Source of the DNA: a virus | Lineage: Duplodnaviria > Heunggongvirae > Uroviricota > Caudoviricetes | Direction: 5' to 3' (one strand) | IMG/VR virus record: IMGVR_UViG_2923339551_000004 | Length of the DNA: 60,308 bases | Shown here: piece by piece, positions 1 through 60,308 of the stretch | Position numbering within the stretch: position 1 is the first letter of the stretch | Layout: the number at the start of each line of letters is the position of its first letter | Notes under the pieces: model-generated | Told to the model about the DNA's origin: nothing | Seen by the model: only the letters and a program-made list of their open reading frames with translations | Database searches by the model: none | Program-made: the position numbers and the translations under genes

Positions 1-222
1 TCAGTATCTCGATAAGCGCAGAGAAATGATGCAGTGGTGGGCGGATTGGCTTGATGAAAAAGTGGAGTAATCCGGACCGTACTTCTTTATCCAGGCATAA
101 AGGCTGTGGGTGGTGATATCGAGACGTGTTGCAACGCTGGCAACAGAATAACCGCGATCAATAACCTGTTTGACTGCTTCAGTTTTAAACTCTTCGGGAT
201 AACGCTTACCGCTCATGGGCAC
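1..222 (-). pseudogene. IS3-family transposase OrfA-like fragment (N-terminal HTH), aberrant C-terminus
   Basis: N-terminal ~50 aa (MSGKRYPEEFKTEAVKQVIDRGYSVASVATRLDITTHSLYAWIKKYG) resembles IS3-family OrfA; the C-terminal ~20 aa look unrelated, suggesting truncation or junction. Confidence 0.45.
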
Positions 223-282
223 CTCTCTTTAAGCCATCTTAAATGACTCTGAGGTGTCTGTTAAACCCGTGGCGATTCAAAA

Positions 283-732
283 CTGCGTGTTACGTTCGCC
301 CTGGACTGTTGCGATCGTGAAGCCATAGACTGGGCCGCAAGCACGGGAGGTTACGATAAAGCGACAGTGCAGGATGTCATGTTAGGAGCGATAGAAAAAC
401 GCTTTGGCGATAAAGTACCGGAACAGTCCATCCAGTGGCTGACAGATAACGGTTCAGCGTATAGAGCGCATGAAACACGGCAGTTCGCCAGAGAGTTGAA
501 TCTGGAGCCCTGCACAACGGCAATCAGCAGTCCTCAGAGTAATGGAATGGCAGAAAGGTTCGTGAAAACGATGAAGGAAGACTACATCGCGTTCATGCCG
601 AAACCGAATGTAAGAACGGCATTGCATAATCTTGCAGTGGCGATCGAACATTACAATGAAAACCATCCGCACAGTGCGCTGGGTTATCGCTCTCCGCGAG
701 AATATCGACGTCAGCGGGTAACGTTAACTTAA
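283..732 (+). pseudogene. IS2-like (IS3 family) transposase OrfB, C-terminal fragment only
   Basis: Frame translation from ~283 ([13 protein letters not shown]...[14 protein letters not shown]) parallels the C-terminal third of IS2 InsD at 50931..51836; no N-terminal part or OrfA upstream; IS2-like terminal sequence (tgtctggaaata.agggggcaa) ends near 773. Confidence 0.7.
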
Positions 733-773
733 GATACACCCCCTGTCTGGAAATAAGGGGGCAAGAACAATGA

Positions 774-1526
774 TCAGATTCCCTGGTGAGTAAGAATTTT
801 ACTTTCTGAACTCCTCTGAGAGTATTGACTTGGAGAAACACCAAAATAACGTCTAAATACATAAGTAAAGTATGAGACACTGGCATAACCACAGACCTTA
901 GCTACTTTACTAATAGGATAACAACGAGTGCTGAGTAAATATTCAGCCATTTGCATCCTCTCATCAAGTATGATCTTACTGAATGATACCCCCTCTTCTT
1001 TCAATTTCATCTTTAGTAAACTTTCGCTGAGATATAATCTTGATGATATATCCTTAAGACGCCATGGTGCAGATAAATCCGTATGAATAATCGTTTTAAC
1101 TTTAGCCCCTGTGCTTTTCAAACATCCAAACAGAAATACTCCAAATTGTTTTTCAGAAGAAAATGCAGAGAGACATGTAAAAGCAATAGACTCATCAAAA
1201 ATTTCTATGTATTCAGCACAGTGATTAGCCCAACTAATTAATCCTTTAATTAAACTGAAGTCAGCAAAGTTTATTTTTAAATAAGATGGATATTCCCTAC
1301 AATCAGAAATATCCCTTAAGTTATTAGCTTTCAAATAGCGACTAATAAACTCAGCGCCAAAATCCGCCACTATCACTCTTTCAGGATATGTCAGGAAAAA
1401 ATCTCTAGAGCTAGAGTCGACAAGTACAGATGAACCTCTCTCCAGAAACACACTCTCTTTTCCGAAATAAACATCAAAGGACTCCAAAATCAATATAACT
1501 GAACATGTAGTTGCCATATCATCCAC
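774..1526 (-). CDS. AraC/XylS-family transcriptional regulator (AppY/EnvY/GadX-like)
   Basis: 250 aa ORF; C-terminal double HTH typical of AraC family (SKVAKVCGYASVSYFTYVFRRYFGVSPSQY); AT-rich gene. Confidence 0.7.
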   Translation of the reverse strand: MDDMATTCSVILILESFDVYFGKESVFLERGSSVLVDSSSRDFFLTYPERVIVADFGAEFISRYLKANNLRDISDCREYPSYLKINFADFSLIKGLISWANHCAEYIEIFDESIAFTCLSAFSSEKQFGVFLFGCLKSTGAKVKTIIHTDLSAPWRLKDISSRLYLSESLLKMKLKEEGVSFSKIILDERMQMAEYLLSTRCYPISKVAKVCGYASVSYFTYVFRRYFGVSPSQYSQRSSESKILTHQGI

Positions 1527-1738
1527 CCAATTTAACTGAAACCTGGATGAAGTATATGCATATAAAGTTCACTTTGCCAAACTTCAGTATAAAAAACCAC
1601 ATAAAAAATAGGGTGTGATAAAAAATACCGTAACAATAAAGCAAAGGATTATAAAATCCGTTACAGTTACAAATGATACTCAAGAAACAATTCCTTAGGA
1701 AAAACTTATTTACAGCCAATAAGGGTAATGACTCGAAC

Positions 1739-2242
1739 TTATTGATAGTGTTTTATGTTCAGATAATGCCCGATGACTTTGTCATGCAGCTCCACCGATT
1801 TTGAGAACGACAGCGACTTCCGTCCCAGCCGTGCCAGGTGCTGCCTCAGATTCAGGTTATGCTGCTCAATTCGCTGCGTATATCGCTTGCTGATTACGTG
1901 CAGCTTTCCCTTCAGGCGGGATTCATACAGCGGCCAGCCATCCGTCATCCATATCACCACGTCAAAGGGTGACAGCAGGCTCATAAGATGCCCCAGCGTC
2001 GCCATAGTGCGTTCACCGAATACGTGCGCAACAACCGTCTTCCGGAGCCTGTCATACGCGTAAAACAGCCAGCGCTGGCGCGATTTAGCCCCGACATAGC
2101 CCCACTGTTCGTCCATTTCCGCGCAGACGATGACGTCACTGCCCGGCTGTATGCGCGAGGTTACCGACTGCGGCCTGAGTTTTTTAAGTGACGTAAAATC
2201 GTGTTGAGGCCAACGCCCATAATGCGGGCAGTTGCCCGGCAT
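1739..2242 (-). CDS. insB: IS1 InsB (expressed as InsAB' by frameshift)
   Basis: 167 aa, overlaps the insA 3' end as in IS1. Confidence 0.9.
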
Positions 2243-2436
2243 CCAACGCCATTCATGGCCATATCAATGATTTTCTGGTGCGTACCGGGTTGAGAAGCGG
2301 TGTAAGTGAACTGCAGTTGCCATGTTTTACGGCAGTGAGAGCAGAGATAGCGCTGATGTCCGGCGGTGCTTTTGCCGTTACGCACCACCCCGTCAGTAGC
2401 TGAACAGGAGGGACAGCTGATAGAAACAGAAGCCAC
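2161..2436 (-). CDS. insA: IS1 InsA
   Basis: 91 aa, [37 protein letters not shown]... matches IS1 InsA. Confidence 0.9.
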
Positions 2437-3240
2437 TGGAGCACCTCAAAAACACCATCATACACTAAATCAGTAAGTTGGCAGCATCACCAGCCTTCTT
2501 GAGGCTACCACCTGTTTTCAGGTGTCATTCAGACGTGATTTGCCCCAGATTGGGAAAGCACGCTTTTTTCTCAGCTATCGTCCTCTTATTTTGCCGTTAC
2601 ATTTCTTTTTGCACTCTAATGATTAATTTACAATAATAATATCGGTAATTATTGAGTAATAATAAATTGATTATTGCAAATGTAATTTAATTCCATCTTC
2701 GCGTTATATTCCAATCTTTAATCTCCGCATGGAACAAGTTGCATGCGTGACTATATTAAGACAACTTATAACCACCAAAACATTTGCTTTGCAAGCAAAA
2801 ACAGTGACCATTGACTCTAAGAAAATTCCGATCTATTGTTAGGGTCATCAAAGTTACTTAACAGTATTCCGAAATGAAAATACAAAGCAAGCTAATTGTC
2901 TTATTAAACATTATTATTGCATTTATATTATTTGAGCTTTTAGCTCAAAAATTTGGTTTGAGTACATTATTTTAAAGCAAGATAAACAATATCGGGCACT
3001 CTAGTTTTTATAATTAACAATTAAACGTCCATGAAATGTTATTTACTTTTCTTCGCTATTGTCATATCTTAATATAGTGGCTTACGCCACTCTACTTTCA
3101 TCACATTTTGTACGTTTATGTACTCGCCATGAAGCTCTTTCATGGCGATTTTTTATTCTTAATCCAAGAACATACTCCCTACCTATAGCAAAATCACTTT
3201 TTTAACAAAAGAATAACGTATTTAGGTAATCATTACGAAT

Positions 3241-3822
3241 TTACCCTATAGGTGCTACTGGCCATTCAATATCCGGTGCAGTTGTTGTATTAACACGGTT
3301 CAGCAACACCCGATACTTCTTCCAGGCTTCCAGCAACGAGATTTCTTCCTCCGTTGCGATTTCCAGATCTACAGCATCCTGAAGTGGCGCAATATGCTCA
3401 CTGGCTACCTGCATCAGGCTGTTTTTTGTTTCTTCTGCCTCCCGGATCCGGAACAGTTTTTCTGCTTCCGTATCCTTCACCCAGGCTGTGCCGTTCCACT
3501 TCTGAAACTCCCCTTCCGGCGATAACCAGGTAACATTTTCCGCTAACGGACCGAGTTCAGAAATAAATAACGCGTCGCCGGAAGCCACGTCATAGACCGT
3601 TTTACCCCGATGGTCTTCAACGAGATGCCACGATGCCTCATCACTGTTGAAAACAGCCACAAAGCCAGCCGGAATATCTGGCGGTGCAATATCGGTACTG
3701 TTTGCTGGCAGACCTGTATGAGGCGGAATATATGCGTCACCTTCACCAATAAATTCATTAGTTCCGGCCAGCAGATTATAAATTGTTATGGTCCGTGGTT
3801 GTTCACTCATTCTGAATGCCAT
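3241..3822 (-). CDS. tfa: tail fiber assembly protein Tfa
   Basis: 193 aa immediately downstream of stf; Tfa-family sequence. Confidence 0.85.
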
Positions 3823-6800
3823 TATGCAAGCCTCACAATATAGTTAAATGCGATGTTTTTGACGGTGTTTTCCGCGTTACCAGCAGCGTTAACGGTGATG
3901 GTGTGTCCATGTGAGCCAATCGCAACCGAGTGCGTATGAGCACCAATACCGACAGTATGTGCGTGTGCACCTGCGCTTGCAGCAGTGCCGGACAGTGAGT
4001 GGGTATGAGCACCATCTGATGATGTCTTCCCTGCATTACGAGTCTGGCCACTACCGCTTGTTGTGCTCATAATCCCCGCGCTTGGATTTGAAATCGCGGT
4101 ATAACCATTAGGGAAAATGCTCGTGTTCGTGCCACCAAATGCACCGGAACTCTTGTGTTGGTGCGCACCGGCACTATTTGCGGTCCCGCTAATACTATGG
4201 GTATGCGCCCCGGTGTTATTCGTGGATTTGGTTCCGTAATCAAACGACGATGTGGTTTTCGTCCCCAAATCCGTACTGGATGCGCTGGCGCTGTGGGTAT
4301 GCGATTTAATGCCGTCCTGTTCCTGAGACAATACGGCCCGACCACTGGCAGGTTTGCCCTTAATCGTCCAGCCACGCATATCAGGGATCACGCCTGACGG
4401 ATAAGCCGCTGCAAGTTTCGGGTAGGCAGATTTGTCAAAAGCCTGCCCCTGCATCAGGGCATAGCCAGACGGAACGGTATCTGATGGCCACGGGATTGGT
4501 GCGCCGACTGGGTAGCTTTCTGGTGGAAGATTTTTCGAGGTATAAACTTCTGCCCAGTCTTCCTCAAAACCATAGCCATCTCTTGAGGAACGGTAGAACA
4601 GACCTCCATTTCTGTAATGCGCCTTCATCTGCAGGGTCCGGCAACTTCCGACTCCGGTATAGAAGTTAACCAGAATATAGCTGTCGCCAGAGCGGGTGAC
4701 ATTGTAAGCGCCTGATTCGGCATTCCAGGGAACGCCACCATCCGCATCGGCATATGTATCCGTTGCCCTTCTGGCAAAAGCAGCCACATGCGCGGCGGTT
4801 AAAGTAATATCTTTGGAACCATCAAACTCAACACCAGAAACCAGTCTTGGCGTTTGCAGCTTTGTTGCTGTTAATGCATTACCGTTCAGACTTGCGGACA
4901 GTTTGGTTCCAATAATCAGTTCGCCGGTTGCGTTATCAATAGCAAACGGTCTTAATGTATTCCAGCCACCATAAACATCACCTTGATTGGTAAGCAGCAG
5001 GTAAGTTTTAGCGCCATCATTACGCCATAATGCACCATACTCCCCACCTATCATTCGAATCTGATTACCACCACGCGCTACAATTTCGTCTGTGGCAAAA
5101 AGTTTTTTGCACGACAAGTTATCGTTAACGATTAACGAATGAGACTCATAAAAACCACGCCCACTCTTAAAATCAAGGATAACGTCCGCCGCGATACATT
5201 CAGTCGCCGGATTTGTTGCCCCAAACTTATAGGTCGTATCATTAACAACGAGATCAGCACCAGGTGCGGATATTGACAGGCCATCTTCGATAAACGCAAA
5301 AACAGGGAAAGCAGCGCCATCAACATAGAACACAGAGCGCAAATCATCGCCCTTATTACTCATCATTATTGAGTGGATGGCTCGTTCATTGTTTTGATAT
5401 TGCCAGAACATTCCATAAGCATAACGCCCCCTGTCAGTCCAGCCACCAGGCATAACAAATCCGTTAAACTCGCAGTTATTCATCGGATCGCCTGCGGTTC
5501 GCGTTGCCGTGGTGATAATGACCCTTGATGCCAGTTCGCTTACTGAGCCAGCAGAACGCATAACAACAACAGGGTAATATTTTCCAGATGTTGCACCTGC
5601 AGGAGCGTTAACCCGCACATAACGCATACCACGCTTATCAGCAAAGTCTGTTTTACTGACCGCGTTAATGTTGTTCAGGAAGCGTCCCTTATCGGGTATA
5701 TCAGCGCCGTTCTGGTCTTTCTGCAGACGTTTCTCTGCATTGTCATAGGCTGATTTTACTGCCTTTGGCGTTGCCGCCAGCGTTTCAGACGTACTGTTGG
5801 TCGCACTGCTGAGCTGTACTACCCCCTTTTTCGTCGTGCTCGCATCCTCAAGCGCCACGGCGGATGCAATATCCTCTGCCCGTTTTGCCGCTGTCTCGGC
5901 GCGCGTTGCCGCGGATTCCGCCGTACTTTTGCTCTGTGCTGCCGCTGCCGCACTGCCAGCTGCCTCTGTCGCCTTCGTGGATGCTGTCGTGGCGCTGCCC
6001 TTCGCTGCTGACGCCTGTCTGGTCGCCTCATCTTTTGAAGCAGACGCCGATGATGCCGATGACGCCGCCGAACTGGCTGACGATGCGGCAGCCGTTTTTG
6101 AGGATTCTGCGCTGGTTTCCGACGCTTTCGCGTTCGTTTCGGATGTCTTCGCTGCGGAAGCAGACCTCGCTGCTGCGCTGGCCTGTTCAGTGGCTTCGCC
6201 AGCCTTCGTTGTGGCTGTTGAAGCAGACGATGCGGCACTTTCTGCCGACTTTCCGGCAGCGGTGGCACTGGCTGAGGCCTGCCCGGCACTTGTTGACGCG
6301 GCGCTGGCAGACGACGCAGCCGCTGTTTTTGAGCCTGCCGCAGCTGAGGCACTCTGTCCCGCTGCCGTTTCAGAAGACTTAGCGTTCGTCTCGGACGTTT
6401 TGGCCGCCTTCGCAGAATTTGCTGTCGCCGTTGCCGAGGAAGCTGCGCTGCTGGCGCTCGAGGCTGCGCTCGTTTCTGATGATTTTGCCGCCTCTTTTGA
6501 AGCTGACGCATCCCGGGCTGAGGTGGCAGCTTCTGACGCTTTCGTGGTCGCGGTGGATGCAGAAGTGGCTGCTGATTGTTGTGACGCTGCCGCATTCGTT
6601 TCTGACGTTTTCGCCGCAGCGGCACTGGTGGCCGCCGCGCTTTTTGAGGACTCTGCAGCGGCAGCACTTTTTTCCGCTTCAGTGGCCTTTGTTGATGCCG
6701 TTCCTGCGCTGGAAGACGCTGACTGAGCCGACGACGCGGCCTGTCCGGCTGACGTGCTGGCTGCGCGTGCTGAGCCTGCAGCATCAGTCGCATGGGTTGC

Positions 6801-7223
6801 CGCCTCACGGGCTGATGTGCCGGCATCGCTGGCTGACTTCTTCGCGGCTGCCGTGTTCTGTGCCACCGCGGACGCGTTACGCGCCACCTCTTCCACCATC
6901 AGTTCAAAACGGCGCAGAGCCTCAGGACGGGCATCATCCTCTGTCATGGCACCGAGAAAATCATTCAGCGTACCGGGTTGAGAATCTTCATACACGGTAA
7001 TGGTCCCGGCATGTGATGGCGGGAATCCCTCCACCAACAGACTGACGCTGTACTGACCATACTCGACGTCCATTGTGTAACGCCCGGCTTCATCCGGGTT
7101 TTCTGAGGCCACTGTGTTCACCACCACCGTGGTGCTGTTGCGCCTGGCCTTTAGCTGAATGGTGCAGTTTTGTATCGGCTTACCTGCGCCATCTTTCAGT
7201 ACACCTGAAATCCGTACTGCCAT
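3822..7223 (-). CDS. stf: side tail fiber protein Stf (long, StfR-like)
   Basis: 1133 aa; N-terminus [31 protein letters not shown] and C-terminus ...[31 protein letters not shown] typical of lambdoid side tail fibers; central Ala/Ser-rich repeats. Confidence 0.9.
5790..6900 (-). repeat. Ala/Ser/Thr-rich low-complexity repeat tract inside stf
   Basis: Reiterated [13 protein letters not shown] units; generates long spurious ORFs in other frames (5797..6726, 5819..6826). Confidence 0.8.
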
Positions 7224-7232
7224 ATTCCCCCC

Positions 7233-7260
7233 ACAAAAAAGCCCGCCTGAACCGGCGGGC
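7233..7260 (-). terminator. intrinsic terminator downstream of lom
   Basis: GC hairpin gcccgcc...ggcgggc followed by a T-run on the minus strand. Confidence 0.6.
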
Positions 7261-7287
7261 TGTCATAACACTGTGTTACCTGGCTAA

Positions 7288-7887
7288 TCAGAATTTATAA
7301 CCGACACCAACGATGAAACTGTTGGTACGCCAGTCACCGCTGCCGGAGCCTTCATAAGCAATATCAATGGCCACGGATTCGGTCGGGTTAAACTGCACGC
7401 CAGCTCCCCACGCCAGAGACGTGTTGCTGTGGCGACCGTCATCACTTCCGGTCAGCACGTCGTGCGTTTTCCCCTTGTTGTCAGTTACGCGGAGATAATC
7501 CCCGGAGAAAGTCGACACACGGCTGTAAGCCACACCCGCCATCGCATACGCGCTGAACCATTCATTCACGCGCACAGACGGCCCCGCCATCACGCTGAAC
7601 CAGCGGTTACGAACGGAATCTTCATGCCAGCGGGTATCGCTGTAACGGGTAAGCTGGCGATTCTTGTCTCCTGCATAGCTGAATGACGTCACCATCCCCA
7701 GTGTGTCCGTAAACTCATAACGGTATTTCACGTTAATCCCGTTCAGATCATCGCTGCCGGGAACGTTCGTCGAGGCATGAAGATACCCCGCGCTCAGCGT
7801 GGACTGATGTTCAGATGCCCATGCAGGCGCACCGGATACGGCCAGACAAATGGCTGCGGACAAAATTGCTGCACAAACTTTACGCAT
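7288..7887 (-). CDS. lom: outer membrane protein Lom
   Basis: 199 aa with signal peptide, near-identical to lambda Lom. Confidence 0.9.
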
Positions 7888-7911
7888 AATTACCTCTCGC
7901 TTTTCTGCAAT

Positions 7912-7945
7912 AAAAAAGGCGTCATTCCTGACGCCCTTTATTGGG
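7912..7945 (-). terminator. intrinsic terminator downstream of J
   Basis: Hairpin ggcgtcaggaatgacgcc plus T-run on the minus strand. Confidence 0.6.
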
Positions 7946-7957
7946 GTTATAACAATT

Positions 7958-10900
7958 TCAACGAATACTGATGCCGGAAGCGGCTTTTTTGGTCACAATC
8001 ACCGTACAGTCGGTGATATTACCTGCCCACTGATTGCCTTTATGGAAAACCTTAAACTCCAGAGTGACGCTTCCCCTGCCACTCGGCATATCAATAACCG
8101 CACTGTAGCTACCGGGAATGGCCCCTTTAGTTTCTCTGGATGCGATTAATACACCGTTTTTGCGAACTTCAAAACCATAACCCGTGTATCTTGTACCTCC
8201 CGGGTTATTACCACTTCCCGGATCGCTATACGCTATTCCGTTAAAGATAATGGGCGGAATAATGATTTGACGGTCAAAGTTATGATCATCGCTGATGGTG
8301 ACTGTAACCGTCCCGTTTGGTGTTTCCGTATTACCCCACGTACCAGCCTGTTTCGGGAATGATTTGGATACAGCTTTAACGAAGTCACCTCTGACCTGAG
8401 TCGCCTCCAGCATGCCCTTAATCGTACAGTTTTCATTTACCGTGACATTGTTGAGCGTCCCGGCGTTCGCATTCACACTGCCACTGATATCCGCATTTTT
8501 AGCGGTCAGCTTTCCGTCCGGTGTCAGGGAAAATGCCGGTGGATTTCCACCGCTGGTAATGGTGGGGGCCGTCAGGCGTTTCAGGAACACGTCGTTCATG
8601 AATATCTGATCGCCCTGACCAACAAACATCGGTTTTGTGTTGCCATTCGCAGGATTAACCATCGCAATCCTGTCCGCCGCCAGCAGCACCTGACTCTGCA
8701 TGCCGTCAGGGGTGTTCTCAATACCGGCACCAATACCCGCGATATAAAGGCGTCCGTCCTGCATCTGCTGCAGCTTCACAGCCCACATGCTGTTCAGGTT
8801 ATTATTTGTATCAACCTGAACTTTCTGTATCTGCTGGATTGCCGCACTCTGGTCTTCCAGTTTTTTATTGACGGTCTGCGTGATTTCATTGCTGACATTC
8901 GTAATGGACGTCCTGATTTCAGCCAGGTCCGGCGCAAGCTGACCGTTATCAATCTGCGTCCACAGCTCCTGGGCCAGATGTGTTTTCCCGATTTCTCCTT
9001 TGAAAAAATCCAGGTAACCTTCCGCATCATCGCTCGCCCGACCGACAGCCTCCACGAATGCCGATTTGCCAACAGTGTTCACACTGCGAACGTAAAAATA
9101 ATAATCATGACCCGGCTTGATATTGATACTGGCAGCTATCCAGTACAGCGCCGTGCCAAGATAGCGGGCTGTAGTTTCAACCTGCCTGATATCGGTAATC
9201 CGCTTTTCCGAGAACCAGAACTCAAACTGTACCGTCGGGTCATAAACGGCAAGATGCGGCGTTGCGGTTATCTGAAAATAGCCCGGCGTCAGTTCAATCC
9301 GCGACGGCGTCGCCGGTGCGGCAATCCGGAACAATACCGACGCCGGATCGCCCTGCTGTCCCCACGCATTTACCGCCCGGACTGTCAGCCTGTAGTTTCC
9401 CAGCGCCAGCTGCCTGAAGCGGTATGTGGTTTCCGTCGTCCGGGCTGTGCTGACCAGCCGCTCACTGCCATCGTCCGCTGTCACGGTCAGGCGAAGCATA
9501 AAGCTCACCCCCTTCACCACCTTCGGTGTGTCCCAGCGCGCCAGCACCTGATATTCCCCGCTGTCTGCGGAGACTTCGGCTGTCAGGTGCTGTACCGCTG
9601 GCGGCGTGACACCATTCACCGTGCCGCTCAAATCGCCGTCAAAGTGCGCCCCGTTATCCACGATGGCCTCTTTTTCCGGTACATGCTGCACGGCAGTGAT
9701 GGCATACGTGCCGTCATCGTTCTCACGGATACTCACACAGCGGAACAGGCGCTGGCGCAACGTCGGCAACTTCAGCCCCCATACGCTGTATCCGGCAACG
9801 CCGTCAGGAACACGGCTCACTTTTACCTTCACGCCGTCGGTGACGGACTGGACCTCCACGCTGACCGGATTGCCACTTCCGTCAACCAGGCTTATCAGCG
9901 TGGTGCCGGAAGATGGCAGCGTGATTTCACGGTCGAGCGTCAGCGTCCGGGTCTGGCTGTTCACCGCCAGCACGCGCCCGCCGGTGCTGATACCGGCATA
10001 GTCATCATCGCAGATTTCAATGACATCGCCCGGTACATGGCGAAGCCCTTCAGCACCCACGCTGAAGTCCACGGTCTGCGTTTCCAGCAGCTCCGTTTTA
10101 ATCAGCCACAGCCCGGCTCGGTGTGCCTGCCCCCGGCTGGTACAGCCAAAGGCATCCATCTTCGTGACGTTACGACCATAACGGGCAATGGCCTGCGTGT
10201 CCTCCACAAGCTCTGTCGCCGTCTCCCAGCCGTTATCCGGGTCAATCCAGTTCACCTCAACGGCATTATGGCGGTCCTTGAGGGCGCTGAAGCTGTAGCG
10301 GAACGGCGCGCCATCATCCGGCATCACCACATTACTGCGGTTATAGGTCCACACCTTATCCGACGGTCGGTCCTGCACGAACGTCAGCGTCTGCCCGTTC
10401 CATACCGGCATACAGCGCATCGCCGAGCAGAAATCACTGAGCACATCCCACGCCTTGCGCTGTGTGGTCAGGTACGCATTACAGGTGATGCGCGGCTCCG
10501 TGCCGCCAAAGCCGTCCGGCACTGACTGGTCGCAGTACTGGCCGATGACATACAGCGCCCATTTGTCCACATCCGCCGCACCAAGACGTTTCCCCATGCC
10601 GTAGCGTGGGTGGGTCAGCATATCCCACAGACACCAGGCCATGTTATTGCTGTATGCTGGCTTAAACGTTCCGTCCCAGATACCGCTGTATTGCCGCGTC
10701 TGCGGGTTATAATTCGACGGCACCTGCAGAATACGCCCGCGCAGATGATAATTACGGCTCACCTGCTGGCTGCCGAACTGCTCCGAGTCCACCTGCACAC
10801 CGACCAGTGCCGTGTTCGGGTAGCACTGTTTCACATCGATGATTTCGGTGTATGACGACCAGAGCGTTTTGTTCTGCAGCTGGTCTGTGGTGCTGTCCGG

Positions 10901-11455
10901 CGTCATCCTGCGCATCCGGATATTAAACGGGCGCGGCGGCAGGTTATCCACCACCACCGAGGCCAGATACTGCGAGGTGGTTTTGCCCTTAATGGTGATG
11001 TCTTTTTCCGTCACCCAGCCACCGTTACGCTGTATCTGAACCAGCAGGCGGACTTCCGACGGATTCCTGTCACCCTTTGAGGTGGTTTCCACCAGTGCCT
11101 GTACACCGAAGGTAAAGCGCAGACGGTCGATGTTTGCCGACGTGATGGTCCGGGTGATCGGCGTGTCATATTTCACTTCCGTACCCAGCACCGTCTCGGA
11201 GCCGGAGGATTCAAATCCCTCCGGCGGTGACTGCTCCTGCTCACCGGCCCGGAACACCACCGTGACGCCGGATATATTGGTATTCCCCTCACTGTCCAGC
11301 ACCGGCGTACTGTTCAGCAGCACGCTTTTTAATCCATCCACCGGACCTTCAACCGGCCCTTCGCTGATGGCATCGATCACACTCAGCAGCTGCGTGGACT
11401 TCAGGTTGTCCTTCGCTTCGCGCGGGGTATGCCCCTTACTGCTGCCTTTACCCAT
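7958..11455 (-). CDS. J: tail tip host-specificity protein J
   Basis: 1165 aa, lambda J homolog. Confidence 0.95.
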
Positions 11456-11515
11456 TCGTCATGCTCCATAAACGATAAAACCGCCCGGAGGCGGTTTCAC
11501 ATAAAACGTTTTTCA

Positions 11516-12157
11516 TCAGCGACCAATCACCACAACCTGACCACCATCACCTTCATCTGCTGTGCTGATCTCCTGAGATACCACACGTGATCCCACGCGC
11601 ATTTCACCGTACAGAACGGGCAGAACATTGCCCTGGGCAACCATATTATCCAGTGAAGAAAAATAGGTGTTCTGTTTGCCGTTATCCGTTGTCTGTGTGC
11701 TGGGGGTTTTGGGTTTAGGGGCCAGCATCTGTGCAACACCGCCAAGCGTCATACTGGCACCGAGAGAAAACAGCAGATTACTCGCCATAATTCCTACCCC
11801 CGGCATCCATATAGCAACCGCCATAACAGCCGCCCCCAGCACAGCCTGAAACACACCGCCACTTTTGGCTCCTGCCAGACGCGGCACGATATGGATCACA
11901 GCACCATTTGCCAGCGGTTCATTAAGACGGGCTGATAATTCCGTTTCACCTGTATCACGCCCGGCAATCCGTACCTGATACCAGCCGTCGCTCAGTTTCT
12001 GACGAAACGCCGGGAGCTGTGTGGCCAGCGCCCGGATGGCTTCAGCCCCCGTTTTCACACGAAGGTCGATGCGGCGACCAAATCGTTGTAAATCCCCGTA
12101 AAGGCAGATGCGCGCCATGCCCGGTGACGCCAGAGGGAGTGTGTGCGTCGCTGCCAT
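11516..12157 (-). CDS. I: tail tip assembly protein I
   Basis: 213 aa; overlaps K as in lambda. Confidence 0.85.
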   Translation of the reverse strand: MAATHTLPLASPGMARICLYGDLQRFGRRIDLRVKTGAEAIRALATQLPAFRQKLSDGWYQVRIAGRDTGETELSARLNEPLANGAVIHIVPRLAGAKSGGVFQAVLGAAVMAVAIWMPGVGIMASNLLFSLGASMTLGGVAQMLAPKPKTPSTQTTDNGKQNTYFSSLDNMVAQGNVLPVLYGEMRVGSRVVSQEISTADEGDGGQVVVIGR

Positions 12158-12798
12158 TTGTCGGTATACCTCTCTCGTTTGCTCAGTTGTTCAGGAATAT
12201 GGTGCAGCAGCTCGCCATCACCACAGTAAATGGCGGCATGATTCGGCACCGATGAACCAAAACAGCACAGCAGCACATCGCCCGGTTGTGCTGATGACAA
12301 CGGCACCTGATACAACCCTGTGGCCTCCAGATTATCCAGATAGAGATTCTGACCGTGACGCCACCAGTCATCCTCGCGATGAAAATCCGGCATCTCAATC
12401 CCCGCCAGATGATAAGCATCCCGGAACAGCGTGTAACAGTCCGTCACCCCGTGCTCAAAGCGCCGCCCGGTGAGATGCGGCACACAGCGGAACTTATGAA
12501 TCGTCCCCCGGCAGACCAGCCACCACGGCAAATCACTCTGCACCTGCAGCCGCCGGTCGGCCTCACTCAGCCAGGGCAGACCACCGGGGTGGCTGTGGAC
12601 CAGCGCCACAATCTCACCCTGCATTTCTGCCTGCAGCCAGTCCTCCGGCGACATACGGAAATACGCCTCCGGCTCACCGGAAATATTCACGCCGGGAAAA
12701 TATCTTTCCCCCTCCGGCGTTCTCACCACGAAGCCGCACGACTCCGCTGGCGCACATCGCCGGGCGTGCGCCAGAATCGCTGATTCTGTCTGTGTCAT
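12055..12798 (-). CDS. K: tail tip assembly protein K
   Basis: 247 aa ORF; lambda K-like sequence; start uncertain. Confidence 0.85.
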   Translation of the reverse strand: MTQTESAILAHARRCAPAESCGFVVRTPEGERYFPGVNISGEPEAYFRMSPEDWLQAEMQGEIVALVHSHPGGLPWLSEADRRLQVQSDLPWWLVCRGTIHKFRCVPHLTGRRFEHGVTDCYTLFRDAYHLAGIEMPDFHREDDWWRHGQNLYLDNLEATGLYQVPLSSAQPGDVLLCCFGSSVPNHAAIYCGDGELLHHIPEQLSKRERYTDKWQRRTHSLWRHRAWRASAFTGIYNDLVAASTFV

Positions 12799-12803
12799 GG
12801 GAT

Positions 12804-13502
12804 TTACTGCGAAAGTTTGTTAATGGAAAGGAAGCCGCCAAAGTTGCCGACGTTATTGCGGAACTTACAGCCACTCAGGCATTTGCTGCATTTATCCTTC
12901 GTGATATCGGACGTCGGCTGGTCATATTCATCCGCGACAGCCGGACCGCTATAACCGCACTCGTCACCGCGATAGGTCCAGGTGCAGGTGTTGGCCAGCA
13001 TGATACGTCCCGGAAAAACAGCGCCATCCGTTTCCGTCGGCGTGGACAGTACAAAGGAGGCACTCACCGCGCTCAGTTCGCTGCACTGCTCGATGCGCCA
13101 GCGGCTGATTACCTCCTGCTCCGGATCGGCGTCACTGTTTCCGTTGACGAAGTTCACCGCATCCAGAAAACGGGCGTAAACCTTACGCCGGACCACCGTT
13201 CCGCCGACCAGACTCTGCAGATCTTCCGCCATCCCGGTGACCATACCGTACAGGTTAGAAACCGTCAGCGTGGGGCGTGTACTGGTGCCTTTGCCATTCA
13301 GTTCAAAACCGCTCCCCTGAATGGGATACGGCTGATACTGTCGCCCCTGCCAGGTGACCGGCTCACCTTTTTCGTTCTGCTCATTACAGAAAAAATAACG
13401 TTCTCCACCGACCTCTGTCAGGTCGATTTCCCAGAGCACCACGCTGGCCGACTGCTCCGCACGGGTGCATTCATTCAGTGTTTCCTGCCGGATATCCTGC
13501 AT
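12804..13502 (-). CDS. L: tail tip assembly protein L
   Basis: 232 aa, MQDIRQETLNECTRAEQSASVVLWEIDLTEVGGERYFF matches lambda L. Confidence 0.95.
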   Translation of the reverse strand: MQDIRQETLNECTRAEQSASVVLWEIDLTEVGGERYFFCNEQNEKGEPVTWQGRQYQPYPIQGSGFELNGKGTSTRPTLTVSNLYGMVTGMAEDLQSLVGGTVVRRKVYARFLDAVNFVNGNSDADPEQEVISRWRIEQCSELSAVSASFVLSTPTETDGAVFPGRIMLANTCTWTYRGDECGYSGPAVADEYDQPTSDITKDKCSKCLSGCKFRNNVGNFGGFLSINKLSQ

Positions 13503-13831
13503 CAGTTCACCACCTGTTCAAACTCTGCGCTGAACTCAACACGCAGCATACTGACCCGCGACGACCATTTTGCGCAGGTCACCTTTATCTGCCGCCACTC
13601 ATAAGGCGGCGTCCACAGAAAGGCTTTCCAGCCCCCGTGCTCTTCCAGAAACGACTCCAGTACCGTGGCCTCCTCACGGGGGACAGAAAGCGTCACGCTG
13701 TACGTTTTCAGGTTGGCATTCAGCCCGGCAGGCGCTCGCTGGGAATAGCCATCACCAAAGCGCACCTTTCTTACAGAAGGGGCCGAAGCCACATCCATAC
13801 CGGGTTTCACTTTCCAGCGGAAGGTTTTCAT
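13502..13831 (-). CDS. M: tail tip assembly protein M
   Basis: 109 aa, lambda M homolog. Confidence 0.95.
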   Translation of the reverse strand: MKTFRWKVKPGMDVASAPSVRKVRFGDGYSQRAPAGLNANLKTYSVTLSVPREEATVLESFLEEHGGWKAFLWTPPYEWRQIKVTCAKWSSRVSMLRVEFSAEFEQVVN

Positions 13832-16389
13832 CGTCCACCTCCGGAGAACAGGCCACCATCACGCATCTGTGTCTGAATTTCATCACGGGCACCCTTGCGG
13901 GCCATGTCATACACTGCCTTCATCATCTGTGGACCTGGCAGACCATTCGTACCGTCGTTCTGAATCACCACGTGATTGTTCTGATTAAAATTAATGCCTT
14001 CAGCCCGCCGCATCTGCGCCGGACTTCCGGCACCGCCCACATAACCACCTTCCGCATAGCCCCGCATCAGGCGGTACAGGTTGCCGACACCAATCCGGCT
14101 GGTTGCCTCCTTCGTGAAGACAAATTCACCACGGTGAACAATCCCCGCTGGCTCATATTTGCCGCCGGTTCCCGTAAATCCCCCGGTCGCAAAATGGAAT
14201 TTCGCCGCAGCTGCCTGAATGGCTGTACCGCCTGACGCGGATGCGCCGCCACCAACAGCCCCGCCAATGGCGCTGCCGATACTCCCGACAATCCCCACCA
14301 TTGCCTGCTTAAGCAGAATTTCTGTCATCATGGACAGCACGGAACGGGTGAAGCTGCGCCAGTTCTGCTCACTGCCGGTCAGCATCGCCGCCATATTCTG
14401 TGCAATACCATCAAAGGTCTGCGTGGCAGCACTTTTAACCTGCGACATACTGTCCGTGGCGCTCTCTTCCCACTCACTCCAGCCGGACTTCAGGCCTGCC
14501 ATCCAGCTCCCGCGAAGCTGGTCTTCAGCCGCCCAGGTCTTTTTCTGCTCTGACATGACGTTATTCAGCGCCAGCGGATTATCGCCATACTGTTCCTTCA
14601 GGCGCTGTTCCGTGGCTTCCCGTTCTGCCTGCCGGTCAGTCAGCCCCCGGCTTTTCGCATCAATGGCGGCCCGTTTTGCCCGTTGCTGCTGTGCGAATTT
14701 ATCCGCCTGCTGCGCCAGCGCGTTCAGGCGCTCCTGATACGTAACCTTGTCGCCAAGTGCAGCCAGCTGGCGTTTGTACTCCAGCGTCTCATCTTTATGC
14801 GCCAGCAGGGATTTCTCCTGTGCAGACAGCTGGCGACGTTGCGCCGCCTCCTCCAGTACCGCGAACTGACTCTCCGCCTTCCACAAATCCCGGCGCTGCT
14901 GGCTGATTTTCTCATTTGCTCCGGCATGCCTCTCCAGCGTCCGGAGTTCAGCCTGAAGCGTCAGCAGGGCAGCATGAGCACTGTCTTCCTGACGATCGCC
15001 CGCAGACACCTTCACGCCGGACTGTTTCGGCTTTTTCAGCGTCGCTTCATAGTCCTTTTTCGCCGCCGCCATCAGCGTGTTGTAATCTGCCTGCAGAATT
15101 TTCCCGTCCTTCAGTGCCTTGTTCAGTTCTTCCTGACGGGCGGTATATTTCTCCAGCGGCGTCTGCAGCCGTTCGTAAGCCTTCTGCGCCTCTTCGGTAT
15201 ATTTCAGCCGTGACGCTTCAGTATCGCTCTGCTGCTGCGCATTTGTGTCCTGTTGACTCTGCTGTTCAGCCTTCTTTCTCGCGGCTTCAAGCGCAAGACG
15301 GGCCTTTTCACGATCATCCCAGTAACGCGCCCGCGCTTCATCGTTAACAAAATAATCATCCTTGCGCAGACTCCAGATGTCGTCCGCTTTCTTAAACGCA
15401 GCCTCTGCCTTAATCAGCATCTCCTGCGCGGTATCAGGACGACCAATATCCAGCACCGCATCCCACATGGATTTGAATGCCCGCGCTGTCCTGTCTGCCC
15501 AGGTCTCCAGCGTACCCATGTTCTCTTTCAGGCGGCGGGTCTGGTCATCAAACCCTTTCGTCGCGGCCTCGTTCGCCGCCTGCAATGCCCCGGCTTCATC
15601 GCCGGAACGCTGCAACTGAGCAACATACGCAATCTGCTCCGCCGTCACGTTATGGAACTGGCGTGCCATCGCCGTCAACCCCGACGTCGGGTCTGTGGTC
15701 AGCTTCCCGAAGGCTTCAGCGACCTTGTCCACCTCCACACCGGATGCAGAGGAGAAACGCGCCACACTCTGGCTGATGGACGCAATCTGAGCCTCACCGC
15801 TTACTCCCGCCTTAACCAGTGCGCTGAGTGACTCGCTGGTCTGGTTAAACGTCAGCCCTGCCACCTGCCCGGCTCTGGACAGGACCAGCATGCGATCTGC
15901 CGTCAGACCCGACTGATTGCCGGAAAGGACCAGCGTTTTGTTGAAATCGGACAGGGTTGAGTTGCCCTGATACCAGGCATACGCCAGCGCACCGGTCGCC
16001 ACCGCCAGCGAGGTGGCCCCCACCATCGGCAGGTTGATCGCACCGGCAAGCCCCCTGAACATGGGGATCATCCCGCCGAAGGAGTCCTTAACCTGCCCCC
16101 CCTGTTGCAGCAGGATCAGCCACGGACTTTGCCCGCCTGCAAGCTGCGTGGCCACGTCGGTGAACTGTGCAGGCAGCATACGCATGGCGGCTTTATACTG
16201 TCCGACGGAAATCCCCGCTTTCTGTGCAGCCAGCGCCTGCCGGTTCATTGACTGTTCAACGACTGCCGCTGTTTTTTTCGCATCACTTTCCGTACCGGAA
16301 AAATGACGCCTGACTCTGGCCATCTGCTCGTCAAATCTGGCCGCATCCAGACTTAAATCAACGACCAGATCGCCTACCGGTTCAGCCAT
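13828..16389 (-). CDS. H: tail tape measure protein H
   Basis: 853 aa, lambda H homolog. Confidence 0.95.
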   Translation of the reverse strand: MAEPVGDLVVDLSLDAARFDEQMARVRRHFSGTESDAKKTAAVVEQSMNRQALAAQKAGISVGQYKAAMRMLPAQFTDVATQLAGGQSPWLILLQQGGQVKDSFGGMIPMFRGLAGAINLPMVGATSLAVATGALAYAWYQGNSTLSDFNKTLVLSGNQSGLTADRMLVLSRAGQVAGLTFNQTSESLSALVKAGVSGEAQIASISQSVARFSSASGVEVDKVAEAFGKLTTDPTSGLTAMARQFHNVTAEQIAYVAQLQRSGDEAGALQAANEAATKGFDDQTRRLKENMGTLETWADRTARAFKSMWDAVLDIGRPDTAQEMLIKAEAAFKKADDIWSLRKDDYFVNDEARARYWDDREKARLALEAARKKAEQQSQQDTNAQQQSDTEASRLKYTEEAQKAYERLQTPLEKYTARQEELNKALKDGKILQADYNTLMAAAKKDYEATLKKPKQSGVKVSAGDRQEDSAHAALLTLQAELRTLERHAGANEKISQQRRDLWKAESQFAVLEEAAQRRQLSAQEKSLLAHKDETLEYKRQLAALGDKVTYQERLNALAQQADKFAQQQRAKRAAIDAKSRGLTDRQAEREATEQRLKEQYGDNPLALNNVMSEQKKTWAAEDQLRGSWMAGLKSGWSEWEESATDSMSQVKSAATQTFDGIAQNMAAMLTGSEQNWRSFTRSVLSMMTEILLKQAMVGIVGSIGSAIGGAVGGGASASGGTAIQAAAAKFHFATGGFTGTGGKYEPAGIVHRGEFVFTKEATSRIGVGNLYRLMRGYAEGGYVGGAGSPAQMRRAEGINFNQNNHVVIQNDGTNGLPGPQMMKAVYDMARKGARDEIQTQMRDGGLFSGGGR

Positions 16390-16816
16390 ACCGGACTCCT
16401 CCTGCGATCCCTTCTGATACTGTCATCAGCATTACGTCATCCTCCGTCATGTCCGCCACATCCGGGGAAGCGGGGATAACTTCATTCCCGTCCGGGCCAA
16501 AACGAACGCCTCCGGCAAGCCCTGCCGCTTTCTGCATCAGCACATCATCTTCAGGCTCTTCGTCAGCCTCGCGCCGGTTCAGCAGACTGAAATCCAGCGG
16601 ATGCATCTCCGGATCGCTGAAAAACAGGCTGAGCACGGTGTACGTCAGCCCGGAAAAGTGCATATCCAGCAGAACATCATGAAAATAATGGGTACTGTAA
16701 AAGCGGTGCCAGTCGGCATACTCCGTGGATGACATCCCGGCAAGCATGGCGCGCCAGTCGGGTCGCCCCATCTCACGCGCCAGTTTCAGGGCAAAACTCA
16801 GCTCACCGTCGAACAC
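16382..16816 (-). CDS. T: tail assembly chaperone T region (made as a G-T fusion by -1 frameshift)
   Basis: ORF overlapping the G 3' end; slippery GGGAAAG on the minus strand at 16816..16822. Confidence 0.8.
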   Translation of the reverse strand: MFDGELSFALKLAREMGRPDWRAMLAGMSSTEYADWHRFYSTHYFHDVLLDMHFSGLTYTVLSLFFSDPEMHPLDFSLLNRREADEEPEDDVLMQKAAGLAGGVRFGPDGNEVIPASPDVADMTEDDVMLMTVSEGIAGGVRYG

Positions 16817-17220
16817 TTTCCCGCAGAAACAGGCACTGCAGGCCCGGCGTCCTCTGCCTGTTCAGGAGCATCATTCACCACAAACTCATACATACCGGAC
16901 AGCCGGTACACCACGTTTTCAGCATGAGAAATTGCCTCTGTGGGCCAGGTGGTAAGCACTTCCTGCTCAATCTGTTTAACGGCTTCATTCATGGAAGGCA
17001 GCTTTGTCTTCTGCGGATGGTTATGCCACAGGGACATCGCTACCACAAAAGCACCGGTTCTGATGGCGTCTTCCACAGTAAACTTCCGGTTGCTGTCTGA
17101 CTCCGCCTGTTCTGCCTGCCGTTTCATCAGGTCGAGATGCTCAATACGCTGCAGGGCTGACAGTTCAGAAAGCGTGACGGTCACACCGTTATGTTCAAAT
17201 GATTCGGTTTTCAGGAACAT
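16798..17220 (-). CDS. G: tail assembly chaperone G
   Basis: 140 aa, MFLKTESFEHNGVTVTLSELSALQRIEHL matches lambda G. Confidence 0.95.
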   Translation of the reverse strand: MFLKTESFEHNGVTVTLSELSALQRIEHLDLMKRQAEQAESDSNRKFTVEDAIRTGAFVVAMSLWHNHPQKTKLPSMNEAVKQIEQEVLTTWPTEAISHAENVVYRLSGMYEFVVNDAPEQAEDAGPAVPVSAGKCSTVS

Positions 17221-17235
17221 CGCTGACTCTCCGGA

Positions 17236-17976
17236 TTAACTGGCGGTGACGTTGATTTCTGCAACCGCAGCAAACTCACCATTACCAGATACGACCGGAA
17301 TGTTGACCTTGCCTGCAGCAACACCTTTCACGGTGATGGTCATACCACTGACCGACACGGTGGCTTTTGTTTTATCCGCAGACACCGCACGGAAGCTCTT
17401 GTCGGTTGCGCCATCCGGCTGGAATGCCACGGTCAGCGTGGTGCTCTGCCCTTTCACTACGGAAGCACTGGCGGGTGTCACCGTCATGCCGGTCGTCGCC
17501 GTCACCGTGCTGCGATCTTCTGCCATCGACGGACGGCCCACATTGGTGACCTTCACCGTGCGGGTAATCACTTCCTTCGCCGTCACCGCCTTACCGATAC
17601 TGCTGACCCAGCCACGGAACACATCGACCGTGCCGTTCGGGAAGCGGATTTTATAGGCACGGGTATCACCTTCATTAAACCACGCCAGCAGCGCCTGCTG
17701 CCCCTGCTCTCCGGGCATCCACGCCAGCGTGAAGCTGGTATCTCCGGCAGATTTCTGCCCCTGCCCGGTCGCAGTCCAGTCTGCATCTTCATCATCGAGA
17801 TAGCTGTCGTCATAGGACTCAGCGGTCAGTTCGCCGGGCGTCAGGTCTTTAACTTTTGCCAGACGCGACCAGTCAACGTCTGAAAGCGGGTTCGCATAAG
17901 GGTCACCGCTCCCCTTATAAACCCACAGGGTGGTTCCGGCACCTTTCACCGGTATTGCTGGATTTGGTACAGGCAT
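17236..17976 (-). CDS. V: major tail protein V
   Basis: Lambda V homolog; start placed at MPVPNP (the track ORF extends to 18006). Confidence 0.9.
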
Positions 17977-17983
17977 ATCGTCC

Positions 17984-18379
17984 TCACATTTCATAGGTAA
18001 TGACATACGTCAGATCGGCAGAACTCCACAAGCCCGCATCATCGTCGCGCCGGTAGTCATAGCCACTGGCCACCATACTGGTGATCAAATCTGACAGTGC
18101 CGGGATATCGCTCATCACCGGATAAATCCGGGACTCCATCCACGCATCCAGCTCTGAATCCGGCACCTGAGCAGGCAGGAAAACTTCAATATGCAGCTCC
18201 GCCTGCCAGGTATCGCTGTCCAGCTCTTCGCCCGTGTATTCAGCGCCGGTGAGATAAACGGCAATTGCCGGAAAATCTTCCTCATCAAAAACAGCAGGGC
18301 GACCATCAAAAAACGTCGCCCCGGTGTCATGCTTCTCCAGTGCATCCAGTACGGCTGCACGGAGTTCAGTATGTTTCAT
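17984..18379 (-). CDS. U: tail terminator protein U
   Basis: 131 aa, lambda U. Confidence 0.95.
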
Positions 18380-18954
18380 CGCTTTATTACCATCCTCAGT
18401 TGATGCTGCAGCGCATAGCCCAGCTCTTTCGGAAGACGCTCACGCCGTATCCGCTCAATATTCTGTTTAAACGCCGTGGTCAGCGGCACCGCCATCGGGA
18501 TTTTCACCACATCAATGGGGTAACGGTTTTTCCCGGCCACACGCTGCATGACATGCCAGCGGCCATTTTTCAGTTGCTGAATAAACGCGCCGGGAATACG
18601 ACGGTTTCCCACCACAAGCACGCTGCCGCCACCTTTCAGGGCTGAACGCTGCCCCTTTTTACGACGCCTGCGTCGGGACAGGACAATCCGCGCGTTACCC
18701 AGCTTTATTACGGGCAAATCCCCCCGGTTAACCCTGATTCTGGCCTGCGGATTTTTGACCGTGGCCCTTTTCAGCCAGGCCCTTTCCTTTACCAGTTTCC
18801 GGCGTACCTTTGTCTCACGGGCAACCTGTGACGCCGACTGCGATATCGCGGATGAAGCAACGCGGTTAATGGCCATTGCGGCGGCACCGGGCACCGCCGT
18901 TCTGCTGATACGGCTGAGGTTTTCAACGGCCTGCTCAAGACCTTTTATGGCCAT
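18376..18954 (-). CDS. Z: tail completion protein Z
   Basis: 192 aa, lambda Z. Confidence 0.95.
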   Translation of the reverse strand: MAIKGLEQAVENLSRISRTAVPGAAAMAINRVASSAISQSASQVARETKVRRKLVKERAWLKRATVKNPQARIRVNRGDLPVIKLGNARIVLSRRRRRKKGQRSALKGGGSVLVVGNRRIPGAFIQQLKNGRWHVMQRVAGKNRYPIDVVKIPMAVPLTTAFKQNIERIRRERLPKELGYALQHQLRMVIKR

Positions 18955-18965
18955 ACATCCCCCTT

Positions 18966-19319
18966 TCAGCGGCGACGGTTAACGGCAGGCGGTACGCCCC
19001 GCCCAAGCCAGAGATGACAGCTTCCGCCATCATCCGGCGAAATCCGGTCTATCCAGAAGTTTTCCTCACCGATGGTCAGCGTGTCGCCGCGCCGCAGCTG
19101 CCGCACATCATCAGTCCGGACAAACAGGGACGGGCTGGAGCCTTCAACGCGTACGCCCTGTCCGGCATAGCTGATATTTTCAGGGTCATCAAAAACACCA
19201 CGTATTACTGCGCCGGACTGCTCACCGGATGTCATGGTGGCTGACGTTCCCATGTACCCGCGTATCGTTTCATCGGCGCGGGCAATGGCAGCATCGAACA
19301 GGTTATCGAAATCAGCCAC
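18966..19319 (-). CDS. FII: head-tail joining protein FII
   Basis: 117 aa, lambda FII. Confidence 0.95.
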   Translation of the reverse strand: MADFDNLFDAAIARADETIRGYMGTSATMTSGEQSGAVIRGVFDDPENISYAGQGVRVEGSSPSLFVRTDDVRQLRRGDTLTIGEENFWIDRISPDDGGSCHLWLGRGVPPAVNRRR

Positions 19320-19330
19320 AGCGCCTCCCG

Positions 19331-19726
19331 TTATTGCATTCTGGCCAGGCCGCGCTCTGTCATTTCAGCTGCCACACCGGCAGAGACACGGAACGCCGTT
19401 CCCGGCAGCACAAATGCCACAGCCTCATCCCGCGTGGCGTGAAGTGCATCAGTATGCAGCGTCACCAGTGCCACAACCGTGACCAGATCAGCCGTATCAG
19501 TCACGGTATCCGGCTGCGCTGATACCACCTCATTTTCATGTCCGGTCAGCGCATTTTCCGGGCTGACAGATGTGTCCTGACCGGCAGCGTCATCCGTGTC
19601 ATCAAGCTCCTCTTCCAGCTCTGCCACACGGAGCGCCAGTTCTTCTTTCGTCCCCGTCAGGCTGACATCACGGTTCAGTTGTTCACCCAGCGAGCGGAGA
19701 CGGGCAATCAGTTCATCTTTCGTCAT
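19331..19726 (-). CDS. FI: DNA packaging protein FI
   Basis: Lambda FI homolog; start at MTKDELIARLRSLGEQL. Confidence 0.9.
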   Translation of the reverse strand: MTKDELIARLRSLGEQLNRDVSLTGTKEELALRVAELEEELDDTDDAAGQDTSVSPENALTGHENEVVSAQPDTVTDTADLVTVVALVTLHTDALHATRDEAVAFVLPGTAFRVSAGVAAEMTERGLARMQ

Positions 19727-19767
19727 GGACTCCTCCACAGAGAAACAATGGCCCCGAAGGGCCATGA

Positions 19768-20557
19768 TTACGCCAGTTGTACGGACACGAACTCATCAGG
19801 GTCAGCCAGCAGCATCAGCGGTGCTGACTGAATCATGGTGAACTCACGCGCCGGATCGCCGGTGGTCACCCAGTTTTTCGGGTAACGGGCAGAGGCGTTA
19901 ATGCCTTCGCGCTGTGCGTCCGCATCCTGAATGCAGCCATAGGTGCGCAGACCGCGTGCATGAGTGTTACCCAGCACCATCGTGTTGTCCGGCAGGAAGT
20001 TCTTTTTGACGCCGTTTTCCACGTACTGTCCGGAATACACGACGATGGCCACATCGCCATACATCCCCTTATAGGACACCGCTTTACCCAGGTCTTTCAC
20101 CGCTGTCTCCAGCTCGGAATGAGAGCCGCGACGGGTATCCAGCTTCTCCTTGACGGCGTTGAAGGAACGGAACAGCGCCCAGCCTTTCGGATCAAACACG
20201 ATGATATTCACCACGCCGCTGGCGTTCAGCGCGTAGGCTTCGATATCGTCGGTCGGGTCATACGTGGACTTGTCACGCTTGCTCCACTCCGTGCCGCCGG
20301 ACTGCGTGATGTTGTTCGCCGCACTGCGGCCCATATCCACCTCAACCGGATCGAAGGCTTCACCGGTCATGGTGTATTTGCCCTTGAGCACGGCAGAAAC
20401 TGCCTGCATCTCTTCGACCTGAGCAATGGCCAGCTCTTCGTCACGCATGTTCTGCAGGATGATGCGACGGCGGCGGTAAGCCGGGTCCGCCAGATTCTGC
20501 GGATCTTCATCCGGCAGGCGACGCAGGGTCATCTGCGGATTCACTTCATGCTTGGGT
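19768..20557 (-). pseudogene. E: major capsid protein E, C-terminal fragment (codons ~83 to end) separated from its 5' part by the satellite insertion
   Basis: Translation ...PKHEVNPQMTLRRLPDEDPQNLADPAYRRRR... to ...EFVSVQLA matches lambda E from residue ~80; in-frame stop immediately upstream at the junction. Confidence 0.9.
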
Positions 20558-20712
20558 TACATGAGTCAATCCCGAAAGAACTATTTGATTTCACTTAGCT
20601 TTGTGGTTTATATATCTACGCAACTCCTATCACTGCAATACTTTCTGCAATACAGATATGTGTAGTGAGGACTTGTCTAAAAACCATATTCACGAAGAAA
20701 AAGGATGACACG

Positions 20713-21876
20713 ATGCAACCAGAAGATTATGAAGAAAAGCAATACGAGGATGAGCCAGAATCCTATCCAATTGATGAGTTTCAACTTACTACTACGCCCA
20801 ATGATTTTAATATAATCACAATTATAAGTTTTATTAAATCAAAAGTTTTTAAAATCCCTAACTTTCAAAGGCATTATGTTTGGGATATCAAACGAGCATC
20901 AAAACTCATTGAATCTCTTTTAATAGGCCTTCCTATACCTCAAATATTTTTATATGAACAAGATAAAAATGAATTTTTAGTGATAGATGGTCAGCAGAGA
21001 TTAATGACCCTTTATTACTTTGTAAATGGTGTATTCCCTAGAAAAGAGAAACGTTCTGAACTGAGAAAAATCTTTGAAGATAATGGAAACATTCCAGAAA
21101 ACATTCTTCACAATGATGAATACTTCACAAAGTTCAACCTAAAACTTGATGGTCTATCAGACACCCAAAAAAACAAGTTTAATGGGAAAAACTATGAAAC
21201 ATTAAACGAATTTCAAACCACTTTAAATCTGGCAACCATACGAAATATGGTAATCAAACCGGTTGCACAAGATTCGGAAGATGGTGCAATGTTTGAAATA
21301 TTTAACCGCCTAAATAGTGGGGGAATGAACCTTTCTCCTCAAGAAATTCGTATGAGTTTATATCACTCAGACTTTCTTTCAAATCTTGTTTCATTGAATG
21401 AAAACAAGACATGGAGAAAAATTCTTTCAAAAAATGTTGTTGACATGCGATTGAGTGATATTGAAGCGATATTGCGCACATTTGCTATGTCCCTTTTTAC
21501 ATCTCAATACAAAAGCTCAGTTAGCGGTTTTTTGAACAATTTCTCAAATTATGCAAAAAACTACGACACTAAAGACATAATTTTATTTAGTAATATATGG
21601 AATGAATTTATGGATAGTGTTGATGGAATTGATGAAATCAATTTCAGAACTGGTGGGAATCGTATGAGTATAACTTTATTTGAGTCAATTTTTTATGCTG
21701 CAACTTATGACTCATTTAAAGATAAAGATCTAAAAATAAGACAAGTGACGGTGAATTACATCGATAAGCTTAAAAATGATCCTGAATTTCTGACATTTAG
21801 TACTGATAAAACAACAAGAAGAGAGCATGTAATTGGACGTCTAGAACGTGCAAGAACAATTTTGGAGGGAATGTAA
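20713..21876 (+). CDS. DUF262 (ParB-like nuclease/NTPase fold, GmrSD N-terminal-domain-like) protein
   Basis: Motif FLVIDGQQRLMTLYYF (DGQQR signature of DUF262); AT-rich; start at ATG 20713 with RBS aaggatga (track ORF begins 20665). Confidence 0.7.
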   Translation: MQPEDYEEKQYEDEPESYPIDEFQLTTTPNDFNIITIISFIKSKVFKIPNFQRHYVWDIKRASKLIESLLIGLPIPQIFLYEQDKNEFLVIDGQQRLMTLYYFVNGVFPRKEKRSELRKIFEDNGNIPENILHNDEYFTKFNLKLDGLSDTQKNKFNGKNYETLNEFQTTLNLATIRNMVIKPVAQDSEDGAMFEIFNRLNSGGMNLSPQEIRMSLYHSDFLSNLVSLNENKTWRKILSKNVVDMRLSDIEAILRTFAMSLFTSQYKSSVSGFLNNFSNYAKNYDTKDIILFSNIWNEFMDSVDGIDEINFRTGGNRMSITLFESIFYAATYDSFKDKDLKIRQVTVNYIDKLKNDPEFLTFSTDKTTRREHVIGRLERARTILEGM

Positions 21877-21880
21877 AATA

Positions 21881-22429
21881 ATGGAGGATATGGGATATAC
21901 TTCTATTGAAAGTATGTTTAATAACTATAAGTGTTATTATGATTTTCTTCTAACTCATAATGAGATTAGTTTTGCTAATGATTACAAATCACAATTTTCA
22001 AAAGTAATGCTATTAGCATGTGCTAGCTATTTTGAAACTTTAGTTGTAACTAAGATACATTGTATGCTTAACCCAAGCCAATGTAATCTTACACACGATT
22101 TTATCGATAATAAGGCCCTAACCAGGCAGTATCATACACTCTTTGATTGGAAAAAAAGGAATGCAAACCAGTTTTTTTCCTTTTTTGGCCCAAAATTTAA
22201 AGAGTTTATGATTGAGAAGGTAAAATCAAGCACAGAGTTGACCAAGTCTATCTCTGATTTTATGGAAATCGGAGAGCTAAGAAATAAATTAGCACATAAT
22301 AATTATGCTACTTTTGTATTAGAAAGCACAGCTGAAGAGATTTATAATAAATTTTTAAATGCACATTCATTTGTCTCTCAACTAGATACGTTCAGTACAC
22401 AGTTTAGAGAGCAAATTGGTGAACAGTAA
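21881..22429 (+). CDS. hypothetical protein, possible HEPN-like partner of the DUF262 gene
   Basis: Start ATG 21881 preceded by ggaggga, 5 nt after the DUF262 stop; C-terminal motif ELRNKLAHNNY fits the Rx4H HEPN pattern; motif-level evidence only. Confidence 0.45.
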   Translation: MEDMGYTSIESMFNNYKCYYDFLLTHNEISFANDYKSQFSKVMLLACASYFETLVVTKIHCMLNPSQCNLTHDFIDNKALTRQYHTLFDWKKRNANQFFSFFGPKFKEFMIEKVKSSTELTKSISDFMEIGELRNKLAHNNYATFVLESTAEEIYNKFLNAHSFVSQLDTFSTQFREQIGEQ

Positions 22430-22466
22430 TAGTTTATCTCCAGCAAAAAAATAACTTGCAAATAAT

Positions 22467-22493
22467 AAAAGCGGTCGCGTGACCGCTTTTTTC
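22467..22493. terminator. bidirectional intrinsic terminator between convergent genes
   Basis: aaaagcggtcgcgtgaccgctttttt: hairpin flanked by an A-run and a T-run. Confidence 0.7.
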
Positions 22494-22687
22494 TATTTAT
22501 CATTGCTATTTTCCTTTATTATTTCAGCAATTGACATAACTAAGGCGTCTGCTTTATTTCTAGTCCTATCAAACATATCTCTAATTACATCAATATAATA
22601 ATGTTCCTCAAAAATATTTACGTATGACAAAAGTATTGCACAACTCTTGCCCAAAATGTCAGCCAGTTGATCTTTGTTGACTTCCAT
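22493..22687 (-). CDS. small ORF with a Nu1-like N-terminus (first ~15 aa) fused to unrelated AT-rich sequence
   Basis: MEVNKDQLADILGKS... versus helper Nu1 MEVNKKQLADIFGAS...; sits next to the satellite cos. Confidence 0.4.
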   Translation of the reverse strand: MEVNKDQLADILGKSCAILLSYVNIFEEHYYIDVIRDMFDRTRNKADALVMSIAEIIKENSNDK

Positions 22688-22699
22688 TGTTCATTCCAC

Positions 22700-22920
22700 G
22701 GACAAAAACAGAGAAAGGAAACGACAGAGGCCAAAATGCCCGTTTTCAGCGCCTGTCATTTCCTTTCTTTTCAGGGGGTATTTTAAATAAAAACATAAAG
22801 TTACGGCGAAGAAGAACGGAAATGCCTTAAACCGGAAAATTTCCATAAATAGAGAAAAACTGCGCGCCTGACGCCCCGTAGCCTGTCAGATCGCCGGAAA
22901 GGACCCGCCAGCCAGAGCGG
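22700..22920 (-). other. satellite cos region: lambda-like terminase-binding segment with a divergent cosN
   Basis: ~85-90% identity by eye to helper cos 38060..38290 over the terminase-binding segment; the cosN-equivalent 12-mer (22865..22876, cgcctgacgccc) differs from the helper (aggtcgccgccc) at 5 positions. Confidence 0.75.
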
Positions 22921-22932
22921 GCCCTAATTTCA

Positions 22933-23316
22933 TCAACCAATCAGCTTATAGCGACCATCCCGTGCATTGCGGCGTACACGCTCAATCTTGAGGCATAGCG
23001 CCGCATCTGGCTTTTTTGGGACAGGTACGCGGCAATATTCAGAAGCGCGAGGAATATTATTTATCCAGTCGATCACTTCACTTAAATACCAGGCCTTACG
23101 CCCTTCCGTAACCTGCACACGCTCCGGGAACTCTCCACTAGCCTCAAGGTTTAGCAGTGTACGCCGACTCAGGGTTGTAATTTCCATCACCTGATTCATA
23201 TCAACAAGGCGCTCGCTTAAACACATTTTGTCAGCGATAGCTTTTAATTCCTCTACAGCTGGATTCGGGTACATCATTTCGGCAATTGGCTTAAGGTCAT
23301 TGTAATCATTCTGCAT
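22933..23316 (-). CDS. AlpA-like HTH DNA-binding protein
   Basis: Central segment MEITTLSRRTLLNLEASGEFPERVQVTEGRKAWYLSEVIDWI resembles AlpA/Xis-type HTH; start uncertain. Confidence 0.55.
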   Translation of the reverse strand: MQNDYNDLKPIAEMMYPNPAVEELKAIADKMCLSERLVDMNQVMEITTLSRRTLLNLEASGEFPERVQVTEGRKAWYLSEVIDWINNIPRASEYCRVPVPKKPDAALCLKIERVRRNARDGRYKLIG

Positions 23317-23327
23317 TGTATCCCCCT

Positions 23328-23669
23328 TTACACACGAGCCAGCGGCTGAACAGAAATACCTGAGCCAACAAACGCGGCAACCTTTGCCGACAGTTCTCTT
23401 ACAGACTCAGGCCAGTTCAGAGCATCAACATTTAAAACACCTGTCTTATAAACCTGTGCCTGTGTTTTTTTCGCTGTGTCGATTTGTACAGCGGAAACAT
23501 AAACCGCTTTGCCTGCGCTCGTTCCATCCCATACCACTAGCGCACCAGTTGCATCTTCCTGCATCAGTGGCGTAAACGCAGGTATTACCCCTTTATTGGC
23601 TGAAAATATCCCCAGCGTAGTAACCAGTGCTTCAGTGCCAGACATGAGTTCAGTGTAATGAGTAGCCAT
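23328..23669 (-). CDS. head decoration protein D homolog (divergent), satellite-encoded
   Basis: 113 aa; recognisable similarity to lambda D (VVWDGTSAGKAV versus [13 protein letters not shown]), far more diverged than the helper D at 32164..32496. Confidence 0.7.
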   Translation of the reverse strand: MATHYTELMSGTEALVTTLGIFSANKGVIPAFTPLMQEDATGALVVWDGTSAGKAVYVSAVQIDTAKKTQAQVYKTGVLNVDALNWPESVRELSAKVAAFVGSGISVQPLARV

Positions 23670-23678
23670 TGCTCCCCC

Positions 23679-24719
23679 TTAGCCAATGCGAACGGTAACA
23701 AAACGATTGATGCGGGCCGGTATTGGCTGTGGTGCTGAATGTGTCTGCACATATTCAATAGCCGGATCACCAGGCACAATATAGTTTTTCGGTGCAAGTT
23801 CGGCTTTAGTCAGCCCCATTCGGATTAGCTCCGGATCCTGAATACCGCCATAGGCGACAATCCCCTGAAGAGCCGTATTGCCAAGCACCATCAAATCAGG
23901 ATCAAGGAAATGTTTTTCAGTTCCGTCCTCGTCGGTATAACGCCCGCTGTATACAACAATCGCAACATCGCCCATATACCCTTTAAAACTCACCGAATCA
24001 CCAAGGTCTTTAAGGGCCGTTTCCAGTTCGGAATTAGAACCACGACGGGTATCCAGAGCCTCTTTTATCGCTCTGAATGAACGGTATTTCTTCCATACAT
24101 TACCGCCCATAATGATGATATTAGTGACGCCCTCACTAAATTCTGCGTAGCTCTCAATATCATCATTTGGATCAAAAGTTTCTTTATCCTTACCTGACCA
24201 CTCAGCACCGCCAGACTGAGTGATGATATTTTGTGGTTTAATATTCCAGTCCAGCTCATAACGTTCAATACCATCGCCCTCAATGATATTTTTCCCCGTT
24301 GTGATTGCCTGAACGGCAAGCCATTCAATACGTGCACGAATAGCTTTAGCCTGATTTACAATCGCCTGTTTAACTTTAATATTACGCGCTCCAAAAGCAT
24401 TGTATTGCTCAGGTGATACACCAGCAGGGCGCACAGCTAACTTATTTGGATCAATGCTGCTTTTCGGCTTCATATAGCCTGGACGAATTGTTTTTGATTC
24501 GTACCCTTCGTCACGTGAAACTTTACTACCCACCATAGGAGAACAAAACGCTGCAATTGGGATATTTGGATCGTCGATTGTATCAAGAATAATATCGCGC
24601 GATTCAAACATTACCGAGCGAGTAAAAAACAAACTGGTAAACAACGCATTTAGTTGTTTTTGTACATCTACAGCATTAACCACCTGTACAAGCTGGGTAG
24701 GCGAATATAAATCAACCAT
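23679..24719 (-). CDS. major capsid protein E homolog (divergent), satellite-encoded
   Basis: About half the positions shared with lambda E over the C-terminal part (TRRGSNSELETALKDLG, GDVAIVVYSG); start at ATG 24719 with aagagg RBS (track ORF begins 24893). Confidence 0.8.
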   Translation of the reverse strand: MVDLYSPTQLVQVVNAVDVQKQLNALFTSLFFTRSVMFESRDIILDTIDDPNIPIAAFCSPMVGSKVSRDEGYESKTIRPGYMKPKSSIDPNKLAVRPAGVSPEQYNAFGARNIKVKQAIVNQAKAIRARIEWLAVQAITTGKNIIEGDGIERYELDWNIKPQNIITQSGGAEWSGKDKETFDPNDDIESYAEFSEGVTNIIIMGGNVWKKYRSFRAIKEALDTRRGSNSELETALKDLGDSVSFKGYMGDVAIVVYSGRYTDEDGTEKHFLDPDLMVLGNTALQGIVAYGGIQDPELIRMGLTKAELAPKNYIVPGDPAIEYVQTHSAPQPIPARINRFVTVRIG

Positions 24720-24936
24720 ACGCATCCTCTTTGCATTCATTAAAAATAATTGTGGATATATGCTATCACCGATATTTGTCATGCGAATACATGCAACCGA
24801 GTGCAATGTTGTATAAAGTTTTGGGATGACAACTTCAGCACGGATAATTAGTGTTAATATCTTCACTCCCTTTGGTCTGGATTTATGTAGCATGCCGGAA
24901 AATTTATTTTTTTCCGGCCTTTTTTATTGGCAATAT

Positions 24937-25386
24937 TTAAAGCGGAATATCATCTCCCCATTGCTCATTATCTCCCACTGGTGGATGGCTTCCTTGCTGA
25001 TCTGCCTGTTGTTTTGCTCTGTTCAGTGCGTCAGTAGCCTGCCCCTGTTGGCCTTTTTTGCCGCCCGGTCGCACCGATCGCGCACTGATTACGCTGTCTG
25101 CGATAACCTGCCAGCCCTGCCGCGTTTCACCGTTCTGTCCAGTCCACTGGCTCACCTGCATATTACCCGCCACGCTCAGGAGTTCGCCTTTGTGATGCTT
25201 TGCCAGCGTGTCGGCTTGTCTGCCAAACGCCAGCACAGATAACCACATCGTCGCCGTTCCGTCATCTGCCTGGCTGCATGGCAAAGATACCGCCATCCAT
25301 GCCAGTGTCATGGGTGTTCCCTTGCTGGTATGTTTTACCTGTGGGTCGTCCACCAGCCGCCCGTAAGCTGCTATTTGCGCCGTCAT
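24937..25386 (-). CDS. single-stranded DNA-binding protein-like (SSB-like)
   Basis: 149 aa; OB-fold-like N-terminus, Gly/Gln-rich tail and terminal DDIPL resembling the SSB C-terminal DDDIPF. Confidence 0.6.
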   Translation of the reverse strand: MTAQIAAYGRLVDDPQVKHTSKGTPMTLAWMAVSLPCSQADDGTATMWLSVLAFGRQADTLAKHHKGELLSVAGNMQVSQWTGQNGETRQGWQVIADSVISARSVRPGGKKGQQGQATDALNRAKQQADQQGSHPPVGDNEQWGDDIPL

Positions 25387-25397
25387 GCTGCCTGCTC

Positions 25398-25640
25398 TCA
25401 GGACTTAATATTGATGGTTGTCACTTCCTCCGCTTCGGCAATCTCCCGTTCGGTCAGCGTGGCAAAGTTTGCAGCCGCCGTTGTCATGAATGCGCTTATC
25501 AGTTCGGGATGTGCTTTCGCGTATCCTTCCCCGGCGTTGCGGTCTATTGCCTTAATCGCCACCCTTAGCCAGTGTTCAGCCATATCAAGGGCGCGGTAAT
25601 GTGGCTTTATATGTTTGTTCAGTTTTCCTGATGTGTGCAT
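25398..25640 (-). CDS. hypothetical protein
   Basis: 80 aa ORF between the origin and the SSB-like gene. Confidence 0.4.
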   Translation of the reverse strand: MHTSGKLNKHIKPHYRALDMAEHWLRVAIKAIDRNAGEGYAKAHPELISAFMTTAAANFATLTEREIAEAEEVTTINIKS

Positions 25641-25685
25641 TTTTATTTTTACCCCCTCGTTTAAAAAGTTTTTTGTGCACCACCA

Positions 25686-25918
25686 CCTTGTCTACCTTGT
25701 CTACCTGATTAGTTATCAGGCCAGTAATGGCGCGGGTTTCAGGGAGGTAGACAGCCCCAAATAGCTGTCTACCTCATCTCTACCCGTCTCCTTACCTGTC
25801 TACAAAAATGGGTAGATAAGGTAGATAACAGGTAGACAGTGAAAAATAGTTATCTACCTGCATTAATACATTGAAATAAAAGTATTTTATTTCAGTCAGG
25901 TAGACAAGGTAGATAACC
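25686..25918. repeat. iteron array, putative satellite replication origin
   Basis: At least 11 copies of GGTAGA(C/T)A / T(A/G)TCTACC in both orientations, irregularly spaced, immediately 3' of the primase/helicase gene. Confidence 0.75.
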
Positions 25919-25929
25919 ATTGCCATTTT

Positions 25930-27681
25930 TTATAAAAACGCATCGCAATCATCAGTAGTCGTTGCGTTGGTCTGCGTGACTCCCTTAACTTTTCGAGTAA
26001 TATATTCATATCCGTAAACTTTCGCCGCTGACCTCATAGCCTTTCCGAACTCATTCACGCTCAAACATTTCCCCTTTCCTGTATATGCCATGAAGGCCAT
26101 ATAGACACGGTAAAGGCTGTTTCTGGTCGTGTACTTCACGGTGTCACCACCACCGCCCATCATTAGCCCACGAGCTTCCTCCAGAAACTCCAGCGCCGCG
26201 CAAAGCTCAACAACCGGATCCGTTTGCTGCTTTATTGCCAGAGCTTCATCACCGTCACGCTGTTCCAGTAATAAAGCCCGTGCCTTTTCAGGGTCAGCAA
26301 AATTAGCCAGCAAGCGGCGGATAATTACGGGGATTTCTGCCGCTATCTTTTCCGGTAATTCCTTGTCTTTTTCGTCCTCCCTTACAATGTTGTCGAACCG
26401 GAAAATCACCCGACGGCGTGACACACCTCCGGCCCGTTCGGTAAAGATCATCGGGTCGTTATTGGTTGCCAGTACCACCGCCCTTATTATCGTCGTGAAT
26501 CGCTTCTCATATTTCGGGTTAATTTCAACGGGATCGCCTCCCGTGATTTTCTTGATGCCCGTGCCTTCCCCCGTATATTTCGGCTGATCGGCAAGGACGA
26601 TAAGACGACTCCCGACAACCTGCGCACGCCCTCCTGCATCATCGAGTGATGTCATCTCTGCGCTTACGGTGTTCTGTTTGCCAGCAAGCAGGGTGGCAAT
26701 ATGGGTAAATGTACTCTTACCGCTTCCCCCGTCTCCGGTGGCCTCAATGAACATCTGCCAGTCGTACCGGTTCGCCATAATCATGTACAGCGCGGCACAT
26801 ATACGCATCATCTTGCGCGGGTCTTTTCCGGCTGCGTGCTCAAGCCATTTATGAAAGTTTGGCGCGTTATCGCGGATGTTCTCCCCTGGTGCTGGTGGCG
26901 TGTACTCAATGCCGTTGTGCGTGGTGATCCAGTTCTCCGGCGTGTGCGGGGAAAATTCCCCCGTTTTCAGGTCAAGCGCACCATTGGCGAACGGCAGCAA
27001 ATCGCCGGACGGCTCGCCCATTGGTTCGGCAATAACTTTTAACGCTTCAACGGCGTTATTGATCACGCGTTTGCTGAAAGTGGCCCTGTGCTCTGAATAG
27101 ATCGCCACCATTTCGCGGCTCAGCTCCATTGTGCTGATCGGACACCATACCCCGCCGCGCCATACGTGAACGATTTCACTTTCCGGATGCACACAAACGC
27201 CATCAAAGCGCTCGGCAAGCAGCTGCGCGCGCTCACTGTCTGCCATCTGTGAAAGTTGCGCCTTTTGCTTCGTCGGAAGATTAAGCACCAGGCTTTCCCC
27301 ACGCTCGCATTCCTCTTTGAGTCGCGGCAACTGGTCGGATAAATCCACTGGGCTGGTGTCAGTAATCCCCGCGTATTCGTGTACGGTCTTCACTCCAGCC
27401 ACAGCCAGTAACGTAACAATCTGCGTCATGCTGTGCTCTGTGATATGTCCTGCGCGGTAAACACGCACACACTGACGATCTTCATCAATGATCCGGTAAT
27501 CGGTGATGTTTTTCAGTTGCTCATCAGCCAACACGACAGGCGGCACATCGTCGGCGGCAATATGTTTACCCGCCCATTCCTGCCACTCTTTCGCATGGCT
27601 CCACGCATCACTACCTGCAAAGATGATTATCTCTGTCAGTCTGTCGCGTGGCTGTTTTTTTAAGTTCGGTGCCAGTTTCAT
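25930..27681 (-). CDS. replication protein: primase/helicase (P4 alpha / D5-like SF3 helicase family)
   Basis: 583 aa; Walker A EATGDGGSGKSTF; sits next to the iterons. Confidence 0.75.
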   Translation of the reverse strand: MKLAPNLKKQPRDRLTEIIIFAGSDAWSHAKEWQEWAGKHIAADDVPPVVLADEQLKNITDYRIIDEDRQCVRVYRAGHITEHSMTQIVTLLAVAGVKTVHEYAGITDTSPVDLSDQLPRLKEECERGESLVLNLPTKQKAQLSQMADSERAQLLAERFDGVCVHPESEIVHVWRGGVWCPISTMELSREMVAIYSEHRATFSKRVINNAVEALKVIAEPMGEPSGDLLPFANGALDLKTGEFSPHTPENWITTHNGIEYTPPAPGENIRDNAPNFHKWLEHAAGKDPRKMMRICAALYMIMANRYDWQMFIEATGDGGSGKSTFTHIATLLAGKQNTVSAEMTSLDDAGGRAQVVGSRLIVLADQPKYTGEGTGIKKITGGDPVEINPKYEKRFTTIIRAVVLATNNDPMIFTERAGGVSRRRVIFRFDNIVREDEKDKELPEKIAAEIPVIIRRLLANFADPEKARALLLEQRDGDEALAIKQQTDPVVELCAALEFLEEARGLMMGGGGDTVKYTTRNSLYRVYMAFMAYTGKGKCLSVNEFGKAMRSAAKVYGYEYITRKVKGVTQTNATTTDDCDAFL

Positions 27682-27977
27682 TTTTTGCCCCTGAATGCGT
27701 TAATCATGCTTTTCATTTTCTGGATGTTTCCCCGCGCTTTTTCCCTGCTGATGGGCTTACTACGGGGTGCGGCATATACCAGGGAAAAATCACGCCGGAA
27801 CTGATAAACAGGCATCACGCAGTCATAGCTATACCCCTCACGACGGTAAGTGATGCGCCGTTCTGCCACGCCTTTAATCGTTACCGTGCCGCCGTATTTA
27901 TCGCGGTAAATATCGCCGTTCATAAATTCAGGCCGAGCGGGGCCGCTGGCAATAAAGCCAGAATTTTTCATTTCCAT
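27678..27977 (-). CDS. hypothetical protein (replication-operon small ORF)
   Basis: 99 aa; stop overlaps the primase start (27678..27681). Confidence 0.45.
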   Translation of the reverse strand: MEMKNSGFIASGPARPEFMNGDIYRDKYGGTVTIKGVAERRITYRREGYSYDCVMPVYQFRRDFSLVYAAPRSKPISREKARGNIQKMKSMINAFRGKK

Positions 27978-27994
27978 ATTATTTATTCCTCGAC

Positions 27995-28216
27995 TTAACT
28001 CGACTTATTTGATAGCAGGGCACTATTTATTGCGTCATTGAGTTTTTCTGCTGCTTCATCAATAAGTGACAACAGGCCATAAGCAATATTTGCATCTTCA
28101 TTGTCATTTATGCAATCAAGCCACATATTTAATATTGCTTTTGCTGAATTATTTAAAGTTAATGAACTTTCTGCACATGCTAACAATTTAAAAAAGACTT
28201 CCCGTTCTGTATTCAT
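27995..28216 (-). CDS. hypothetical protein
   Basis: 73 aa ORF, AT-rich. Confidence 0.35.
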   Translation of the reverse strand: MNTEREVFFKLLACAESSLTLNNSAKAILNMWLDCINDNEDANIAYGLLSLIDEAAEKLNDAINSALLSNKSS

Positions 28217-28408
28217 TTAATCCCCCACCAGCTTACTTTCTTCCTCAATCAAAAAACTAGCGACACTTCCCGAAAGACGCGCCAGTAGGCTCGCCAGTGC
28301 GGATATATCAGCATCTGTAATTTTGTTCGGGTATACCTCAAGAAGGCGGCAAATAATTTCTGTCTGGTGCGCACGTTCAGCGGCTTCGTGTAATGTGATT
28401 TCCTGCAT
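28217..28408 (-). CDS. hypothetical protein
   Basis: 63 aa ORF abutting neighbours. Confidence 0.35.
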   Translation of the reverse strand: MQEITLHEAAERAHQTEIICRLLEVYPNKITDADISALASLLARLSGSVASFLIEEESKLVGD

Positions 28409-28593
28409 TAATGCACCTCTTTTAATTCATACACTGCTGAAATAATGACTTGTGATAAGCCATATTCTGATGATTCGCTTCTCACCGCAGCAATAGCCGT
28501 CTGAACATTAACAGCCTTCACATTCTGAGCGATACCAATTGTGTGGCCTATTGGGTTAACAGCTCGGGCAAATACACGGAAGGTTTTAAGCAT
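28408..28593 (-). CDS. hypothetical protein
   Basis: 61 aa ORF abutting neighbours. Confidence 0.35.
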   Translation of the reverse strand: MLKTFRVFARAVNPIGHTIGIAQNVKAVNVQTAIAAVRSESSEYGLSQVIISAVYELKEVH

Positions 28594-28787
28594 GACTCAC
28601 TCCCTGGCGGATTTTTGCAGCGAATACAGCAACACAACCGGACGGGCAACGGCTACGCGCTTCGCGTTCCGTCCAGGCGGTTACGTGGATGATTTGAGAT
28701 TCTCCGGCACTCAGTGCCAGAAAACGCCACACAAAGGCCGTTTGTGTGTGTACAAGGTGTGGTATATGATTTACAGCAACCATAACG
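28587..28787 (-). CDS. hypothetical protein, first gene of the leftward satellite operon
   Basis: 66 aa from ATG 28787 with aggag RBS; below the 60-aa track cutoff as a separate ORF because it is embedded in the spurious 28586..29317 frame. Confidence 0.4.
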
Positions 28788-28973
28788 GCTCCTAGTTTAC
28801 GTTGTTGGTTAGACGCCCCGTATGTGTTCCCAGCACTGCGGGGCGTTGCTCTTTGTATTTCAACAATCCTTTCGGTGTGTTTCATGTTATGAGCGCATGA
28901 AACACACGTCAAGGCTTTTTGTATTTCTTTTTTTGTGTATACTGAAACACACCGATGATTAGGAGTTTCAGAA

Positions 28974-29279
28974 ATGGCAACGGCTAACAAAAACGCAAAA
29001 TCACAACTGACAACTGTCAGAGTCCCACTAGATGTTATGCAAGGGATGGAATCCGTTAAGCTGGACGGTGAAAGCAATGCCGGATTTATCGTAACCGCCA
29101 TGCGCGGTGAAATCGCCCGCCGCCAGGCAGAAGGAAGCGGAGAAAATCCCCTCGTGTCTTCACTGGATGCCTTAGCTAAGGTCGAACAAATCGGCATCAA
29201 GGCAGCGGAGGAAATCGGGCAACTCGTAGCCGTCGCTCGTGAAGAACTCCAGCGGCGTAAAGCCAAAGAATCTGAATAA
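28974..29279 (+). CDS. hypothetical protein, divergently transcribed from the replication operon (possible regulator)
   Basis: 101 aa; RBS aggag upstream; divergent arrangement typical of a satellite control region. Confidence 0.45.
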   Translation: MATANKNAKSQLTTVRVPLDVMQGMESVKLDGESNAGFIVTAMRGEIARRQAEGSGENPLVSSLDALAKVEQIGIKAAEEIGQLVAVAREELQRRKAKESE

Positions 29280-29629
29280 TTAGTATCAGCGCCGTGATGT
29301 GAGTAACTACGGCGCATTGCTATGTAAATACTGGCAATAAACAGAAAAGGTAGTTCTACTCCGAATAATTTTATCTGACACTACTCCTGAACTAACATGC
29401 GCTTATCTTACAGGATATAAATATAAATCCATAAAATCACGATTAAATAAAGTCGCTCCAAACATAAACCACACCCAACGCTTAACAAGATAGCAACAAA
29501 CAGGTAAATAACTTGCAGAAATATTTATCGCAAGGATTATCATTATTAATGACAAATCACTTTACCAAGTCATTCCCCTCTCTTATCATAAAGAGAAAGT
29601 AATAAATAAGTTAAGGGAGTTAGAATGCT

Positions 29630-30166
29630 ATGAATCTAAAAAAAATAGCCACAAACACAAAAAACAAGATAACAGAAACATTTAATAAACTTATATTAGA
29701 GGCATCTAAAACCCCCACGCAAGATGAAATTAAAATACTTGAGAGAAGGAGTAAGAAGTTTAATTACTCCTTTTTCTCATACGCAGTCACAGGAGCTATA
29801 ATAGTTTTTTGCTCTCAACCATTAATTAAATACGCAAACCCAATACTTATTTTATTGAGTGGTCTGTTACTGTCTATCATCATTATCATTCTCAGAATGA
29901 TTTATATTTCACAAGCGAATGCATCATGGACAACCAAAAAACGCTCACATGTACTAGTTCATTTTCTTTCTGCATGTTTCATAGCATCAACATTGACGTT
30001 GCTATATCAGGCTTACGATAATAACATCACACACAAATTGTACTGTAAAAATATACAACAACTTATTGAAAAAAGGATAGAAACAGAAAAAAACATCAGC
30101 ATATTCAGTGGGATGCAATGCACCCCGGTATATGATTACTCTTTATTTGGATTTAATCTCTTATAA
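29630..30166 (+). CDS. AT-rich predicted membrane protein
   Basis: 178 aa; two strongly hydrophobic segments (AIIVFCSQPLI, ILILLSGLLLSIIIIILRMIYI); very low GC; aagggag RBS. Confidence 0.5.
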   Translation: MNLKKIATNTKNKITETFNKLILEASKTPTQDEIKILERRSKKFNYSFFSYAVTGAIIVFCSQPLIKYANPILILLSGLLLSIIIIILRMIYISQANASWTTKKRSHVLVHFLSACFIASTLTLLYQAYDNNITHKLYCKNIQQLIEKRIETEKNISIFSGMQCTPVYDYSLFGFNLL

Positions 30167-30235
30167 AGAATGTTATTACTGATTTGAGTACAAATTCTCA
30201 AATCAGTAATTCATAATATTTTATTCTGAGATAAT

Positions 30236-30472
30236 TTAAACTACCCACTCACCTCGAATCCATGCCTGCACTTCTGAAAGACGATATGCAACAGCAGTGG
30301 AACCAATCTTGATCCGCTTAGGAAATTTTCCTTCCTTCTCCAGCTTCCAGCGTGTGCTGTTCGCAAGAGTGGTTAGCTCCCGACATTCTTTCTCACGGAT
30401 CATTCGGTCAATGTTAGGAATGTACTCCAGACCCTTTTTATCAACAATTGCCATTTTTTTCATGTTAACCAA
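30236..30472 (-). CDS. alpA: AlpA-family transcriptional regulator / excisionase-like
   Basis: 78 aa, ...ELTTLANSTRWKLEKEGKFPKRIKIGSTAVAYRLSEVQAWI; directly downstream of the integrase. Confidence 0.7.
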   Translation of the reverse strand: MVNMKKMAIVDKKGLEYIPNIDRMIREKECRELTTLANSTRWKLEKEGKFPKRIKIGSTAVAYRLSEVQAWIRGEWVV

Positions 30473-31700
30473 CCTTTTGTTTGAGGATTGTCACTTTTGA
30501 ATCAGCACCTGCGATGCTATTGAGATATGTAGTCCAGAGTTCCAGAGCATCCAGTTTTTTAGCCATAAACTTACTCCGGTTGTAAACACCTGCCACGCCA
30601 GGTAGCGCATGGCCTAACAGTTGTTCTACTACATAAAATTCAACACCGAGATCACTTAGATGAGTAGATAGCGTTCTTCTAAGGTCGTGTAGTGACCATT
30701 GTTTTTCATGGCCCAAACGTTTACCGATTTTCCCCCCAATCTTGCTTACGCTTTCTCTAATTCGCAGACTTCCCAGCACATAACCAGTATGTTTTGTCTC
30801 TTCGTGAACATCCGTTACCCACTGTCGTAGAATTTCAGGTACTGGTCTGACGATTTCAACACCAGTTTTTGAGTGATCTTTTGGTACAGTCCAAACCCAA
30901 CTTTCGAGATCCCATTCGCTCCATTCTGATAATCGGGCTTCACTCATTCGACATCCAAATACTGTACAAAGCACAAACATTTTTCGCGTGTATTCAGACA
31001 TTAGTTTTAAATCAGGCTCGACAAAAATTGCCTTCCAGAGCTGGCCGAGTTCGGCTTCATCCAGAACCCGATCCCGCTTACCTGCAATCTGCCCCACATC
31101 ACTCATGCGCAAATCCTTTAAAGCATCACACGTCGCGTACTGGCGTACCCGACAAAAACGAAGAGCTAATTTAGTGTCAGAAAAAACATACGCCGCCATA
31201 ACTGGTGCATTACGTTTAATTCGGTCAAAACAGTCCAGCCATTCATATAGGTGAGTGTCATTTACGGGCAAATGACCGATATAGGGAAAGATATGCTTTC
31301 GAAATCTGCCAAGCGTTACAGCATGAGTTTTACGACGCACCTTACAGTAATTTTCATACCAGTAATTTAGTGCATCCTCCACTGTAACCGGCTTTAAGCG
31401 TTCTTCAGCCTGAATCTTAATCTGGATACGCGGATCACGTTTGTCAGCCAACCAACCACGGCACTCGTCGCGCTTTTCCCTTGCCTGTTTGAGTGACATA
31501 TCAGGATATTTACCCAACGTTAGCCAGACCGGAGCAGCCCGGCCACCTGCTAACCTGTAGAAGAAAACAAAGCTCACAGCCCCTTTAGTACTCACACGAA
31601 TAGAAAGCCCCTTTCCATCAGCAATGGTGATCTGCTTTTCTCTGGGTTTCCCCAGATATCCTTTAAGCGCTTTGTCGCTCAGTTTGTTCTCGCCAGCCAT
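30465..31700 (-). CDS. int: tyrosine recombinase / integrase (P4-type), satellite
   Basis: C-terminal catalytic region with HDLRRT and LLGH...Y motifs; start placed at MAGENKL (track ORF extends to 31751); adjacent to the att repeat. Confidence 0.85.
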   Translation of the reverse strand: MAGENKLSDKALKGYLGKPREKQITIADGKGLSIRVSTKGAVSFVFFYRLAGGRAAPVWLTLGKYPDMSLKQAREKRDECRGWLADKRDPRIQIKIQAEERLKPVTVEDALNYWYENYCKVRRKTHAVTLGRFRKHIFPYIGHLPVNDTHLYEWLDCFDRIKRNAPVMAAYVFSDTKLALRFCRVRQYATCDALKDLRMSDVGQIAGKRDRVLDEAELGQLWKAIFVEPDLKLMSEYTRKMFVLCTVFGCRMSEARLSEWSEWDLESWVWTVPKDHSKTGVEIVRPVPEILRQWVTDVHEETKHTGYVLGSLRIRESVSKIGGKIGKRLGHEKQWSLHDLRRTLSTHLSDLGVEFYVVEQLLGHALPGVAGVYNRSKFMAKKLDALELWTTYLNSIAGADSKVTILKQKVG

Positions 31701-31832
31701 TTTTAGCCCCAAAAAGCAATACAAGCTGCAATACAGAGATGATTGCAACACACAGATAACGAGGAAAATTCAGTGAAAGCACCAGATAAACTTATTCTTT
31801 ATTATCAAAAGATTAAGTGTAAAAACCAGCAA

Positions 31833-32108
31833 CTACACGAAAGCCTCAGAAAGCCATGCTAAGTGCTTGGGTTTGACATATCCCGGCGTAAATTCAGAGG
31901 TGGAGCCGCCACGGGAACGGATAACCTCACCGGAAACAATCGGCGAAACGTACAGCGCCATGTTTACCAGTCCCGGAATTTGTGAGAGATAGACTTTCTC
32001 CGTAGTGAAGGGATAGCTCTCACGGAAAAAGAGACGCAGAAACAGCGGATCAAACTTAAATTTCTGCTCATTTGCCGCCAGCAGCTGGGCGGTTGTGTAC
32101 ATCGACAT
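31833..32108 (-). pseudogene. E: major capsid protein E, N-terminal fragment (82 aa) fused to 9 satellite-encoded codons
   Basis: MSMYTTAQLLAANEQKFKFDPLFLRLFF...GYVKPKH then LAWLSEAFV and stop; breakpoint at the KPKH codons. Confidence 0.9.
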
Positions 32109-32163
32109 AAAAAAATCCCGTAAAAAAAGCCGCACAGGCGGCCTTTAGTGATGAAGGGTAAAG

Positions 32164-32496
32164 TTAAACGATGCTGATTGCCGTTCCGGCAAACGCGGTC
32201 CGTTTTTTCGTCTCGTCGCTGGCAGCCTCCGGCCAGAGCACATCCTCATAACGGAACGTGCCGGACTTGTAGAACGTCAGCGTGGTGCTGGTCTGGTCAG
32301 CATCAACCGCCAGAATGCCAACGGCAGCACCGTCGGTGGTGCCATCCCACGCAACCAGCTTACGGGTGGAGGTATCCAGCATCAGCGGGGTCATTGCAGG
32401 CGCTTTCGCACTCAATCCGCCGGGCGCGGTTGCCGTATGTGCCGGGTCACTGTTGCCCAGCGGCTGGTAATGGGTAAAGGTTTCTTTGCTCGTCAT
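32164..32496 (-). CDS. D: head decoration protein D
   Basis: [27 protein letters not shown]..., near-identical to lambda D. Confidence 0.95.
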
Positions 32497-32505
32497 AAAC
32501 ATCCC

Positions 32506-33805
32506 TTACACTGGTGTGTTCAGCAAATCGTTAACGGCATCAGATGCCGGGTTACCTGCAGCCAGCGGTGCCGGTGCCCCCTGCATCAGACGATCCAGCG
32601 CAGTGTCACTGCGCGCCTGTGCACTCTGTGGTGCAGCTGCCAGAATGCGGCGGGCCGTTTCCACGGTCATACCGGGGGTTTCGGCCAGCACGCGTGCCTG
32701 TTCTTCGCGTCCGTGAGCCTCCTCACAGTTGAGGATCCCCATAATGCGACTGTTTTCTGCCGCAACCGCTGCGGTGATCTGCGCGTTCACGTCCGGCTGC
32801 GCCGCGCTGGCGTTCTCGCCCTCCGTCGCTTGCACCACGCCAGTAACGTCAGCCTGCGAAGCAGTGGCTGAAACAGTTGTTGATTGAGTCTCTTTGGTCA
32901 TTCGCCCTCCTGAGAGACGGGATTTACGTGCATCCAGTGCATCACGCATGACGGTGATCGCATCGGTACTGTTAACAAGTTCATCAGCCAGTCCGGCATC
33001 AATGGCCTCCTGACCGCTGTACACTGCAGCCTCGGTATCCAGCACAGCCTGCACGGACAGGCCGGTATATGCCGACACCTTCTGCGCAAACATCTGACGG
33101 GTTGCGTCCATCCGGGACTGCAGTGTCTCCCGGACGTCATCCGGAAGATGGCTGTAGGGATTGCCATCCACCTTATGGCTGCCGCTGTAAATCAGCGTGA
33201 TTTCCACACCCTGTTTCTCCAGGGCAGCACCGTAATTACTGTGAGCCATCATGACGCCGATGGAGCCTGTCCGGGCGGTCTGCGTGACCAGACGCCGGGA
33301 GGCGGCACTGGCAAGCAGCTGACCTGCACTGCAGTTCATGTCGTTGGCCAGCGCCCATACCGGTTTTATGTCACGCACACGGGCGATGATGTCAGCGCAG
33401 TCAAATGCCCCCGCCACCATTCCGCCTGGCGTGTCCATATCGAGCAGAATGCCGTCCACCATCGGGTCGCTGGCAGCCTGTTGCAGACGGGCGATAATGC
33501 CGTTGTAACCGGTCATCCCCGAGTACGGCTGCAGCGCCCGCGTCCGGCTGACCAGCGTGCCGGACACCGGCAGCACGGCGATGCCGTTCATGACCTGATA
33601 ACTGCGGGCCTGTCGTGGTCCGTCATCATCACCGGATAATGCCAGCGTCGCGAGTGCCTCCTGGGCAGTCAGGCTGTCGCCGGACACCGCATCCGTCAGG
33701 CGGCTGATCCCAAGCTGGCCTGCAAGCGCACAAAAGAAAACCCGCGCATAGGCGGGTTCAAGCATCAGCGGCTCATTAAAGGCCATGCTGGCAATATGCG
33801 GGAGA

Positions 33806-33815
<10 letters not shown>
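32506..33815 (-). CDS. C: capsid assembly protease C with nested scaffold Nu3
   Basis: Lambda C homolog (TAELRNLPHIASMAFNEPLMLEPAYARVFF); likely GTG start at 33815 with aggagg RBS, overlapping the B 3' end; the track ORF extends to 33960. Confidence 0.9.
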
Positions 33816-37506
<3,691 letters not shown>

Positions 37507-37532
<26 letters not shown>

Positions 37533-38052
37533 TCAGCAACCCCGGTATCAGTTCATCCAGCGCGGCTGCTTTGTTCATAGCTTTGATGATATCCCGTTTC
37601 AGGAAATCAACATGTCGGTTTTCCAGTTCCGGAAAACGCCGCTGCACCGACAGGGGGATCCCGTCGAGAATACTGGCAATTTCACCTGCGATCCGCGACA
37701 GCACGAAAGTACAGAATGCGGTTTCCACCACTTCAGCTGAGTCTCTGGCATTCTTCAGTTCCTGTGCGTCGGCCTGCGCACGCGTAAGTCGATGGCGTTC
37801 GTACTCAATAGTCCCTGGCTGCAGATCTGTCTCGCTGGCCTGCCGCAGTTCTTCAACTTCCCGGCGCAGCTTTTCGTTCTCAATTTCAGCATCCCTTTCG
37901 GCATACCATTTTATAACGGCGGCAGAGTCATAAAGCACCTCATTACCCTTGCCACCGCCTCGCAGAACGGGCATTCCCTGTTCCTGCCAGTTCTGAATGG
38001 TACGGATACTCGCACCGAAAATGTCAGCCAGCTGCTTTTTGTTGACTTCCAT
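37507..38052 (-). CDS. Nu1: terminase small subunit Nu1
   Basis: 181 aa, MEVNKKQLADIFGASIRTIQNWQEQGMPV. Confidence 0.95.
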
Positions 38053-38149
38053 TGTTCATTCCACGGCCAAAAACAGAGAAAGGAAACGACAAAGGCCCAA
38101 AAGTTCGTTTTCAGCACCTGTCGTTTCCTTTCTTTTCAGGGGTTATTTT

Positions 38150-38290
38150 AAATAAAAACATTAAGTTACGACGAAGAAGAACGGAAACACCTTAAACCGG
38201 AAAATTTTCATAAATAGCAAAAACCCGCGAGGTCGCCGCCCCGTAACCTGTCGGATCGCCGGAAAGGACCCGTAAAGTGATAATGATTAT
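38150..38290 (-). other. cos: helper prophage cos site, with the 12-nt cohesive-end sequence at 38230..38241
   Basis: aggtcgccgccc is the reverse complement of the lambda cohesive end GGGCGGCGACCT; flanked by cgtaacctgtc (lambda right end). Confidence 0.9.
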
Positions 38291-38440
38291 CATCTACATA
38301 TCACAACGTGCGTGGAGGCCATCAAACCACGTCAAATAATCAATTATGACGCAGGTATCGTATTAATTGATCTGCATCAACTTAACGTAAAAACAACTTC
38401 AGACAATACAAATCAGCGACACTGAATACGGGGCAACCTC

Positions 38441-38635
38441 ATGTCAACGAAGAACAGAACCCGCAGAACAACAACCCGCAACATCCGCTTTCCTAACCAA
38501 ATGATTGAACAAATTAACATCGCTCTTGAGCAAAAAGGGTCCGGGAATTTCTCAGCCTGGGTCATTGAAGCCTGCCGTCGGAGACTAACGTCAGAAAAGA
38601 GAGCATATACATCAATCCAGAGTGATGATGAATAA
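38441..38635 (+). CDS. hypothetical protein, conserved lambda right-end ORF
   Basis: 64 aa ORF between cos and bor. Confidence 0.5.
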   Translation: MSTKNRTRRTTTRNIRFPNQMIEQINIALEQKGSGNFSAWVIEACRRRLTSEKRAYTSIQSDDE

Positions 38636-38996
38636 ACATCCCGGTTTCTTCCACCATCGCACCGGAAAAGCGACTATGAGGGTAACCCTGCGTCTGTCAG
38701 CACAGTAAAACCCGGTGTGCATCGTTTTTGATTATTCCCGCACACTCACGCAGAAGGAATTCCCCGTCGGGCTACGGTCATGGTTAATGCGGGAATACGG
38801 CGACGATACAGCGCAGCTAAAAGGGTAATGGACAGAAAGAGCGGTTTATTTCATTCCACAGGATTCTGAGTGCCCCCCCCTCCTCCAATAGGCTGAGCAT
38901 CCACCTATATAGTTTTAATTTTCATCAATCCATTTAACTATCGTTTAATTGTTGTCACATAGGATTCTGCCGTTTTTAACAATGCAGGATAATAAG

Positions 38997-39290
38997 ATGA
39001 AAAAAATGTTGTTTTCTGCCGCTCTGGCAATGCTTATTACAGGATGTGCTCAACAGACGTTTACTGTTGGAAACAAACCGACAGCAGTAACACCAAAGGA
39101 AACCATCACCCATCATTTCTTCGTTTCGGGAATTGGACAGGAGAAAACTGTTGATGCAGCCAAAATTTGTGGCGGCGCAGAAAATGTTGTTAAAACAGAA
39201 ACCCAGCAAACATTCGTAAATGGATTTCTCGGTTTTATTACTTTAGGCATTTATACTCCGCTGGAAGCGCGTGTGTATTGCTCACAATAA
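38997..39290 (+). CDS. bor: Bor lipoprotein
   Basis: MKKMLFSAALAMLITGCAQQTFTV...; lipobox LITGC; start placed at MKKML. Confidence 0.9.
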   Translation: MKKMLFSAALAMLITGCAQQTFTVGNKPTAVTPKETITHHFFVSGIGQEKTVDAAKICGGAENVVKTETQQTFVNGFLGFITLGIYTPLEARVYCSQ

Positions 39291-39321
39291 TTGCATGAGT
39301 TGCCCATAGATATGGGCAGCT

Positions 39322-39783
39322 CTATCTGCACTGCTCATTAATATACTTCTGGGTTCCTTCCAGTTGTTTTTGCATAGTAATCAGCCTCTCTCTGAGGGTG
39401 AAATAATCCCGTTCAGCGGTGTCTGCCAGTCGGGGGGAGGCTGCATTATCCACGCCGGAGGCGGTGGTGGCTTCACGCACTGACTGACAGACTGCTTTGA
39501 TGTGCAACCGACGACGACCAGCGGCAACATCATCACGCAGAGCATCATTTTCAGCTTTCGCATCAGCTAACTCCTTCGTGTATTTTGCATCGAGCGCAGC
39601 AACATCACGCTGACGCATCTGCATGTCAGTAATTGCCGCGTTCGCCAGCTTCAGTTCTCTGGCATTTTTGTCGCGCTGGGCTTTGTAGGTAATGGCGTTA
39701 TCACGGTAATGATTAACAGCCCATGACAGGCCGACGATGATGCAGATAACCAGAGCGGAGATAATCGCGGTTACTCTGTTCAT
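39322..39783 (-). CDS. Rz: inner-membrane spanin Rz
   Basis: [36 protein letters not shown]..., lambda Rz. Confidence 0.9.
39381..39563 (-). CDS. Rz1: outer-membrane lipoprotein spanin Rz1, embedded in Rz in the +1 frame
   Basis: [24 protein letters not shown]...PPPPPAW. Confidence 0.9.
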
Positions 39784-40277
39784 TGCTGACCCCACAAACA
39801 GATTTCACGCTCAATCTCACGACGAGTCATGAGACCTTTCCATTGCTTACCGCCAGCATATGTCCAGCGACGTAGCTGATCACATGCGCCTTTAATATCA
39901 CCCTGGTTTATTTTGCGAAGAAGCGTCGATGTTCTGAAATTGCCAGCACCCACGTTGTAGACGAACGAGTAAAGAGCGCCGCGCGTTGTTTCCGGTATAT
40001 CGACTTTGATGTACGGGTTAATTTGTCTGGCGACAGTGGCAAGGTCTTTATTCAGGAGGGCTTTGCACTCTGCTTCGGTATACGTTTTACCGGGAATGAT
40101 GTCTTTTCCTGTATGCCCGTGACATACAGTCCATACACCAACTATGTCTTTGTAAGGATTATGTCTCACACCTTCCAGACCATCGTTACCACTTGGGCCA
40201 GTGATTAATACAGATGCTATAGCAATAGCCCCGCCACCAATAGCAGCAGCAACAGCTTTTCGTAATGATGGAGGCAT
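39780..40277 (-). CDS. R: SAR endolysin (T4-lysozyme-like), phage-21 type
   Basis: [37 protein letters not shown]... N-terminal signal-anchor-release domain; matches the P21 endolysin, not lambda R. Confidence 0.9.
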
Positions 40278-40492
40278 TATCCACCTCTCGCAGCCTTGCG
40301 CTTATCTTCTTTAATCTTGAAATAAAGGTTTGTCAGGTACGTCAGCAGGCCAAATACCAGGCTACCCAGCACTCCAATTGCCGCCCACTGTGAGGGCGTG
40401 ACTTTATCTAGCAGCTGTAAAAACCAGTACCCGGCACTACCTGCTGAGGTGCCATAGGCGACACCCGTTGTTAACTTATCCATGGATTTCAT
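40277..40492 (-). CDS. S: pinholin S21
   Basis: [26 protein letters not shown]..., two TM segments, basic C-terminus. Confidence 0.9.
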
Positions 40493-41064
40493 AACCCCAC
40501 CTCGCAGACAAAGCGGGTGTAAATTGAGGGAATACTACGAAACGTAACAGACTCGGAGTCAGTGAATAACTCAGGTATTGGGTTATCAGCTAATATCGAG
40601 ACTCAAAAAATGGAAAAACCCGCTCGACGGCGGGTTTAAGCTGTGTGACGAAGTAACCACTCTTAACAGCATAACCAATTTTTTACGTACGTAAACCACT
40701 AAATGATATTTGCGAGAATGCTACCGAGTATTGAAAACACCACTACAAATACATAAGCAAATCTCAACAAATAACCAACAAATAATTTCCAGTGTTATTT
40801 TTAGCTGGTTTAAATTGAACCTTCAAATTATAGAGCACTTATAAATAACAGCCGTTAATATAAATTGGCTAACAGATTTATTTTTATTCAGCCAAGAGCC
40901 ATGAATAGGATTCGATAGAAAAAAGTTCAGATAAAAATAGAGATCTACTTCACAAATCAAACGAGAAACCAAAACTTACATCTTGAAATAATCACATTGA
41001 TTAGATGAATATTTATCGCGCAGTGACATCATTTTTTAATAATAGTTCAAAAAAAGGGCTCACG

Positions 41065-42162
41065 ATGAAAAAATTAACAGTGGCAATTTCTGCTGTAGCT
41101 GCATCAGTACTGATGGCGATGTCTGCTCAGGCAGCTGAAATTTATAATAAAGACAGTAACAAGCTGGATCTGTACGGGAAAGTTAATGCTAAGCACTACT
41201 TCTCCTCTAATGATGCAGATGATGGTGATACTACTTATGCCCGTCTTGGCTTCAAAGGTGAAACCCAAATCAACGATCAACTGACTGGTTTCGGTCAGTG
41301 GGAATATGAATTCAAAGGCAACCGCGCTGAATCTCAAGGTTCCTCCAAAGATAAAACCCGTCTTGCCTTCGCTGGCCTGAAATTCGGTGACTACGGCTCC
41401 ATCGATTACGGCCGTAACTACGGTGTAGCATACGACATCGGTGCGTGGACTGACGTCCTGCCAGAATTCGGTGGTGACACTTGGACTCAAACCGACGTGT
41501 TCATGACTCAACGTGCAACTGGTGTTGCAACCTATCGTAACAACGACTTCTTTGGTCTGGTTGATGGTCTGAATTTTGCTGCTCAGTACCAAGGCAAAAA
41601 CGATCGTAGCGATTTCGATAACTACACTGAAGGTAACGGTGATGGCTTCGGTTTCTCTGCTACCTATGAATACGAAGGATTCGGTATCGGTGCAACTTAT
41701 GCGAAATCTGATCGTACCGACACTCAAGTTAATGCAGGGAAAGTTCTTCCTGAAGTATTTGCTTCCGGTAAAAATGCAGAAGTTTGGGCCGCAGGTCTGA
41801 AATATGACGCTAACAACATTTACCTGGCCACTACCTATTCTGAAACCCAGAATATGACTGTATTTGCTGATCACTTCGTTGCTAATAAAGCCCAAAACTT
41901 CGAAGCTGTTGCACAATATCAGTTCGATTTCGGTCTGCGTCCGTCCGTTGCTTACCTGCAATCTAAAGGTAAGGATCTTGGAGTATGGGGCGATCAGGAC
42001 TTAGTCAAATATGTTGATGTAGGTGCAACCTATTACTTCAACAAAAATATGTCTACTTTCGTTGATTACAAAATCAACCTGCTTGACAAAAATGACTTCA
42101 CTAAAGCACTCGGTGTAAGCACTGATGACATCGTTGCTGTAGGTCTGGTTTACCAGTTCTAA
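41065..42162 (+). CDS. nmpC: phage-borne outer membrane porin (NmpC/Lc-like)
   Basis: Signal peptide [23 protein letters not shown], beta-barrel porin sequence ending ...VGLVYQF. Confidence 0.9.
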
Positions 42163-42298
42163 TCTGATTACGAAAAAGATATGTTGCGGGAGGCGTTGCC
42201 TCCCCAACATATAAGTGGCTCCCTCAAGCCACTTCCTTTAGAAGCACAACCTTGCTTCTAACTATATAAACCTTCTGTTATATATTACCCTTTATTTT

Positions 42299-42323
42299 TG
42301 GGGGCGTCTCAACGCCCCATTTT
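42299..42323 (+). terminator. intrinsic terminator downstream of the porin gene
   Basis: ggggcgtctcaacgcccc followed by atttt; further hairpins at 42188..42258. Confidence 0.6.
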
Positions 42324-42351
42324 TAATAATTTTTAGTAAACAATTGGCATA

Positions 42352-42735
42352 TTAATTAGAGTTATTAACAACGATATCCATCTCTAACCGGATATCTAAT
42401 GCCATTAACATCCCTTCAATTATACCCTCAGCCTTCTGTAACCTTTTCCCGATATAACCATCAGAGCAGCAATGCTTACCTGCCAGTGACATGAATGTCA
42501 TACCGACTACATAATAATCTACTAATAAATCGTGCAAATCGCTGTTGTTCTTTTTCAGACGGGCCATGCACCCGCAAATGATCATCGCGTCATCGTCACA
42601 ACATTGCGGGCGAGATTTTACTTTTGAAGTAATTAATCCCTTAAAACCGGCGGCAATGGACGACCAGGTCACATCTTCATGATTATTAGCCGCCCACGCT
42701 CCCCAACGCTCAAGAACCATCTGAATATCACGCAT
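42352..42735 (-). CDS. Q: late antiterminator Q (phage 21 / QuuD type)
   Basis: [22 protein letters not shown]..., matches DLP12 QuuD / Q21. Confidence 0.9.
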
Positions 42736-42957
42736 CAACTTACTCCACAAAAATCAGACCAGAACGCCAATTACAAGCAAAAATCAACAAAACAGTATTA
42801 GTTGATTGTTATCTCTGACTTCATACTCCTGCTCCTGTCAGGGTTTTGGCGTAATTCTTCAGTATTCGGTAATCGGTCAAAACAGAACCGGGGAAACGAT
42901 ATAAGCGCAGACGCCCCCAGCGGTGGCGAAGAAGTTCTGCCATATTAAACTCAAACA

Positions 42958-43320
42958 TCATTCATTCCCCATTTCGGTGATGGTCAGTTCCAGCCTCCCA
43001 CCTTTGGTAACAGGCATCTTCACAACGCGGTAATCAACGACCTGAGCATCATCCAGCCAGAAACCTGCTTTGGTGAGTGCGTCAAAAGAGGCTTTTTGCA
43101 GATTATCCAGGTCACGGCGACGGCGATCCGGCATGTGGCACTCAATGCGGATTTTCACAGGCATAGCCAGGCCGATATCCAGCATTGCGTTTTTAATGAT
43201 TCGGGCGACGTTATCGCAGTATGCCTGCCCCTCTGCGCTAACGTGCGTGCGCCCGCGATTATGGCGGTAATAGCGATTATTGCTCGGAGGCCAGGGTAAT
43301 GTGATGCTGTAGGTATTCAC
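42958..43320 (-). CDS. rusA: Holliday junction resolvase RusA
   Basis: 120 aa, [34 protein letters not shown]...; GTG start. Confidence 0.95.
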
Positions 43321-43323
43321 GCC

Positions 43324-43534
43324 TTAATAACCCCCTCTTTCAGCCAGATAACCTGTGTTCTCGCCATACCTTCCAGCGCGCATTCTTTTGCATATGCAGC
43401 ATCGACTTGCTTGGCATGCCCTTTACCGGCAATCTTCTGTATGCGCTAAACCTAGATAGAATCCACTCTGTGCACATTGAAGCCCGCTCTATGCTTCCTT
43501 TCAGGTATTGAAGGGATTGAGATGGGCTAAGCAT
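43324..43534 (-). pseudogene. recombinant remnant: ninF-like start joined to the C-terminal ~25 codons of a ybcO-like gene
   Basis: ORF 43340..43534 begins [10 protein letters not shown] (NinF-like); a different frame ending at 43324 encodes ...[29 protein letters not shown] (YbcO C-terminus) with stops upstream. Confidence 0.55.
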
Positions 43535-43874
43535 TATTGGCCTCCTGCATCAGGAGAAAGACAATCATGGCGGCGCGGAGAGGTCTGGCATCAAATATTG
43601 GGCTTACGCCTTTTGCATCCACACACCATTCAGTTAACTGGTCTAAGATAGAAATCCTGTATTTCTCAATAATCGGCCATGAAGCGCTCGGATCATTGCA
43701 GTAGTCAGGCAAATGATTTAATGGCTCAAAAGTTGTATCAGCATTTCCGTAATACCATTTGTTGGTGTTATTCCCTGATGTTTCCGGTTTACTTGCCCAA
43801 AGGCCTTTAAAAATTATGTCTCCTACCATTCTGTTAATTTCAAAATCACTTAACTGTGAATAATCCATTGTCAT
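43527..43874 (-). CDS. hypothetical nin-region protein
   Basis: ORF with start [14 protein letters not shown] overlapping the stop of the upstream gene. Confidence 0.45.
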
Positions 43875-44047
43875 TTCCTCGCACGATATCTTAGCCACCG
43901 GATATCCCACAGGTGAGCTGTGTAATTGAAGGTTTTTACGTCAGATTCTTTTGGGATTGGCTTGCGTTTATTTCTGGAGCGTTTCGTTGGAAGGTATTTG
44001 CAGTTTTCGCAGATGATGTCGGTGAAACTTCGTCGCTGTCGCCTCAT
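43871..44047 (-). CDS. ninE: NinE-like small protein
   Basis: 58 aa, [52 protein letters not shown]; ATGA overlap with the upstream stop. Confidence 0.55.
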
Positions 44048-44571
44048 GCCGCCCTCCTGACGCCCTGCCCGATCGCCATCAATGCCGCTTTGGATACGGT
44101 AGTAAACATCCGTCGAGGACTGATGAACGGTCGCCAAATCAGCAGCATGGAGCCTTTGCTGTTTCCCTTCTTCTCCAGCCCTGTCGATGGTTCGATAAAA
44201 TTAATCCGTCCATCAGTGATAATGCGAACTTCGTCGACACTCTCCAGAGCCTTGCTGAACCATCCGACTGACATATCCTCTGGCACAAGCATAACTACCG
44301 TCTGTCGCTGTTGTATGCACTGCTCAGCGGCTTTTTCCACCCACGGCCTGATATTGCTGTACGGTGGGTTATTCCAGATTGCACCGTGGCTTACCCACTC
44401 AGAATTGAGCGCGTCGTCGGCCTCAGTTAGCCAGTGAGCACACAGAGCATTTTTGTCGCTCGCTGCAGAATCCAGCCAGAATCCAAACTCAATATCCAGT
44501 GCATCAAAAAGCCAAAGCGGCGTTTGCCAGCAGTCCTTGTCGTGTGCTGGCGTATTTGATTTGATAGTCAT
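44044..44571 (-). CDS. phage DNA N6-adenine methyltransferase (Dam-like)
   Basis: Motif [12 protein letters not shown] (NPPY); start placed at [20 protein letters not shown] (track ORF extends to 44631). Confidence 0.75.
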
Positions 44572-45008
44572 GCAGCCCGATCTCCCCATCTCGCTTTCCA
44601 CTCCAGAGCCAGTCTCGCTTCGTCTGACCACTTAACGCCACGCTCTGTACCGAATGCCTGTATAAGCTCTAATAGCTCCGCAAATTCGCCTACACGCATC
44701 CTGCTGGTTGACTGGCCTATTACCACAAAGCCATTCCCGGCAAGGTTAGGAACAACATCCTGCTGCTTTAATGCTGCGGTAAACACACACTTCCAGCTTT
44801 CTGCATCCAGCCAGCGACCATGCCATTCAACCTGACGAGAGACGTCACCTAAGCAGGCCCATAGCTTCCTGTTTTGGTCTAAGCTGCGGTTGCGTTCCTG
44901 AATGGTTACTACGATTGGTTTGGTTGGGTCTGGAAGGATTTGCTGTACTGCGTGAATAGCGTTTTGCTGATGTGCTGGAGATCGAATTTCAAAGGTTAGT
45001 TTTTTCAT
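44568..45008 (-). CDS. ninB: recombination protein NinB
   Basis: MKKLTFEIRSPAHQQNAIHAVQQILPDPTKPIVVTIQ... Confidence 0.95.
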   Translation of the reverse strand: MKKLTFEIRSPAHQQNAIHAVQQILPDPTKPIVVTIQERNRSLDQNRKLWACLGDVSRQVEWHGRWLDAESWKCVFTAALKQQDVVPNLAGNGFVVIGQSTSRMRVGEFAELLELIQAFGTERGVKWSDEARLALEWKARWGDRAA

Positions 45009-45081
45009 GACTTCCCTCTCCCCCAAATAAAAAGGCCTGCGATTACCAGCAGGCCTGTTATTAGCTCAGTGATGTAGATGG

Positions 45082-45372
45082 TCATCTTTTAACTCCATAT
45101 ACCGCCAATACCCGTTTCATCGCGGCACTCTGGCGACACTCCTTAAAAATCAGGTTCGTGCTCATCTTTCCTTCCCGTTCTTCCTTGGTAGCAAACCGGT
45201 AATACACCGTTCGCCAGACCTTACCTTCGATAACCAGAAGACCTGCCCGTGCCATTTTAGCCGCGGCCTGATTTATGCTGGTTACTGTTGCGCCTGTTAG
45301 CGCGGCAACGTCCGGCGCACAGAAGCTATTATGCGTCCCCAGGTAATGAATAATTGCCTCTTTGCCCGTCAT
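45082..45372 (-). CDS. ren: Ren
   Basis: 96 aa, MTGKEAIIHYLGTHNSFCAPDVAALTGATV... Confidence 0.95.
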   Translation of the reverse strand: MTGKEAIIHYLGTHNSFCAPDVAALTGATVTSINQAAAKMARAGLLVIEGKVWRTVYYRFATKEEREGKMSTNLIFKECRQSAAMKRVLAVYGVKR

Positions 45373-46070
45373 ACACTTGCTCCTTTCAGTCCGAACTTAG
45401 CTTTGATTTCTGCGATCTTCGCCAGAGCCTGTGCACGATTTAGAGGTCTACCGCCCATGACAGGAAGTTGTTTTACTGGTTCAGGGATCGCCTCACCACG
45501 GTTAATTCTCGCAGTCATATGGACAAGCTCATCTGCGGCCTTACGGCGTAATTCCGCATCAGTAAGCGCATTGGCCCGCATGTTCTGATACAGGTTGGTA
45601 ACCAGCCAGTAGTGCGCGTTTGATTTCCACGGATAAGACTCCGCATCCGGATACAGGCCTCGCTTCCGGCAATACTCGTAAACCATATCAACCAGCTCGC
45701 TGACGTTTGGCAGTCCGGCGATAACGGATGCTTCTTCCCGGCACCATGCAACAAACTGCCCGGGTGATGGCAGAAATGGTCGATTCTGCCGACGGGCTAC
45801 GCGCATTCCTGCGTTAACCTGTTCCATTGTGGTGATCCCGTTTTCCCGGAAAGCCAGCACCCACTGGCGGCGGATTTCGTTCAGTTCGTTCTGGTCCCGG
45901 TTAGCCAGGCTCGCCGGGAAAGTTGCCAGTAACTGGCTGAACACACCATTGATGATCTGCGCTACCTGTTGTACCTGCGGCTTTTCGTCGTACTGTTCCG
46001 GCATGTTGTTGGCGATCCGACGCATCTGCTCACGGTCAAAGTTAACCATCTGTGCGGCGATGTTTTTCAT
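45369..46070 (-). CDS. P: replication protein P (helicase loader)
   Basis: 233 aa, lambda P. Confidence 0.95.
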   Translation of the reverse strand: MKNIAAQMVNFDREQMRRIANNMPEQYDEKPQVQQVAQIINGVFSQLLATFPASLANRDQNELNEIRRQWVLAFRENGITTMEQVNAGMRVARRQNRPFLPSPGQFVAWCREEASVIAGLPNVSELVDMVYEYCRKRGLYPDAESYPWKSNAHYWLVTNLYQNMRANALTDAELRRKAADELVHMTARINRGEAIPEPVKQLPVMGGRPLNRAQALAKIAEIKAKFGLKGASV

Positions 46071-46966
46071 AAATCCACCCCGTAAATCCAGTCAGTGTTT
46101 GTCAGGTCGAGTTTTGGTTTGCTGGCTGTCACGCCTGCCTGTTGCTTGTTACGGTTGATTTCGAGCTGGGTCCACTTGTCGCGGAGTTTGGCCGGACTCA
46201 GCACGTTACCGGACCAGAAGTTGTCCTGGCAGGCCCAGCGGAAAAGCACACACATATCGCGGTGGTTACGTCCGTCACGTTCACGCATCAGGCGGATATC
46301 GTTAGCCCACCCAGCAAAATTCGGTTTTCTGGCTGATGGTGCGATAGTCTTCACCATGTCAAACATCCACTCTGCGGCGGTCAGGTCTTCTGCTGTCCCC
46401 CACTTGCTGCCGCTCTGAATTGCAGCATCCGGTTTAACCACAGAAAGATCGTTTTCTGGCTGGTCAGAGGATTCGCCAGAATTCTCTGACGAATAATCTT
46501 TTCTTTTTTCTTTTGTAATAGTGTCTTTTGTGTCCCCCTGTTTTGAGGGATAGCAATCCCCCAATTTGAGGGATGTTTTATCCCTCGTTTTAGGGGATTG
46601 TCCCTCGTTTTGAGGGATACACCATTCTGAGATGTTTTTATTTGGTCCAAACATGCCGCCTTGCTGCTTGATAATATTCATTCTGACGAGTTCTAACTTG
46701 GCTTCATTGCACCGTTTGACAGGTAACTTTGTAATCTCGCTAAGTTGAGAATCGGTGATTCTGTCCATTGGTTTATTCCACCCATAGGTTTTACGCAGAA
46801 TGGCAAGCAGCACTTTAAACTGTCGCTTGGTCAGATCTGCGCCCGAATAAGCCTCAAGCAGCATATTTGATAGTCTGGCGTAACCATCATCGAGATCTGC
46901 CACATTACGCTCCTGTCCGGCAAAGTTACCTCTGCCGAAGTTGAGTATTTTTGCTGTATTTGTCAT
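46067..46966 (-). CDS. O: replication initiator O
   Basis: 299 aa, lambda O; contains the ori iterons. Confidence 0.95.
   Translation of the reverse strand: MTNTAKILNFGRGNFAGQERNVADLDDGYARLSNMLLEAYSGADLTKRQFKVLLAILRKTYGWNKPMDRITDSQLSEITKLPVKRCNEAKLELVRMNIIKQQGGMFGPNKNISEWCIPQNEGQSPKTRDKTSLKLGDCYPSKQGDTKDTITKEKRKDYSSENSGESSDQPENDLSVVKPDAAIQSGSKWGTAEDLTAAEWMFDMVKTIAPSARKPNFAGWANDIRLMRERDGRNHRDMCVLFRWACQDNFWSGNVLSPAKLRDKWTQLEINRNKQQAGVTASKPKLDLTNTDWIYGVDL
46480..46640. promoter_or_regulatory. ori: ori-lambda inside O: four iterons plus AT-rich region
   Basis: Four tccctcaaaacgaggga-type repeats at 46541..46640 and an adjacent A/T-rich tract at 46480..46540. Confidence 0.9.
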
Positions 46967-46976
46967 AATGACTCCT

Positions 46977-47053
46977 GTTGATAGATCCAGTAATGACCTC
47001 AGAACTCCATCTGGATTTGTTCAGAACGCTCGGTTGCCGCCGGGCGTTTTTTA
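46977..47053 (+). ncRNA. oop: OOP antisense RNA (antisense to the cII 3' end)
   Basis: Position relative to cII/O as in lambda; terminator hairpin gccgccgggcg plus T-run at ~47030..47056. Confidence 0.6.
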
Positions 47054-47292
47054 TTGGTGAGAATCGCAGCAACTTGTCGCGCCAATCGAGCCATGTCGTC
47101 GTCAACGACCCCCCATTCAAGAACAGCAAGCAGCATTGAGAACTTGGGAATCCAGTCTCTCTTCCACCTGCTGATCTGCGACTTATCAACTCCCACAGCT
47201 TCCGCTGTCTTCTCAGTTCCAAGCATTGCGATTTTGTTAAGCAACGCACTCTCGATTCGTAGTGCCTCGTTGCGTTTGTTTGCACGAACCAT
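46999..47292 (-). CDS. cII: transcriptional activator CII
   Basis: MVRANKRNEALRIESALLNKIAMLGTEKTAEAVGV...; start at MVRANK. Confidence 0.95.
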   Translation of the reverse strand: MVRANKRNEALRIESALLNKIAMLGTEKTAEAVGVDKSQISRWKRDWIPKFSMLLAVLEWGVVDDDMARLARQVAAILTNKKRPAATERSEQIQMEF

Positions 47293-47371
47293 ATGTAAGT
47301 ATTTCCTTAGATAACAATTGATTGAATGTATGCAAATAAATGCATACACCATAGGTGTGGTTTAATTGGAT

Positions 47372-47386
47372 GCCCTTTTTCAGGGC
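47372..47386 (-). promoter_or_regulatory. nutR: nutR boxB
   Basis: gccctttttcagggc, reverse complement of the boxB hairpin gccctgaaaaagggc. Confidence 0.8.
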
Positions 47387-47410
47387 GGGGATGGGTAAGA
47401 GCGGGGTTAT

Positions 47411-47620
<210 letters not shown>

Positions 47621-47637
47621 TTAGTACATGCAACTAT

Positions 47638-47701
47638 TATCACCGCCAGAGGTAAAATAGTCAACACGCACGGTGTTAGATATTTATCCCTTGCGGTGAT
47701 A
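47638..47701. promoter_or_regulatory. OR: right operator OR1-OR2-OR3 with divergent promoters pR and pRM
   Basis: tatcaccgccagaggta (OR1), tcaacacgcacggtgtta (OR2), tatcccttgcggtgata (OR3). Confidence 0.9.
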
Positions 47702-47708
47702 GATTTAA

Positions 47709-48425
<717 letters not shown>

Positions 48426-48552
48426 TAGGAAGTAAGTTTTATGTTGACGGCACAGTCAACTTGGCATAGATTAATTAAACCAAGCCCAGCCCCGTTCGCA
48501 GACAATTGTTAATATCTGCATAACGGCTCTGGGCTATTTTTTTGGGACTCTT

Positions 48553-49410
48553 ATGAAGAAAGCAGCAATTTTAATTGATGCGGGTTTTTTCATGCAGCGT
48601 GTTCATGCTACGCATCGTAAACACTTCGCCGAGCATGAACTGACTGCGCAATGCATAATGAAAGTAATATGGTCAATGGTTCTTTCCCATCTTAATGGAA
48701 AACGTCAATCACAAGAACGTAGGGAACCGCTTGAGCTTTATAGAATTTACTTCTATGACTGTCCACCACTCGACATTCAAACACGCCTTCCACTTCCTGA
48801 GCCTGGCAATAAGACGCCTGGTCGCAAGAATTTCAAACTCGAAAAATCATATATTCTGAGAACGGAGCTGCATGAAGAGTTAAGAAAAACTCGAAAAACA
48901 GCCTTAAGATTAGGGAATCTTGTTGATAATAAGCGATGGCAACTAACTACATTCTCCCTTGATGCTCTGATGAAAGGAACGAAAAAATGGGATGAACTGA
49001 CAAATGATGATTTTTACTATGACATCAAACAAAAACAAGTTGATATCAAGCTAGGGATGGATATCACGACTTTAGCTTATGAAAAACTTGTTGATGTAAT
49101 TGTCCTTGTTGCTGGGGACTCAGACTTTGTGCCTGCCGCCAAACACGCCAGAATTAAAGGTATTGATTTTATTCTTGATCCACTAAGACAGAATGTTACC
49201 CCATCACTGTCAGAGCACATTGATGGAGTTCAGTCATACAGCTTGATATCAGGACTTGCCGATGCTTTACATGTTGAGCCAGACCCGGCACCTGACTGGT
49301 GGGAAGATCGAAAAAAAGGCAAGCCTAGGGGAAAAAACAATAGCGGTAAACGCAGGTATGGAAACACTCAAGCTGAGTCTGCAAAGAAACATCAAAGAAA
49401 TAAACGATAA
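48553..49410 (+). CDS. NYN-domain (PIN-like nuclease superfamily) protein with basic C-terminal tail, occupying the rexAB position
   Basis: N-terminal AILIDAGFF, central KQVDIKLGMDITTLAYE and VIVLVAGDSDFVPAA resemble NYN/LabA-like motifs; no similarity to RexA or RexB. Confidence 0.55.
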   Translation: MKKAAILIDAGFFMQRVHATHRKHFAEHELTAQCIMKVIWSMVLSHLNGKRQSQERREPLELYRIYFYDCPPLDIQTRLPLPEPGNKTPGRKNFKLEKSYILRTELHEELRKTRKTALRLGNLVDNKRWQLTTFSLDALMKGTKKWDELTNDDFYYDIKQKQVDIKLGMDITTLAYEKLVDVIVLVAGDSDFVPAAKHARIKGIDFILDPLRQNVTPSLSEHIDGVQSYSLISGLADALHVEPDPAPDWWEDRKKGKPRGKNNSGKRRYGNTQAESAKKHQRNKR

Positions 49411-49600
49411 TCCCATCAACCCGGCCACCGAGCCGGGTTTTCTTTGCCTCACGATCGCCCCACCTAAAAACACATAACCAATTGTATTTATTTTAAAATT
49501 AATAGGTGCAACTCACTAAACAACGCAATTCTGATCTCTCGATCACCTCCCAAGCCACACAACCCTGCAAAAAATAAATCTATATAAAAAACATACAGAT

Positions 49601-49661
49601 AACCATCTGCGGTGATAAATTATCTCTGGCGGTGTTGACACAAATACCACTAGCGGTAATA
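49601..49661 (+). promoter_or_regulatory. OL: left operator OL1-OL3 with promoter pL
   Basis: aaccatctgcggtgata, tatctctggcggtgttg, taccactagcggtaata; -35 ttgaca. Confidence 0.9.
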
Positions 49662-49702
49662 CTAAACACACCAGCAGGACGCACTAACCCACATGAAGGT
49701 GA

Positions 49703-49733
49703 TGCTCTTAAAAATTAAGCCCTGAAGAAGGGC
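49703..49733 (+). promoter_or_regulatory. nutL: nutL (boxA and boxB)
   Basis: cgctctta (boxA) and gccctgaagaagggc (boxB). Confidence 0.85.
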
Positions 49734-49891
49734 AGCATTCAAAGCAGAAGGCTTTGGGGTGTGTGATACGAAACGAAACATTGGCCGGAAGTGCGAATCC
49801 GGATTAGCTGCAAATGAGCCAATCGTGGGGTGTTTTCGTTCAGGACTACGACTCCCACACACCACCAAAGCTAACTGACAAGAGAATCCAG

Positions 49892-50789
<898 letters not shown>

Positions 50790-50930
50790 TTAAAAGACAG
50801 GCATACTAATAAACACTGCACTGTGTATTTATTCCAACGAGTGAATACACGGAGCAATGTCGCTCGTAACTAAACAGGAGCCGACTTGTTCTGATTATTG
50901 GAAATCTTCTTTGCCCTCCTGGATTTGCCC

Positions 50931-51836
50931 CTATATTTCCAGACATCTGTTATCACTTAACCCATTACAAGCCCGCTGCCGCAGATATTCCCGTGGCGAG
51001 CGATAACCCAGCGCACTATGCGGATGCCATTCGTTATAATGCTCGAACGCCTCTGCAAGGTTCTTTGCTGCCGTTAACCCGTCTGGTTTGGGCATGATAC
51101 TGATGTAGTCACGCTTTATCGTTTTCACGAAGCTCTCTGCGATTCCGTTACTCTCCGGACTCCGCACCGCCGTGTTCTTCGGTTCAAGTCCCAACATCCG
51201 GGCGAACTGGCGTGTTTCATTAGCCCGGTAGCATGAACCATTATCCGTCAGCCACTCCACTGGAGACGACGGAAGATCGTTGCCGAAGCGGCGTTCCACC
51301 GCTCCCAGCATGACGTCCTGTACTGTTTCACTGTTGAAGCCGCCGGTAGTGACCGCCCAGTGCAGTGCCTCACGATCACAGCAGTCCAGCGCGAACGTGA
51401 CACGCAGTCTCTCTCCGTTATCACAGCAGAACTCGAACCCGTCAGAGCACCATCGCTGATTGCTTTCTTTCACGGCCACTCTGCCTGTATGTGCCCGTTT
51501 CGATGGCGGTACAGCAGGTTTTCGCTCAAGCAACAGCGCATTCTGGCGCATGATCCGGTAAACACGTTTGGCATTGATCGCAGGCATACCATCAAGTTCT
51601 GCCTGTCTGCGAAGCAGCGCCCATACCCGACGATAACCATACGTGGGCAGCTCTCCGATAACATGGTGTATACGGAGAAGCACATCCGTATCATCAGTGT
51701 GACGACTGCGGCGGCCATCCATCCAGTCATCGGTTCGTCTGAGAATGACGTGCAACTGCGCACGCGACACCCGGAGACAACGGCTGACTAAGCTTACTCC
51801 CCATCCCCGGGCAATAAGGGCGCGTGCGCTATCCAC
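50931..51836 (-). CDS. insD: IS2 transposase InsD (OrfB)
   Basis: 301 aa, DDE transposase. Confidence 0.9.
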
Positions 51837-52159
51837 TTTTTTGCCCGTCCATATTCAACGGCTTCTTTGAGGAGTTCATTTTCCATCGTTTTCTTGCCGA
51901 GCAGGCGCTGGAGTTCTTTAATCTGCTTCATGGCGGCAGCAAGTTCAGAGGCAGGAACAACCTGTTCTCCGGCGGCGACAGCAGTAAGACTTCCTTCCTG
52001 GTATTGCTTACGCCAGAGAAATAACTGGCTGGCTGCTACACCATGTTGCCGGGCAACGAGGGAGACCGTCATCCCCGGTTCAAAGCTCTGCTGAACAATT
52101 GCGATCTTTTCCTGTGTGGTACGCCGTCTGCGTTTCTCCGGTCCTAAGACATCAATCAT
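51794..52159 (-). CDS. insC: IS2 InsC (OrfA)
   Basis: [47 protein letters not shown]... Confidence 0.9.
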
Positions 52160-52294
52160 CTGCTCTCCAATGACTAGTCTAAAAACTAGTATTAAGACTA
52201 TCACTTAAATAAGTGATACTGGTTGTCTGGAGATTCAGGGGGCCAGTCTACCTCCAGTGTGAGGGCGATTTTTTATCTATGAGGATATGAATAG

Positions 52295-52663
52295 GTGTCA
52301 AACATCAAAAAATACATCATTGATTACGACTGGAAAGCATCAATAGAAATTGAAATCGACCATGACGTAATGACAGAGGAAAAACTTCACCAGATTAATA
52401 ATTTCTGGTCAGACTCTGAATACCGACTCAATAAACACGGCTCTGTATTAAATGCTGTATTAATCATGCTGGCGCAACATGCTCTGCTTATAGCAATTTC
52501 AAGCGACTTAAATGCATATGGTGTTGTGTGTGAGTTCGACTGGAATGATGGAAATGGTCAGGAAGGATGGCCTCCAATGGATGGTAGCGAAGGAATAAGA
52601 ATTACCGATATCGATACATCAGGAATATTTGATTCAGATGATATGGCTATCAAGGCCGCCTGA
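52295..52663 (+). CDS. ea10: Ea10 (Ssb-like early protein)
   Basis: 122 aa, MSNIKKYIIDYDWKASIEIEIDHDVM... Confidence 0.85.
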   Translation: MSNIKKYIIDYDWKASIEIEIDHDVMTEEKLHQINNFWSDSEYRLNKHGSVLNAVLIMLAQHALLIAISSDLNAYGVVCEFDWNDGNGQEGWPPMDGSEGIRITDIDTSGIFDSDDMAIKAA

Positions 52664-52736
52664 GTGCGGCTTTACCGCATACCAATAACGCTTCACTCGA
52701 GGCGTTTTTCGTTATGTATAAATAAGGAGCACACCA

Positions 52737-52876
52737 TGCAATATGCCATTGCAGGGTGGCCTGTTGCTGGCTGCCCTTCCGAATCTTTACTTGAACGAAT
52801 CACCCGTAAATTACGTGACGGATGGAAACGCCTTATCGACATACTTAATCAGCCAGGAGTACCCAAAAATGGATAA
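52737..52876 (+). CDS. cIII: CIII (FtsH inhibitor)
   Basis: [46 protein letters not shown]. Confidence 0.9.
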
Positions 52877-53012
52877 AAAACTTATGGCTATCCAGACAAA
52901 ATTCACTATTGCCACTTTTATTGGCGATGAAAAGATGTTTCGTGAGGCCGTCGACGCTTATAAAAAATGGATATTAATACTGAAACTGAGATCAAGCAAA
53001 AGCATTCACTAA
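52869..53012 (+). CDS. kil: Kil
   Basis: [47 protein letters not shown], 47 aa. Confidence 0.85.
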
Positions 53013-53383
53013 CCCCCTTTCCTGTTTTCCTAATCAGCCCGGCATTTCGCGGGCGATATTTTCACAGCTATTTCAGGAGTTCGGCCATGAACGCTTATTA
53101 CATTCAGGATCGTCTTGAGGCTCAGAGCTGGGCGCGTCACTACCAGCAGATAGCCCGTGAAGAGAAAGAGGCAGAACTGGCAGACGACATGGAAAAAGGC
53201 CTGCCCCAGCACCTGTTTGAATCGCTATGCATCGATCATTTGCAACGCCACGGGGCCAGCAAAAAAGCCATTACCCGTGCGTTTGATGACGATGTTGAGT
53301 TTCAGGAGCGCATGGCAGAACACATCCGGTACATGGTTGAAACCATTGCTCACCATCAGGTTGATATTGATTCAGAGGTATAA
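52967..53383 (+). CDS. gam: Gam (RecBCD inhibitor)
   Basis: 138 aa, [36 protein letters not shown]... Confidence 0.95.
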
Positions 53384-53388
53384 AACGG

Positions 53389-54174
53389 ATGAGTACAGCA
53401 CTCGCAACGCTGGCAGGGAAGCTGGCTGAACGTGTCGGCATGGATTCTGTCGACCCACAGGAACTGATCACCACTCTTCGCCAGACGGCATTTAAAGGCG
53501 ATGCCAGCGATGCGCAGTTCATCGCATTGTTGATCGTCGCCAACCAGTACGGCCTTAATCCGTGGACGAAAGAAATTTACGCCTTCCCTGACAAGCAGAA
53601 CGGCATCGTTCCGGTGGTGGGCGTTGATGGCTGGTCCCGTATCATCAATGAAAACCAGCAGTTTGATGGCATGGACTTTGAGCAGGACAATGAATCATGT
53701 ACATGCCGGATTTACCGCAAGGACCGTAATCATCCGATCTGCGTTACCGAGTGGATGGATGAATGCCGCCGCGAACCATTCAAAACCCGCGAAGGCAGAG
53801 AAATCACCGGACCGTGGCAGTCGCATCCCAAACGGATGTTACGGCATAAAGCCATGATTCAGTGTGCCCGTCTGGCCTTCGGATTTGCTGGTATCTATGA
53901 CAAGGATGAAGCCGAGCGCATTGTCGAAAATACCGCATACACTGCAGAACGTCAGCCGGAACGCGACATCACTCCGGTTAACGATGAAACCATGCAGGAG
54001 ATTAACACTATGCTGATTGCCCTGGACAAAACATGGGATGACGACTTATTGCCGCTCTGTTCCCAGATATTTCGCCGCGACATTCGCGCATCGTCAGAAC
54101 TGACACAGGCCGAAGCAATGAAAGCTCTTGGATTCCTGAAACAGAAAGCCTCTGAACAGAAGGTGGCTGCATGA
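53389..54174 (+). CDS. bet: Bet (Red-beta single-strand annealing protein)
   Basis: 261 aa, [35 protein letters not shown]... Confidence 0.95.
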
Positions 54175-54851
54175 CACCGGACATTATCCTGCAGCGTACC
54201 GGGATCGACGTGAGAGCTGTCGAACAGGGGGATGATGCATGGCACAAATTACGGCTCGGCGTCATCACCGCTTCAGAAGTTCACAACGTGATAGCAAAGC
54301 CCCGCTCAGGAAAGAAGTGGCCTGACATGAAAATGTCCTACTTCCACACCCTGCTGGCTGAGGTTTGCACCGGTGTGGCTCCGGAAGTTAACGCTAAGGC
54401 GCTGGCCTGGGGAAAACAGTACGAGAACGACGCCAGAACCCTCTTTGAGTTCACTTCCGGCGTTAATGTTACTGAATCCCCGATCATCTATCGCGACGAA
54501 AGTATGCGCACCGCCTGCTCTCCCGATGGTTTATGCAGTGACGGCAACGGCCTTGAACTGAAATGCCCGTTTACCTCCCGGGATTTCATGAAGTTCCGGC
54601 TCGGTGGTTTCGAGGCCATAAAATCGGCTTACATGGCCCAGGTGCAGTACAGCATGTGGGTGACGCGAAAAGATGCCTGGTACTTTGCCAACTATGACCC
54701 ACGAATGAAGCGTGAAGGCCTGCATTATGTCGTGGTTGAGCGGGATGAAAATTACATGGCGAGTTTTGACGAGATGGTGCCGGAGTTCATCGAAAAAATG
54801 GACGAGGCACTGGCTGAAATTGGTTTTGTATTTGGGGAGCAATGGCGATGA
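54171..54851 (+). CDS. exo: Exo (lambda exonuclease)
   Basis: 226 aa, [38 protein letters not shown]... Confidence 0.95.
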
Positions 54852-55030
54852 CGCATCCTCACGATAATATCCGGGTAGGCGCGATCACTTTCGTCTACTC
54901 CATTACAAAGCGAGGCTGGGTATTTCCCGGCCTTTCTGTTATCAGAAATCCCCTGAAAGCACAGCGGCTGGCTGAGGAGATAAATAATAAACGGGGAGCT
55001 GTATGCACAAAGCATCTCCCGTTGAGTTAA
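54842..55030 (+). CDS. lambda orf60a homolog
   Basis: [28 protein letters not shown]... Confidence 0.8.
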
Positions 55031-55194
55031 GAACGAGTATCGAGATGGCACATAGCCTCGCTCAAATTGGAGTCAGGTTTGTGCCAATACCAGTAGAAAC
55101 AGACGAAGAATTTCATACGTTAGCCGCATCCCTTTCACAAAAGCTGGAAATGATGGTGGCGAAAGCAGAAGCAGATGAGAGAGACCAGGTATGA
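55003..55194 (+). CDS. lambda orf63 homolog
   Basis: [37 protein letters not shown]... Confidence 0.8.
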   Translation: MHKASPVELRTSIEMAHSLAQIGVRFVPIPVETDEEFHTLAASLSQKLEMMVAKAEADERDQV

Positions 55195-55270
55195 CAACCA
55201 CTGAATGCATTTTTCTGGCAGCGGGCTTCATATTCTGTGTGCTTATGCTTGCCGACATGGGGCTTGTTCA

Positions 55271-55486
55271 ATGACACCTCAGCAAGAAAACGCCCTTCGC
55301 AGCATTGCCCGTCAGGCTAATTCTGAAATCAAAAAAGCCAGACAGCAGTTTCCGGATAAAAACGTCGATGACATTTGCCGTAGCGTACTAAAGAAGCACC
55401 GCGAAACGGTAACGCTGATGGGATTCACACCGACTCATTTAAGCCTGGCGATCGGCATGTTGAACGGCGTCTTTAAGGAACGGTGA
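55271..55486 (+). CDS. lambda orf61 homolog
   Basis: MTPQQENALRSIARQANSEIKKARQQFPDKNVDDICRS...; start inside the longer track ORF. Confidence 0.75.
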   Translation: MTPQQENALRSIARQANSEIKKARQQFPDKNVDDICRSVLKKHRETVTLMGFTPTHLSLAIGMLNGVFKER

Positions 55487-55584
55487 ACATGAAAAGCAAA
55501 ATCATCAGGGAGCTACAGGCTCCTTTTTTATTATTCGCATTCACCCTCAAGCGTATTAACCAACAATTCAGGGATTAATGAAAG

Positions 55585-55806
55585 ATGGCAGACATCATTG
55601 ATTCAGCATCAGAAATTGAAGAATTACAGCGCAACACAGCAATAAAAATGCGCCGCCTGAACCACCAGGCTATATCTGCCACTCATTGTTGTGAGTGTGG
55701 CGATCCGATAGATGAACGAAGACGCTTGGCCGTTCAGGGTTGTCGGACTTGTGCAAGTTGCCAGGAGGATCTGGAACTTATCAGTAAACAGAGAGGTTCG
55801 AAGTGA
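55585..55806 (+). CDS. TraR/DksA-family C4 zinc-finger protein (lambda orf73-like)
   Basis: CCECGDPIDERRR...CRTCASC. Confidence 0.8.
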   Translation: MADIIDSASEIEELQRNTAIKMRRLNHQAISATHCCECGDPIDERRRLAVQGCRTCASCQEDLELISKQRGSK

Positions 55807-56351
55807 GCGAAATTAACTCTCAGGCACTGCGTGAGGCGGCAGTAGCAATTGAAACAGTAGCAACACCTCAAAAATTGCTGGCATTTCGTATGAAAGTCAC
55901 ACCTCAGGTTGTGCTGGCTCTACTGGATGAACGAGATGCATTAAATGAACGCCTAGCCGAACTGGAGGCTGATTTAGCAGGGCTGGCCGAAGACCACCAG
56001 AAAGCGACTGAGTCAATTAAGCAGGCTGATGCAGCTGTTAAGTTGGCACACGAGAAGTTTTCGGCGCTGGCGGCGGAGAATGAGCTGGCTCGTAAAGCAG
56101 TTCAGGAATTCTGCGATGTTGTTGGCGACAGCACCGAGGTTATCTGCGAGGAGATTGGGAGAGATGGTGTTCTGGTTATTTTGGAGGCCATGAAGGCAAC
56201 AGGAAATATGCCAGCCACCGATGCTTTCCTGGCTGAAGTACGGGCGCAGGGGGTGGAGATGATGCGCGAACATCCATCAATCAAACTTTGCTCTTTGACG
56301 CACATATGTGATGAGTTAGCCGCCCAGCTTCGCAAAGGAGGCAACCAGTGA
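55803..56351 (+). CDS. ea22: Ea22-like protein (conserved N-terminus, divergent remainder)
   Basis: 182 aa; MSEINSQALREAA as in lambda Ea22, the rest coiled-coil-like and different. Confidence 0.6.
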   Translation: MSEINSQALREAAVAIETVATPQKLLAFRMKVTPQVVLALLDERDALNERLAELEADLAGLAEDHQKATESIKQADAAVKLAHEKFSALAAENELARKAVQEFCDVVGDSTEVICEEIGRDGVLVILEAMKATGNMPATDAFLAEVRAQGVEMMREHPSIKLCSLTHICDELAAQLRKGGNQ

Positions 56352-56481
56352 CTGGACATGCAGCAATCCTCGACATGTGCTGTGGCAGTCGCATGTTCTG
56401 GTTAGATAAGAATGACGAACGGGCGAGATAAGCGATCGGTTAAGTGCTATAGTAATGCGCTTTTGTATTTATGGAGTGAAT

Positions 56482-57180
56482 ATGAAAAATATCCTACTGG
56501 CATCATTGTTAGTGGCATCGCCGGGTGCATTTGCAGCCAGCTTTGACTGCCAAAAGGCTTCGACAGCAATCGAACATAAAATCTGCGATAACGAACGTCT
56601 GTCAAAATTAGACGAACAGCTTAGCTCTGCCTATTCTAGTGCCCTCAAAGGAAACCCAGAGAACGCAGACACCCTAAAAATGGTTCAACGTCAGTGGGTA
56701 AATATGCGTGGAAAACTCACTGATAATAAGGCTCTGGAGCTGGCTTATCTTATCCAAATTAATGGCCTCAAAGGTTTGGGGAGTTCAGTCAGCGTAACAG
56801 CGGCCAATGACATACCCACGTCGGCGCAGAAACATTCTAAAGAGCAGGAAGATACAAGTAAGGCAGAAGCTAAGTCGGTCAAGAACGGCAATAAGCTAAC
56901 CTTAGAGTCATTCCGAGCTAAATATGTAGAAGTAGATGGTGAGTATTACAGCACGACATCCATTCCTAGAGGCAGTTCGTTCTTGTTCACTTGCGCTAGT
57001 CGTATTGCTGATGACCAAGTGAATATTTGGAAGAAACAGGCAGCCAAAGAGGGCAAAATCGACCTATTCTTTGAGGTTGAGAATCACTTACACACGGCTA
57101 TGTTGAACGCCAATTTTCAGAAGTTGAATTCAGACCCTGCCAAAAGAGGTATTTGTAATCTGATTAACGCAGTGCCGTAA
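56482..57180 (+). CDS. secreted DUF1311 (lysozyme-inhibitor LprI-like N-terminal domain) protein, moron
   Basis: Signal peptide MKNILLASLLVASPGAFAA; SFDCQKASTAIEHKICDNERLSKLDEQLSSAY...VQRQW; RBS ggagtga; occupies the ea8.5 position. Confidence 0.6.
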   Translation: MKNILLASLLVASPGAFAASFDCQKASTAIEHKICDNERLSKLDEQLSSAYSSALKGNPENADTLKMVQRQWVNMRGKLTDNKALELAYLIQINGLKGLGSSVSVTAANDIPTSAQKHSKEQEDTSKAEAKSVKNGNKLTLESFRAKYVEVDGEYYSTTSIPRGSSFLFTCASRIADDQVNIWKKQAAKEGKIDLFFEVENHLHTAMLNANFQKLNSDPAKRGICNLINAVP

Positions 57181-57189
57181 GTAAATTTA

Positions 57190-57225
57190 GGGCCACAGTT
57201 GTGGCCTTAAATATTTTTTTCAGCC
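57190..57225 (+). terminator. intrinsic terminator after the DUF1311 gene
   Basis: gggccacagttgtggcc followed by a T-rich run. Confidence 0.6.
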
Positions 57226-57416
57226 TTTTCTTATTTGTAATAAGCAGTACTTGGTAGTGCTTATAAAACAGAATAAAAAATATATGACTTTGGCGATTAC
57301 CCAGTAAAGATATTCGAAATAAATGTAAATATCGACAATGAATAACTATCCTCGCACTCGCGGGGATTTCTTTTATCTGAACTCGCTACGGCGAGTTTTT
57401 TTTATGGAGATGATAA

Positions 57417-57584
57417 ATGCACTTCCGAGTCACAGGTGAATGGAATGGAGAACCATTCAACAGAGTTATCGAAGCCGAGAACATCAGCGACTGCTATGAC
57501 CACTGGATGCTGTGGGCGCAGATAGCACATGCAGACGTAACCAATATTCGAATTGAAGAACTGAAAGAACACCAAGCCGCCTGA
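57417..57584 (+). CDS. small conserved ORF upstream of xis (55 aa)
   Basis: MHFRVTGEWNGEPFNRVIEAENISDCYDHWMLWAQIAHADVTNIRIEELKEHQAA; below the ORF-track size cutoff; followed by hairpin gccgcctgatggcgg plus T-run. Confidence 0.6.
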   Translation: MHFRVTGEWNGEPFNRVIEAENISDCYDHWMLWAQIAHADVTNIRIEELKEHQAA

Positions 57585-57623
57585 TGGCGGTTTTTTCTTG
57601 CGTGTAATTGCGGAGACTTTGCG

Positions 57624-57842
57624 ATGTACTTGACACTTCAGGAGTGGAACGCACGCCAGCGACGCCCAAGAAGCCTTGAAACAGTTCGTCGATGGGTACG
57701 CGAGTGCAGGATATTCCCTCCTCCGGTTAAGGATGGAAGAGAGTATCTGTTCCACGAATCAGCGGTAAAGGTTGACTTAAATCGACCAGTAACAGGTAGC
57801 CTTTTGAAGAGGATCAGAAATGGGAAGAAGGCGAAGTCATGA
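57624..57842 (+). CDS. xis: excisionase Xis
   Basis: 72 aa, MYLTLQEWNARQRRPRSLETVRRWVRECRIFPPPVKDGREYLF... Confidence 0.95.
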   Translation: MYLTLQEWNARQRRPRSLETVRRWVRECRIFPPPVKDGREYLFHESAVKVDLNRPVTGSLLKRIRNGKKAKS

Positions 57843-58890
57843 GCGCCGGGATTTACCCCCTAACCTTTATATAAGAAACAATGGATATTACTGCTACAGG
57901 GACCCAAGGACGGGTAAAGAGTTTGGATTAGGCCGAGACAGGCGAATCGCAATCACTGAAGCTATACAGGCCAACATTGAGTTATTTTCAGGACACAAAC
58001 ACAAGCCTCTGACAGCGAGAATCAACAGTGATAATTCCGTTACGTTACATTCATGGCTTGATCGCTACGAAAAAATCCTGGCCAGCAGAGGAATCAAGCA
58101 GAAGACACTCATAAATTACATGAGCAAAATTAAAGCAATAAGGAGGGGTCTGCCTGATGCTCCACTTGAAGACATCACCACAAAAGAAATTGCGGCAATG
58201 CTCAATGGATACATAGACGAGGGCAAGGCGGCATCAGCCAAGTTAATCAGATCAACACTGAGCGATGCATTCCGAGAGGCTATAGCTGAAGGCCATATAA
58301 CAACAAACCCGGTCGCAGCCACTCGCGCTGCAAAATCAGAGGTAAGGAGATCAAGACTTACGGCTGACGAATACCTGAAAATTTATCAAGCAGCAGAATC
58401 ATCACCATGTTGGCTTAGACTTGCAATGGAACTGGCTGTTGTTACCGGGCAGCGAGTTGGTGATTTATGCGAAATGAAGTGGTCTGATATCGTAGATGGA
58501 TATCTTTATGTCGAGCAAAGCAAAACAGGCGTAAAAATTGCCATCCCAACAACATTGCATGTTGATGCTCTCGGGATATCAATGAAGGAAACACTTGATA
58601 AATGCAAAAAGATTCTTGGCGGAGAAACCATAATTGCATCTACTCGTCGTGAACCGCTTTCATCCGGCACAGTATCAAGGTATTTTATGCGCGCACGAAA
58701 AGCATCAGGTCTTTCCTTCGAAGGGGATCCGCCTACCTTTCACGAGTTGCGCAGTTTGTCTGCAAGACTCTATGAGAAGCAGATAAGCGATAAGTTTGCT
58801 CAACATCTTCTCGGGCATAAGTCGGACACCATGGCATCACAGTATCGTGATGACAGAGGCAGGGAGTGGGACAAAATTGAAATCAAATAA
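57820..58890 (+). CDS. int: lambda integrase Int
   Basis: 356 aa, MGRRRSHERRDLPPNLYIRNNGYYCYRDPRTGKEF... Confidence 0.95.
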   Translation: MGRRRSHERRDLPPNLYIRNNGYYCYRDPRTGKEFGLGRDRRIAITEAIQANIELFSGHKHKPLTARINSDNSVTLHSWLDRYEKILASRGIKQKTLINYMSKIKAIRRGLPDAPLEDITTKEIAAMLNGYIDEGKAASAKLIRSTLSDAFREAIAEGHITTNPVAATRAAKSEVRRSRLTADEYLKIYQAAESSPCWLRLAMELAVVTGQRVGDLCEMKWSDIVDGYLYVEQSKTGVKIAIPTTLHVDALGISMKETLDKCKKILGGETIIASTRREPLSSGTVSRYFMRARKASGLSFEGDPPTFHELRSLSARLYEKQISDKFAQHLLGHKSDTMASQYRDDRGREWDKIEIK

Positions 58891-58963
58891 TGATTTTATT
58901 TTGACTGATAGTGACCTGTTCGTTGCAACAAATTGATAAGCAATGCTTTTTTATAATGCCAAC

Positions 58964-58978
58964 TTAGTATAAAAAAGC
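58964..58978 (-). other. attL: prophage attachment junction core (attL type: B arm, core, P' arm)
   Basis: ttagtataaaaaagc is the reverse complement of the att-lambda core GCTTTTTTATACTAA, with P'-arm sequence on the int side and bacterial aggcttca on the ybhC side. Confidence 0.9.
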
Positions 58979-59024
58979 AGGCTTCAACGGATTCATTTTT
59001 CTATTTCATAGCCCGGAGCAACCT

Positions 59025-60308
59025 GTGAACACATTTTCAGTTTCCCGTCTGGCGCTGGCATTGGCTTTTGGCGTGACGCTGACCGCCTGTAGCTCAACAC
59101 CGCCCGATCAACGTCCTTCTGATCAAACCGCGCCTGGTACCTCTTCTCGCCCGATTCTGTCGGCAAAAGAAGCGCAGAATTTCGATGCTCAACACTATTT
59201 TGCATCCCTGACACCAGGTGCGGCAGCGTGGAATCCTTCCCCGATTACCCTGCCTGCACAACCTGACTTTGTTGTCGGCCCGGCGGGTACTCAAGGTGTA
59301 ACGCATACCACGATTCAGGCGGCGGTAGATGCGGCAATTATCAAGCGTACCAACAAGCGCCAGTATATTGCCGTGATGCCTGGTGAGTATCAGGGAACGG
59401 TATATGTCCCTGCCGCTCCGGGTGGAATTACTCTGTACGGTACAGGTGAAAAACCGATTGATGTGAAGATTGGGCTTTCCCTTGATGGGGGCATGAGCCC
59501 TGCCGACTGGCGTCACGACGTCAACCCGCGCGGCAAATATATGCCAGGTAAACCAGCGTGGTATATGTACGATAGCTGCCAGAGCAAACGCAGCGACAGT
59601 ATCGGCGTTCTCTGCTCTGCGGTCTTCTGGTCACAAAACAATGGACTGCAACTGCAAAACCTGACCATCGAAAACACGCTGGGCGATAGCGTAGATGCGG
59701 GTAACCATCCGGCGGTGGCACTGCGTACTGATGGTGACCAGGTACAGATTAACAACGTTAACATTCTCGGTCGTCAGAACACCTTCTTTGTCACCAACAG
59801 CGGTGTGCAGAACCGTCTGGAAACGAATCGTCAGCCGCGTACGCTGGTGACCAACAGCTACATTGAAGGGGATGTGGATATCGTTTCTGGTCGCGGCGCA
59901 GTGGTGTTCGATAATACCGAATTCCGCGTGGTGAACTCACGTACTCAGCAAGAAGCGTATGTGTTTGCACCGGCTACGCTGTCCAACATTTACTACGGTT
60001 TCCTCGCCGTAAACAGTCGTTTCAATGCTTCCGGTGATGGCGTGGCGCAACTGGGCCGCTCGCTGGATGTTGATGCCAATACCAACGGTCAGGTGGTGAT
60101 CCGTGATAGCGCCATCAACGAAGGTTTTAACACAGCCAAACCGTGGGCTGATGCGGTGATTTCCAATCGTCCATTCGCGGGTAACACCGGCAGCGTTGAT
60201 GATAACGACGAAGTACAGCGCAATCTGAATGACACTAACTACAACCGCATGTGGGAATACAATAACCGCGGCGTGGGTAGCAAAGTGGTTGCAGAGGCGA
60301 AGAAGTAG
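59025..60308 (+). CDS. ybhC: chromosomal lipoprotein YbhC (pectinesterase-like)
   Basis: 427 aa with lipobox LTACSS; the gene known to flank the lambda attachment site in E. coli. Confidence 0.85.
   Translation: MNTFSVSRLALALAFGVTLTACSSTPPDQRPSDQTAPGTSSRPILSAKEAQNFDAQHYFASLTPGAAAWNPSPITLPAQPDFVVGPAGTQGVTHTTIQAAVDAAIIKRTNKRQYIAVMPGEYQGTVYVPAAPGGITLYGTGEKPIDVKIGLSLDGGMSPADWRHDVNPRGKYMPGKPAWYMYDSCQSKRSDSIGVLCSAVFWSQNNGLQLQNLTIENTLGDSVDAGNHPAVALRTDGDQVQINNVNILGRQNTFFVTNSGVQNRLETNRQPRTLVTNSYIEGDVDIVSGRGAVVFDNTEFRVVNSRTQQEAYVFAPATLSNIYYGFLAVNSRFNASGDGVAQLGRSLDVDANTNGQVVIRDSAINEGFNTAKPWADAVISNRPFAGNTGSVDDNDEVQRNLNDTNYNRMWEYNNRGVGSKVVAEAKK

Follow-up and report, generated by a model that had tools for sequence, protein, structure and literature searches.

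The left operon of P4 comprises vis, eta/kil with the CI RNA, epsilon, orf151, cnr and alpha, and the Cnr protein binds alpha. In the immunity-I operon of P1 (c4-icd-ant), a small Icd-family protein that blocks cell division is encoded by the first cistron of a regulated operon, and the downstream genes depend on that cistron. Gram-negative PICIs of the EcCICFT073 type (Fillol-Salom 2018/2019) are laid out as int, alpA, small ORFs and pri-rep, as is the element described here. In EcCICFT073, AlpA activates the genes downstream of it, the first of which is expressed in an AlpA-dependent manner, and the helper is sensed via alpA transcription (PMC6092414), while interference with packaging is ascribed to redirection of helper packaging (PMC6739421). 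The global repressor of Gram-negative PICIs was called unclear in the 2018 paper (PMC6092414). Overexpressed P4 Kil kills cells (PMC10111431), and the same paper cites Forti 1999 for the role that translation of kil/eta plays in P4. A helper-embedded PICI named "11capE", with the insertion site E:Phage_cap_E:80, was described by Tommasini, Mageeney and Williams in 2023 (PMC10111431); excision of the type element of this site was reported and no particles were isolated. The main text of that paper has no mention of DUF4222 or YlcI/YnfO.

A helper-embedded satellite and its relatives

Within the window (the entire 60,308-nt stretch of DNA that was analyzed), a satellite element of 11.3 kb (approximately 20559-31863) is inserted in a lambda gpE-like capsid gene of the helper prophage. 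A 10-bp core (TGCTTGGGTT) is present at both 20549-20558 and 31864-31873; the N-terminal capsid fragment ends ...GYVKPKH and the C-terminal fragment picks up again at the core codons, which are duplicated (...PKHEVNPQ...). The key genes of the satellite are all on the minus strand, co-oriented with the helper late genes; int and alpA lie at the upstream end, a primase/SSB replication zone comes next, and the late zone after it holds captured capsid genes, the satellite carrying gpE-like and gpD-like capsid genes of its own. On these sequence features, the element is a helper-embedded PICI inserted at codon ~80 of the gpE-like gene, in agreement with the preliminary description, which had treated it as a PICI-type satellite. 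It resembles the 11capE type in its size (~11.3 kb), insertion at capsid codon ~80, co-orientation, int, alpA, primase, SSB and possession of its own capsid gene. The type was already described in 2023, and the five ORFs considered below are ordinary. They occupy the zone that PMC10111431 places between the Integration and Replication zones, whereas neither the Bro-N network proteins nor the C4/isrK RNAs that make up its "Bro zone" were found in the window element; no Bro-N or Ash domain was detected in the five ORFs by using Pfam.

The order of functions is that of the P4 left operon, both running from an AlpA/Vis homologue through a 65-aa Kil/Icd-like cistron, small ORFs and a small pre-primase protein to an alpha-type primase. 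P4 has Cnr where the window element has DUF4222, and it has the CI RNA, whereas the window element is without a CI/C4 RNA and is apparently controlled by a divergent protein repressor. The models for epsilon (PF25738) and Cnr (DUF5375) matched the P4 proteins themselves and none of the five ORFs, and no significant homologue of P4 orf151 was found among them, the best being ORF5 against the orf151 N-terminus (E 0.027). Homologies of the window ORFs to Cnr, epsilon and orf151 were rejected, the last of these being marginal. Of the eta-type gene, just the Icd-like end-module is left in the window element, as a free 65-aa cistron. The placement of an Icd-family small protein first in the operon is shared with P1, whereas the C4 RNA and ant of P1 are both absent. 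Neither the helper sensing nor the packaging interference of EcCICFT073 maps to genes of the five-ORF region; in comparison with PICIs of that type, the window element offers a candidate for the repressor.

Five small genes ahead of the primase

Five consecutive minus-strand ORFs are present at 27678-28783, as expected from the preliminary description of packed or overlapping ORFs of 61-99 aa: ORF1 (28586-28783; 65 aa, basic; first cistron of the operon), ORF2 (28408-28593; 61 aa, basic), ORF3 (28217-28408; 63 aa, acidic), ORF4 (27995-28216; 73 aa, acidic; from an AT-rich gene with 32% GC) and ORF5 (27678-27977; 99 aa, pI 10.2). ORF1 and ORF2 overlap by 8 nt and ORF2 and ORF3 by 1 nt (TAATG), ORF3 and ORF4 abut (0 nt), a 17-nt gap containing GAGGA separates ORF4 from ORF5, and the ORF5 stop overlaps the primase start by 4 nt (ATGA). 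The last gene of the chain, encoding the primase/helicase (25930-27681, minus strand), has D5_N and DUF5906 matches in Pfam and NCBIfam and is 41% identical to P4 alpha over 443 aa. With these tight junctions, one candidate promoter upstream and no terminator-like site found on the minus strand from ORF1 to the primase, the ORFs stand at the 5' end of a leftward operon reaching into the primase, as had been proposed. All five start with ATG, preceded at 6-9 nt by a purine-rich Shine-Dalgarno sequence. The AGGAG-preceded ATG described earlier was recovered at a corrected position, the ATG being at 28783-28781 (not 28787) and the AGGAG at 28793-28789. A 243-aa ORF (28586-29317), into which the mechanical ORF list merges ORF1, was rejected as an artefact: upstream of ORF1 it is just the opposite strand of the YlcI/YnfO gene, and it encloses both the promoter and the Shine-Dalgarno sequence.

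More than 40 complete E. coli genomes carry identical copies of the five ORFs, all annotated as CDS by RefSeq/PGAP. Each of the five matched a PHROG family (E 2e-28 to 9e-46, and 2.4e-22 for ORF1 with phrog_1743). Median pairwise dN/dS among relatives was 0.30 for ORF1, 0.29 for ORF3, 0.37 for the ORF4 family and 0.32 for ORF5; with values below 1, these families give no sign of diversifying selection. Conservation and coding signal, on which the preliminary description had made its reading depend, were both present (dN/dS ~0.3-0.4, and a fixed order across 71 related elements), and the five ORFs are real protein-coding genes that are tightly linked and conserved. No PADLOC match was obtained for the five ORFs or their neighbors. 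Among phage records, no DNA match to the region and no match to the DUF4222 protein were found, and the sole match to the Icd-like protein was a 16.5-kb induced satellite-like record, so the genes of this region belong to satellites rather than to phages.

In the 71 related elements the order is always Icd-like gene, variable genes, (ORF4 family), DUF4222 and replicase, giving an operon map in which the Kil/Icd-like cistron at one end and the coupled DUF4222 and replicase genes at the other are fixed, and the genes between them can be swapped. The Icd-like ORF1 family is present in 71/71 and is the first cistron in each; the ORF4 family is present in 57/71, ORF3 in 31/71 and ORF2 in 28/71. DUF4222 directly precedes the replicase in every complete related element. 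The N-terminal ~120 aa of the replicase are common to three alternative catalytic replicase types; one relative (L012) has a primase with the same N-terminal domain and no DUF4222 upstream, a counter-example that weakens the idea of an obligatory pairing between the two. At least part of the early operon is found in more than one third of complete E. coli genomes.

The preliminary description recognized none of the five proteins, a statement that no longer holds for ORF1 and ORF5. ORF1 passed the NCBIfam model NF033153 (Icd-like) with 63.7 bits (cut-off 25, E 1.2e-17) and matched phrog_1743 (E 2.4e-22). The same two models hit the C-terminal (Kil) part of the P4 "cI ORF137", the P4 Kil region scoring 73.9 bits with NF033153. 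These profile matches identify ORF1 as a stand-alone Icd-like/Kil domain, homologous to P4 Kil and P1 Icd; tblastn of ORF1 against phages at E 1e-3 returned no bona fide phage, not even P1, so the link to P1 Icd is at the profile level only. Inhibition of division by ORF1 is extrapolated from P1 and P4. No PDB sequence was matched by ORF1 at E≤1. Its dN/dS among relatives ranged from 0.12 to 0.30. A terminator-like hairpin within ORF1 (28748-28728) is invariant in close relatives and absent from diverged ones.

ORF2 and ORF3 are the first and second halves of a swappable two-gene cassette. Where ORF2 is missing, a near-identical ORF1 is kept and unrelated genes or a second Icd-like copy take its place. 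A beta-beta-alpha-beta fold was predicted for ORF2, and an E. albertii copy with 49% amino acid identity keeps the full-length frame while synonymous sites are saturated. ORF3 matched phrog_1478 (E 2.5e-34), has a dN/dS of 0.24-0.29 and reads as helical from its sequence, as does ORF4. The ORF4 family evolves rapidly and keeps one position, just upstream of DUF4222. ORF4 matched phrog_2196 (E 2e-28) and scored 32.2 bits against a profile of eight same-position proteins from other loci, compared with 13.7 bits for the best of 1000 shuffles. Searched as a single sequence, this ORF4 allele found nothing but near-identical relatives in a set of 1.84 billion representatives; word-index searches with ORF2 and ORF4 returned near-identical sequences only, and a full HMMER scan with ORF4 returned itself and three repetitive false positives. 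Family membership of ORF4 was therefore assigned via local profiles.

ORF5 passed Pfam PF13973 (DUF4222) with 83.2 bits (gathering score 27, E 9e-24), and an alignment of 71 DUF4222 homologues has 30 invariant columns, mostly in residues 21-66. It shares 70% identity with the DUF4222 protein of an O157:H7 satellite of the same family at roxA/phoQ, in which the gene for that protein immediately precedes the replicase gene; we take this satellite to be CP-933C. By sequence, ORF5 is a homologue of the studied regulator RgdR (ECs1581 of O157:H7 OI-51/CP-933C; orthologues c1493 of CFT073 and ECED1_1787 of ED1a), which is likewise a 99-aa DUF4222 protein. RgdR was named for an RGD tripeptide at residues 20-22 that is linked to activity, and its R20N change lowered T3S activation (PMC3378721); ORF5 has NGD at these residues, which is the majority form among the aligned close homologues. 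The reported RgdR phenotypes concern host genes (LEE1 activation and motility repression), plasmid-expressed RgdR alone, without its island, altered LEE1 expression and motility, and the protein bound DNA without sequence specificity (PMC3378721). Truncated copies of 63 aa occur on other islands, outside the replicase context described here (PMC3378721). A scan of species-representative genomes for DUF4222 yielded 2 loci only, and no PDB sequence was matched by ORF5 at E≤1. In the AF2 model, the core (residues 21-70, pLDDT ~90) is an SH3/Tudor-like barrel followed by a C-terminal helix. A weaker suggestion than the one made below for YlcI/YnfO is that DUF4222/RgdR may be an RNA-polymerase-binding Tudor-like domain of the UvrD/CarD type, which, if true, would account for the pleiotropic effects of RgdR.

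The promoter region and the divergent YlcI/YnfO gene

The operon is separated from alpA by two plus-strand genes (29630-30166 and 28974-29279) and consequently needs a promoter of its own. A candidate sigma-70 promoter (TTGACG, 17 nt, TAACAT; 9/12 matches in the promoter scan) was located at 28884-28912 on the minus strand, and a TTGAC(A/G) hexamer is found at the matching place in most related variants of the upstream region. Three operator-like copies of GTGTGTTTCA lie in 28872-28955 (28943-28952, 28898-28907 and, inverted, 28875-28884). Two of them bracket the candidate promoter and the third adjoins the YlcI/YnfO start; these are three exact copies within 80 bp, with just one more exact copy in the 60-kb window. 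The first ORF to follow the candidate promoter and leader is ORF1. A hairpin in the 5' leader (ACGCCCCG ... CGGGGCGT; 28813-28846, minus strand) lies ~30 nt upstream of the ORF1 ATG and is not followed by a U-tract; across 11 sequence variants, compensatory double changes occur in 2 pairs and no pair is broken.

The divergent gene (28974-29279, plus strand) encodes a 101-aa protein of the YlcI/YnfO family (NF041551, 62.6 bits, cut-off 30, E 2.7e-17). Its sequence follows the pattern strand, helix, G-x-S turn, helix, with one weak Pfam match to a ribbon-helix-helix family (PSK_trans_fac, E 0.019), and a profile search of the PDB returned nothing significant. The repeat motif changes one-to-one with the YlcI/YnfO allele (seven alleles, seven motifs), and the allele-variable residues that track the operator motif sit in the predicted N-terminal beta-strand, the part predicted to read DNA. 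From these patterns we infer that the YlcI/YnfO protein is a ribbon-helix-helix repressor of the operon. The pairing of alleles with motifs may in part be simple linkage, since gene and sites are adjacent. Relatives without the divergent YlcI/YnfO gene keep paired, element-specific repeats at the same promoter positions, so that a different protein acts at these repeats or the binder is not YlcI/YnfO.

A C4/CI antisense RNA was expected upstream of the Icd-like gene and was rejected for the window element, since an Rfam scan of 18000-32500 at E≤1 gave no C4, isrK or c4-a1b1 RNA; its only matches were two weak MicX-like ones in a hairpin at 22410-22566. In two relatives (L003 and L005), isrK and C4 are located directly upstream of the Icd-like gene, with 62-78 bits. 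We suggest, tentatively and as something slightly short of probable, that YlcI/YnfO and its three allele-specific repeats may constitute the missing master repressor/operator switch of many Gram-negative PICIs, a protein immunity of at least seven specificities that would replace the C4/CI RNA ahead of the Icd-like/DUF4222/replicase operon. The helper prophage itself carries a YlcI/YnfO homologue, ylcI (38441-38635), which, if this suggestion is true, would make direct cross-talk of helper and satellite possible.

Candidate operation of the operon and competing explanations

It is reasonably probable, in our judgment, that the five ORFs make up the front half of the early (replication) operon in the 11.3-kb helper-embedded PICI, with regulatory and accessory roles, operating in the following steps. 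In the quiescent state, YlcI/YnfO, as a predicted ribbon-helix-helix dimer, would bind the three repeats and keep the operon off, this protein switch standing in for the isrK/C4 (P4 CI-type) antisense RNA of other relatives. Upon helper induction the promoter would open, with AlpA activation and read-through from the helper late operon as the candidate causes, and one mRNA would then extend from ORF1 through the primase. Translation of ORF1 would probably bring ribosomes to the downstream genes, as P4 kil/eta reportedly does and as P1 icd does, and the small protein produced would probably block cell division transiently, as with those two. ORF5, with its predicted SH3/Tudor-like barrel and basic helix, would be made in step with the primase and may act as a small nucleic-acid- or polymerase-associated modulator, in the manner of RgdR on host transcription, while ORF2-ORF4 may be small protein-binding accessory factors with targets in the host or helper.

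It is unlikely that ORF1-5, or at least the variable ORF2-ORF4, instead sense or interfere with the helper by binding a helper repressor, morphogenesis or replication protein. P4 epsilon, from the same region of P4, binds the P2 repressor, an analogy that would support only the variable ORF2-ORF4, whereas the five ORFs have no match to PF25738, PADLOC models or named anti-phage or antirepressor families, and dN/dS below 1 lacks the sign of diversifying selection. In EcCICFT073, moreover, helper sensing acts on alpA transcription (PMC6092414) and interference is assigned to redirected helper packaging (PMC6739421); the window element has other, obvious candidates for interference, namely its own gpE-like and gpD-like capsid genes and the fact that it interrupts the capsid gene of the helper. 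A different role for ORF5, that of a replication accessory analogous to P4 Cnr that binds the replicase N-terminal domain and sets origin binding or copy number, with transcription effects of RgdR being secondary, is somewhat less improbable while still doubtful. Such a role is supported by the placement of DUF4222, which in every complete element is the last gene before the replicase and has its stop overlapping the replicase start, across three catalytic types that share one N-terminal domain; the same placement of Cnr before alpha and the DNA binding of RgdR without sequence specificity (PMC3378721) also argue for it. Against this, ORF5 does not resemble Cnr/DUF5375 in sequence, L012 combines a primase bearing the N-terminal domain with the lack of an upstream DUF4222, RgdR on a plasmid changed LEE1 expression and motility by itself, and the 63-aa copies are found on islands outside the replicase context (PMC3378721).

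Two further explanations carry much less weight. The killing by overexpressed P4 Kil, the division block by P1 Icd and the 8-nt overlap of ORF2 with the end of ORF1 are all consistent with ORF1 and ORF2 being a toxin-antidote or abortive-infection pair with the Icd-like/Kil protein as toxin; an ORF2 that is found in only 28 of the 71 elements despite a near-identical ORF1, and is replaced by unrelated genes or a second Icd-like copy, together with the empty PADLOC result, makes such a pair very unlikely. That some of the five are chance frames or annotation carry-over is hardly credible: each ORF is short, and the word-index and representative searches with ORF2 and ORF4 yielded almost nothing other than near-identical copies from E. 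coli, but the strong PHROG profile matches, Shine-Dalgarno sequences, coupled junctions, dN/dS of 0.3-0.4 in four of the five families, ORF4 score of 32 bits against its positional relatives (best shuffle 13.7) and full-length E. albertii ORF2 frame at 49% identity all argue otherwise.

The operon map is common to many E. coli satellites and separates their core genes from the accessory ones. It also sets the virulence-linked regulator RgdR in its native setting, that of a satellite early gene. The founding paper left open which repressor controls Gram-negative PICIs, and the pairing of YlcI/YnfO alleles with their repeats provides a candidate that can be tested directly.

Coding status and packing of the five small genes

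The five small ORFs are real genes, in agreement with a preliminary description of 27678-28787. They lie consecutively on the minus strand from 28783 to 27678 and encode proteins of 65, 61, 63, 73, and 99 aa (ORF1, 28586-28783; ORF2, 28408-28593; ORF3, 28217-28408; ORF4, 27995-28216; ORF5, 27678-27977). The AGGAG-preceded ATG that had been placed at 28787 was located at 28783-28781. ORF1 and ORF2 overlap by 8 nt and ORF2 and ORF3 by 1 nt (TAATG), ORF3 and ORF4 abut directly, a 17-nt gap containing GAGGA separates ORF4 from ORF5, and the ORF5 stop codon is linked to the start of the primase gene (25930-27681), the last of the chain, by an ATGA overlap.

All five ORFs start with an ATG and a purine-rich Shine-Dalgarno sequence, are annotated by RefSeq in identical copies of the region, and were each matched by a PHROG family (E values from 2e-28 to 9e-46). 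Median dN/dS among relatives was 0.30 for ORF1, 0.29 for ORF3, 0.37 for the ORF4 family, and 0.32 for ORF5. Close copies of ORF2 vary too little for this test, but Escherichia albertii has a full-length copy that retains 49% identity despite saturated synonymous sites. The PHROG matches, Shine-Dalgarno sequences, and dN/dS values excluded a reading of the ORFs as non-coding frames and upheld their proposed coding status.

A 243-aa frame (28586-29317, minus) that merges ORF1 in a mechanical ORF list was judged to be an artefact; its upstream part is antisense to the divergent, plus-strand YlcI/YnfO gene. Relatives are sometimes annotated with a longer Icd-like protein (123 aa at the locus L011).

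The satellite within the helper capsid gene

The window is E. coli chromosome; over 25900-31800, strain MSHS 133 and many isolates from birds and humans match it at 100% identity. The operon belongs to an 11.3-kb satellite (~20559-31863) bounded by a 10-bp identity block, TGCTTGGGTT, at 20549-20558 and 31864-31873. It lies within its helper, the surrounding lambdoid prophage, where it interrupts a lambda gpE-like major capsid gene and leaves fragments on the minus strand at 19768-20556 and 31863-32108; the split falls after ...GYVKPKH, and the downstream fragment restarts at the duplicated core codons (...PKHEVNPQ...). The satellite is a helper-embedded PICI, a kind of element of which 201 were mapped at the site E:Phage_cap_E:80, with a type element named 11capE (Tommasini, Mageeney and Williams, PMC10111431), and the context is therefore already published.

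The satellite also carries int, alpA, the primase gene, an 80-aa gene, an SSB gene, and an HTH gene. Even as it disrupts the capsid gene of the helper, it brings its own gpE-like major capsid gene (23679-24719, minus), together with a gpD-like decoration gene (23328-23669, minus), and its capsid protein is ~45% identical to the helper capsid C-terminal fragment. At the far end, a DUF262 and HEPN gene pair (20713-21876 and 21881-22429, plus) looks like defence-type cargo. An AT-rich (31% GC) 178-aa ORF between alpA and the YlcI/YnfO gene (29630-30166, plus) gave no significant match in a family search; its sequence looks like that of a membrane protein, and it may be accessory cargo. Weak matches to the MicX sRNA model on both strands at 22410-22566 (31 and 20 bits against a gathering score of 75) coincide with a hairpin that separates the HEPN gene from a 64-aa gene and is most likely a bidirectional terminator. 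At 50920-52250 the window contains an IS2 copy, and one 100% identical to it over 1331 bp lies in the MSHS 133 satellite (L001 5393-6723), at a site corresponding to approximately 20621-20629, where the window satellite has no insertion.

Gene families and modular order across relatives

Parts of the region were present in 1916 of 5426 complete E. coli genomes. Architecture was compared across 71 elements, taken from E. coli loci and from IMG/VR, in which the 34-nt ribosome-binding region of ORF1 recurs exactly, and it proved modular. An Icd-like gene came first in all 71, a DUF4222 gene directly preceded the replicase in every complete element, and the ORF4 family stood ahead of DUF4222 in 57. 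The middle genes varied (ORF2 in 28 elements, ORF3 in 31, other small families elsewhere), and the arrangement in the window was the commonest. Two or three tandem Icd-like cistrons head the operon at L017, L018, L021, L023, L028, L032, L054, L056, L061, L064, L068, and L074. The replicases fell into three unrelated catalytic types (DUF5906 primase, RepA helicase, and DUF927) with a common N-terminal ~120 aa (at least 41% identity; 27322-27681, minus, in the window), over which Pfam gave no domain. None of the five genes was found in bona fide phage records.

Two of the five proteins, all of which had at first been called unrecognisable, fall into named families. ORF1 passed NCBIfam NF033153, 'host cell division inhibitor Icd-like' (63.7 bits, cut-off 25), and matched phrog_1743. 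Because both models also hit the former P4 'cI ORF137' in its C-terminal part, which is the kil reading frame at the end of eta, ORF1 is, by sequence, a P4 Kil homologue that stands alone as a 65-aa cistron; elsewhere among satellites, the Icd-like domain closes a longer Ash/Bro-type protein. A terminator-like hairpin lies inside ORF1 at codons ~12-20 (28728-28748, minus; CACACAAA/TTTGTGTG, then GCGTTTTCTG). It is invariant in close relatives, synonymous sites included, and absent in C4-type relatives, and may be a translation-sensitive attenuator by analogy with P4 timm, or chance.

ORF5 passed Pfam DUF4222 (83.2 bits, cut-off 27) and shares 70% identity with its positional counterpart, also a DUF4222 protein, in an O157:H7 element located between roxA and phoQ; we take this element to be CP-933C/OI-51. 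The studied member of the family, RgdR (ECs1581, 99 aa), is an activator of LEE1 and a repressor of motility, with DNA binding that is not sequence-specific; among its orthologues are c1493 and ECED1_1787, from the model-PICI strains CFT073 and ED1a, respectively (PMC3378721). ORF5 has NGD in place of the RGD of RgdR. ORF4 looks like an orphan in single-sequence searches. Its score of 32.2 bits against a profile of eight same-position proteins from other loci, where the best of 1000 shuffles reached 13.7, places it in a family of acidic, fast-diverging proteins of 72-80 aa.

The operon resembles the left operon of P4 (vis, eta/kil, epsilon, orf151, cnr, alpha), and homologues of P4 epsilon, orf151, and Cnr were not found among the five ORFs by family and sequence comparison. 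The invariant coupling of DUF4222 to the replicase would suit a Cnr-like replication factor, a role that we consider rather doubtful given the stand-alone effects of RgdR (PMC3378721) and one counter-example, L012, where a primase with the N-terminal domain has no DUF4222 upstream. That the five genes, or the variable ORF2-ORF4, sense or interfere with the helper, as initially suggested, draws on the analogy with P4 epsilon and on that variability, and appears unlikely. A toxin-antidote pairing of ORF1 and ORF2 is rejected, as most relatives dispense with ORF2. The five ORFs are real but ordinary: small genes of the early operon in a type of satellite that has been described before.

The divergent promoter region and YlcI/YnfO

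The YlcI/YnfO gene (28974-29279, plus) is separated from ORF1 by a 190-bp divergent region containing a candidate promoter, TTGACG-17-TAACAT (28912-28884, minus). Three exact copies of GTGTGTTTCA occur within 80 bp, two bracketing the candidate promoter and the third adjoining the YlcI/YnfO start; one other exact copy exists in the 60-kb window. Related upstream-region variants largely keep this layout, each with its own 10-14-nt repeat, and among relatives with a divergent YlcI/YnfO-type gene seven alleles were paired one-to-one with seven motifs (GTGGCTGACA being that of another allele pair). Residues that differ between alleles fall in the N-terminal strand of what looks in sequence like a ribbon-helix-helix; a PDB search with a YlcI/YnfO profile gave no significant match. 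From the pairing and the position of these residues, we infer that YlcI/YnfO is the operon repressor. The pairing could partly be mere linkage, and relatives without a YlcI/YnfO gene still have paired repeats.

A GC-rich leader hairpin with no U-tract after it (28846-28813, minus) lies between the candidate promoter and the ORF1 start codon; 11 variants showed two compensatory pair changes and zero broken pairs, and the hairpin is kept across at least three sequence versions. A C4/CI-type antisense RNA, expected upstream of the Icd-like gene from P4 CI and P1 C4, was absent in an Rfam scan of 18000-32500, whereas isrK and C4 lie immediately upstream of this gene in the relatives L003 and L005. 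The helper's own ylcI (38441-38635, plus) adjoins its terminase genes and can be aligned with the YlcI/YnfO alleles of satellites, the L052 type most clearly, which makes regulatory cross-talk of the helper with the satellite conceivable.

The coding status, linkage, homologies, and modular order of the genes are shown by the data above, and a most likely mechanism builds on them. In the quiescent state, the operon would be repressed by YlcI/YnfO. Helper induction would open the promoter, with AlpA, which activates genes downstream in EcCICFT073 (PMC6092414), and read-through from the helper late promoter as candidates. DUF4222 would be made together with the primase, and ORF2-ORF4 would be small binding proteins acting on host or helper targets. 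Translation of ORF1 would couple ribosomes to the later genes and yield a division-blocking peptide, as is reportedly the case for P4 kil/eta and P1 icd. The translation role of P4 kil/eta is described in PMC10111431.

The part worth follow-up is the operator and YlcI/YnfO pair, just outside 27678-28787, and this allele-specific pair is a candidate for the repressor left open by the founding PICI paper (PMC6092414).

Follow-up and report, generated by a model that had tools for sequence, protein, structure and literature searches.

The window, by which we mean the whole 60,308-nucleotide stretch that was analysed (IMG/VR virus record IMGVR_UViG_2923339551_000004, Caudoviricetes), holds a lambdoid prophage whose major capsid gene E is split by a PICI. 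An earlier note had pointed to a 178-aa ORF in this satellite, with a good ribosome-binding site, in strongly AT-rich DNA between the satellite regulatory genes and alpA/int. The ORF is where it was said to be, at 29630-30166 on the plus strand, with a YlcI-like gene on one side and the convergent alpA and int genes on the other. The start of the region had been placed at 29290, which falls in non-coding DNA; the cassette to which the ORF belongs begins at about 29325 and the ORF at 29630. The features of the locus are as follows.

19768-20544: C-terminal fragment of capsid E, resuming at NPQMTLRR
20549-31873, minus strand: helper-embedded PICI, 11.3 kb, with the 10-bp repeat TGCTTGGGTT at both junctions
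25930-27681: D5-type primase (Pfam D5_N, DUF5906, Pox_D5)
28974-29279, plus strand: YlcI/YnfO-family protein of 101 aa, predicted ribbon-helix-helix (NCBIfam YlcI_YnfO_N, 62.6 bits; phrog_6522)
29325-30230, plus strand: moron-like cargo cassette (leader, ORF and probable terminator), delimited by breaks in the alignment with sister elements
29325-29629, plus strand: AT-rich leader with candidate promoter and ribosome-binding site, present only where the ORF is present
29630-30166, plus strand: ORF (WP_001049528.1), 178 aa, predicted three-helix inner-membrane protein, predicted N-in/C-out
30175-30210, no strand assigned: inverted repeat of perfectly matched 14-bp arms around an 8-nt loop, in the gap between the ORF and the convergent alpA
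30236-30463, minus strand: alpA, PICI regulator of excisionase type, converging on the ORF (Pfam Phage_AlpA, E = 3e-15; annotation)
30465-31700, minus strand: int, tyrosine integrase, from the clade with prophage capsid gene E as its target (Pfam matches; annotation; PMC10111431)
31863-32108: N-terminal fragment of capsid E, ending ...TPGYVKPKH

The host satellite

In the satellite, int is followed by alpA, both genes are co-oriented with capsid E, and the element interrupts E near codon 80. Its core consists of a primase/D5-type gene, an SSB gene and captured late genes for capsid and decoration proteins; the SSB and the major head protein were recognised by PHROG matches. There are also an icd-like gene, several small genes and a helix-turn-helix gene, and the far end of the element carries an AT-rich pair of DUF262 and HEPN genes. 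This is the helper-embedded PICI of site E:Phage_cap_E:80, the '11capE' type, described by Tommasini, Mageeney and Williams (2023; PMC10111431). It shares with that type a length of about 11.3 kb, co-oriented insertion at the ...GYVKPKH codon region of lambdoid E, the int and alpA genes, a variable zone, the primase and SSB genes, and capsid and decoration genes of its own. Since the element matches a published satellite type, the genomic context of the ORF is already known.

The variable zone is where the present element departs from the description. In the published type, the zone after alpA is a dynamic 'Bro zone' that holds mostly Bro-N proteins and immunity RNAs (PMC10111431), whereas here it has neither a Bro-N gene nor a C4/isrK RNA and carries the ORF cassette instead. 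An Rfam scan of 28300-30500 matched no RNA family, hence no C4/isrK-type immunity RNA lies in that interval. The words 'membrane', 'exclusion' and 'cargo' are all absent from the main text of PMC10111431.

The YlcI-like gene opens a rightward unit that diverges from the icd-like/primase operon, and it is a core satellite gene upstream of the cargo. In Pfam, its product has a weak, sub-threshold match to an antitoxin-type family, PSK_trans_fac. As to the helper, its lysis cassette is situated near the satellite according to annotation, and in the matching genome the helper prophage is annotated with iss.

The cassette and its product

The cassette is 906 bp long, and the ORF is its sole gene. 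On the left, homology to elements that have the YlcI-like gene without the ORF ceases at about 29322-29325; on the right, homology to elements that have alpA/int resumes at about 30231-30245. These sharp breaks on both sides define the cassette as 29325-30230. Its GC content is 0.31, compared with 0.48 and 0.45 in the two flanks and 0.49 over the window; that of the ORF is 0.315 and is even over the three codon positions. The AT-richness is thus as strong as had been claimed.

The same 305-bp leader accompanies the ORF in all 67 of 67 carrier genomes and never occurs without it. It contains a weak candidate sigma-70 promoter at 29561-29589 (TTTACC-17-TATCAT), proposed from a 9/12 consensus match only, and it folds marginally better than shuffled sequences (z = -1.9). 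The good ribosome-binding site of the earlier note is AAGGGAG at 29613-29619, with the ATG of the ORF 10 nt downstream. On the other side of the ORF, the inverted repeat can form a hairpin of -22.3 kcal/mol (z = -5.5), with a U-rich run after it on the plus strand. This hairpin is likely to be the intrinsic terminator of the ORF, and it may be active in both directions. The leader also has a hydrophobic 50-aa ORF on the minus strand (29403-29555); the idea that it encodes a small toxin was rejected because stop codons break its reading frame in three variant sequences.

The cassette has features by which morons are recognised: a distinct base composition, a place between two genes that are neighbours in relatives, and what appears to be its own terminator. 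The best explanation is that it is a self-contained, horizontally acquired unit of the moron type with a candidate promoter.

The ORF itself is a genuine, conserved gene, entered in RefSeq as a hypothetical protein (WP_001049528.1). At its base composition about 7.8% of random triplets would be stop codons, and the probability of 178 open codons arising by chance is therefore about 5e-7. In addition to this low probability, E. coli alleles of the ORF show dN/dS of 0.03-0.15 outside residues 82-116, and distant homologues keep the three TM segments; together, these findings establish the gene as real. Residues 82-116 behave otherwise: in one allele group, 18 codon changes are non-synonymous and one is synonymous. 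The region looks like a swapped segment, a mosaic patch. It spans the predicted cytoplasmic loop and not the periplasmic face.

The product is a membrane protein. Two hydrophobic segments had been counted in the earlier note, which also suggested a prediction of TM topology; a 19-residue Kyte-Doolittle scan finds three (residues 47-66, 72-95 and 108-129), three TM helices are predicted, and none of the three is lost in any full-length homologue. With an alignment of 17 sequences, AlphaFold yields a model of mean pLDDT 84.7, with helices at 3-26, 31-66, 71-94, 100-147 and 152-161, and the hydrophobic segments are modelled as helices. The model from the single sequence is poor (pLDDT 62.6).

The distribution of charge suggests how the protein may be oriented. 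The 46-residue N-terminus contains 11 K/R, the TM2-TM3 loop is positively charged and free of acidic residues in every family member but one, and the C-terminal domain (residues 130-178, about 49 residues) is neutral. By the positive-inside rule these counts lead to a predicted N-in/C-out topology, with the N-terminus and the TM2-TM3 loop in the cytoplasm and the TM1-TM2 turn and the C-terminal domain in the periplasm. Five residues are invariant across the family alignment (P71, C139, Q143, F159 and C164), and the predicted topology would put the Cys pair among them in the periplasm. C139 and C164 probably form a disulfide in the C-terminal domain. TM1 and TM2 are joined in a tight turn by the motif QPLxKYANP, and the C-terminal domain bears the motif HDxYCxxLQ...EKNSxIFNNMxCR. 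Expressed as majority fraction, conservation is 0.77 in the predicted periplasmic turn and 0.50 in the C-terminal domain, as against 0.26 in the N-terminus and 0.27 in loop 2. Conservation is thus highest in the parts predicted to be periplasmic and lowest in those predicted to be cytoplasmic.

The accessory slot and the homologues

The int/alpA genes of this satellite type occur in 174-178 of 5426 complete E. coli genomes. The ORF is present in 67 of these (about 38%) and absent from the remaining 62% or so. Many of the carrier genomes come from poultry, a bias that may reflect lineage sampling. Among elements whose int/alpA DNA is 93-100% identical, the slot between the small YlcI-like or HicB-like gene and alpA has at least seven different contents. 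The occupants in sister elements include the following.

L049: putAbiC protein, oriented like the ORF and immediately downstream of the YlcI-like gene (PF16872, 60 bits against a cut-off of 22)
L047: CAP12/Pycsar-type TIR protein, PADLOC candidate PDC-S35 (6.9e-67)
L003 and L046: DUF2971 protein with SWIM, with a weak PDC-S31 match of the DUF2971 protein
L002: HicB-like gene, then a 241-aa protein of unknown function
L048: 467-aa protein of unknown function

In other PICIs, relatives that lack the cassette, the gap from the YlcI-like gene to alpA is about 350 bp and contains only a 57-aa ORF or a Bro-N gene. A small gene, YlcI-like, HicB-like or unannotated, stands ahead of differing cargo at the same position in relatives. 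Gene content thus varies between conserved flanks, and recognised anti-phage genes are among the occupants, although non-defence genes such as Bro-N are found there as well.

Immune systems have been reported at the 5' or 3' ends of PICIs (PMC11364771). By analogy, the slot between the YlcI-like gene and alpA, which is the variable 5' accessory slot of the element, behaves like a PICI-type immune hot spot. The PICI hot spots (as summarised in PMC11364771), like the defence hotspots of P4 and P2 (PMC9122126), resemble the slot in having conserved boundary genes with swapping content, recognised defence genes among the occupants (here putAbiC and TIR/PDC-S35), and AT-rich cargo. The ORF differs in being outside every catalogued defence family. 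The same mixture of likeness and difference applies to the putAbiC (PF16872) abortive-infection candidates: the slot position and orientation are identical in L049, but the two proteins have no homology, and the ORF does not match PF16872 even at E = 1. The suggestion in the earlier note, that small membrane proteins at this position often act in exclusion or abortive infection, fits the position, since putAbiC and TIR proteins fill the slot in sisters, but nothing found here links the protein itself to exclusion or abortive infection: it matches no family in PADLOC, PHROGs, Pfam or NCBIfam and has no informative structural neighbour.

Homologues are few. A word-indexed search returned E. coli proteins only, at 88-100% identity. 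When 1.84 billion cluster representatives were searched exhaustively with HMMER, 11 proteins reached E <= 0.001, nine of them credible homologues at 26-36% identity, and a profile search added a few more. The homologues at 24-36% identity number about a dozen. In the full A3 alignment, the distant members are 16-33% identical to the window protein. Of 185,579 species-representative genomes, just 3 were found by a motif scan to contain the family.

The contexts of these homologues are diverse. Two of them, at 32-35% identity and including one from Kosakonia, are found in this same slot in capsid-E satellites that have diverged; in these elements (L030/L031) the homologue follows a small gene at a distance of 30-66 nt, and a further unknown gene precedes alpA. 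The small gene is on the same strand and appears by eye to encode a ribbon-helix-helix protein. Another homologue is an opposite-strand insert, a moron, between prophage head genes. In Pseudomonas, the L005 homologue comes after a type XI retron RT-protease in an islet with Fic and DUF4238. One more lies in a degraded island at ssrA, near the end of a type VI secretion cluster and beside a protein with an HNH-type Cys/His motif as judged by eye. One has a 200-aa tyrosine recombinase and umuDC as neighbours, with Imm42 in the vicinity, and one lies near a pyocin S locus. Several distant homologues sit in ordinary chromosomal islets and not in phages or satellites, and some are chromosomal singletons without mobile-element neighbours. 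The search for homologues and synteny in other satellites that the earlier note called for was thus rewarded in part, with two members in the same slot of diverged satellites and several in chromosomal islets. What these contexts have in common is that the family turns up sporadically as cargo, in many cases on mobile elements, and across the homologue loci examined it has no conserved partner gene. A role as accessory gene of the type XI retron was considered and rejected as a single-locus coincidence, the adjacency being confined to L005 and absent from the window and all other loci examined.

The family is also missing from the reference collections. Neither the ORF nor 11 family members matched any PADLOC-DB 2.0 model, even at E = 1. 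PHROGs v4 gave no match to the ORF at E <= 0.01, and for 17 members only scattered matches, nearly all at E >= 0.01 and each in one to three members. In Pfam, nothing exceeded the gathering score for the ORF, the best match being DUF443 at 19.2 bits against a cut-off of 26.2 bits, and no immunity family was among the matches of 17 family members. Such sub-threshold matches are driven by the hydrophobic segments. No NCBIfam family matched the ORF, and in the PDB there was no sequence match, while the fold search returned generic helical hairpins only. By tblastn, no homologue of the ORF or of the prophage-borne member P0020 was found in 50,697 deposited phage genomes, and none of the ORF in 72,556 plasmids. 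A literature search by protein accession found nothing.

Candidate functions

Because the gene lies in the variable "immunity" slot of a known satellite type, it may be regarded as a reasonable candidate for a phage-exclusion gene. It is quite possible, if short of probable, that the ORF encodes a moron-type phage-exclusion protein that acts at the periplasmic face of the inner membrane and is made while the composite prophage is quiescent. The gene would be expressed with both the satellite and the helper prophage in the quiescent state, with transcription that starts at its own promoter or reads through from the YlcI-like gene. The protein would block the entry of genomes of incoming phages, as in superinfection exclusion. 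The outcome would be protection of the prophage-satellite composite. Both the timing of expression and the anti-phage role are what we infer.

Three kinds of finding point to exclusion: the defence genes among the slot occupants, the moron anatomy of the cassette, and conservation on the predicted periplasmic side. The ORF is also downstream of a small, divergently transcribed regulator, the YlcI-like gene. In lambda, rexAB rides with cI, and the placement of the ORF behind a small regulator may be likened to this arrangement. The nearest counterparts would be the inner-membrane superinfection-exclusion proteins of the prophage-moron kind, such as HK97 gp15, P22 SieA and T4 Imm. The ORF product resembles them in being a small, predicted inner-membrane protein whose gene stands alone, is set apart by its base composition and seems to have its own terminator, on a temperate element beside a regulatory region. 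One homologue of the ORF is itself an opposite-strand prophage moron, and the concentration of family conservation on the predicted periplasmic face is a further likeness. The ORF differs from these proteins in having no PHROG or Pfam match, a comparison made via family libraries expected to include them and not with each protein individually. Against exclusion, the searches found no similarity in sequence or fold to exclusion, abortive-infection or defence proteins. Moreover, the deposited phage genomes and plasmids yielded no homologue, some homologues are chromosomal singletons, the hypervariable patch is on the predicted cytoplasmic side, and the promoter is a consensus match only. The position in the slot counts as indirect evidence, and the slot also takes non-defence genes such as Bro-N.

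Some of this evidence can be read in other ways. The putAbiC membrane protein in the same position and orientation in L049 would also suit an abortive-infection membrane effector, one that senses infection and depolarises or permeabilises the inner membrane, so that the cell dies before phage release. Such a protein might be likened to the single-gene AbiC/AbiP-like proteins or to RexB-like membrane effectors, and the small multi-helix architecture agrees with it. A phage trigger would be encountered in the cytoplasm, the side on which the variable patch is predicted to lie, and this points in the same direction, but the cytoplasmic parts are the least conserved and contain no recognisable sensor domain. 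Likewise, the homologue immediately downstream of the type XI retron RT-protease is a single locus, the retron is absent from the other Pseudomonas homologues, and there is no conserved partner gene. No Abi or membrane-effector model of PADLOC or Pfam was matched. We consider this role unlikely. We think it similarly improbable that the protein serves lysogenic conversion or host fitness, either as an orphan immunity protein against a bacteriocin or contact-dependent toxin or as an envelope factor in avian or extra-intestinal life. Pore-forming colicin immunity proteins are small, AT-rich, inner-membrane proteins of three to four helices that act at the periplasmic face, and these traits agree with the predicted topology and the conservation pattern of the ORF product. 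No colicin-immunity or other immunity family was matched in Pfam, however, and although homologues occur near Imm42, a pyocin S locus and the end of a type VI secretion cluster, these toxin-locus neighbours are several genes off and not conserved, and no cognate toxin gene is adjacent at any locus. An envelope role would be in keeping with the many carriers from poultry and with the iss annotation of the helper prophage, but the poultry bias may be due to lineage sampling alone.

A role in the satellite life cycle, as a holin/antiholin-like protein that times lysis or as a membrane factor that interferes with the helper at induction, would also fit a small membrane protein on a satellite with the helper lysis cassette nearby. 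Class I holins have three TM helices, as the ORF product is predicted to have. The predicted 46-residue cytoplasmic N-terminus and the predicted periplasmic domain with its Cys pair are nevertheless atypical of holins, and the sole PHROG holin/anti-holin match, of one member at E = 0.029, is noise. Furthermore, the ORF is transcribed against the alpA-to-late direction and belongs to no late or lysis operon, it is missing from about 62% of otherwise similar satellites, and homologues exist outside satellites; we find such a role most unlikely. Least credible of all, to the point of being barely worth entertaining, is a pair like toxin-antitoxin, with the ORF as toxin and the upstream ribbon-helix-helix protein as antitoxin. 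The idea comes from the small same-strand gene directly upstream both here and in L030/L031, ribbon-helix-helix by eye, from the weak sub-threshold match to PSK_trans_fac, and from the annotation of some relatives as HicB-family antitoxins. Yet many PICIs have the YlcI-like gene without the ORF, others have it ahead of unrelated cargo, some homologues of the ORF have no such upstream partner, and 350 bp separate the two genes here. As each of the two genes occurs without the other, the obligate co-occurrence of a type II toxin-antitoxin pair is wanting, and the pairing of the ORF with the YlcI-like gene was rejected.

It should be noted that both the satellite type and the concept of PICI immune hot spots are already known. 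By the searches made here, the protein family of the ORF is uncharacterised and absent from PADLOC, PHROGs, Pfam and NCBIfam. Specialists would find the cassette unsurprising, if a tidy and testable candidate. Satellite and prophage hot spots are a productive source of new anti-phage genes, and the cassette is a clean, small, single-gene candidate that these four collections miss. Its defined boundaries, its two natural alleles and its recurrence in the slots of diverged satellites make it quickly testable. If no phage phenotype were seen, the ORF would be an ordinary uncharacterised cargo gene. If phage exclusion were true, the few entry blockers characterised so far would be joined by a new family of membrane proteins, and helper-embedded satellites would be shown to shield their helper.

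A broader form of the exclusion reading, which we regard as somewhat doubtful, is that the ORF founds a new single-gene anti-phage family of three-helix inner-membrane proteins, in which the conserved periplasmic turn and the disulfide-bonded C-terminal domain would block the genome entry of competing phages, such as heteroimmune lambdoids, and that helper-embedded satellites carry it to shield the satellite-helper composite. Were the ORF to found such a family, the swapped patch at residues 82-116 might reflect allele exchange or escape dynamics.

The satellite, its insertion in capsid gene E and its 3' cargo

The lambdoid capsid gene E of the helper prophage is split by an 11.3-kb satellite, and both junctions bear the 10-bp repeat TGCTTGGGTT. 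The satellite, which has an E-like capsid gene and a decoration gene of its own, agrees with the published '11capE' PICI type (PMC10111431).

20549-31873: helper-embedded PICI, whole satellite
19768-20544 and 31863-32108: lambdoid capsid gene E pieces flanking the satellite
23679-24719: satellite-owned E-like capsid gene
23328-23669: satellite-owned decoration gene
20713-22429: second cargo region, AT-rich with a GC of about 0.30, at the satellite end opposite the cassette

In the second cargo region, a DUF262 protein matches the PADLOC models NsnA (6e-59) and PD-T4-2_A (2e-38), and the HEPN protein encoded after it has weak matches to the CARF_HEPN model (7.7e-6) and to PD-T4-2_B (2e-4). Together the two genes have the look of a defence system occupying the 3' hot spot of the satellite. 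Sister elements have AbiJ-like or DUF2971 genes at this position.

An IS2 copy occupies 50920-52250 of the window; strain MSHS 133 has an IS2 at the satellite attachment junction instead. Rfam matches elsewhere in the window are a lambda cIII thermoregulator element (52723-52781) and an IS009 RNA (3281-3479).

The regulator-like gene and the cassette

The cassette, which comprises an AT-rich leader, the gene of the three-helix inner-membrane protein (the ORF) and a terminator, is preceded by a small YlcI/YnfO-like or HicB-like gene. The gene recurs in two diverged capsid-E satellites with an ORF homologue (L030, L031) and in two sister satellites with other cargo in the slot (L002, L049).

28974-29279 in the window; 7719-7898 in L030; 7771-7956 in L031; 9530-9724 in L002; 2567-2761 in L049: small YlcI/YnfO-like or HicB-like gene
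29403-29555 (-): antisense hydrophobic ORF of 50 aa with a TTG start, inside the cassette leader
29873-29977: variable patch of the ORF, residues 82-116

By eye, the product of the small gene looks like a ribbon-helix-helix protein. In all five elements the gene heads a unit divergent from the icd-like/primase operon, with the variable cargo directly 3' of it. It may be the maintenance regulator of the satellite; what the gene does appears not to have been described.

The antisense ORF in the leader resembles small type I toxin peptides. We rejected it as a coding gene because stop codons interrupt its frame in three variant sequences.

Alleles of the ORF itself fall into two groups that differ almost only in the patch, which runs from the end of TM2 through a predicted cytoplasmic loop into the first part of TM3. 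Between the groups, the patch has 18 non-synonymous vs. 1 synonymous codon change (dN/dS about 1.2); dN/dS is 0.03-0.15 in the remainder of the ORF. The patch looks like a swapped segment, the alternative being, possibly, localised diversification.

A large share of the best-matching E. coli genomes with the cassette come from chickens or other birds, and the serum-survival gene iss is annotated in the helper prophage of the matching genome. Lineage sampling or niche association could account for this.

Neighbours of distant homologues

In Pseudomonas mandelii (L005, 6303-8447), an ORF homologue of 24% identity lies 49 nt 3' of a type XI retron RT-protease gene and is co-oriented with it; Fic and DUF4238 genes are close by. 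The adjacency to the RT-protease was found at this locus only, and in PADLOC retron XI is a one-gene system.

Three independent metagenome contigs (L039, L040 and L041; 7189-8516) carry another homologue, divergent from the gene of a 200-aa tyrosine recombinase about 210 bp away, the pair being upstream of umuDC. The recombinase is of the same size as FimB/FimE-type invertases, and a phase-variable promoter switch is conceivable there.

Follow-up and report, generated by a model that had tools for sequence, protein, structure and literature searches.

Genes and features at the locus

The stretch of DNA analysed here, which we call the window (60,308 nucleotides; IMG/VR record IMGVR_UViG_2923339551_000004, Caudoviricetes), holds a prophage that lies on the minus strand and is integrated at the lambda attachment site. 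The attP core is at window 58978, and the host gene flanking the prophage encodes a pectinesterase domain; we take this gene to be ybhC. Immunity, replication, head and tail genes are of lambda type, with 98-100% identity to lambda from cII through ninB and 95-98% in the head and tail genes. The gene set is a full lambda-type set, save for IS insertions and for an embedded satellite that splits gene E. Late-gene function yields no virions unless this satellite excises. The late-control and lysis region, with the end of the nin region, contains the following features.

38997-39290, plus strand: bor/iss lipoprotein gene, 97 aa, opposite to the late genes and downstream of Rz (PF06291, E 4e-30)
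39322-39783, minus strand: Rz, i-spanin, 153 aa (PF03245)
39381-39563, minus strand: Rz1, o-spanin, 60 aa, embedded in Rz, lipobox VVGC (open reading frame list and identity to phage 21)
39780-40277, minus strand: R, SAR endolysin, 165 aa (PF00959)
40277-40492, minus strand: S, class II pinholin, EssD allele (PF04971, 'P21 holin S', E 2e-35)
40616-40637, minus strand: terminator-like hairpin and T-run, about 125 nt upstream of S (pattern scan; region 100% identical to DLP12)
41065-42162, plus strand: porin, 365 aa, intact nmpC form, convergent with Q and divergent from S (PF00267, E 5e-157)
42352-42735, minus strand: Q, late antiterminator of the Q21 family, QuuD allele, 127 aa (PF06530, E 3.5e-53)
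42821-42961, minus strand: ylcG, 46 aa, between rusA and Q (100% aa identity to K-12 YlcG)
42958-43320, minus strand: rusA, Holliday-junction resolvase, 120 aa (PF05866, E 2e-21)
43317-43406, minus strand: 'ybcO, last 29 codons and stop of a DUF1364 (YbcO) gene, a pseudogene remnant (alignment to K-12 ybcO)
43340-43534, minus strand: 64-codon chimeric ORF (ninF', middle segment, and 'ybcO out of frame; ORF list and frame analysis)
43407-43471, minus strand: middle segment of about 65 nt, of a third origin (matches in phage records and IMG/VR)
43472-43534, minus strand: ninF', first 21 codons of a P22-type ninF (blast match to P22 ends at window 43472)
43527-43868, minus strand: ninX, 113 aa, last gene of a left-hand P22/434-type nin module (PF10765, Phage_P22_NinX, E 6e-17)

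By the ORF list and Pfam, the pinholin, SAR endolysin, Q, rusA and porin genes all lie where a preliminary description of the region had placed them. Of the named genes, only porin and bor run on the plus strand; the others are on the minus strand. The gene ylcG was missing from that description's gene list.

A DLP12-type late module in a lambda-type prophage

The region had been read as part of a prophage with lambda-type structural, immunity and replication genes, a late-control and lysis block of another type, and a recombination scar in the nin region. Comparison by blastn supports this core reading. Matches to lambda are restricted to O through ninB, ninE, Rz through bor, and the cos-proximal segment, and the structural and immunity/replication segments are indeed lambda-like, at 95-100% identity. 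Window 43406-38943, by comparison, is colinear with the K-12 cryptic prophage DLP12. From the 3' end of ybcO to bor, order and orientation are those of DLP12 (ybcO-rusA-ylcG-quuD-nmpC-essD-rrrD-rzpD/rzoD-borD), with 99-100% nucleotide identity from 43406 to about 40300 ('ybcO, rusA, ylcG, Q, porin and S). At the protein level, Q and YlcG are 100% identical to their DLP12 counterparts, as is the porin to K-12 NmpC reconstructed without its IS5; the values are 99% for S, 98% for RusA, in which PF05866 spans residues 9-114, and 96% for R. A QuuD-type Q, a convergent nmpC-type porin, an essD-type S and an rrrD-type R thus occur together, the combination that marks the DLP12 or qsr'-type late module.

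The two loci also differ. The nmpC gene of DLP12 carries IS5 and its ybcO is intact, whereas the window has an uninterrupted nmpC and only the end of ybcO. The upstream partner is ybcN-ninE in DLP12, compared to ninX and a ninF stub here. In addition, phage 21 is a closer match than DLP12 for R, for bor and for the 5' part of Rz. Finally, DLP12 is a decayed remnant, whereas the block in the window sits in a prophage with a full lambda-type gene set.

The late region had been assigned to a combined 'phage-21 / DLP12 type', of which the DLP12 part stands and phage 21 as donor does not. Phage 21 has ninG, a ninH fragment, Q21 and two tRNAs, then S; it lacks rusA, ylcG and the porin, all three of which are present in the window. 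A tRNA scan found no tRNA genes, and the tRNA pair of phage 21 is absent from the window. The window Q belongs to the Q21 family, based on PF06530 and a detectable BLASTP local match to Q21 (29%, E 4e-11), yet its identity to Q21 is only 23-29%. Because of this low identity, and because phage 21 lacks rusA and the porin, 'DLP12-type' is the accurate label. Very probably, the region is a standard DLP12 (qsr')-type late-control and lysis module in a prophage with lambda immunity and a lambda attachment site. This combination of modules is ordinary and was already catalogued among lambda-like E. coli prophages. The region is a textbook case of lambdoid modular mosaicism, and its importance is small beyond right annotation.

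Lysis genes, bor and the interval between Q and S

The lysis genes share their protein families and the dual-start pinholin design with the phage 21 cassette: a P21 S-family holin with two starts, a SAR endolysin, and a spanin pair with Rz1 inside Rz. The N-terminus of S reads MKSM, with Met1 and Met4 giving S71 (start at 40492) and S68 (start at 40483). The designation 'pinholin S21' is correct as to family, although the allele is of EssD type, with 99% amino acid identity to EssD against 85% to S21; the 5' part of S is 74-76% identical to that of phage 21 at the nucleotide level. R is 96% identical both to R21 and to RrrD. It is an endolysin with a Gly/Ala-rich N-terminal signal-anchor-release segment (residues 8-27) and a Glu-Asp-Thr catalytic triad (E35/D44/T50), both read from the translation, and is predicted to be released from the membrane.

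Rz and bor had both been called lambda-like. This holds for Rz, whose identity is highest to lambda (99%), followed by phage 21 (97%) and DLP12 (96%); Rz1 is 100% identical to that of phage 21. It does not hold for Bor, at 98% identity to phage 21, 91% to lambda and 90% to DLP12. A mismatch map places R, the 5' part of Rz, the 5' half of bor and the region upstream of bor closest to phage 21. The bor product has a Lambda_Bor domain and a lipoprotein signal, and PGAP names this allele iss.

Upstream of S, the K-12 IS5 target site in nmpC (about 42096-42104) is uninterrupted in the window, and the blastn pieces abut there. The intact nmpC represents the K-12 DLP12 locus as it was before IS5. In Lambda_ev245, near-identical Q and S genes flank other cargo (a lipocalin gene, a ybgA-like gene and others), and the Q-S interval is thus an exchangeable cargo slot.

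A three-piece scar in the nin region

At the left boundary of the module, ninX (annotated by PGAP as a NinX family protein at the 100%-identical strain 104 locus) ends in an 8-nt overlap with the start of the chimeric ORF, as ninX and ninF do in P22. The ninX stop and the 21 ninF codons are 91% identical at the nucleotide level to the P22 ninX-ninF junction (E 8e-27). In comparison to the P22 nin region (ninE-ninX-ninF-ninG), all sequence past ninF codon 21 has been replaced. No NinF in the full-length sense remains, as the Cys-rich part (CxxC ... CxxCC) is gone.

Past the middle segment, at a CGATG microhomology, begins the ybcO remnant. An intact YbcO/DUF1364 gene has about 96 codons; here 29 are left, with no in-frame start upstream, and PGAP/RefSeq flags exactly these 90 nt as an incomplete DUF1364 domain-containing protein missing its N-terminus. 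The remnant keeps the rusA Shine-Dalgarno sequence (GAGGGGG) and a TGA/GTG stop-start overlap with rusA. Alignment thus gave no continuous single-source late region with an intact ybcO; it shows ybcO truncated.

The preliminary description had placed a fusion of ninF to the last ~25 codons of ybcO at 43324..43534 and had taken it as a recombination mark. The pieces are confirmed by matches to P22 ninF and K-12 ybcO, and the mark is real. The remnant, however, is 29 codons and a stop, and the structure is more than a simple fusion: it has two junctions and three pieces, with ybcO out of frame with the ORF that starts at the ninF ATG.

Distribution of the junction and of the late block

The middle segment occurs in 31 phage records, 27 with the same junction and four from Stx1 phages at 87.7% identity. 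An exact-pattern scan of IMG/VR gave 118 loci, comprising 81 of window type, 36 of the type seen in AU6Stx1 (AU6-type) and one AU6-type locus with an IS5 insertion. Elsewhere a ninF 5' stub always directly precedes the segment, and the contexts are two: the same-junction phages, and the left edge of inserted cargo in the Stx1 phages AU6Stx1 and SH2026Stx1. In other words, the ninF'-middle junction is common to the window type and some Stx1 phages. Neither the phage database nor the IMG/VR exact-pattern scan contained an intact gene that includes the 65-nt segment, and neither Pfam nor PADLOC gave a match for the 590-aa cargo gene adjoining it in AU6Stx1. H95 was considered as an alternative ybcO allele reaching into the middle segment and was rejected, being a prophage of the same type that has undergone a deletion.

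The complete three-part junction is present in 583 of 5,426 complete E. coli genomes, as well as in the 27 phage records and 81 IMG/VR loci. The late block (4.66 kb) is found at a coverage of at least 80% in 2,088 of the 5,426 genomes. The arrangement is among the commonest lambdoid configurations in E. coli and is not special to the window genome. From O to cos, the window matches phage mEp332 at 98.6% identity over 100% of the length, and coverage of this segment is 80% or more in 16 phage records. Among the closest counterparts are the temperate coliphages mEp332, ev243, ev207, 2G7b, ev017, PhiR11_1, PhiR57_1 and Chlobot (GenBank PV340541, LR597639 and others). Most of them carry the O-to-cos segment with its three-part scar at 95-98.6% identity and 92-100% coverage; in Chlobot, 78% of the 9-kb segment is covered and the junction is 100% identical. 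They differ from the window by point differences only, and they are free isolates, as against an integrated prophage with a satellite in gene E. The nin scar is a dateable three-piece marker that could trace the descent of a widespread late module.

Is the 64-codon ORF a gene?

Given its position, the chimeric ORF could be a genuine small protein or leader peptide, either a NinF variant or an ORF whose translation couples ninX to rusA. Every phage with this junction keeps the frame open, and the ATG overlaps the stop of ninX in the manner of P22 ninF. The TGA stop adjoins the Shine-Dalgarno sequence of rusA on its 5' side, with the rusA GTG 16 nt further on. Phage records label the ORF 'hypothetical protein' or 'protein ninF', the latter in two RefSeq phage records. 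Counter to this, the product has no Pfam family match, NinF's Cys-rich part is missing from it, out-of-frame ybcO makes up its last third, and PGAP does not call it. Comparison with AU6Stx1 gives 10 nucleotide differences in 81 nt, corresponding to about 7 amino acid changes in 30 codons, with no sign of purifying selection. Furthermore, 33 of the 37 AU6-type loci have TAA at the fourth ninF codon. We consider a genuine product unlikely; most likely, the ORF is not a functional protein.

Slightly less probable still is that the ybcO tail and the ORF may have been kept together as a translational-coupling leader for rusA. If this were true, translation from the ninF ATG, coupled to ninX and ending 5' of the rusA Shine-Dalgarno sequence, would set the level of RusA.

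Origin of the mosaic

We suggest that old recombination events produced the arrangement, which has since been passed on as a block. The scar probably formed in two successive illegitimate events. In the first, insertion of a cassette would have truncated ninF after codon 21, with the 65-nt middle segment as the left edge of that cassette. In the second, a deletion or a join at the 5-nt CGATG microhomology would have fused the middle edge to ybcO codon 68. The order of the two events is one that we infer from distribution alone: the ninF'-middle junction would be older than the middle-'ybcO junction because it is common to two lineages with different left and right partners. That as much of the ybcO tail survives is plausibly because it carries the ribosome-binding site of rusA.

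One alternative is recent acquisition of the late block in this strain, through a cross of a lambda-like prophage with a DLP12-like cryptic prophage resident there, the route by which laboratory hybrids of the qsr' type and phage 434B arose. Arguing for this case is the 99-100% identity to K-12 DLP12 from 'ybcO to S, together with the GenBank record of the mutant phage 434B (OL657227), a recombinant of 434 and DLP12. This record documents such an exchange, with one end at a crossover in ylcG and the other just upstream of S; like the window, 434B has a DLP12-type Q-nmpC-S segment in a lambdoid genome. Unlike the window, 434B keeps ninF, ninG and ninI, and the nmpC it received carries IS5.

Several observations speak against recent acquisition in this strain. 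The full arrangement, with its non-homologous left junction, recurs without change in 583 genomes and in 27 phages of independent isolation. DLP12 has ninE followed by the intact ybcO and lacks ninX, the ninF stub and the middle segment, so the left boundary did not come from homologous exchange with DLP12. Moreover, the affinity of R, Rz and bor is to phage 21 rather than to DLP12. With a left junction that is non-homologous and widely inherited, a recent hybrid with a resident DLP12 is very unlikely, and we reject it in favor of old assembly and inheritance as a block. There is next to no chance that the junction is an assembly or scaffolding artefact, as different laboratories have obtained the identical sequence many times over, in independent complete genomes as well as in phage genomes.

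Late control and proposed operation

Judging from the families of its genes, the module would operate as follows. On induction, N-antiterminated rightward transcription would pass through ninB, dam, ninE, ninX, the scar, rusA and ylcG, and lead to expression of Q. Q would then modify RNA polymerase at the late promoter and allow terminator readthrough. The resulting late transcript would express S (S71 as antiholin, S68 as holin), the SAR endolysin R and the Rz/Rz1 spanin, and, continuing across cos, the lambda-type head and tail genes. Porin and bor/iss are probably lysogenic-conversion genes, oppositely oriented and with their own promoters.

The control elements of this scheme are harder to place. 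A consensus scan of the Q-porin and porin-S spacers gave no credible sigma-70 site or Q-binding element on the late strand, the window has no similarity to the pR' region of phage 21, and comparison with the Q-S interval of Lambda_ev245 gave no common motif. Rfam at gathering thresholds had no match in the late region. The hairpin at 40637-40616 is a candidate for the late terminator that would be read through by Q-modified RNA polymerase acting at pR'. A passage in PMC7918800 (citing pmid 23378572 and pmid 25998262) reports that the DLP12 S-R-Rz/Rz1 operon is under a prophage Q-type antiterminator and RpoE.

A candidate RpoE-like motif, GAACTA-N16-TCACT, was spotted by eye on the late strand at about 41045-41015. 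Its position would fit a published reporter fragment spanning -121 to +650.

Type of the late block

The prophage in the window is lambda-like and lies on the minus strand; a scar sits between its ninX gene and rusA of the late block. The late genes that the preliminary description had named and placed were each borne out by the ORF list and Pfam, and its overall mosaic interpretation is supported, with the refinements described here.

Late-block genes (coordinates, strand, feature)
42958-43320, minus, rusA (PF05866)
42821-42961, minus, ylcG (no Pfam match)
42352-42735, minus, Q (PF06530)
41065-42162, plus, porin (PF00267)
40277-40492, minus, S (PF04971, 'P21 holin S')
39780-40277, minus, R (PF00959)
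39322-39783, minus, Rz (PF03245)
39381-39563, minus, Rz1
38997-39290, plus, bor (PF06291)

To type the block, we compared the window by blastn with lambda, phage 21 and DLP12, the cryptic prophage of E. coli K-12. Window 43406-38943 is colinear with DLP12, at 99-100% identity from 43406 to about 40300. In protein sequence, Q matches QuuD, the DLP12 Q, at 100% identity, the porin likewise matches K-12 NmpC rebuilt without IS5, and YlcG, S and RusA are 100%, 99% and 98% identical to their DLP12 counterparts. K-12 nmpC carries IS5, whereas the window gene is uninterrupted at exactly that site: two DLP12 blastn pieces abut there (42096-42104), so the porin gene is intact. Lambda gave no blastn match within 43874-39783, and the phage 21 match begins only at the start of S (40493), with just 74-76% identity over the 5' part of the gene. 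The phage 21 map (ninG, ninH fragment, Q21, two tRNAs, S) is without rusA, ylcG and porin, all present here, whereas a tRNA scan found no tRNA in the window. Q and Q21 share a Pfam family but only 23-29% identity; 'Q21-like', as first proposed, thus holds for the family and not for closer kinship. The DLP12 colinearity and identity, together with the differences from phage 21 and Q21, make 'DLP12-type' the accurate label.

Mismatches per 50 nt were then mapped against the same three genomes.

Mismatches per 50 nt (DLP12; phage 21; lambda)
S: 0-4; 9-14; no match
Body of R: 2-7; 2-7; no match
R 3' end and Rz 5' part: 3-5; 0-1; 0-1 (Rz 5' part only; R no match)
Rest of Rz and Rz1: roughly equal for all three
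bor 5' half and upstream (39110-38700): 9-13; 0-1; 9-13

A lambda-like character, earlier ascribed to Rz/Rz1 and bor, fits Rz, whose 5' part is equally phage 21-like, but not bor: its protein shares 98% identity with the phage 21 allele and 91% with the lambda one. In E. coli strain 104, where the locus is 100% identical, PGAP calls this gene iss. Lambda/DLP12-like sequence resumes from 38652 to cos (38241/38242).

The late region is an ordinary lambdoid module combination, already deposited and largely already annotated. Its 9-kb O-to-cos segment matches phage mEp332 over the full length (98.6% identity), and coverage of the segment reaches 80% or more in 16 phage records. The 4.66-kb late block occurs at no less than 80% coverage in 2,088 of 5,426 complete E. 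coli genomes, with 100% identity in all 12 best-scoring records listed. Lambda_ev245 has a nearly identical ninX-scar-rusA-ylcG-Q block and the same S-R-Rz, but different cargo between them, including a lipocalin gene and a ybgA-like gene; this marks the interval from Q to S as an exchangeable cargo slot.

The scar between ninX and rusA

Homology to lambda and phage 21 runs no further than the ninB stop (44568). Among the left-side genes, that for Dam methyltransferase (PF05869) is 434-type, ninE (44055-43875) lambda/21-type and ninX P22-type. The scar follows.

Scar pieces (coordinates, strand, feature)
43534-43472, minus, 21 codons of P22-type ninF (ninF')
43471-43407, minus, middle segment, roughly 65 nt
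43406-43317, minus, final 29 codons and stop of ybcO ('ybcO)

A ninF start fused to about 25 ybcO codons had been reported; both remnants are real, but the middle segment separates them and the ybcO codons number 29. The ninF' ATG overlaps the ninX stop, as in P22, and piece 1 with the ninX tail matches P22 (91% identity, E 8e-27) until 43472. 'ybcO is near-identical to K-12 ybcO, with two mismatches at its 5' end; its TGA overlaps the rusA GTG, as in DLP12, and PGAP treats the 90-nt remnant as an incomplete DUF1364 pseudogene.

The middle segment has no match in ninF or ybcO. Its only occurrences in the phage database are in 27 same-junction records and in Stx1 phages AU6Stx1 and SH2026Stx1 (87.7%); in these Stx1 phages it follows a lambda-type ninF stub and precedes a reverse-oriented 590-aa gene without assigned function, then an HNH endonuclease gene and ninG. 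The switch from AU6-like to ybcO-like sequence falls within a common CGATG. An exact-pattern scan of IMG/VR counted 118 loci: 81 are window-type and 36 AU6-type, and in the remaining one, also AU6-type, IS5 has inserted. Since the ninF'-middle junction is seen with two different left and two different right partners, it is older than the middle-'ybcO junction. We infer that the scar is the trace of at least two illegitimate events.

The 590-aa gene of AU6Stx1 (NC_049921.1 16420-18192, minus), in the ninF site directly after the middle segment, has no match in Pfam or PADLOC and could have a cargo or defence role that is as yet uncharacterised.

A 64-codon ORF (43340-43534) spans the scar and ends just 5' of GAGGGGG, the rusA Shine-Dalgarno sequence; it might conceivably act as a coupling leader for rusA. 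Recent hybridization with a resident DLP12, an exchange documented for phage 434B, is an unlikely source of the late block, as its left junction shares no homology with DLP12 and is widely inherited; the 261-nt junction is found at 80% coverage or more in 583 of the 5,426 genomes. A functional 64-aa protein is likewise improbable: the ORF has no family match, is not called by PGAP, differs mostly non-synonymously from the AU6 version and, with its ATG-initiated frame offset by 128 nt from that of ybcO, reads ybcO out of frame over one third of its length.

Predicted working

Judging from the gene families, Q-dependent antitermination would lead to expression of the lysis cassette (pinholin, SAR endolysin and spanin) and also, beyond cos, of the structural genes, with porin and bor/iss as putative conversion genes in opposite orientation. 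A passage in PMC7918800 (citing pmid 23378572 and pmid 25998262) places the DLP12 S-R-Rz/Rz1 operon under its Q-type antiterminator and RpoE. Neither a pattern scan of the Q-porin and porin-S spacers nor comparison with phage 21 and Lambda_ev245 found a late promoter or Q-binding element; the pattern scan found a terminator-like hairpin on the late strand (40637-40616).

Backbone and embedded satellite

Blastn against the whole lambda genome gave the backbone matches below, which show the prophage to be lambda-type in its immunity, replication and structural genes, as originally described.

Backbone matches (window; lambda; content)
8959-20556; 18002-6372; remaining E to J, 95%
31864-38241; 6379-1; Nu1 to start of E, 98%
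44568-48429; 41084-37223; ninB back to cI, 98.5%
57342-58978; 29361-27724; xis, int up to attP core

The gene past 58978 has a pectinesterase domain; we take it to be ybhC, neighbour of attB-lambda. At the rexA position (cI/rexB interval) lies a non-lambda 285-aa gene with an NYN nuclease domain (48553-49410, plus), and lambda has no blastn match across 48430-49417. An IS3-family element (about 50920-52250, minus; orfA 51794-52204, orfB 50931-51836) lies in the early-left region, flanked by ral-side and ea10-side lambda homology. An IS1 transposase (1739-2242; feature span 1739-2436) adjoins an AraC-family regulator (774-1526) in a region replacing the lambda b region. Rfam placed the IS009 sRNA family (3281-3479, minus, 229 bits) inside the region of the tail-fibre-assembly gene and matched the lambda cIII thermoregulator at 52723-52781 (plus, 88.5 bits).

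At codon ~80, E, the major capsid gene of lambda type, is split by an 11.3-kb element (20557-31863), whose junctions lie near 20556 and 31864 and which has the 10-bp direct repeat AACCCAAGCA on both sides.

Satellite features
30465-31751, P4-type integrase
25930-27681, D5_N primase-helicase
23679-24893, own Phage_cap_E capsid homologue
22933-23316, AlpA
22650-22864, lambda cos-like copy (92% to lambda 13-228)
21848-22429, defence-like cargo, HEPN gene
20665-21876, defence-like cargo, GmrSD_N / NsnA / PD-T4-2_A-like

The element also encodes an SSB and matches the published 'helper-embedded PICI' of 11capE type (PMC10111431). Of the 5,426 complete E. coli genomes, 172 carry its capsid/integrase junction.

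Follow-up and report, generated by a model that had tools for sequence, protein, structure and literature searches.

An adenine methyltransferase of the phage 'Dam' family, reported to be GATC-specific, at the ninC/ninD position of a lambda-like Escherichia coli prophage

The 60,308-nucleotide stretch of DNA that we analysed, hereafter called the window, is a prophage of the lambda type that is integrated into an E. coli chromosome, its integrase adjoining ybhC, and between its ninB and ninE genes it encodes a full-length member of the phage N6-adenine methyltransferase family. We hold with high confidence the reading that, taken as a whole, this gene encodes an orphan GATC methylase, carried as a cassette in the nin region and expressed in connection with induction, which would top up the Dam enzyme of the host. 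In this account the family, the motif, the predicted fold, the identity, the orphan status and the operon layout were computed; the GATC specificity and the induction-linked expression were taken from the literature; and the biological role is what we infer.

The initial annotation had assigned a Dam-like methyltransferase to positions 44044-44571. This interval proved to be exact, and the gene, for which no strand had been given, is an intact ORF of 528 bp (175 aa) on the minus strand, reading from an ATG at 44571-44569 to a TGA at 44046-44044. The features of the gene and of its surroundings are collected in Table 1, and they include a GGGGAG sequence within the end of ninB that is a candidate ribosome-binding site of the Shine-Dalgarno type for the methyltransferase gene.

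Table 1. The methyltransferase gene and associated features (positions are those of the whole window).
Feature	Position	Strand	Basis
N6-adenine DNA methyltransferase CDS	44044..44571	-	RefSeq WP_000153280.1; identical to VT2-Sakai NP_050531.1, deduced to be M.EcoVT2Dam
NPPY codons (N68-P69-P70-Y71), predicted catalytic motif IV	44359..44370	-	Located in the ORF translation
L33-D34-S35-A36-A37-S38 codons, loop after the first beta strand	44458..44475	-	Conservation and predicted model
GGGGAG, Shine-Dalgarno-like, 10 nt 5' of the methyltransferase ATG, inside the end of ninB	44582..44587	-	Upstream sequence
ninB (recombination protein), upstream gene	44568..45026	-	PF05772 NinB, E 2.3e-54
ninE, downstream gene	43871..44047	-	PF05322 NinE, E 1.1e-41; RefSeq CDS
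Intrinsic terminator between ren and ninB	45033..45056	-	Terminator scan: 8-bp stem with 6 GC pairs, then TTTTATTT
pR-like promoter (TTGACT, 17 nt spacer, GATAAT)	47636..47664	-	Promoter scan, 10/12 matches

A longer form of the protein (195 aa) would begin at a GTG at 44631. We rejected this start: the profiles align from residues 2-4 of the 175-aa form onward, the homologues are ~175 aa in length, the ATG is the start used by both RefSeq and the VT2-Sakai annotation, and the same ATG creates an ATGA overlap of the kind that is typical of nin regions. ORFs on the opposite strand over the gene (43913..44437 and others) were unsupported, and the minus-strand frame accounts for the region.

The initial annotation had recognized an N6-adenine methyltransferase by its NPPY motif, and the motif is indeed present, at residues 68-71. 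Four residues alone could occur by chance; the family assignment is supported by profile matches over the full protein, which carry it beyond the motif. The protein matched Pfam PF05869, "DNA N-6-adenine-methyltransferase (Dam)", over profile positions 1-167 of 169 (E 6.4e-65; 218.4 bits against a curated cut-off of 28.1 bits, in a search that reported matches at E <= 0.01), the NCBIfam equivalog TIGR01712, "phage N-6-adenine-methyltransferase", over positions 1-165 of 165 (265.9 bits against a cut-off of 97.05 bits), and PHROG 111, "DNA methyltransferase" (E 8.6e-88). The PF05869 and TIGR01712 matches are thus full-length and above the curated cut-offs, and the relatives of the protein in the protein collection all carry PF05869. 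The gene product is a small, single-domain, SAM-dependent enzyme of the phage 'Dam' family (PF05869, TIGR01712).

Conservation within the family singles out the same residues. The (D/N)PP(Y/F) motif IV is conserved in the protein, with N68, P69, P70 and Y71 invariant across 41 homologues and in the Dam enzymes of phages HP1 and T1, and L33 and D34 are invariant in the same comparison. In amino-methyltransferases, an NPPY-type motif IV grips the flipped-out target adenine. On the predicted model, residues 68-71 would accordingly be placed as the catalytic motif IV that holds the target adenine, and the loop from L33 to S38, with D34, is the probable equivalent of the SAM-binding motif I.

A phmmer search of the protein against all PDB chains (E <= 10) had as its best match SdiA at E 0.24, which is noise, and no solved PF05869 structure was detectable by sequence among these chains; we therefore turned to a predicted structure. 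The AlphaFold2 model, built with 41 homologues, has a mean pLDDT of 82.6 and a pTM of 0.82, and its alternating strand-helix core has the Rossmann-like fold of SAM-dependent methyltransferases. One strand (31-34) leads into a conserved L-D-x-A-A-S loop (31-38 overall), and another (64-67) leads into NPPY. At 175 residues the enzyme is unusually compact, and the model has no separate target-recognition domain.

Lack of a methyltransferase fold had been named at the outset as the result that would speak against the assignment. When the model was compared with the PDB using Foldseek, the best 25 matches were all SAM-dependent methyltransferases, and most of these, the best ones included, were adenine-N6 enzymes, which argues for such a fold in the predicted structure. 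First came PCIF1/CAPAM (E 3e-4, TMq 0.63), followed by Atu636 and TrmM, and then by E. coli Dam, METTL4, DIMT1/KsgA and Type ISP/IIG enzymes. The closest solved fold, over ~184 columns, is that of PCIF1/CAPAM, a cap-specific eukaryotic enzyme that methylates N6 of adenosine in mRNA (the cap m6Am writer; PDB 6irx and others). It is an adenine-N6 methyltransferase like the window's enzyme, but the two are only 12-15% identical; the crystallized constructs of PCIF1/CAPAM comprise ~480 residues, and this enzyme, whose substrate is capped RNA, has additional domains. The model is clearly nearer to PCIF1/CAPAM than to E. coli Dam (TMq 0.33-0.39).

The most direct indication of specificity comes from phage VT2-Sakai. 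All 175 of 175 residues of the window's protein are identical to those of orf32 (NP_050531.1) of this Shiga-toxin phage, and orf32 is the only DNA methyltransferase annotated there. Radlinska and Bujnicki reportedly cloned the VT2-Sa methyltransferase in 2001 and named it M.EcoVT2Dam. That orf32 is M.EcoVT2Dam can be deduced from its being the sole annotated methyltransferase of the phage, and because the window's protein is 100% identical to orf32, we take it to correspond to M.EcoVT2Dam. For VT2-Sa, M.EcoVT2Dam "is known to target 5'-GATC-3'" (PMC6602927), and VT-2 is listed among the phages in which GATC methylation "has been shown" (PMC7139368), with both papers citing Radlinska & Bujnicki 2001 (PMID 11720311). 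On the basis of these secondary citations and of sequence identity, the window's enzyme would methylate N6 of the adenine in GATC, as reported for its counterpart. The two systems have in common the same 175-aa protein and the same position between ninB and ninE; they differ in that VT2-Sakai is a Shiga-toxin phage, whereas here the gene belongs to a prophage with lambda immunity, inserted beside ybhC at the attachment site of lambda. The identical protein is also found in Phi24B, Stx2 converting phage II and Min27, and a 99% identical one in HK97 and CP-933V (PMC3342100 Table 3).

Two more distant members of PF05869 are HP1 Dam (Haemophilus phage HP1 orf13; E 7e-75) and T1 Dam (coliphage T1 gene 20; E 2e-70), which are 35% and 32% identical, respectively, to the window's protein. 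The three enzymes share 38 invariant positions, including NPPY and D34 of the L-D motif after strand 1, and T1 Dam differs by having 45 additional residues at its N terminus and an insertion of 14 residues. HP1 Dam and T1 Dam are orphan phage enzymes too, come from unrelated phages (a P2-like temperate phage and a virulent siphovirus), and are GATC-specific. Both are called Dam methyltransferases in the titles of references in PMC7556043 and PMC7139368.

The term "Dam-like" in the initial annotation holds for the reported GATC specificity and does not hold for ancestry: the enzyme belongs to the HP1/T1/VT2 family of PF05869 and has no detectable sequence similarity to the Dam proteins of E. 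coli and T4. At E <= 0.01 its only Pfam match was PF05869, with no match to the classical Dam family PF02086 (alpha class), which places it outside that family. Structures of both E. coli Dam and T4 Dam are in the PDB, and neither was matched by phmmer in the PDB chain set even at E <= 10. The structural overlap with E. coli Dam is confined to the core, over ~112 columns at 10-14% identity. What the window's enzyme has in common with E. coli Dam and T4 Dam is its reported product, GATC with m6A, along with a SAM-dependent core of Rossmann-like fold and the (D/N)PPY motif. Among the listed phage enzymes with Dam-like activity (P1, VT-2 and T-even), only those of T2 and T4 are homologous to cellular Dam (PMC7139368).

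An enzyme of 175 aa whose model has no separate target-recognition domain could conceivably methylate adenine outside GATC, or have a relaxed specificity like some other prophage methyltransferases. We judge this to be extremely unlikely, given the 100% identity to an enzyme reported to be GATC-specific and given the HP1 and T1 members of the family, which the literature calls Dam and which are GATC-specific. Non-specific adenine methyltransferases of E. coli prophages do exist, for example M.EcoGI/GII (PMC6602927); the paper on such non-specific enzymes (PMC3299994) makes no mention of HP1, T1Dam or VT2 and does not bear on the PF05869 family.

As for the genomic setting, the initial annotation had placed the gene where lambda has ninC and ninD. 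The order on the minus strand is pR, cro, cII, O, P, ren, the terminator, ninB, the methyltransferase gene, ninE, ninX, a DUF1364 remnant, rusA and Q (DLP12-type), and the order in the lambda record is ninB-ninC-ninD-ninE. At the DNA level, identity to lambda is 99% between cII and the final base of ninB (47052 to 44568); the comparison found no lambda similarity across the methyltransferase gene, and similarity resumes inside ninE, at 95% (44040 to 43874). Because the identity breaks at the end of ninB and resumes in ninE, the placement is correct. The gap is filled by DNA that is 98.7% identical to VT2-Sakai (44578 to 43874), and the sequence comparison points to a cassette that was exchanged for ninC and ninD cleanly at the gene boundaries, in the usual manner of lambdoid mosaicism.

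The gene is packed tightly against both of its neighbours. The TGA of ninB and the ATG of the methyltransferase gene overlap as ATGA at 44568-44571, and the TGA of the methyltransferase gene and the ATG of ninE do the same at 44044-44047. ATGA overlaps are typical of nin regions (PMC8022706), and the gene has the other attributes of such a region as well, lying on the pR strand between ren/ninB and Q.

Two further annotations in the region lie beside each other: an ORF at 43340..43534 on the minus strand, which starts NinF-like, then diverges and has no Pfam match, and a truncated DUF1364 pseudogene called by RefSeq (region 43321..43410). The resemblance at the start of the ORF is, we assume, to lambda NinF, and the interval 43321..43534 looks like the scar of a mosaic junction between lambda/P22-type nin genes and a DLP12-type rusA-Q-porin-lysis module.

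The intrinsic terminator between ren and ninB lies in a stretch that is 99% identical to lambda, at what we take to be the position of lambda tR2; the lambda record has no terminator annotation at that position. Transcription from pR must read through this terminator to reach the methyltransferase gene, the expression of which would depend, from the layout of the operon and by analogy with lambda, on N antitermination. The pR-like promoter, located between a cI-like gene (47712..48425, plus strand) and cro (47411..47611, minus strand), presumably gives rise to the early-right transcript on which the nin genes lie, and the promoter scan found no promoter-like site directly upstream of the gene within ninB or ren. 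Because it lies behind both pR and the terminator, the gene is expected to stay off while the prophage is repressed and to behave as a delayed-early gene after induction or infection. Such a pattern, with expression following induction and silence in the repressed lysogen, would agree with what was seen by qPCR in Phi24B, where clone CM2 'dam', 100% identical to NP_050531.1, was lytic-cycle-linked and changed significantly on induction (PMC3342100).

We consider it very unlikely that the enzyme is instead made in small amounts while the prophage is repressed and has the host chromosome as its substrate, where it would add to or replace host Dam and affect lysogen stability or host genes rather than protect phage DNA. 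An antiserum raised to lysogen cultures recognized the identical protein in Phi24B, and the authors of that work put forward, as speculation, a Dam-supplementing function in lysogens (PMC3342100), but the same study classed its expression as lytic-cycle-linked, that is, as belonging to a spontaneously induced sub-population. Host Dam is needed for stable lysogeny of the Stx phage 933W, according to Murphy et al. 2008 as cited in PMC3342100; in the window, the gene stands behind a cI-repressed pR and a terminator with no promoter-like site of its own in ninB or ren, and in STEC methylomes the phage Dam homologues were indistinguishable from host Dam, with GATC already 99.9% methylated (PMC6602927).

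The description of the enzyme as an orphan was also borne out. The gene is flanked by those for NinB, NinE, NinX and RusA, no endonuclease gene is adjacent, and the best PADLOC matches were to 'oMTase, orphan methyltransferase' (E 3.6e-19). Membership in a defence or restriction-modification system was considered and rejected: after the oMTase models there were only two weak matches to Type II methyltransferases, and a partner gene is absent.

In the mechanism that we favour, the enzyme would move a methyl group to N6 of the GATC adenine, with the base flipped out and held by NPPY 68-71. Having no restriction partner, it would work as an orphan enzyme, and as a delayed-early product it would be made after induction or infection. 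Its most likely role would be to top up host Dam at a time when phage DNA replication outpaces the host enzyme; the progeny DNA might then leave fully GATC-methylated, independently of the Dam status of the host, and resist methylation-sensitive GATC restriction enzymes in the next host. Virions of lambda and P22 contain DNA that host Dam has methylated incompletely, "possibly because replication outstrips modification" (PMC8022706). A selective benefit is not obvious, as E. coli hosts normally already have Dam, and the role of phage Dam enzymes is explicitly described as unsettled in the literature (PMC7556043).

GATC itself is rarer in the window than expected, with 150 sites where base composition predicts 234 and a Markov estimate 260, and it is low in every 5-kb bin. 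This scarcity fits selection on GATC sites, though it is suggestive and does not discriminate between roles. The prophage nevertheless avoids GATC while carrying a GATC methylase of its own.

We also raise, as a long shot, the idea that a post-induction burst of so minimal an enzyme might methylate non-GATC sites or RNA as well, or might reset host GATC at protected regulatory sites. The thought of RNA or non-GATC targets arises because the enzyme has no recognition domain and its closest solved fold is that of PCIF1, an mRNA cap m6A writer. If extra targets or a GATC reset were real, they would amount to a regulatory or anti-defence role so far undescribed.

Damage elsewhere in the prophage bears on whether the gene still serves any purpose. 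An 11.3-kb element disrupts the lambda-E-like capsid gene, IS2 is present in the early-left region, and RefSeq pseudogene remnants occur in the nin region, so that the methyltransferase gene could be a functionless passenger in a crippled prophage, intact only as decay has yet to arrive. We regard this as unlikely: the ORF is intact, with zero amino-acid changes relative to the enzyme of functional phages, and the region of cI, cro, O, P and ninB is likewise intact and 99% identical to lambda. Excision of the inserted element, which encodes an integrase, could restore the capsid gene, and being a passenger would in any case leave the biochemical activity of the protein unchanged. An orphan methylase linked to induction remains our preferred reading, with the proviso that, as the insertion splits the major capsid gene, the enzyme may never contribute to productive phage growth in this strain.

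The 528-bp gene is present, intact and at an identity of at least 95%, in 1565 of 5426 complete E. coli genomes (~29%), with up to five copies per genome, and 201 phage records hold the protein at an identity of at least 99%. The feature is already known and correctly annotated: RefSeq names it "phage N-6-adenine-methyltransferase", curated Pfam, NCBIfam and PHROG families describe it, and the enzyme was reportedly cloned in 2001. It does raise the question of why the phages of Dam-positive hosts so often bring a GATC methyltransferase of an unrelated family, to which the window adds no leverage. Methylome calling or DpnI/MboI assays on such lysogens, especially dam-negative ones, would be expected to reveal a second, inducible GATC methylase.

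Within the window, the insertion in the capsid gene is more unusual than the methyltransferase. It is an integrative element of 11.3 kb (20557..31862) that lies inside the lambda-E-like major capsid gene of the prophage, splitting it so that the C-terminal part lies at 19768..20556 and the N-terminal part at 31863..32108, and it is flanked by a 10-bp duplication, TGCTTGGGTT, at 20549-20558 and 31864-31873. It encodes a P4-type integrase, a D5-type primase (D5_N), an SSB and AlpA-like regulators, together with an E-like capsid gene (23679..24719) and a D-like decoration gene (23328..23669) of its own. The element looks like a phage satellite that integrates into the capsid gene of its helper, and its int/capsid junction was found in 172 of 5426 complete E. 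coli genomes.

The element also carries a 258-bp copy of the prophage cos region, 89% identical by blastn (22650..22907 against 38015..38272), which takes in the beginning of a Nu1-like ORF (22492..22686, minus strand). Only the prophage copy has the 12-mer of lambda cosN in its exact form (GGGCGGCGACCT, 38230-38241); in the copy on the element this sequence has diverged. A cos copy with a changed cosN suggests a hijacking of packaging with an altered nicking site. As cargo, the element has a GmrSD_N (DUF262) protein (20713..21876, plus strand) and a RiboL-PSP HEPN protein (21881..22429, plus strand), and PADLOC matched the pair to NsnA and PD-T4-2_A (E 6e-59 and 2e-38) and to PD-T4-2_B (E 2e-4). 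Judged from these matches, the two genes are likely to form an anti-phage defence system carried on the satellite.

Several other features of the prophage merit mention. Compared with E. coli strain 104, to which it is otherwise 99.9-100% identical in this part, the window has a 1331-bp insertion at 50920..52250 containing overlapping transposase-type ORFs on the minus strand (50931..51836 and 51794..52204), which we take to be InsC/InsD of IS2; this IS2-type insertion maps to the early-left region, where the N side and an ea10-like gene flank it. An intact ORF of 285 aa (48553..49410, plus strand) lies directly downstream of the cI-like repressor gene, presumably at the place of lambda rexA/rexB. 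Its counterpart in strain 104 is annotated by RefSeq as a partial hypothetical protein plus an NYN-domain protein, and the 285-aa ORF has a weak PADLOC match to HEC-09 (E 2e-4); on this evidence it may be a prophage defence or exclusion gene. Finally, the prophage carries genes of the lysogenic-conversion type: an OmpC/NmpC-like porin between Q and the lysis genes (41005..42162, plus strand), the Bor-like serum-survival lipoprotein Iss (about 38997..39290, plus strand), and an outer-membrane protein of the Lom/Ail family (7288..7887, minus strand).

Follow-up and report, generated by a model that had tools for sequence, protein, structure and literature searches.

An NYN-family nuclease gene with a conserved structured leader RNA in the rexA-rexB slot of a lambdoid phage genome

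Lambdoid phages classically keep lysogen-protective genes in the rex slot, and in lambda itself rexA and rexB are co-transcribed with cI. In the window, by which we mean the whole 60,308-nucleotide stretch of viral DNA analysed here (IMG/VR record IMGVR_UViG_2923339551_000004), the original prediction placed a single 285-aa ORF with NYN/PIN-like motifs in this position, followed by OL/pL with no rexB. This raises the question of what exactly has taken the place of rexA-rexB, and what it might do for the lysogen.

The cassette in the rex slot

Comparison with lambda by blastn fixed the limits of the replacement exactly. The flank through the cI stop is 97.9% identical to lambda DNA; homology is lost at 48429, 4 nt beyond the cI stop, and regained at 49418, with the final 2 nt of the rexB stop codon. 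The lambda segment holding rexA and rexB (1396 bp) has thus been exchanged for 988 bp. The rexB gene is absent from the window's rex slot, with no lambda DNA homology found by blastn in 48430..49417. The locus comprises the following features.

47712..48425, + strand: lambda-type cI repressor gene, 237 aa (ORF list); upstream neighbour, outside the cassette
48430..49417, + strand: replacement cassette of 988 bp in the rexA-rexB slot (blastn against lambda)
48553..49410, + strand: uninterrupted ORF with ATG start, 285 aa (ORF list); NYN-family (PIN-like) nuclease gene
49303..49407, + strand: Lys/Arg-rich C-terminal tail of the NYN protein, residues 251-285
49418..49449, + strand: intrinsic terminator common to lambda, at the end of the immunity operon (terminator scan: 49418..49439 plus T-run); outside the cassette
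49602..49663, + strand: operators OL3, OL2 and OL1 with promoter pL, pL-like TTGACA-17-AATACT (lambda homology and annotation)
49892..50215: N gene, downstream of OL/pL as in lambda

These boundaries demonstrate the swap for rexA-rexB and bear out the predicted arrangement: the 285-aa ORF lies in the rexA/rexB place, 127 nt after cI, and the cassette is followed by the lambda terminator, OL1-3/pL and N, with no rexB. DNA identical to the window's cI is annotated in RefSeq as a LexA-family repressor. A copy of IS2 lies 1.4 kb from the NYN gene, in the same early-left region.

Like RexAB, the NYN cassette is found downstream of cI inside the immunity region, and its slot is likewise bounded by the cI stop on one side and, ahead of OL/pL, by the immunity terminator on the other. 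In contrast to RexAB, we found no two-gene system with a membrane component: the cassette holds a single ORF, whose matches are to NYN and phrog_5783 only and which shows no sequence or fold kinship with RexA or RexB. Whereas RexAB consists of a sensor and a membrane protein, the NYN product would be one soluble nuclease, and its gene is parted from cI by a terminator and has its own promoter-like site.

The same cassette is carried by phages ev099, 2B8, E212 and EC.P3 and by about 48 Stx2a-converting phages, and the window's gene is 100% identical to that in the records of ev099, E212 and EC.P3. Of 5426 complete E. coli genomes, 74 have a full-length copy, always in a prophage immunity region; in about 200 E. 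coli genomes the copy is truncated. The gene directly follows diverse S24 repressors at 37 of 80 viral loci; elsewhere in phages the module adjoins an integrase, or it lies in opposite orientation with Q on one side and the holin gene on the other. One module sits beside HigBA on a plasmid-like element, another downstream of glmS, and one chromosomal copy is common to several Proteus species. Such contexts are typical of mobile toxin-antitoxin or accessory modules. The idea of a conserved protein partner was rejected by surveys of flanking Pfam families (117 families among 149 flanking proteins, and no conserved partner) and of PADLOC neighbours. Chromosomal relatives lie mostly among housekeeping genes, with few defence neighbours by PADLOC, and not in defence islands.

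A predicted NYN nuclease

The product of the ORF matches Pfam PF01936 above the cut-off (36.8 against 24.2 bits, E 6.8e-9), over residues 158-205 only. A partial match to TIGR00288 (residues 100-207) reaches 29.6 bits, far under the equivalog cut-off of 178, and we therefore regard the protein as a domain-level member and not as one of the TIGR00288 family. A sequence-profile search of the PDB gave no match at E <= 1, that is, no close solved structure by sequence; the predicted structure (pLDDT 86.5) has a PIN-like alpha/beta/alpha fold, which a fold search placed nearest to solved NYN domains. Both checks, by HMM and by structure prediction, thus came out on the side of the NYN/PIN-like motifs first read from the sequence. 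The core runs from residue 1 to about 250 and includes an insertion of about 100 extra residues. Six acidic residues (D9, D69, D164, D170, D189 and D191) are invariant in 35 diverse relatives of 41-86% identity, and D224 is a further invariant acidic residue. Taken together, these results show that the gene encodes a predicted metal-dependent NYN (PIN-like) nuclease whose acidic residues are intact; RNA is its probable substrate.

The strongly basic tail described at the outset was also found (14 of 35 residues are Lys or Arg), and it is predicted to be disordered (pLDDT about 50). Across the family, its length and charge vary: it is basic in many members and acidic or absent in others. This family corresponds to phrog_5783, with 7035 relatives at E <= 0.001, and in phage ev099 and others the protein is already annotated as 'NYN domain-containing protein'. 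It shares the fold and the acidic active-site residues of NYN nucleases such as MARF1 and the VPA0982/LabA-like proteins (PF01936), but differs from them in its core insertion and basic disordered tail, in forming its own bacterial and phage subfamily, and in having a dedicated leader RNA.

Searching PADLOC-DB 2.0 returned weak partial matches over the NYN core only, to HEC-09 (E 2e-4) and to the 'NYN' model (E 1.4e-3); as these are sub-threshold and partial, membership in a known defence family was rejected. HEC-09 is a single-gene NYN protein proposed to be an antiviral RNase, and it gave no protection against the phages tested (bioRxiv 10.1101/2024.01.29.577857). It is the only tested NYN defence candidate that we found in the literature; its match to the window protein covers residues 155-200, and the two differ in domain make-up. 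We also considered an interrupted gene, as PGAP splits an identical sequence into two features. The DNA matches an uninterrupted 858-bp ORF, and the split is therefore an annotation artefact.

The leader RNA and its tie to the nuclease gene

The interval between cI and the ORF holds the following elements.

48444..48472, + strand: predicted sigma-70-like promoter, TTGACG-17 nt-TAGATT (consensus scan, 9/12 matches)
48443..48460, no strand assigned: inverted repeat GTTGAC-N6-GTCAAC, a possible operator overlapping the -35 hexamer (read from sequence)
48483..48535, + strand: leader RNA hairpin (fold energy, covariation, covariance model)
48483-48489 with 48529-48535, + strand: leader stem P1
48492-48496 with 48522-48526, + strand: leader stem P2a
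48498-48502 with 48515-48519, + strand: leader stem P2b
48503-48514, + strand: conserved 12-nt leader loop, CAAUUGUUAAUA
48537..48543, + strand: U7 tract after a single A, completing an intrinsic-terminator-like element (read from sequence)

The hairpin in the window folds at -25 kcal/mol (z = -4.98), and none of 200 shuffled sequences folds equally well. A simple terminator scan missed it because its loop is longer than 8 nt. Tandem Repeats Finder reported 0 rows for 48300-49600, and covariance models show a single copy. Rfam 15 returned no relevant match in any of three settings: the window region at E <= 1, 20 loci at gathering scores and, at E <= 10, the isolated leaders of the window and of one further locus, L086. 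Chance lncRNA matches were the sole output of these scans. Compared by eye with the start region of the nuclease mRNA, the leader loop offered a short AAUU match only, and the idea of pairing was dropped.

The order of promoter, hairpin, U-run and ATG recurred in all of the first 11 loci examined, from 5 host groups. A covariance model of the commoner leaders (class I) left the window's own leader undetected, and a separate alignment and model were therefore made for the window's class (class II); homology between the two classes rests on position, architecture and intermediate Pseudomonas forms that keep CAGUA, and not on a joint model. In class I, 82.9% of cells are paired against 70.9% in shuffled alignments (0/500 shuffles reach this value), with changes on both sides in 14 of 15 pairs. 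The 22 distinct homologous leaders of class II gave 96% against 82.8% (again 0/500), with changes on both sides in 14 of 17 pairs and at most 45% pairing in slid controls. Covariance model R2 scored the window leader at 79.8 bits on the + strand versus 25 bits on the - strand, its sole match in the 60-kb window. Model scores were 62-81 bits on the + strand versus at most 26 bits on the - strand, and in the 631 kb and 560 kb searched, matches fell on the sense strand only, directly upstream of the nuclease gene. In the reverse direction, 43 of 55 well-paired metagenomic motifs with enough downstream DNA directly precede a nuclease gene, and 4 more precede gene remnants. These results demonstrate that the leader is a structured RNA, supported by covariation, strand-specific and fixed in position relative to the gene.

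Sequence features of the leader are conserved as well. Each of the 59 unique class I leaders has a stretch rich in T after P1, with a minimum of 4 T in 9 nt, and 49 of these stretches contain 6 T or more. Conserved across phyla are the CAGUAMG and GCCGANCC junctions; an AAUnGUUA loop is conserved within class II, and the AGUA/GAN internal loop of class I resembles the sarcin-ricin (bulged-G) motif. Identity falls to 76-88% in the ORF DNA and to 66-78% in the promoter region at loci whose hairpin still matches at 100%; the leader RNA is thus conserved more strongly than the ORF. Leader and nuclease gene occur together in Enterobacterales, other Proteobacteria, Bacteroidota, Acidobacteriota, phages of Firmicutes and further groups. 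Orphan leaders are also known: AU5Stx1 has lost the nuclease gene, and O157 Sp1 retains a truncated one. Some homologues that lack a class I or II leader keep the catalytic residues and still have a GC-rich hairpin upstream.

The original prediction had noted a hairpin plus T-run between cI and the gene and had left open whether the gene is expressed from its own promoter. The hairpin and T-run are present on the + strand (48483..48543), but not as a mere cI terminator: they form the covarying leader of the nuclease gene. The promoter option gained a candidate in the sigma-70-like site listed above, from which transcription would start at about 48479-48481, that is, 2-4 nt 5' of the hairpin; such calls are consensus matches, and the region holds 3 sites versus 5.1 expected by chance. 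Across the family, a promoter-like site lies upstream of 31 of 60 unique leaders versus 7.9% of control windows, and in 25 of these 31 the -10-to-motif distance is 9-13 nt. In the family's sequences we also read a Bacteroidota-type TAnnTTTG box. The palindrome at the -35 hexamer has counterparts (TTGAC-N6-9-GTCAA, with varying spacer sequence) upstream of divergent homologues at Edwardsiella-type, Pseudomonas and Tatumella loci. As far as such motifs can tell, the cassette probably uses its own promoter. Since the hairpin is a family-wide covarying leader tied to the nuclease gene, the unit to consider is promoter, RNA and ORF: the cassette is a mobile combination of a (predicted) promoter, a conserved structured leader RNA ending in a terminator, and an NYN nuclease gene.

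Possible functions of the module

What this unit does can be approached through known systems. Type III toxin-antitoxin and abortive-infection systems (ToxIN, AbiQ, CptIN, TenpIN) consist of a promoter, a small structured RNA, a terminator and a nuclease gene, and are mobile (PMC3401426, PMC5086642). The NYN cassette has the same layout, with the RNA upstream, a terminator and one promoter, a likeness of architecture only, and it shares the lack of a protein partner and the distribution on phages and plasmids. However, its leader is a single hairpin, whereas the known antitoxins are tandem repeats, and its protein has an NYN/PIN-like fold and not that of ToxN, AbiQ, CptN or TenpN. It is therefore type III-like in layout and not a member of type III.

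The explanation that we favour, though tentatively, is a self-contained mobile module in which an RNA-restrained toxic nuclease gives lysogen exclusion or addiction. Most transcripts from the cassette promoter and from cI would end at the leader hairpin with its U7 tract, so that RNA of about 65 nt would be abundant and nuclease mRNA scarce. The leader RNA would be the nuclease's specific partner; it may work in cis, as an attenuator or autoregulatory target, in trans, as an inhibitor, or in both ways, and would keep a potentially toxic RNase silent in the lysogen. This balance might be upset, for example, when transcription is shut off or RNA decays in the course of an infection, or when the element is lost; the nuclease might then cut cellular or phage RNA, with abortive infection, exclusion or addiction as the outcome. 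Efficient termination, an interaction between RNA and protein and toxicity of the nuclease are all presumed in this scheme. In its favour we count the exact limits of the cassette, the NYN fold, the leader tied to the gene, the want of a conserved neighbour, the mobile contexts and the orphan leaders. We count against it the lack of protection by HEC-09 and the housekeeping context of chromosomal copies, as well as the single-copy RNA, the non-ToxN fold and the homologues without a class I or II leader.

The evidence that bears on defence is mixed. Few defence genes are found among chromosomal neighbours, and association therefore lends defence weak support; a phage-defence phenotype stays plausible because the module is placed recurrently in accessory-gene spots of prophages. 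The presence of the nuclease in many Stx2a-converting phages of pathogenic E. coli makes it a candidate for an exclusion or addiction function, which could shape prophage competition and the outcomes of phage therapy.

Several other readings have to be weighed against the RNA-restrained nuclease. The gene might be a plain accessory gene with an insulating terminator, in which the hairpin ends the cI transcript, blocks read-through or stabilises the 5' end of the mRNA, and a low constitutive level of nuclease hits incoming phage nucleic acid with no specific tie between RNA and protein. The element does resemble a canonical intrinsic terminator, phage accessory genes commonly have their own promoter and terminator, and the hairpin is kept after cI in AU5Stx1 and Sp1. 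Yet a terminator needs just a GC stem and a U-run, whereas here the loop and internal-loop bases are conserved; the leader remains 100% identical while ORF DNA drifts to 76%; and it follows the gene's own promoter in unrelated contexts without cI. Insulation is thus an unlikely account. A riboswitch-like attenuator, in which something other than the nuclease (a small molecule, or a factor from the host or a phage) sets read-through, would fit the combination of conserved hairpin, asymmetric internal loop and coupled terminator, which recalls small OFF-switch aptamers; the leader is conserved across phyla with few host proteins in common, and the -35 palindrome hints at an extra regulatory input. 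It would constitute a new attenuator class. This sensor is made quite improbable by the want of an alternative anti-terminator fold, which follows from a predicted transcript start 2-6 nt before P1, by an expression platform that never varies, and by the tie of the leader, which has no Rfam match, to what is essentially a single gene family and not to a metabolic regulon.

The module need not be directed at phages at all. It could encode an RNase that regulates itself, that serves to turn over or process RNA or to control lysis and lysogeny, and that phages have repeatedly picked up, with the leader as a site of self-regulation like those in RNase E and RNase III mRNAs. RNases are well known to regulate themselves through the 5' UTR of their mRNA, and rne, rnc and pnp have a conserved structured 5' UTR before a ribonuclease gene; those leaders differ in not being terminators at the very 5' end of the transcript, and the RNase E leader family of Rfam gave no match to the NYN leader. 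Chromosomal copies among housekeeping genes, including the one common to Proteus species, the few PADLOC defence neighbours, and phage copies placed in lysogeny modules beside a repressor or integrase would suit such a role. It is rendered rather improbable by the patchy mobile distribution (full-length copies in E. coli are confined to prophage immunity regions), by occupation of classic accessory slots, among them the stx-type one that lies between Q and lysis genes, by frequent decay to truncated copies in E. coli, and by replacement of a known exclusion system. That the window holds a decaying, non-functional remnant in a defective prophage is highly improbable: the nearby IS2, the many truncated E. 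coli copies and the PGAP split of an identical sequence would speak for it, but the window's ORF is intact with all family-invariant residues, its gene is identical to that of ev099, E212 and EC.P3, and the split is artefactual.

If the RNA does restrain the nuclease, the principle of the RNA antitoxin, known from three type III families, would hold also for a PIN-like enzyme paired with a non-repetitive RNA, and the cassette, at about 1 kb, would be a small system of two parts that is easy to test. A bolder version, which we regard as doubtful, would make the module a new phylum-spanning class of toxin/antitoxin-like immune module, in which a single non-repeated RNA both attenuates and neutralises a PIN-like RNase, and which temperate phages use as a drop-in replacement for RexAB. 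In this version the sarcin-ricin-like internal loop of the commoner leader might even let the RNA mimic a structured RNA, ribosomal or other, that the nuclease attacks, and so serve as a decoy.

Searches of the literature on NYN proteins in prophages, defence, type III systems, RNA motifs and the rex locus turned up nothing on this NYN family. We thus have a conserved structured RNA with no Rfam match or literature found, tied to one nuclease family across phyla. That the cargo of the rex locus varies has been recorded before; the pairing of NYN gene and leader is apparently undescribed. The cargo varies in HK244, HK542, HK544, CL707 and mEp332, and mEp234 carries hicAB there; the records of this set are GenBank EF120455-EF120460. 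These phages have an identical cI/OL framework with different genes between, and the NYN cassette with its leader is a distinct occupant. The cargo of mEp234, hicA/hicB, is an RNase toxin-antitoxin pair, and we count this precedent at the same locus in favour of the RNA-restrained nuclease.

The cassette in place of rexA-rexB

The part of the window considered here is a lambdoid prophage immunity region, running in reverse relative to the conventional lambda map. In a blastn comparison with lambda, the stretch from 47400 to 48429 showed 97.9% identity, ending 4 nt past the cI stop, and identity restarted at 49418, where the final two nucleotides of the rexB stop lie, and from there extended to 50215 across the immunity terminator, OL, pL, nutL and N. 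The same comparison found no lambda similarity in the intervening 988 bp (48430..49417). Because identity ends at 48429 and restarts at 49418, this segment, referred to here as the cassette, is a substitution with clean boundaries, standing in place of 1396 bp that carry the exclusion genes rexA and rexB. The original prediction had placed an NYN-domain nuclease-like gene in the rexA/rexB position downstream of cI, and these boundaries agree with it. The features of the region are as follows:

47411..47611, minus strand: cro
47712..48425, plus strand: cI, 237 aa
48443..48460: perfect inverted repeat GTTGAC-N6-GTCAAC, overlapping the -35 hexamer of the predicted promoter
48444..48472: predicted cassette promoter, TTGACG-17-TAGATT, transcript start 2-4 nt before P1
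48483-48489 with 48529-48535: leader RNA, P1
48492-48496 with 48522-48526: leader RNA, P2a
48498-48502 with 48515-48519: leader RNA, P2b
48537-48543: leader RNA, U7 tract
48553..49410: NYN-family ORF, 285 aa, downstream of cI and followed by the terminator, OL/pL and N

Varied cargo between cI and OL is on record for the lambda-immunity phages HK244, HK542, HK544, CL707 and mEp332 (GenBank EF120455-EF120460), and mEp234 of the same set carries hicA/hicB there. Both variable cargo at the rex slot (the interval from cI to OL/pL) and a domain-level annotation of the gene are already known, and this part of the finding is modest.

The assignment of the 285-aa product to the NYN family, also part of the original prediction, is sound. 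It scored 36.8 bits with the Pfam NYN model (cut-off 24.2), although over residues 158-205 only, and aligning 35 relatives of 41-86% identity revealed that D9, D69, D164, D170, D189, D191 and D224 are invariant and fall in the typical NYN motifs I-D-x-G-F, V-D-x-K-L-G-x-D and G-D-S-D-F. An AlphaFold model built from this alignment (pLDDT 86.5, pTM 0.78) was confident except for the last ~35 residues. In the tail (residues 251-285), 14 of 35 positions are Lys or Arg; this segment is predicted to be disordered, and across the family it is variable and not always basic. NCBIfam gave a partial, sub-threshold match, PHROGs placed the protein in phrog_5783 (unknown function), and a sequence-profile search found no solved relative. 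By analogy with the family, the substrate of the nuclease would be RNA or DNA. Relatives number about 7000 at 90% clustering, with 1344 cluster representatives at 50% identity.

A structured leader RNA upstream of the nuclease gene

A hairpin plus T-run had been predicted between cI and the gene. The hairpin is present, with a folding free energy of -25 kcal/mol (z = -4.98), and it proves to be the window's copy of a leader RNA that is widespread and conserved in this gene family. The first comparison took in the 200-nt upstream regions of homologues from widely differing backgrounds: phages or prophages of Proteus (P22-like), Brenneria, Pantoea, Edwardsiella, Burkholderia (P2-like), Streptococcus and Dorea, together with a Pseudomonas aeruginosa plasmid-like element and the Proteus chromosome. 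Every compared locus had the same order of a promoter-like site, a long hairpin, a U-run and, 9-30 nt further on, the start codon. In a sample enlarged to 80 genome loci and 80 viral loci, the leaders fall into two forms of one architecture:

Commoner form (class I): P1 of 8 bp; 5' junction CAGUAMG; variable P2 hairpin whose loop keeps AU; 3' junction (N)GCCGANCC; P1 return strand; U-run
Window's form (class II): P1 of 7 bp; 2x2 internal loop; P2a of 5 bp; 1x2 internal loop; P2b of 5 bp; conserved 12-nt loop yAAUnGUUAnnn; U-run

The commoner form occurs in Alpha-, Beta- and Gammaproteobacteria, Acidobacteriota, Bacteroidota, Verrucomicrobia, Elusimicrobia and phages of Firmicutes. When 40 such leaders were aligned with MAFFT alone, 82.9% of cells formed pairs, compared to 70.9% after shuffling (0 of 500 shuffles reached the observed value), 14 of 15 pairs showed changes on both sides, and sliding the partners by 1-3 columns brought pairing down to 29-61%; figures were similar when the alignment was fitted by a covariance model. 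The window's form, found in Enterobacterales, Pseudomonas, Acinetobacter and Pasteurellaceae, behaved likewise among 22 distinct sequences (96% versus 82.8% shuffled, 0/500; both-side changes in 14/17 pairs; slid controls at most 45%). The window hairpin is 100% identical in loci where the ORF DNA is 76-88% and the promoter region 66-78% identical, and we take the leader RNA of the window to be under selection. A more speculative detail is that, in the commoner form, AGUA on the 5' strand opposite GA(N) on the 3' strand might represent the sequence signature of a bulged-G (sarcin-ricin / loop E) motif, which is a frequent protein-recognition module. The window's own leader is without this signature, and CAGUA is kept in Pseudomonas forms.

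The leader is closely tied to the nuclease gene. When the covariance model of the commoner form was run on both strands of 91 sequences (631 kb), all 49 matches at E < 1e-5 were on the sense strand, directly upstream of a nuclease gene. The model of the window's form gave exactly one match above 60 bits per locus of its class, at a constant position (62-81 bits on the sense strand, at most 26 bits antisense); its sole match in the 60 kb of the window was 48481..48541, and lambda had no leader match by covariance model. In the reverse direction, a stringent sequence pattern of the motif had 120 matches on metagenome contigs, and a nuclease gene began within 200 nt downstream in 70 of them. Where P1 was well paired and the contig ran on for 500 nt or more downstream (55 motifs), the nuclease gene came next in 43 and remnants of its first codons in 4; the others were followed by a HicB-like, HEPN-like, DUF2283-like or GNAT gene, as judged by eye from translations, or by nothing obvious. 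On viral contigs, six of eight matches held a genuine motif, with the gene present in three, cut by the locus end in one and absent in two. A few homologues, located after icd or purK, have neither leader form; they keep the catalytic residues and have a GC-rich hairpin upstream.

Four metagenome contigs (L278, L288, L280 and L225) carry a well-formed leader followed by what by eye appears to be a HicB-like antitoxin, HEPN, DUF2283 or GNAT acetyltransferase gene. Promoter and leader may together serve other cargo as well, often of toxin-antitoxin type.

A sigma-70-like site preceded 31 of 60 unique leaders, compared to 7.9% of control windows, and in 25 of these 31 the -10 hexamer lay 9-13 nt from the leader motif. 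Bacteroidota loci, read by eye, have TAnnTTTG ~12 nt before P1, presumably the -7 box of that phylum. By these predictions the leader RNA would make up the extreme 5' end of the transcript. TTGAC-N6-9-GTCAA, with unrelated spacers, also occurs upstream of Edwardsiella-type, Pseudomonas and Tatumella homologues, and the inverted repeat of the window may be an operator for a dimeric DNA-binding protein.

Neither form of the leader matches any family in Rfam 15, and our literature search turned up no account of this NYN family, of what it does at the rex locus or of its leader. The more interesting result is that the hairpin and T-run noted in the original prediction belong to a structured RNA of wide distribution.

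Distribution and genomic settings

The identical gene is present in phage ev099, where RefSeq names its product "NYN domain-containing protein" and the order is cI, NYN gene, N; further copies are in phages 2B8, E212 and EC.P3, and about 48 records of Stx2a-converting phages have it as well, most of them without annotation. At least part of the cassette occurs in 275 of 5426 complete E. coli genomes, 74 of them with the full length. In E. coli strains 104 (L003, 4124..4981) and HCM-28C-2 (L004, 3124..3981), PGAP divides the intact 858-bp ORF into a 'partial, missing C-terminus' pseudogene and a shorter NYN protein; the DNA is identical to the window's ORF, and by this comparison the split is an annotation artefact, probably caused by the use of the truncated O157 protein as evidence.

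Among the 80 viral loci, 37 have a cI-like repressor of 197-246 aa on the same strand, ending 128-551 nt upstream of the NYN gene, as do almost all relatives with more than 73% identity. The repressors run against Pfam had a confirmed S24 peptidase domain; the repressors belong to several immunity types. Elsewhere, the module of leader and gene lies on the opposite strand between the Q antiterminator and holin genes of Edwardsiella-type prophages, an interval that in Stx phages is the stx slot; it adjoins the integrase gene in a Streptococcus phage and a Burkholderia P2-like phage, sits beside higBA on the P. aeruginosa plasmid-like element, and in Proteus lies just downstream of glmS. The immediate neighbours in the 80 genome loci (149 proteins) represent 117 different Pfam families, mostly housekeeping with few matches to defence models, and none recurs, which argues that the module is autonomous, a single protein with its RNA and no partner protein. 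The module is also mobile, and makes use of slots for lysogen-expressed accessory genes.

In Pseudomonas yamanorum (L029, 5509..5708), a C4 antisense RNA and its a1/b1 target (Rfam RF01695, RF03163) lie ~1.8 kb downstream of the NYN homologue. Such elements are typical of P1/P7-like phage immunity systems, a hint that such loci are prophage immunity regions.

Possible roles, rival explanations and neighbouring cargo

The cassette joins an intact NYN nuclease gene to a constrained, terminator-like 5' RNA and an adjacent promoter-like site, an anatomy in which we have high confidence. In the mechanism we propose, most transcription, including that from cI, would halt at the leader, so that the nuclease would be produced by read-through alone. 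The nuclease would be the simplest candidate partner of the RNA, since it is the sole other constant component, and the pair could be autoregulatory, the free short RNA could act as an inhibitor, or both could apply. We consider such RNA-protein coupling somewhat better than an even bet. Carried by a prophage, the module could give abortive infection or exclusion, the role of RexAB in the same slot, or addiction. The layout resembles that of type III toxin-antitoxin and abortive-infection systems. However, those have a tandem-repeat RNA and a ToxN-fold toxin, and because the cassette has neither, we rejected type III membership.

Other explanations compete with an RNA-restrained nuclease. Against a plain insulated accessory gene stand the conserved loop and junction bases, which far exceed a terminator's needs and could be a specific recognition site. 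The leader might instead be a ligand- or factor-sensing attenuator; against this, its predicted place at the 5' end of the transcript would leave no room for an upstream anti-terminator. A non-defence autoregulated RNase is a further rival, in whose favour the neighbours in the 80 genome loci gave no defence-island enrichment of the module. Against a dead gene stands the ORF of the window, which is intact. Elsewhere the leader can outlast a whole nuclease gene. In the Stx1 phage AU5Stx1 (L311, 2340..2707), an identical leader RNA (79.8 bits) lies downstream of cI and the nuclease ORF is gone except for its last 47 codons; in E. coli O157:H7 Sakai prophage Sp1 (L312, 2552..3013), the leader and the first ~116 codons are left, annotated ECs_0273. 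The leader is intact in both despite the deletion or truncation of the gene. The combined reading, an RNA-restrained nuclease serving abortive infection/exclusion or addiction, falls a little short of an even chance in our estimate, and an anti-phage role by itself is more tentative still; the defence function raised in the original prediction is a hypothesis with mixed circumstantial support. Compact, and with its leader RNA coupled to a nuclease family, the cassette is a candidate RNA-gated nuclease system.

Truncated copies of the cassette were observed in about 200 complete E. coli genomes.

Beyond the rex slot, lambda similarity ends exactly at the N stop, and a 167-aa ORF (50208..50711, minus strand) directly after N occupies lambda's sieB position. 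It has a match to phrog_1244 (unknown function) but none in Pfam, is a hypothetical protein in RefSeq (WP_001278766.1), and has CxxC and CxxC-like cysteine pairs at its C-terminal end; this ORF may be another exclusion-type gene that was swapped in as cargo. Between this ORF and a DUF2528 gene (52295..52663), the early-left region carries an IS2 insertion (about 50806..52204), whose ORFs (51794..52204 and 50931..51836, minus strand) match an IS3-family IS2 transposase that is annotated at the corresponding position in E. coli HCM-28C-2. Expression of the pL operon could be affected by this insertion, which also suggests that the prophage is defective or partly disabled.

Follow-up and report, generated by a model that had tools for sequence, protein, structure and literature searches.

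A two-domain exported DUF1311/LprI-family protein encoded by an accessory cassette in the early-left region of a lambda-like prophage

The gene and its setting in the prophage

The window (the whole 60,308-nucleotide stretch of DNA analyzed here) includes a lambda-like prophage, inserted at the lambda attachment site, whose early-left region (53000-58978) is 99.98% identical to phage ev099. Homology to lambda extends from 53699 to 55847, where it breaks off inside ea22 (lambda position 30352), and picks up again at 57342 (lambda 29361), which is 13 nt beyond the stop codon of ea8.5, so that the interval 55848-57341 replaces most of ea22 together with ea8.5. An earlier note had placed a gene for an exported DUF1311 protein in the ea8.5 position and a small open reading frame between it and xis; the alignment bears out both placements, and the small frame (57417-57584) is the 55-aa orf of lambda. 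The gene lies exactly where the note had put it, with the ribosome-binding site and terminator that had been credited to it (Table 1). The terminator hairpin proper (57185-57212) has a predicted folding energy of -17.6 kcal/mol (z -4.6 against shuffled sequences) and is followed by AUAUUUUUUU. An in-frame ATG at 56455 would yield a 241-aa product and is used by some metagenome gene calls, but it is without a ribosome-binding site, and PGAP starts the gene at 56482.

Signals for transcription are less clear-cut. The motif TGnTATAGT has only 12 occurrences in the 60-kb window when both strands are counted, which makes 0.013 the number expected in the 130-nt spacer, and the copy upstream of the gene is conserved in the Salmonella phage-plasmid SSU5 and two other prophage contexts, and thus in all four contexts aligned. 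Because a standard -35/-10 scan returned no promoter upstream of the gene and no -35 element, this extended -10 motif can be called only a putative promoter of the gene's own.

Table 1. Features of the cassette and its gene, in positions of the window
Feature	Position	Strand	Remarks
Methyltransferase remnant (SAM-dependent), 27 codons	56348..56431	+	VTGHAAILDMCCGSRMFWLDKNDERAR followed by a stop codon; scar of cassette arrival
Cassette shared with Salmonella phage-plasmid SSU5 (gene SSU5_101)	56413..57220	+	83% nucleotide identity (blastn); flanks unrelated
Extended -10 promoter-like motif TGcTATAGT (putative own promoter)	56445..56453	+	28 nt upstream of ATG
Ribosome-binding site GGAG	56473..56476	+	5 nt before ATG; invariant in all four contexts aligned
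CDS, exported DUF1311/LprI-family protein (PHROG 4675)	56482..57180, including stop codon	+	232 aa, ATG start
Predicted Sec (signal peptidase I) signal peptide, aa 1-18	56482..56535	+	predicted cleavage between AFA and AS; kept in homologues
N-terminal DUF1311-like helical domain (predicted), aa 19-100	56536..56781	+	FDC23...IC35 motif; canonical C3/C4 are L79 and A84
Disordered, fast-evolving linker (predicted), aa 101-136	56782..56889	+	pLDDT <50; length and sequence variable; dN/dS 1.14
C-terminal domain (predicted), aa 137-232	56890..57177	+	beta-hairpin and three helices; C171 and C225 conserved, N209 invariant
Intrinsic terminator	57185..57222	+	12-bp stem, 4-nt loop, U-run; hairpin kept in SSU5

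Several further features lie around the gene. The ea22-like gene upstream (55803-56351, plus strand) is a mosaic that matches lambda ea22 over its first 14 residues (~45 nt) and differs over the remainder, with an identical length of 182 aa; it shows no similarity to SSU5_100, and the idea that it travels with the cassette was rejected. Upstream again, a 73-aa DksA-like zinc-finger open reading frame (55585-55806, plus strand) lies in DNA collinear with and ~97% identical to lambda 30393-30614, a stretch in which NC_001416 annotates no gene. Downstream of the cassette follows an AT-rich spacer (57221-57341, GC ~0.34) that is common to other lambdoid carriers, but not to SSU5 or lambda, and that holds a promoter-like site on the minus strand (57308-57279). 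Many lambdoid and Stx phages conserve the stretch 57287-57416 at 88-89%, and in HK022 the annotated tL4 terminator overlaps it; two consecutive terminator-like hairpins (57348-57398, plus strand) stand just 5' of the 55-aa orf. Elsewhere in the prophage, the lysis cassette (39780-40492, minus strand) is of the phage-21 type, with a 71-aa S21-like pinholin and a 165-aa R21-like SAR endolysin followed by Rz and Rz1. SAR endolysins of the R21 type are periplasmic, membrane-tethered muramidases that accumulate in the periplasm before lysis.

Origin and distribution of the cassette

The replaced interval preserves a trace of what preceded the cassette. The 27-codon methyltransferase remnant has a strong ribosome-binding site (AAGGAGG) and overlaps the stop codon of the ea22-like gene; in strain S1-CAM-01-C, PGAP annotates the matching stretch as an incomplete methyltransferase, and in the Stx2c phage EH0430 an intact 175-aa methyltransferase gene occupies the same place after an ea22-like gene. 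The remnant here and the intact gene in EH0430 therefore argue that the cassette replaced the body of a methyltransferase gene, and on this comparison it was evidently such a gene, not ea8.5, that the immediate ancestor of the insertion site held.

The block held in common with SSU5 measures 808 bp and begins ~70 nt before the ATG and takes in the terminator hairpin. G+C content in the gene is 0.42-0.45, compared to 0.50-0.52 upstream. Three lambdoid mosaics that differ in recombination genes, integrase and attachment site (tRNA-Thr/proA in one carrier, next to mdtA in another) contain the same block; in each of them, no other accessory gene comes between it and the 55-aa orf, xis and int. The suggestion in the earlier note that the gene is a moron holds for its structural part, given a discrete insert shared with unrelated replicons, a lower G+C content, a terminator and a conserved extended -10 motif, whereas promoter activity and expression in the lysogen we infer from that motif. 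These comparisons support the view that the gene is a self-contained phage accessory cassette of ~0.8 kb.

As an annotation the gene is not new. Automated pipelines already recognize it, and the name "lysozyme inhibitor LprI family protein" is attached to it in ev099 (whose gp35 is a 100% identical protein), in E. coli genomes and in SSU5-like phage-plasmids; the subfamily is nevertheless uncharacterized, and we found no literature on phage or prophage LprI-like genes or on members of the present subfamily. Among 5426 complete E. coli genomes, 124 (~2%) carry the gene, with 108 matches on chromosomes and 17 on plasmids, and the carriers include many avian, porcine and human isolates. The full-length gene is also found on 126 plasmids, mostly ~110-kb non-mobilizable replicons of Enterobacter, Citrobacter and E. 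coli, and most of these plasmid carriers are SSU5-like phage-plasmids.

More distant relatives extend beyond temperate elements. Full-length homologues with 26-31% identity occur in the strictly lytic T4-like Aeromonas phages 44RR2.8t, Aes012 and CC2 and share the signal peptide, the cysteine pattern and the two-domain layout. Klebsiella phage Marfa encodes a homologue with the same layout, for which the tblastn match covers query residues 1-179 only, and phage RB49 shares the N-terminal module only. In 44RR2.8t and Marfa the gene is situated in the early region after the primase gene, with a dCTPase (gp56-like) gene following closely, and in a metagenomic T4-like contig the homologue likewise follows a gene in the primase position; most metagenomic contigs with distant homologues were too short for gene context. 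A further full-length homologue (30% identity) was found in a small island that splits comM and also encodes an EcoRV-like endonuclease, a D12-class methyltransferase, an HTH regulator and two serine recombinases.

Family assignment and domain anatomy

The protein begins with MKNILLASLLVASPGAFA, followed after the predicted cleavage point by ASFDC. This N-terminus has a single basic residue, a hydrophobic core of 9-10 residues (Kyte-Doolittle maximum 2.97) and an A-x-A cleavage site, and such features, together with their conservation in all homologues, predict a classical Sec signal peptide. A lipobox is absent: the residues before C23 are S-F-D, and the A-x-A signal peptidase I site lies upstream. 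In the Pfam profile search the protein matches PF07007 (LprI/DUF1311) at 25.2 bits, above the gathering score of 22 (E 2.2e-5), and 11 of 12 full-length family members match it as well (best 4e-9). Both the signal peptide and the DUF1311 cysteine motif proposed in the earlier note, whose joint or separate absence was named there as grounds for giving up the assignment, were thus borne out. The family match is nonetheless partial: the alignment is limited to aa 23-78, equivalent to profile positions 1-70 of 106, and the RNxCxDxxC positions found in 142 relatives are L79 and A84 here, leaving the protein without the four-cysteine pattern of DUF1311. PHROG 4675 (function unknown) matches end to end (3.5e-94). 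Searches with the protein yielded only sub-threshold matches in NCBIfam and no match among the PADLOC defence models, and the MliC domain (PF09864) was not found in it even at E up to 10.

Structure prediction with AlphaFold2 from a 12-sequence alignment gave a whole-protein pTM of only 0.45, with the N-domain predicted to be helical (pLDDT 82-90 over aa 19-100). Predicted alone, the C-domain reached a pLDDT of 91 and a pTM of 0.83, with a beta-hairpin followed by three helices. The N-domain model superposes on the solved DUF1311 protein PP0307 of Pseudomonas putida (PDB 3GI7) with 1.9 A over 66 residues, and is thus predicted to have the helical-bundle fold of solved DUF1311 proteins. In addition to the bundle, the signal peptide and the FDC...IC and QRxW motifs are shared with PP0307, but the protein here lacks the third and fourth canonical cysteines and adds a 36-residue disordered linker and a 96-residue domain with its own cysteine pair. 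Sequence searches of the PDB with the protein and with the family profile returned nothing meaningful (6ar7 only at E 1.2), and for the C-domain we found no solved structural relative and no relative of known function by sequence or structure. A reading of the C-domain as a second, degenerate DUF1311 repeat was rejected, as hhalign of the N- against the C-domain gave a probability of <1%. Two cysteines in each domain (C23 and C35; C171 and C225) are conserved among full-length homologues, and we infer that the protein contains disulfides.

Compared with the SSU5 copy, dN/dS is 0.08 in the N-domain, 1.14 in the linker and 0.07 in the C-domain, and therefore indicates two constrained domains and a neutral tether. 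The models and this pattern point to a flexible linker that joins two folded domains, the first a DUF1311/LprI-like helical bundle and the second, the C-domain, of alpha/beta type. They also bear on whether the gene is merely a decaying or functionless passenger, a notion prompted by its having no known phenotype and by the laboratory dispensability of this region of lambdoid genomes. Such strong purifying selection on both domains, an open reading frame intact in 124 E. coli genomes and 126 plasmids, and an architecture kept down to 26-31% identity in distant phages make it very improbable.

An exhaustive HMMER search collected 5040 relatives, in which the two domains occur together in only about ten clusters; in the remainder the N-module is fused to other C-termini (ankyrin, SH3, trypsin-like, CHAT and OmpH). 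The C-domain is found mainly in phages and exists as a stand-alone 86-aa open reading frame in Aeromonas phage phiAS4. The wide fusion of the N-module suggests a generic periplasmic role for DUF1311. We also observed that the signal peptide followed by FDCxKAxTxxExxIC...QRxW is a very common bacterial N-terminal unit, sometimes present in up to five tandem repeats.

Possible functions of the protein

M. tuberculosis LprI (Rv1541c), as summarized in PMC7933661, also has an MliC domain, and it is this domain that is credited with lysozyme inhibition. Salmonella ScwA, a periplasmic, disulfide-bonded protein with DUF1311 only, did not make cells resistant to lysozyme; what it governs is the amount of the lytic transglycosylase MltD (PMC7933661). 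In enterohemorrhagic E. coli, the DUF1311 protein Etsi4 relieves the toxicity that the T6SS effector Etse4 has in the periplasm (PMC12981562), and LprI-domain proteins are predicted to be orphan immunity genes beside lysozyme-like effectors (PMC9796082; PMC12135965). Taken together, what these DUF1311 proteins share is that they bind enzymes of the muramidase or transglycosylase type in the periplasm.

The earlier note had read the gene as a lysozyme inhibitor acting in lysogenic conversion, and neither element was upheld. A true inhibitor of animal (c-type) lysozyme that renders the lysogen more resistant in its host would accord with the Pfam and PGAP name, the PF07007 match, the avian, porcine and human isolates among the carriers and the 2016 work on LprI as summarized in PMC7933661 and PMC12981562. 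However, the domain held responsible in LprI is missing from the present protein, DUF1311 without it gave no lysozyme resistance in ScwA, and the protein has no lipobox, unlike the bona fide membrane-bound inhibitors. LprI shares with it a DUF1311 domain and export to the envelope, but is described in that summary as a lipoprotein, and membrane anchoring through a lipobox is a feature of the proven MliC/PliC-type inhibitors and of functional LprI alike. Nor would resistance to animal lysozyme bring any gain to lytic T4-like phages of Aeromonas and Klebsiella. Full-length homologues in the early regions of strictly lytic phages imply that the function also serves the lytic cycle and not only the lysogen, and these sites together with the defence island make it unlikely that lysogenic conversion against animal lysozyme is its whole role; we regard inhibition of animal lysozyme as improbable.

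Alternatively, the protein might modulate peptidoglycan enzymes of the cell in which it is made, either a host lytic transglycosylase or the SAR endolysin of the phage, which would be buffered so that lysis is timed. The pinholin and SAR endolysin of this prophage are suited to the second variant, and T4-like carriers of the gene tell against it, since such phages are expected to lyse the cell by a cytoplasmic endolysin and holin T. The carrier in the comM island is without lysis genes, and in the prophage the gene sits in an early operon, not in the lysis cassette. For the first variant the precedent is ScwA and its control of MltD levels (PMC7933661). ScwA resembles the present protein as a soluble periplasmic DUF1311 protein that has no MliC domain and whose four conserved cysteines are distributed along its full length, but its DUF1311 domain is C-terminal (aa 185-271 of 275), and it is encoded by a horizontally acquired Salmonella gene for which no phage context was reported (PMC7933661). 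We consider a modulator of the cell's or the phage's own enzymes unlikely.

The C-domain raises a further alternative. Since relatives combine the N-module with C-terminal domains of very different kinds, this module may be a generic periplasmic scaffold with specificity residing in the C-domain. Carried further, DUF1311 would be a mere scaffold or anchor, and the C-domain would act apart from peptidoglycan hydrolases, for instance in receptor masking or in a block of DNA entry like Cor, Llp or Imm. The strong constraint on this domain, its occurrence mainly in phages and as the stand-alone phiAS4 frame, and the early-gene position in lytic phages, which suits exclusion functions, are all compatible with such an activity. 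The C-domain has, however, no relative of known function, so that positive evidence for this reading is missing, and the hosts of the carriers have different receptors. We hold it to be possible, if doubtful.

We propose instead, with a probability of roughly one in three (0.35), that the gene is a moron encoding a soluble periplasmic two-domain protein that neutralizes incoming muramidase and so provides exclusion or immunity. During lytic growth, transcription of the early-left operon from pL would include the gene as its final accessory member, and in the lysogen transcription would probably start from its own extended -10 promoter, with its own terminator stopping it before xis and int. 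Sec export would deliver the protein to the periplasm in soluble form, where it would bind and neutralize a peptidoglycan-cleaving enzyme arriving from outside, such as a lysozyme-like T6SS effector or the lysozyme that a superinfecting phage carries on its tail, leaving the infected or lysogenic cell protected. Protection against incoming muramidase seems to fit all contexts best, as the early regions of lytic T4-like phages and a comM island with restriction-modification genes both count for a protective role that suits phages and defence islands alike.

The closest functional precedent for neutralizing an incoming muramidase is T4 Spackle (gp61.3), which is made early, resides in the periplasm and causes superinfection exclusion by inhibiting the gp5 tail lysozyme (PMC7677548). 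The analogy is one of function only, that of a phage early product exported to the periplasm, and a comparison of Spackle with the present protein found no similarity in sequence or fold. Homologues of the present gene occupy the same primase-proximal early region of T4-like genomes as Spackle, and since Klebsiella phage Marfa has both, the gene is not a simple substitute for it. Toward DUF1311-type T6SS immunity proteins (Etsi4 and the orphan genes of Pantoea) the likeness lies in having no effector next to the gene, as is typical of an orphan immunity gene, and no partner gene was found adjacent to the coding sequence. Yet the protein differs from these in its two domains and in being phage-borne, in lytic phages as well, and it is encoded outside T6SS/hcp islands, the neighbours being phage early genes in all contexts inspected for such islands. 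Against the muramidase reading stands the truncated family match of the N-domain (profile positions 1-70 of 106), without two of the four canonical cysteines.

A broader version of this proposal, which we put forward as speculative and unlikely as it stands, is that lambdoid phages, SSU5-type phage-plasmids, lytic T4-like phages and defence islands share a widespread family of periplasmic muramidase blockers, in which a DUF1311 module joined to a new C-terminal fold acts as a Spackle-like exclusion or immunity factor. If so, prophages and phage-plasmids would be spreading a simple envelope-level defence among Enterobacteriaceae, with bearing on host range in phage therapy and on T6SS competition, and DUF1311 would gain a tested function outside T6SS islands. 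The two-domain build and the spread over temperate, plasmid-borne and lytic phages make the protein a reasonable candidate for a simple test of exclusion or immunity. For annotation, the lesson is that the name "lysozyme inhibitor LprI family protein" overstates what is known of DUF1311-only proteins.

With the lambdoid morons lom and bor the cassette has in common that it is a discrete insert with a terminator, a putative promoter and a lower G+C content, present or absent between otherwise homologous phages. Those morons lie in the late region, whereas the present gene lies inside the pL early-left operon, and expression is therefore expected during lytic growth as well. Other envelope-directed morons accompany it in the prophage, namely genes for a Bor-like lipoprotein (38949-39290, plus strand) and an OmpD/NmpC-like porin (41005-42162, plus strand) between Q and the lysis genes, and Lom, an AraC-family regulator and IS fragments are also present in the ev099 b region.
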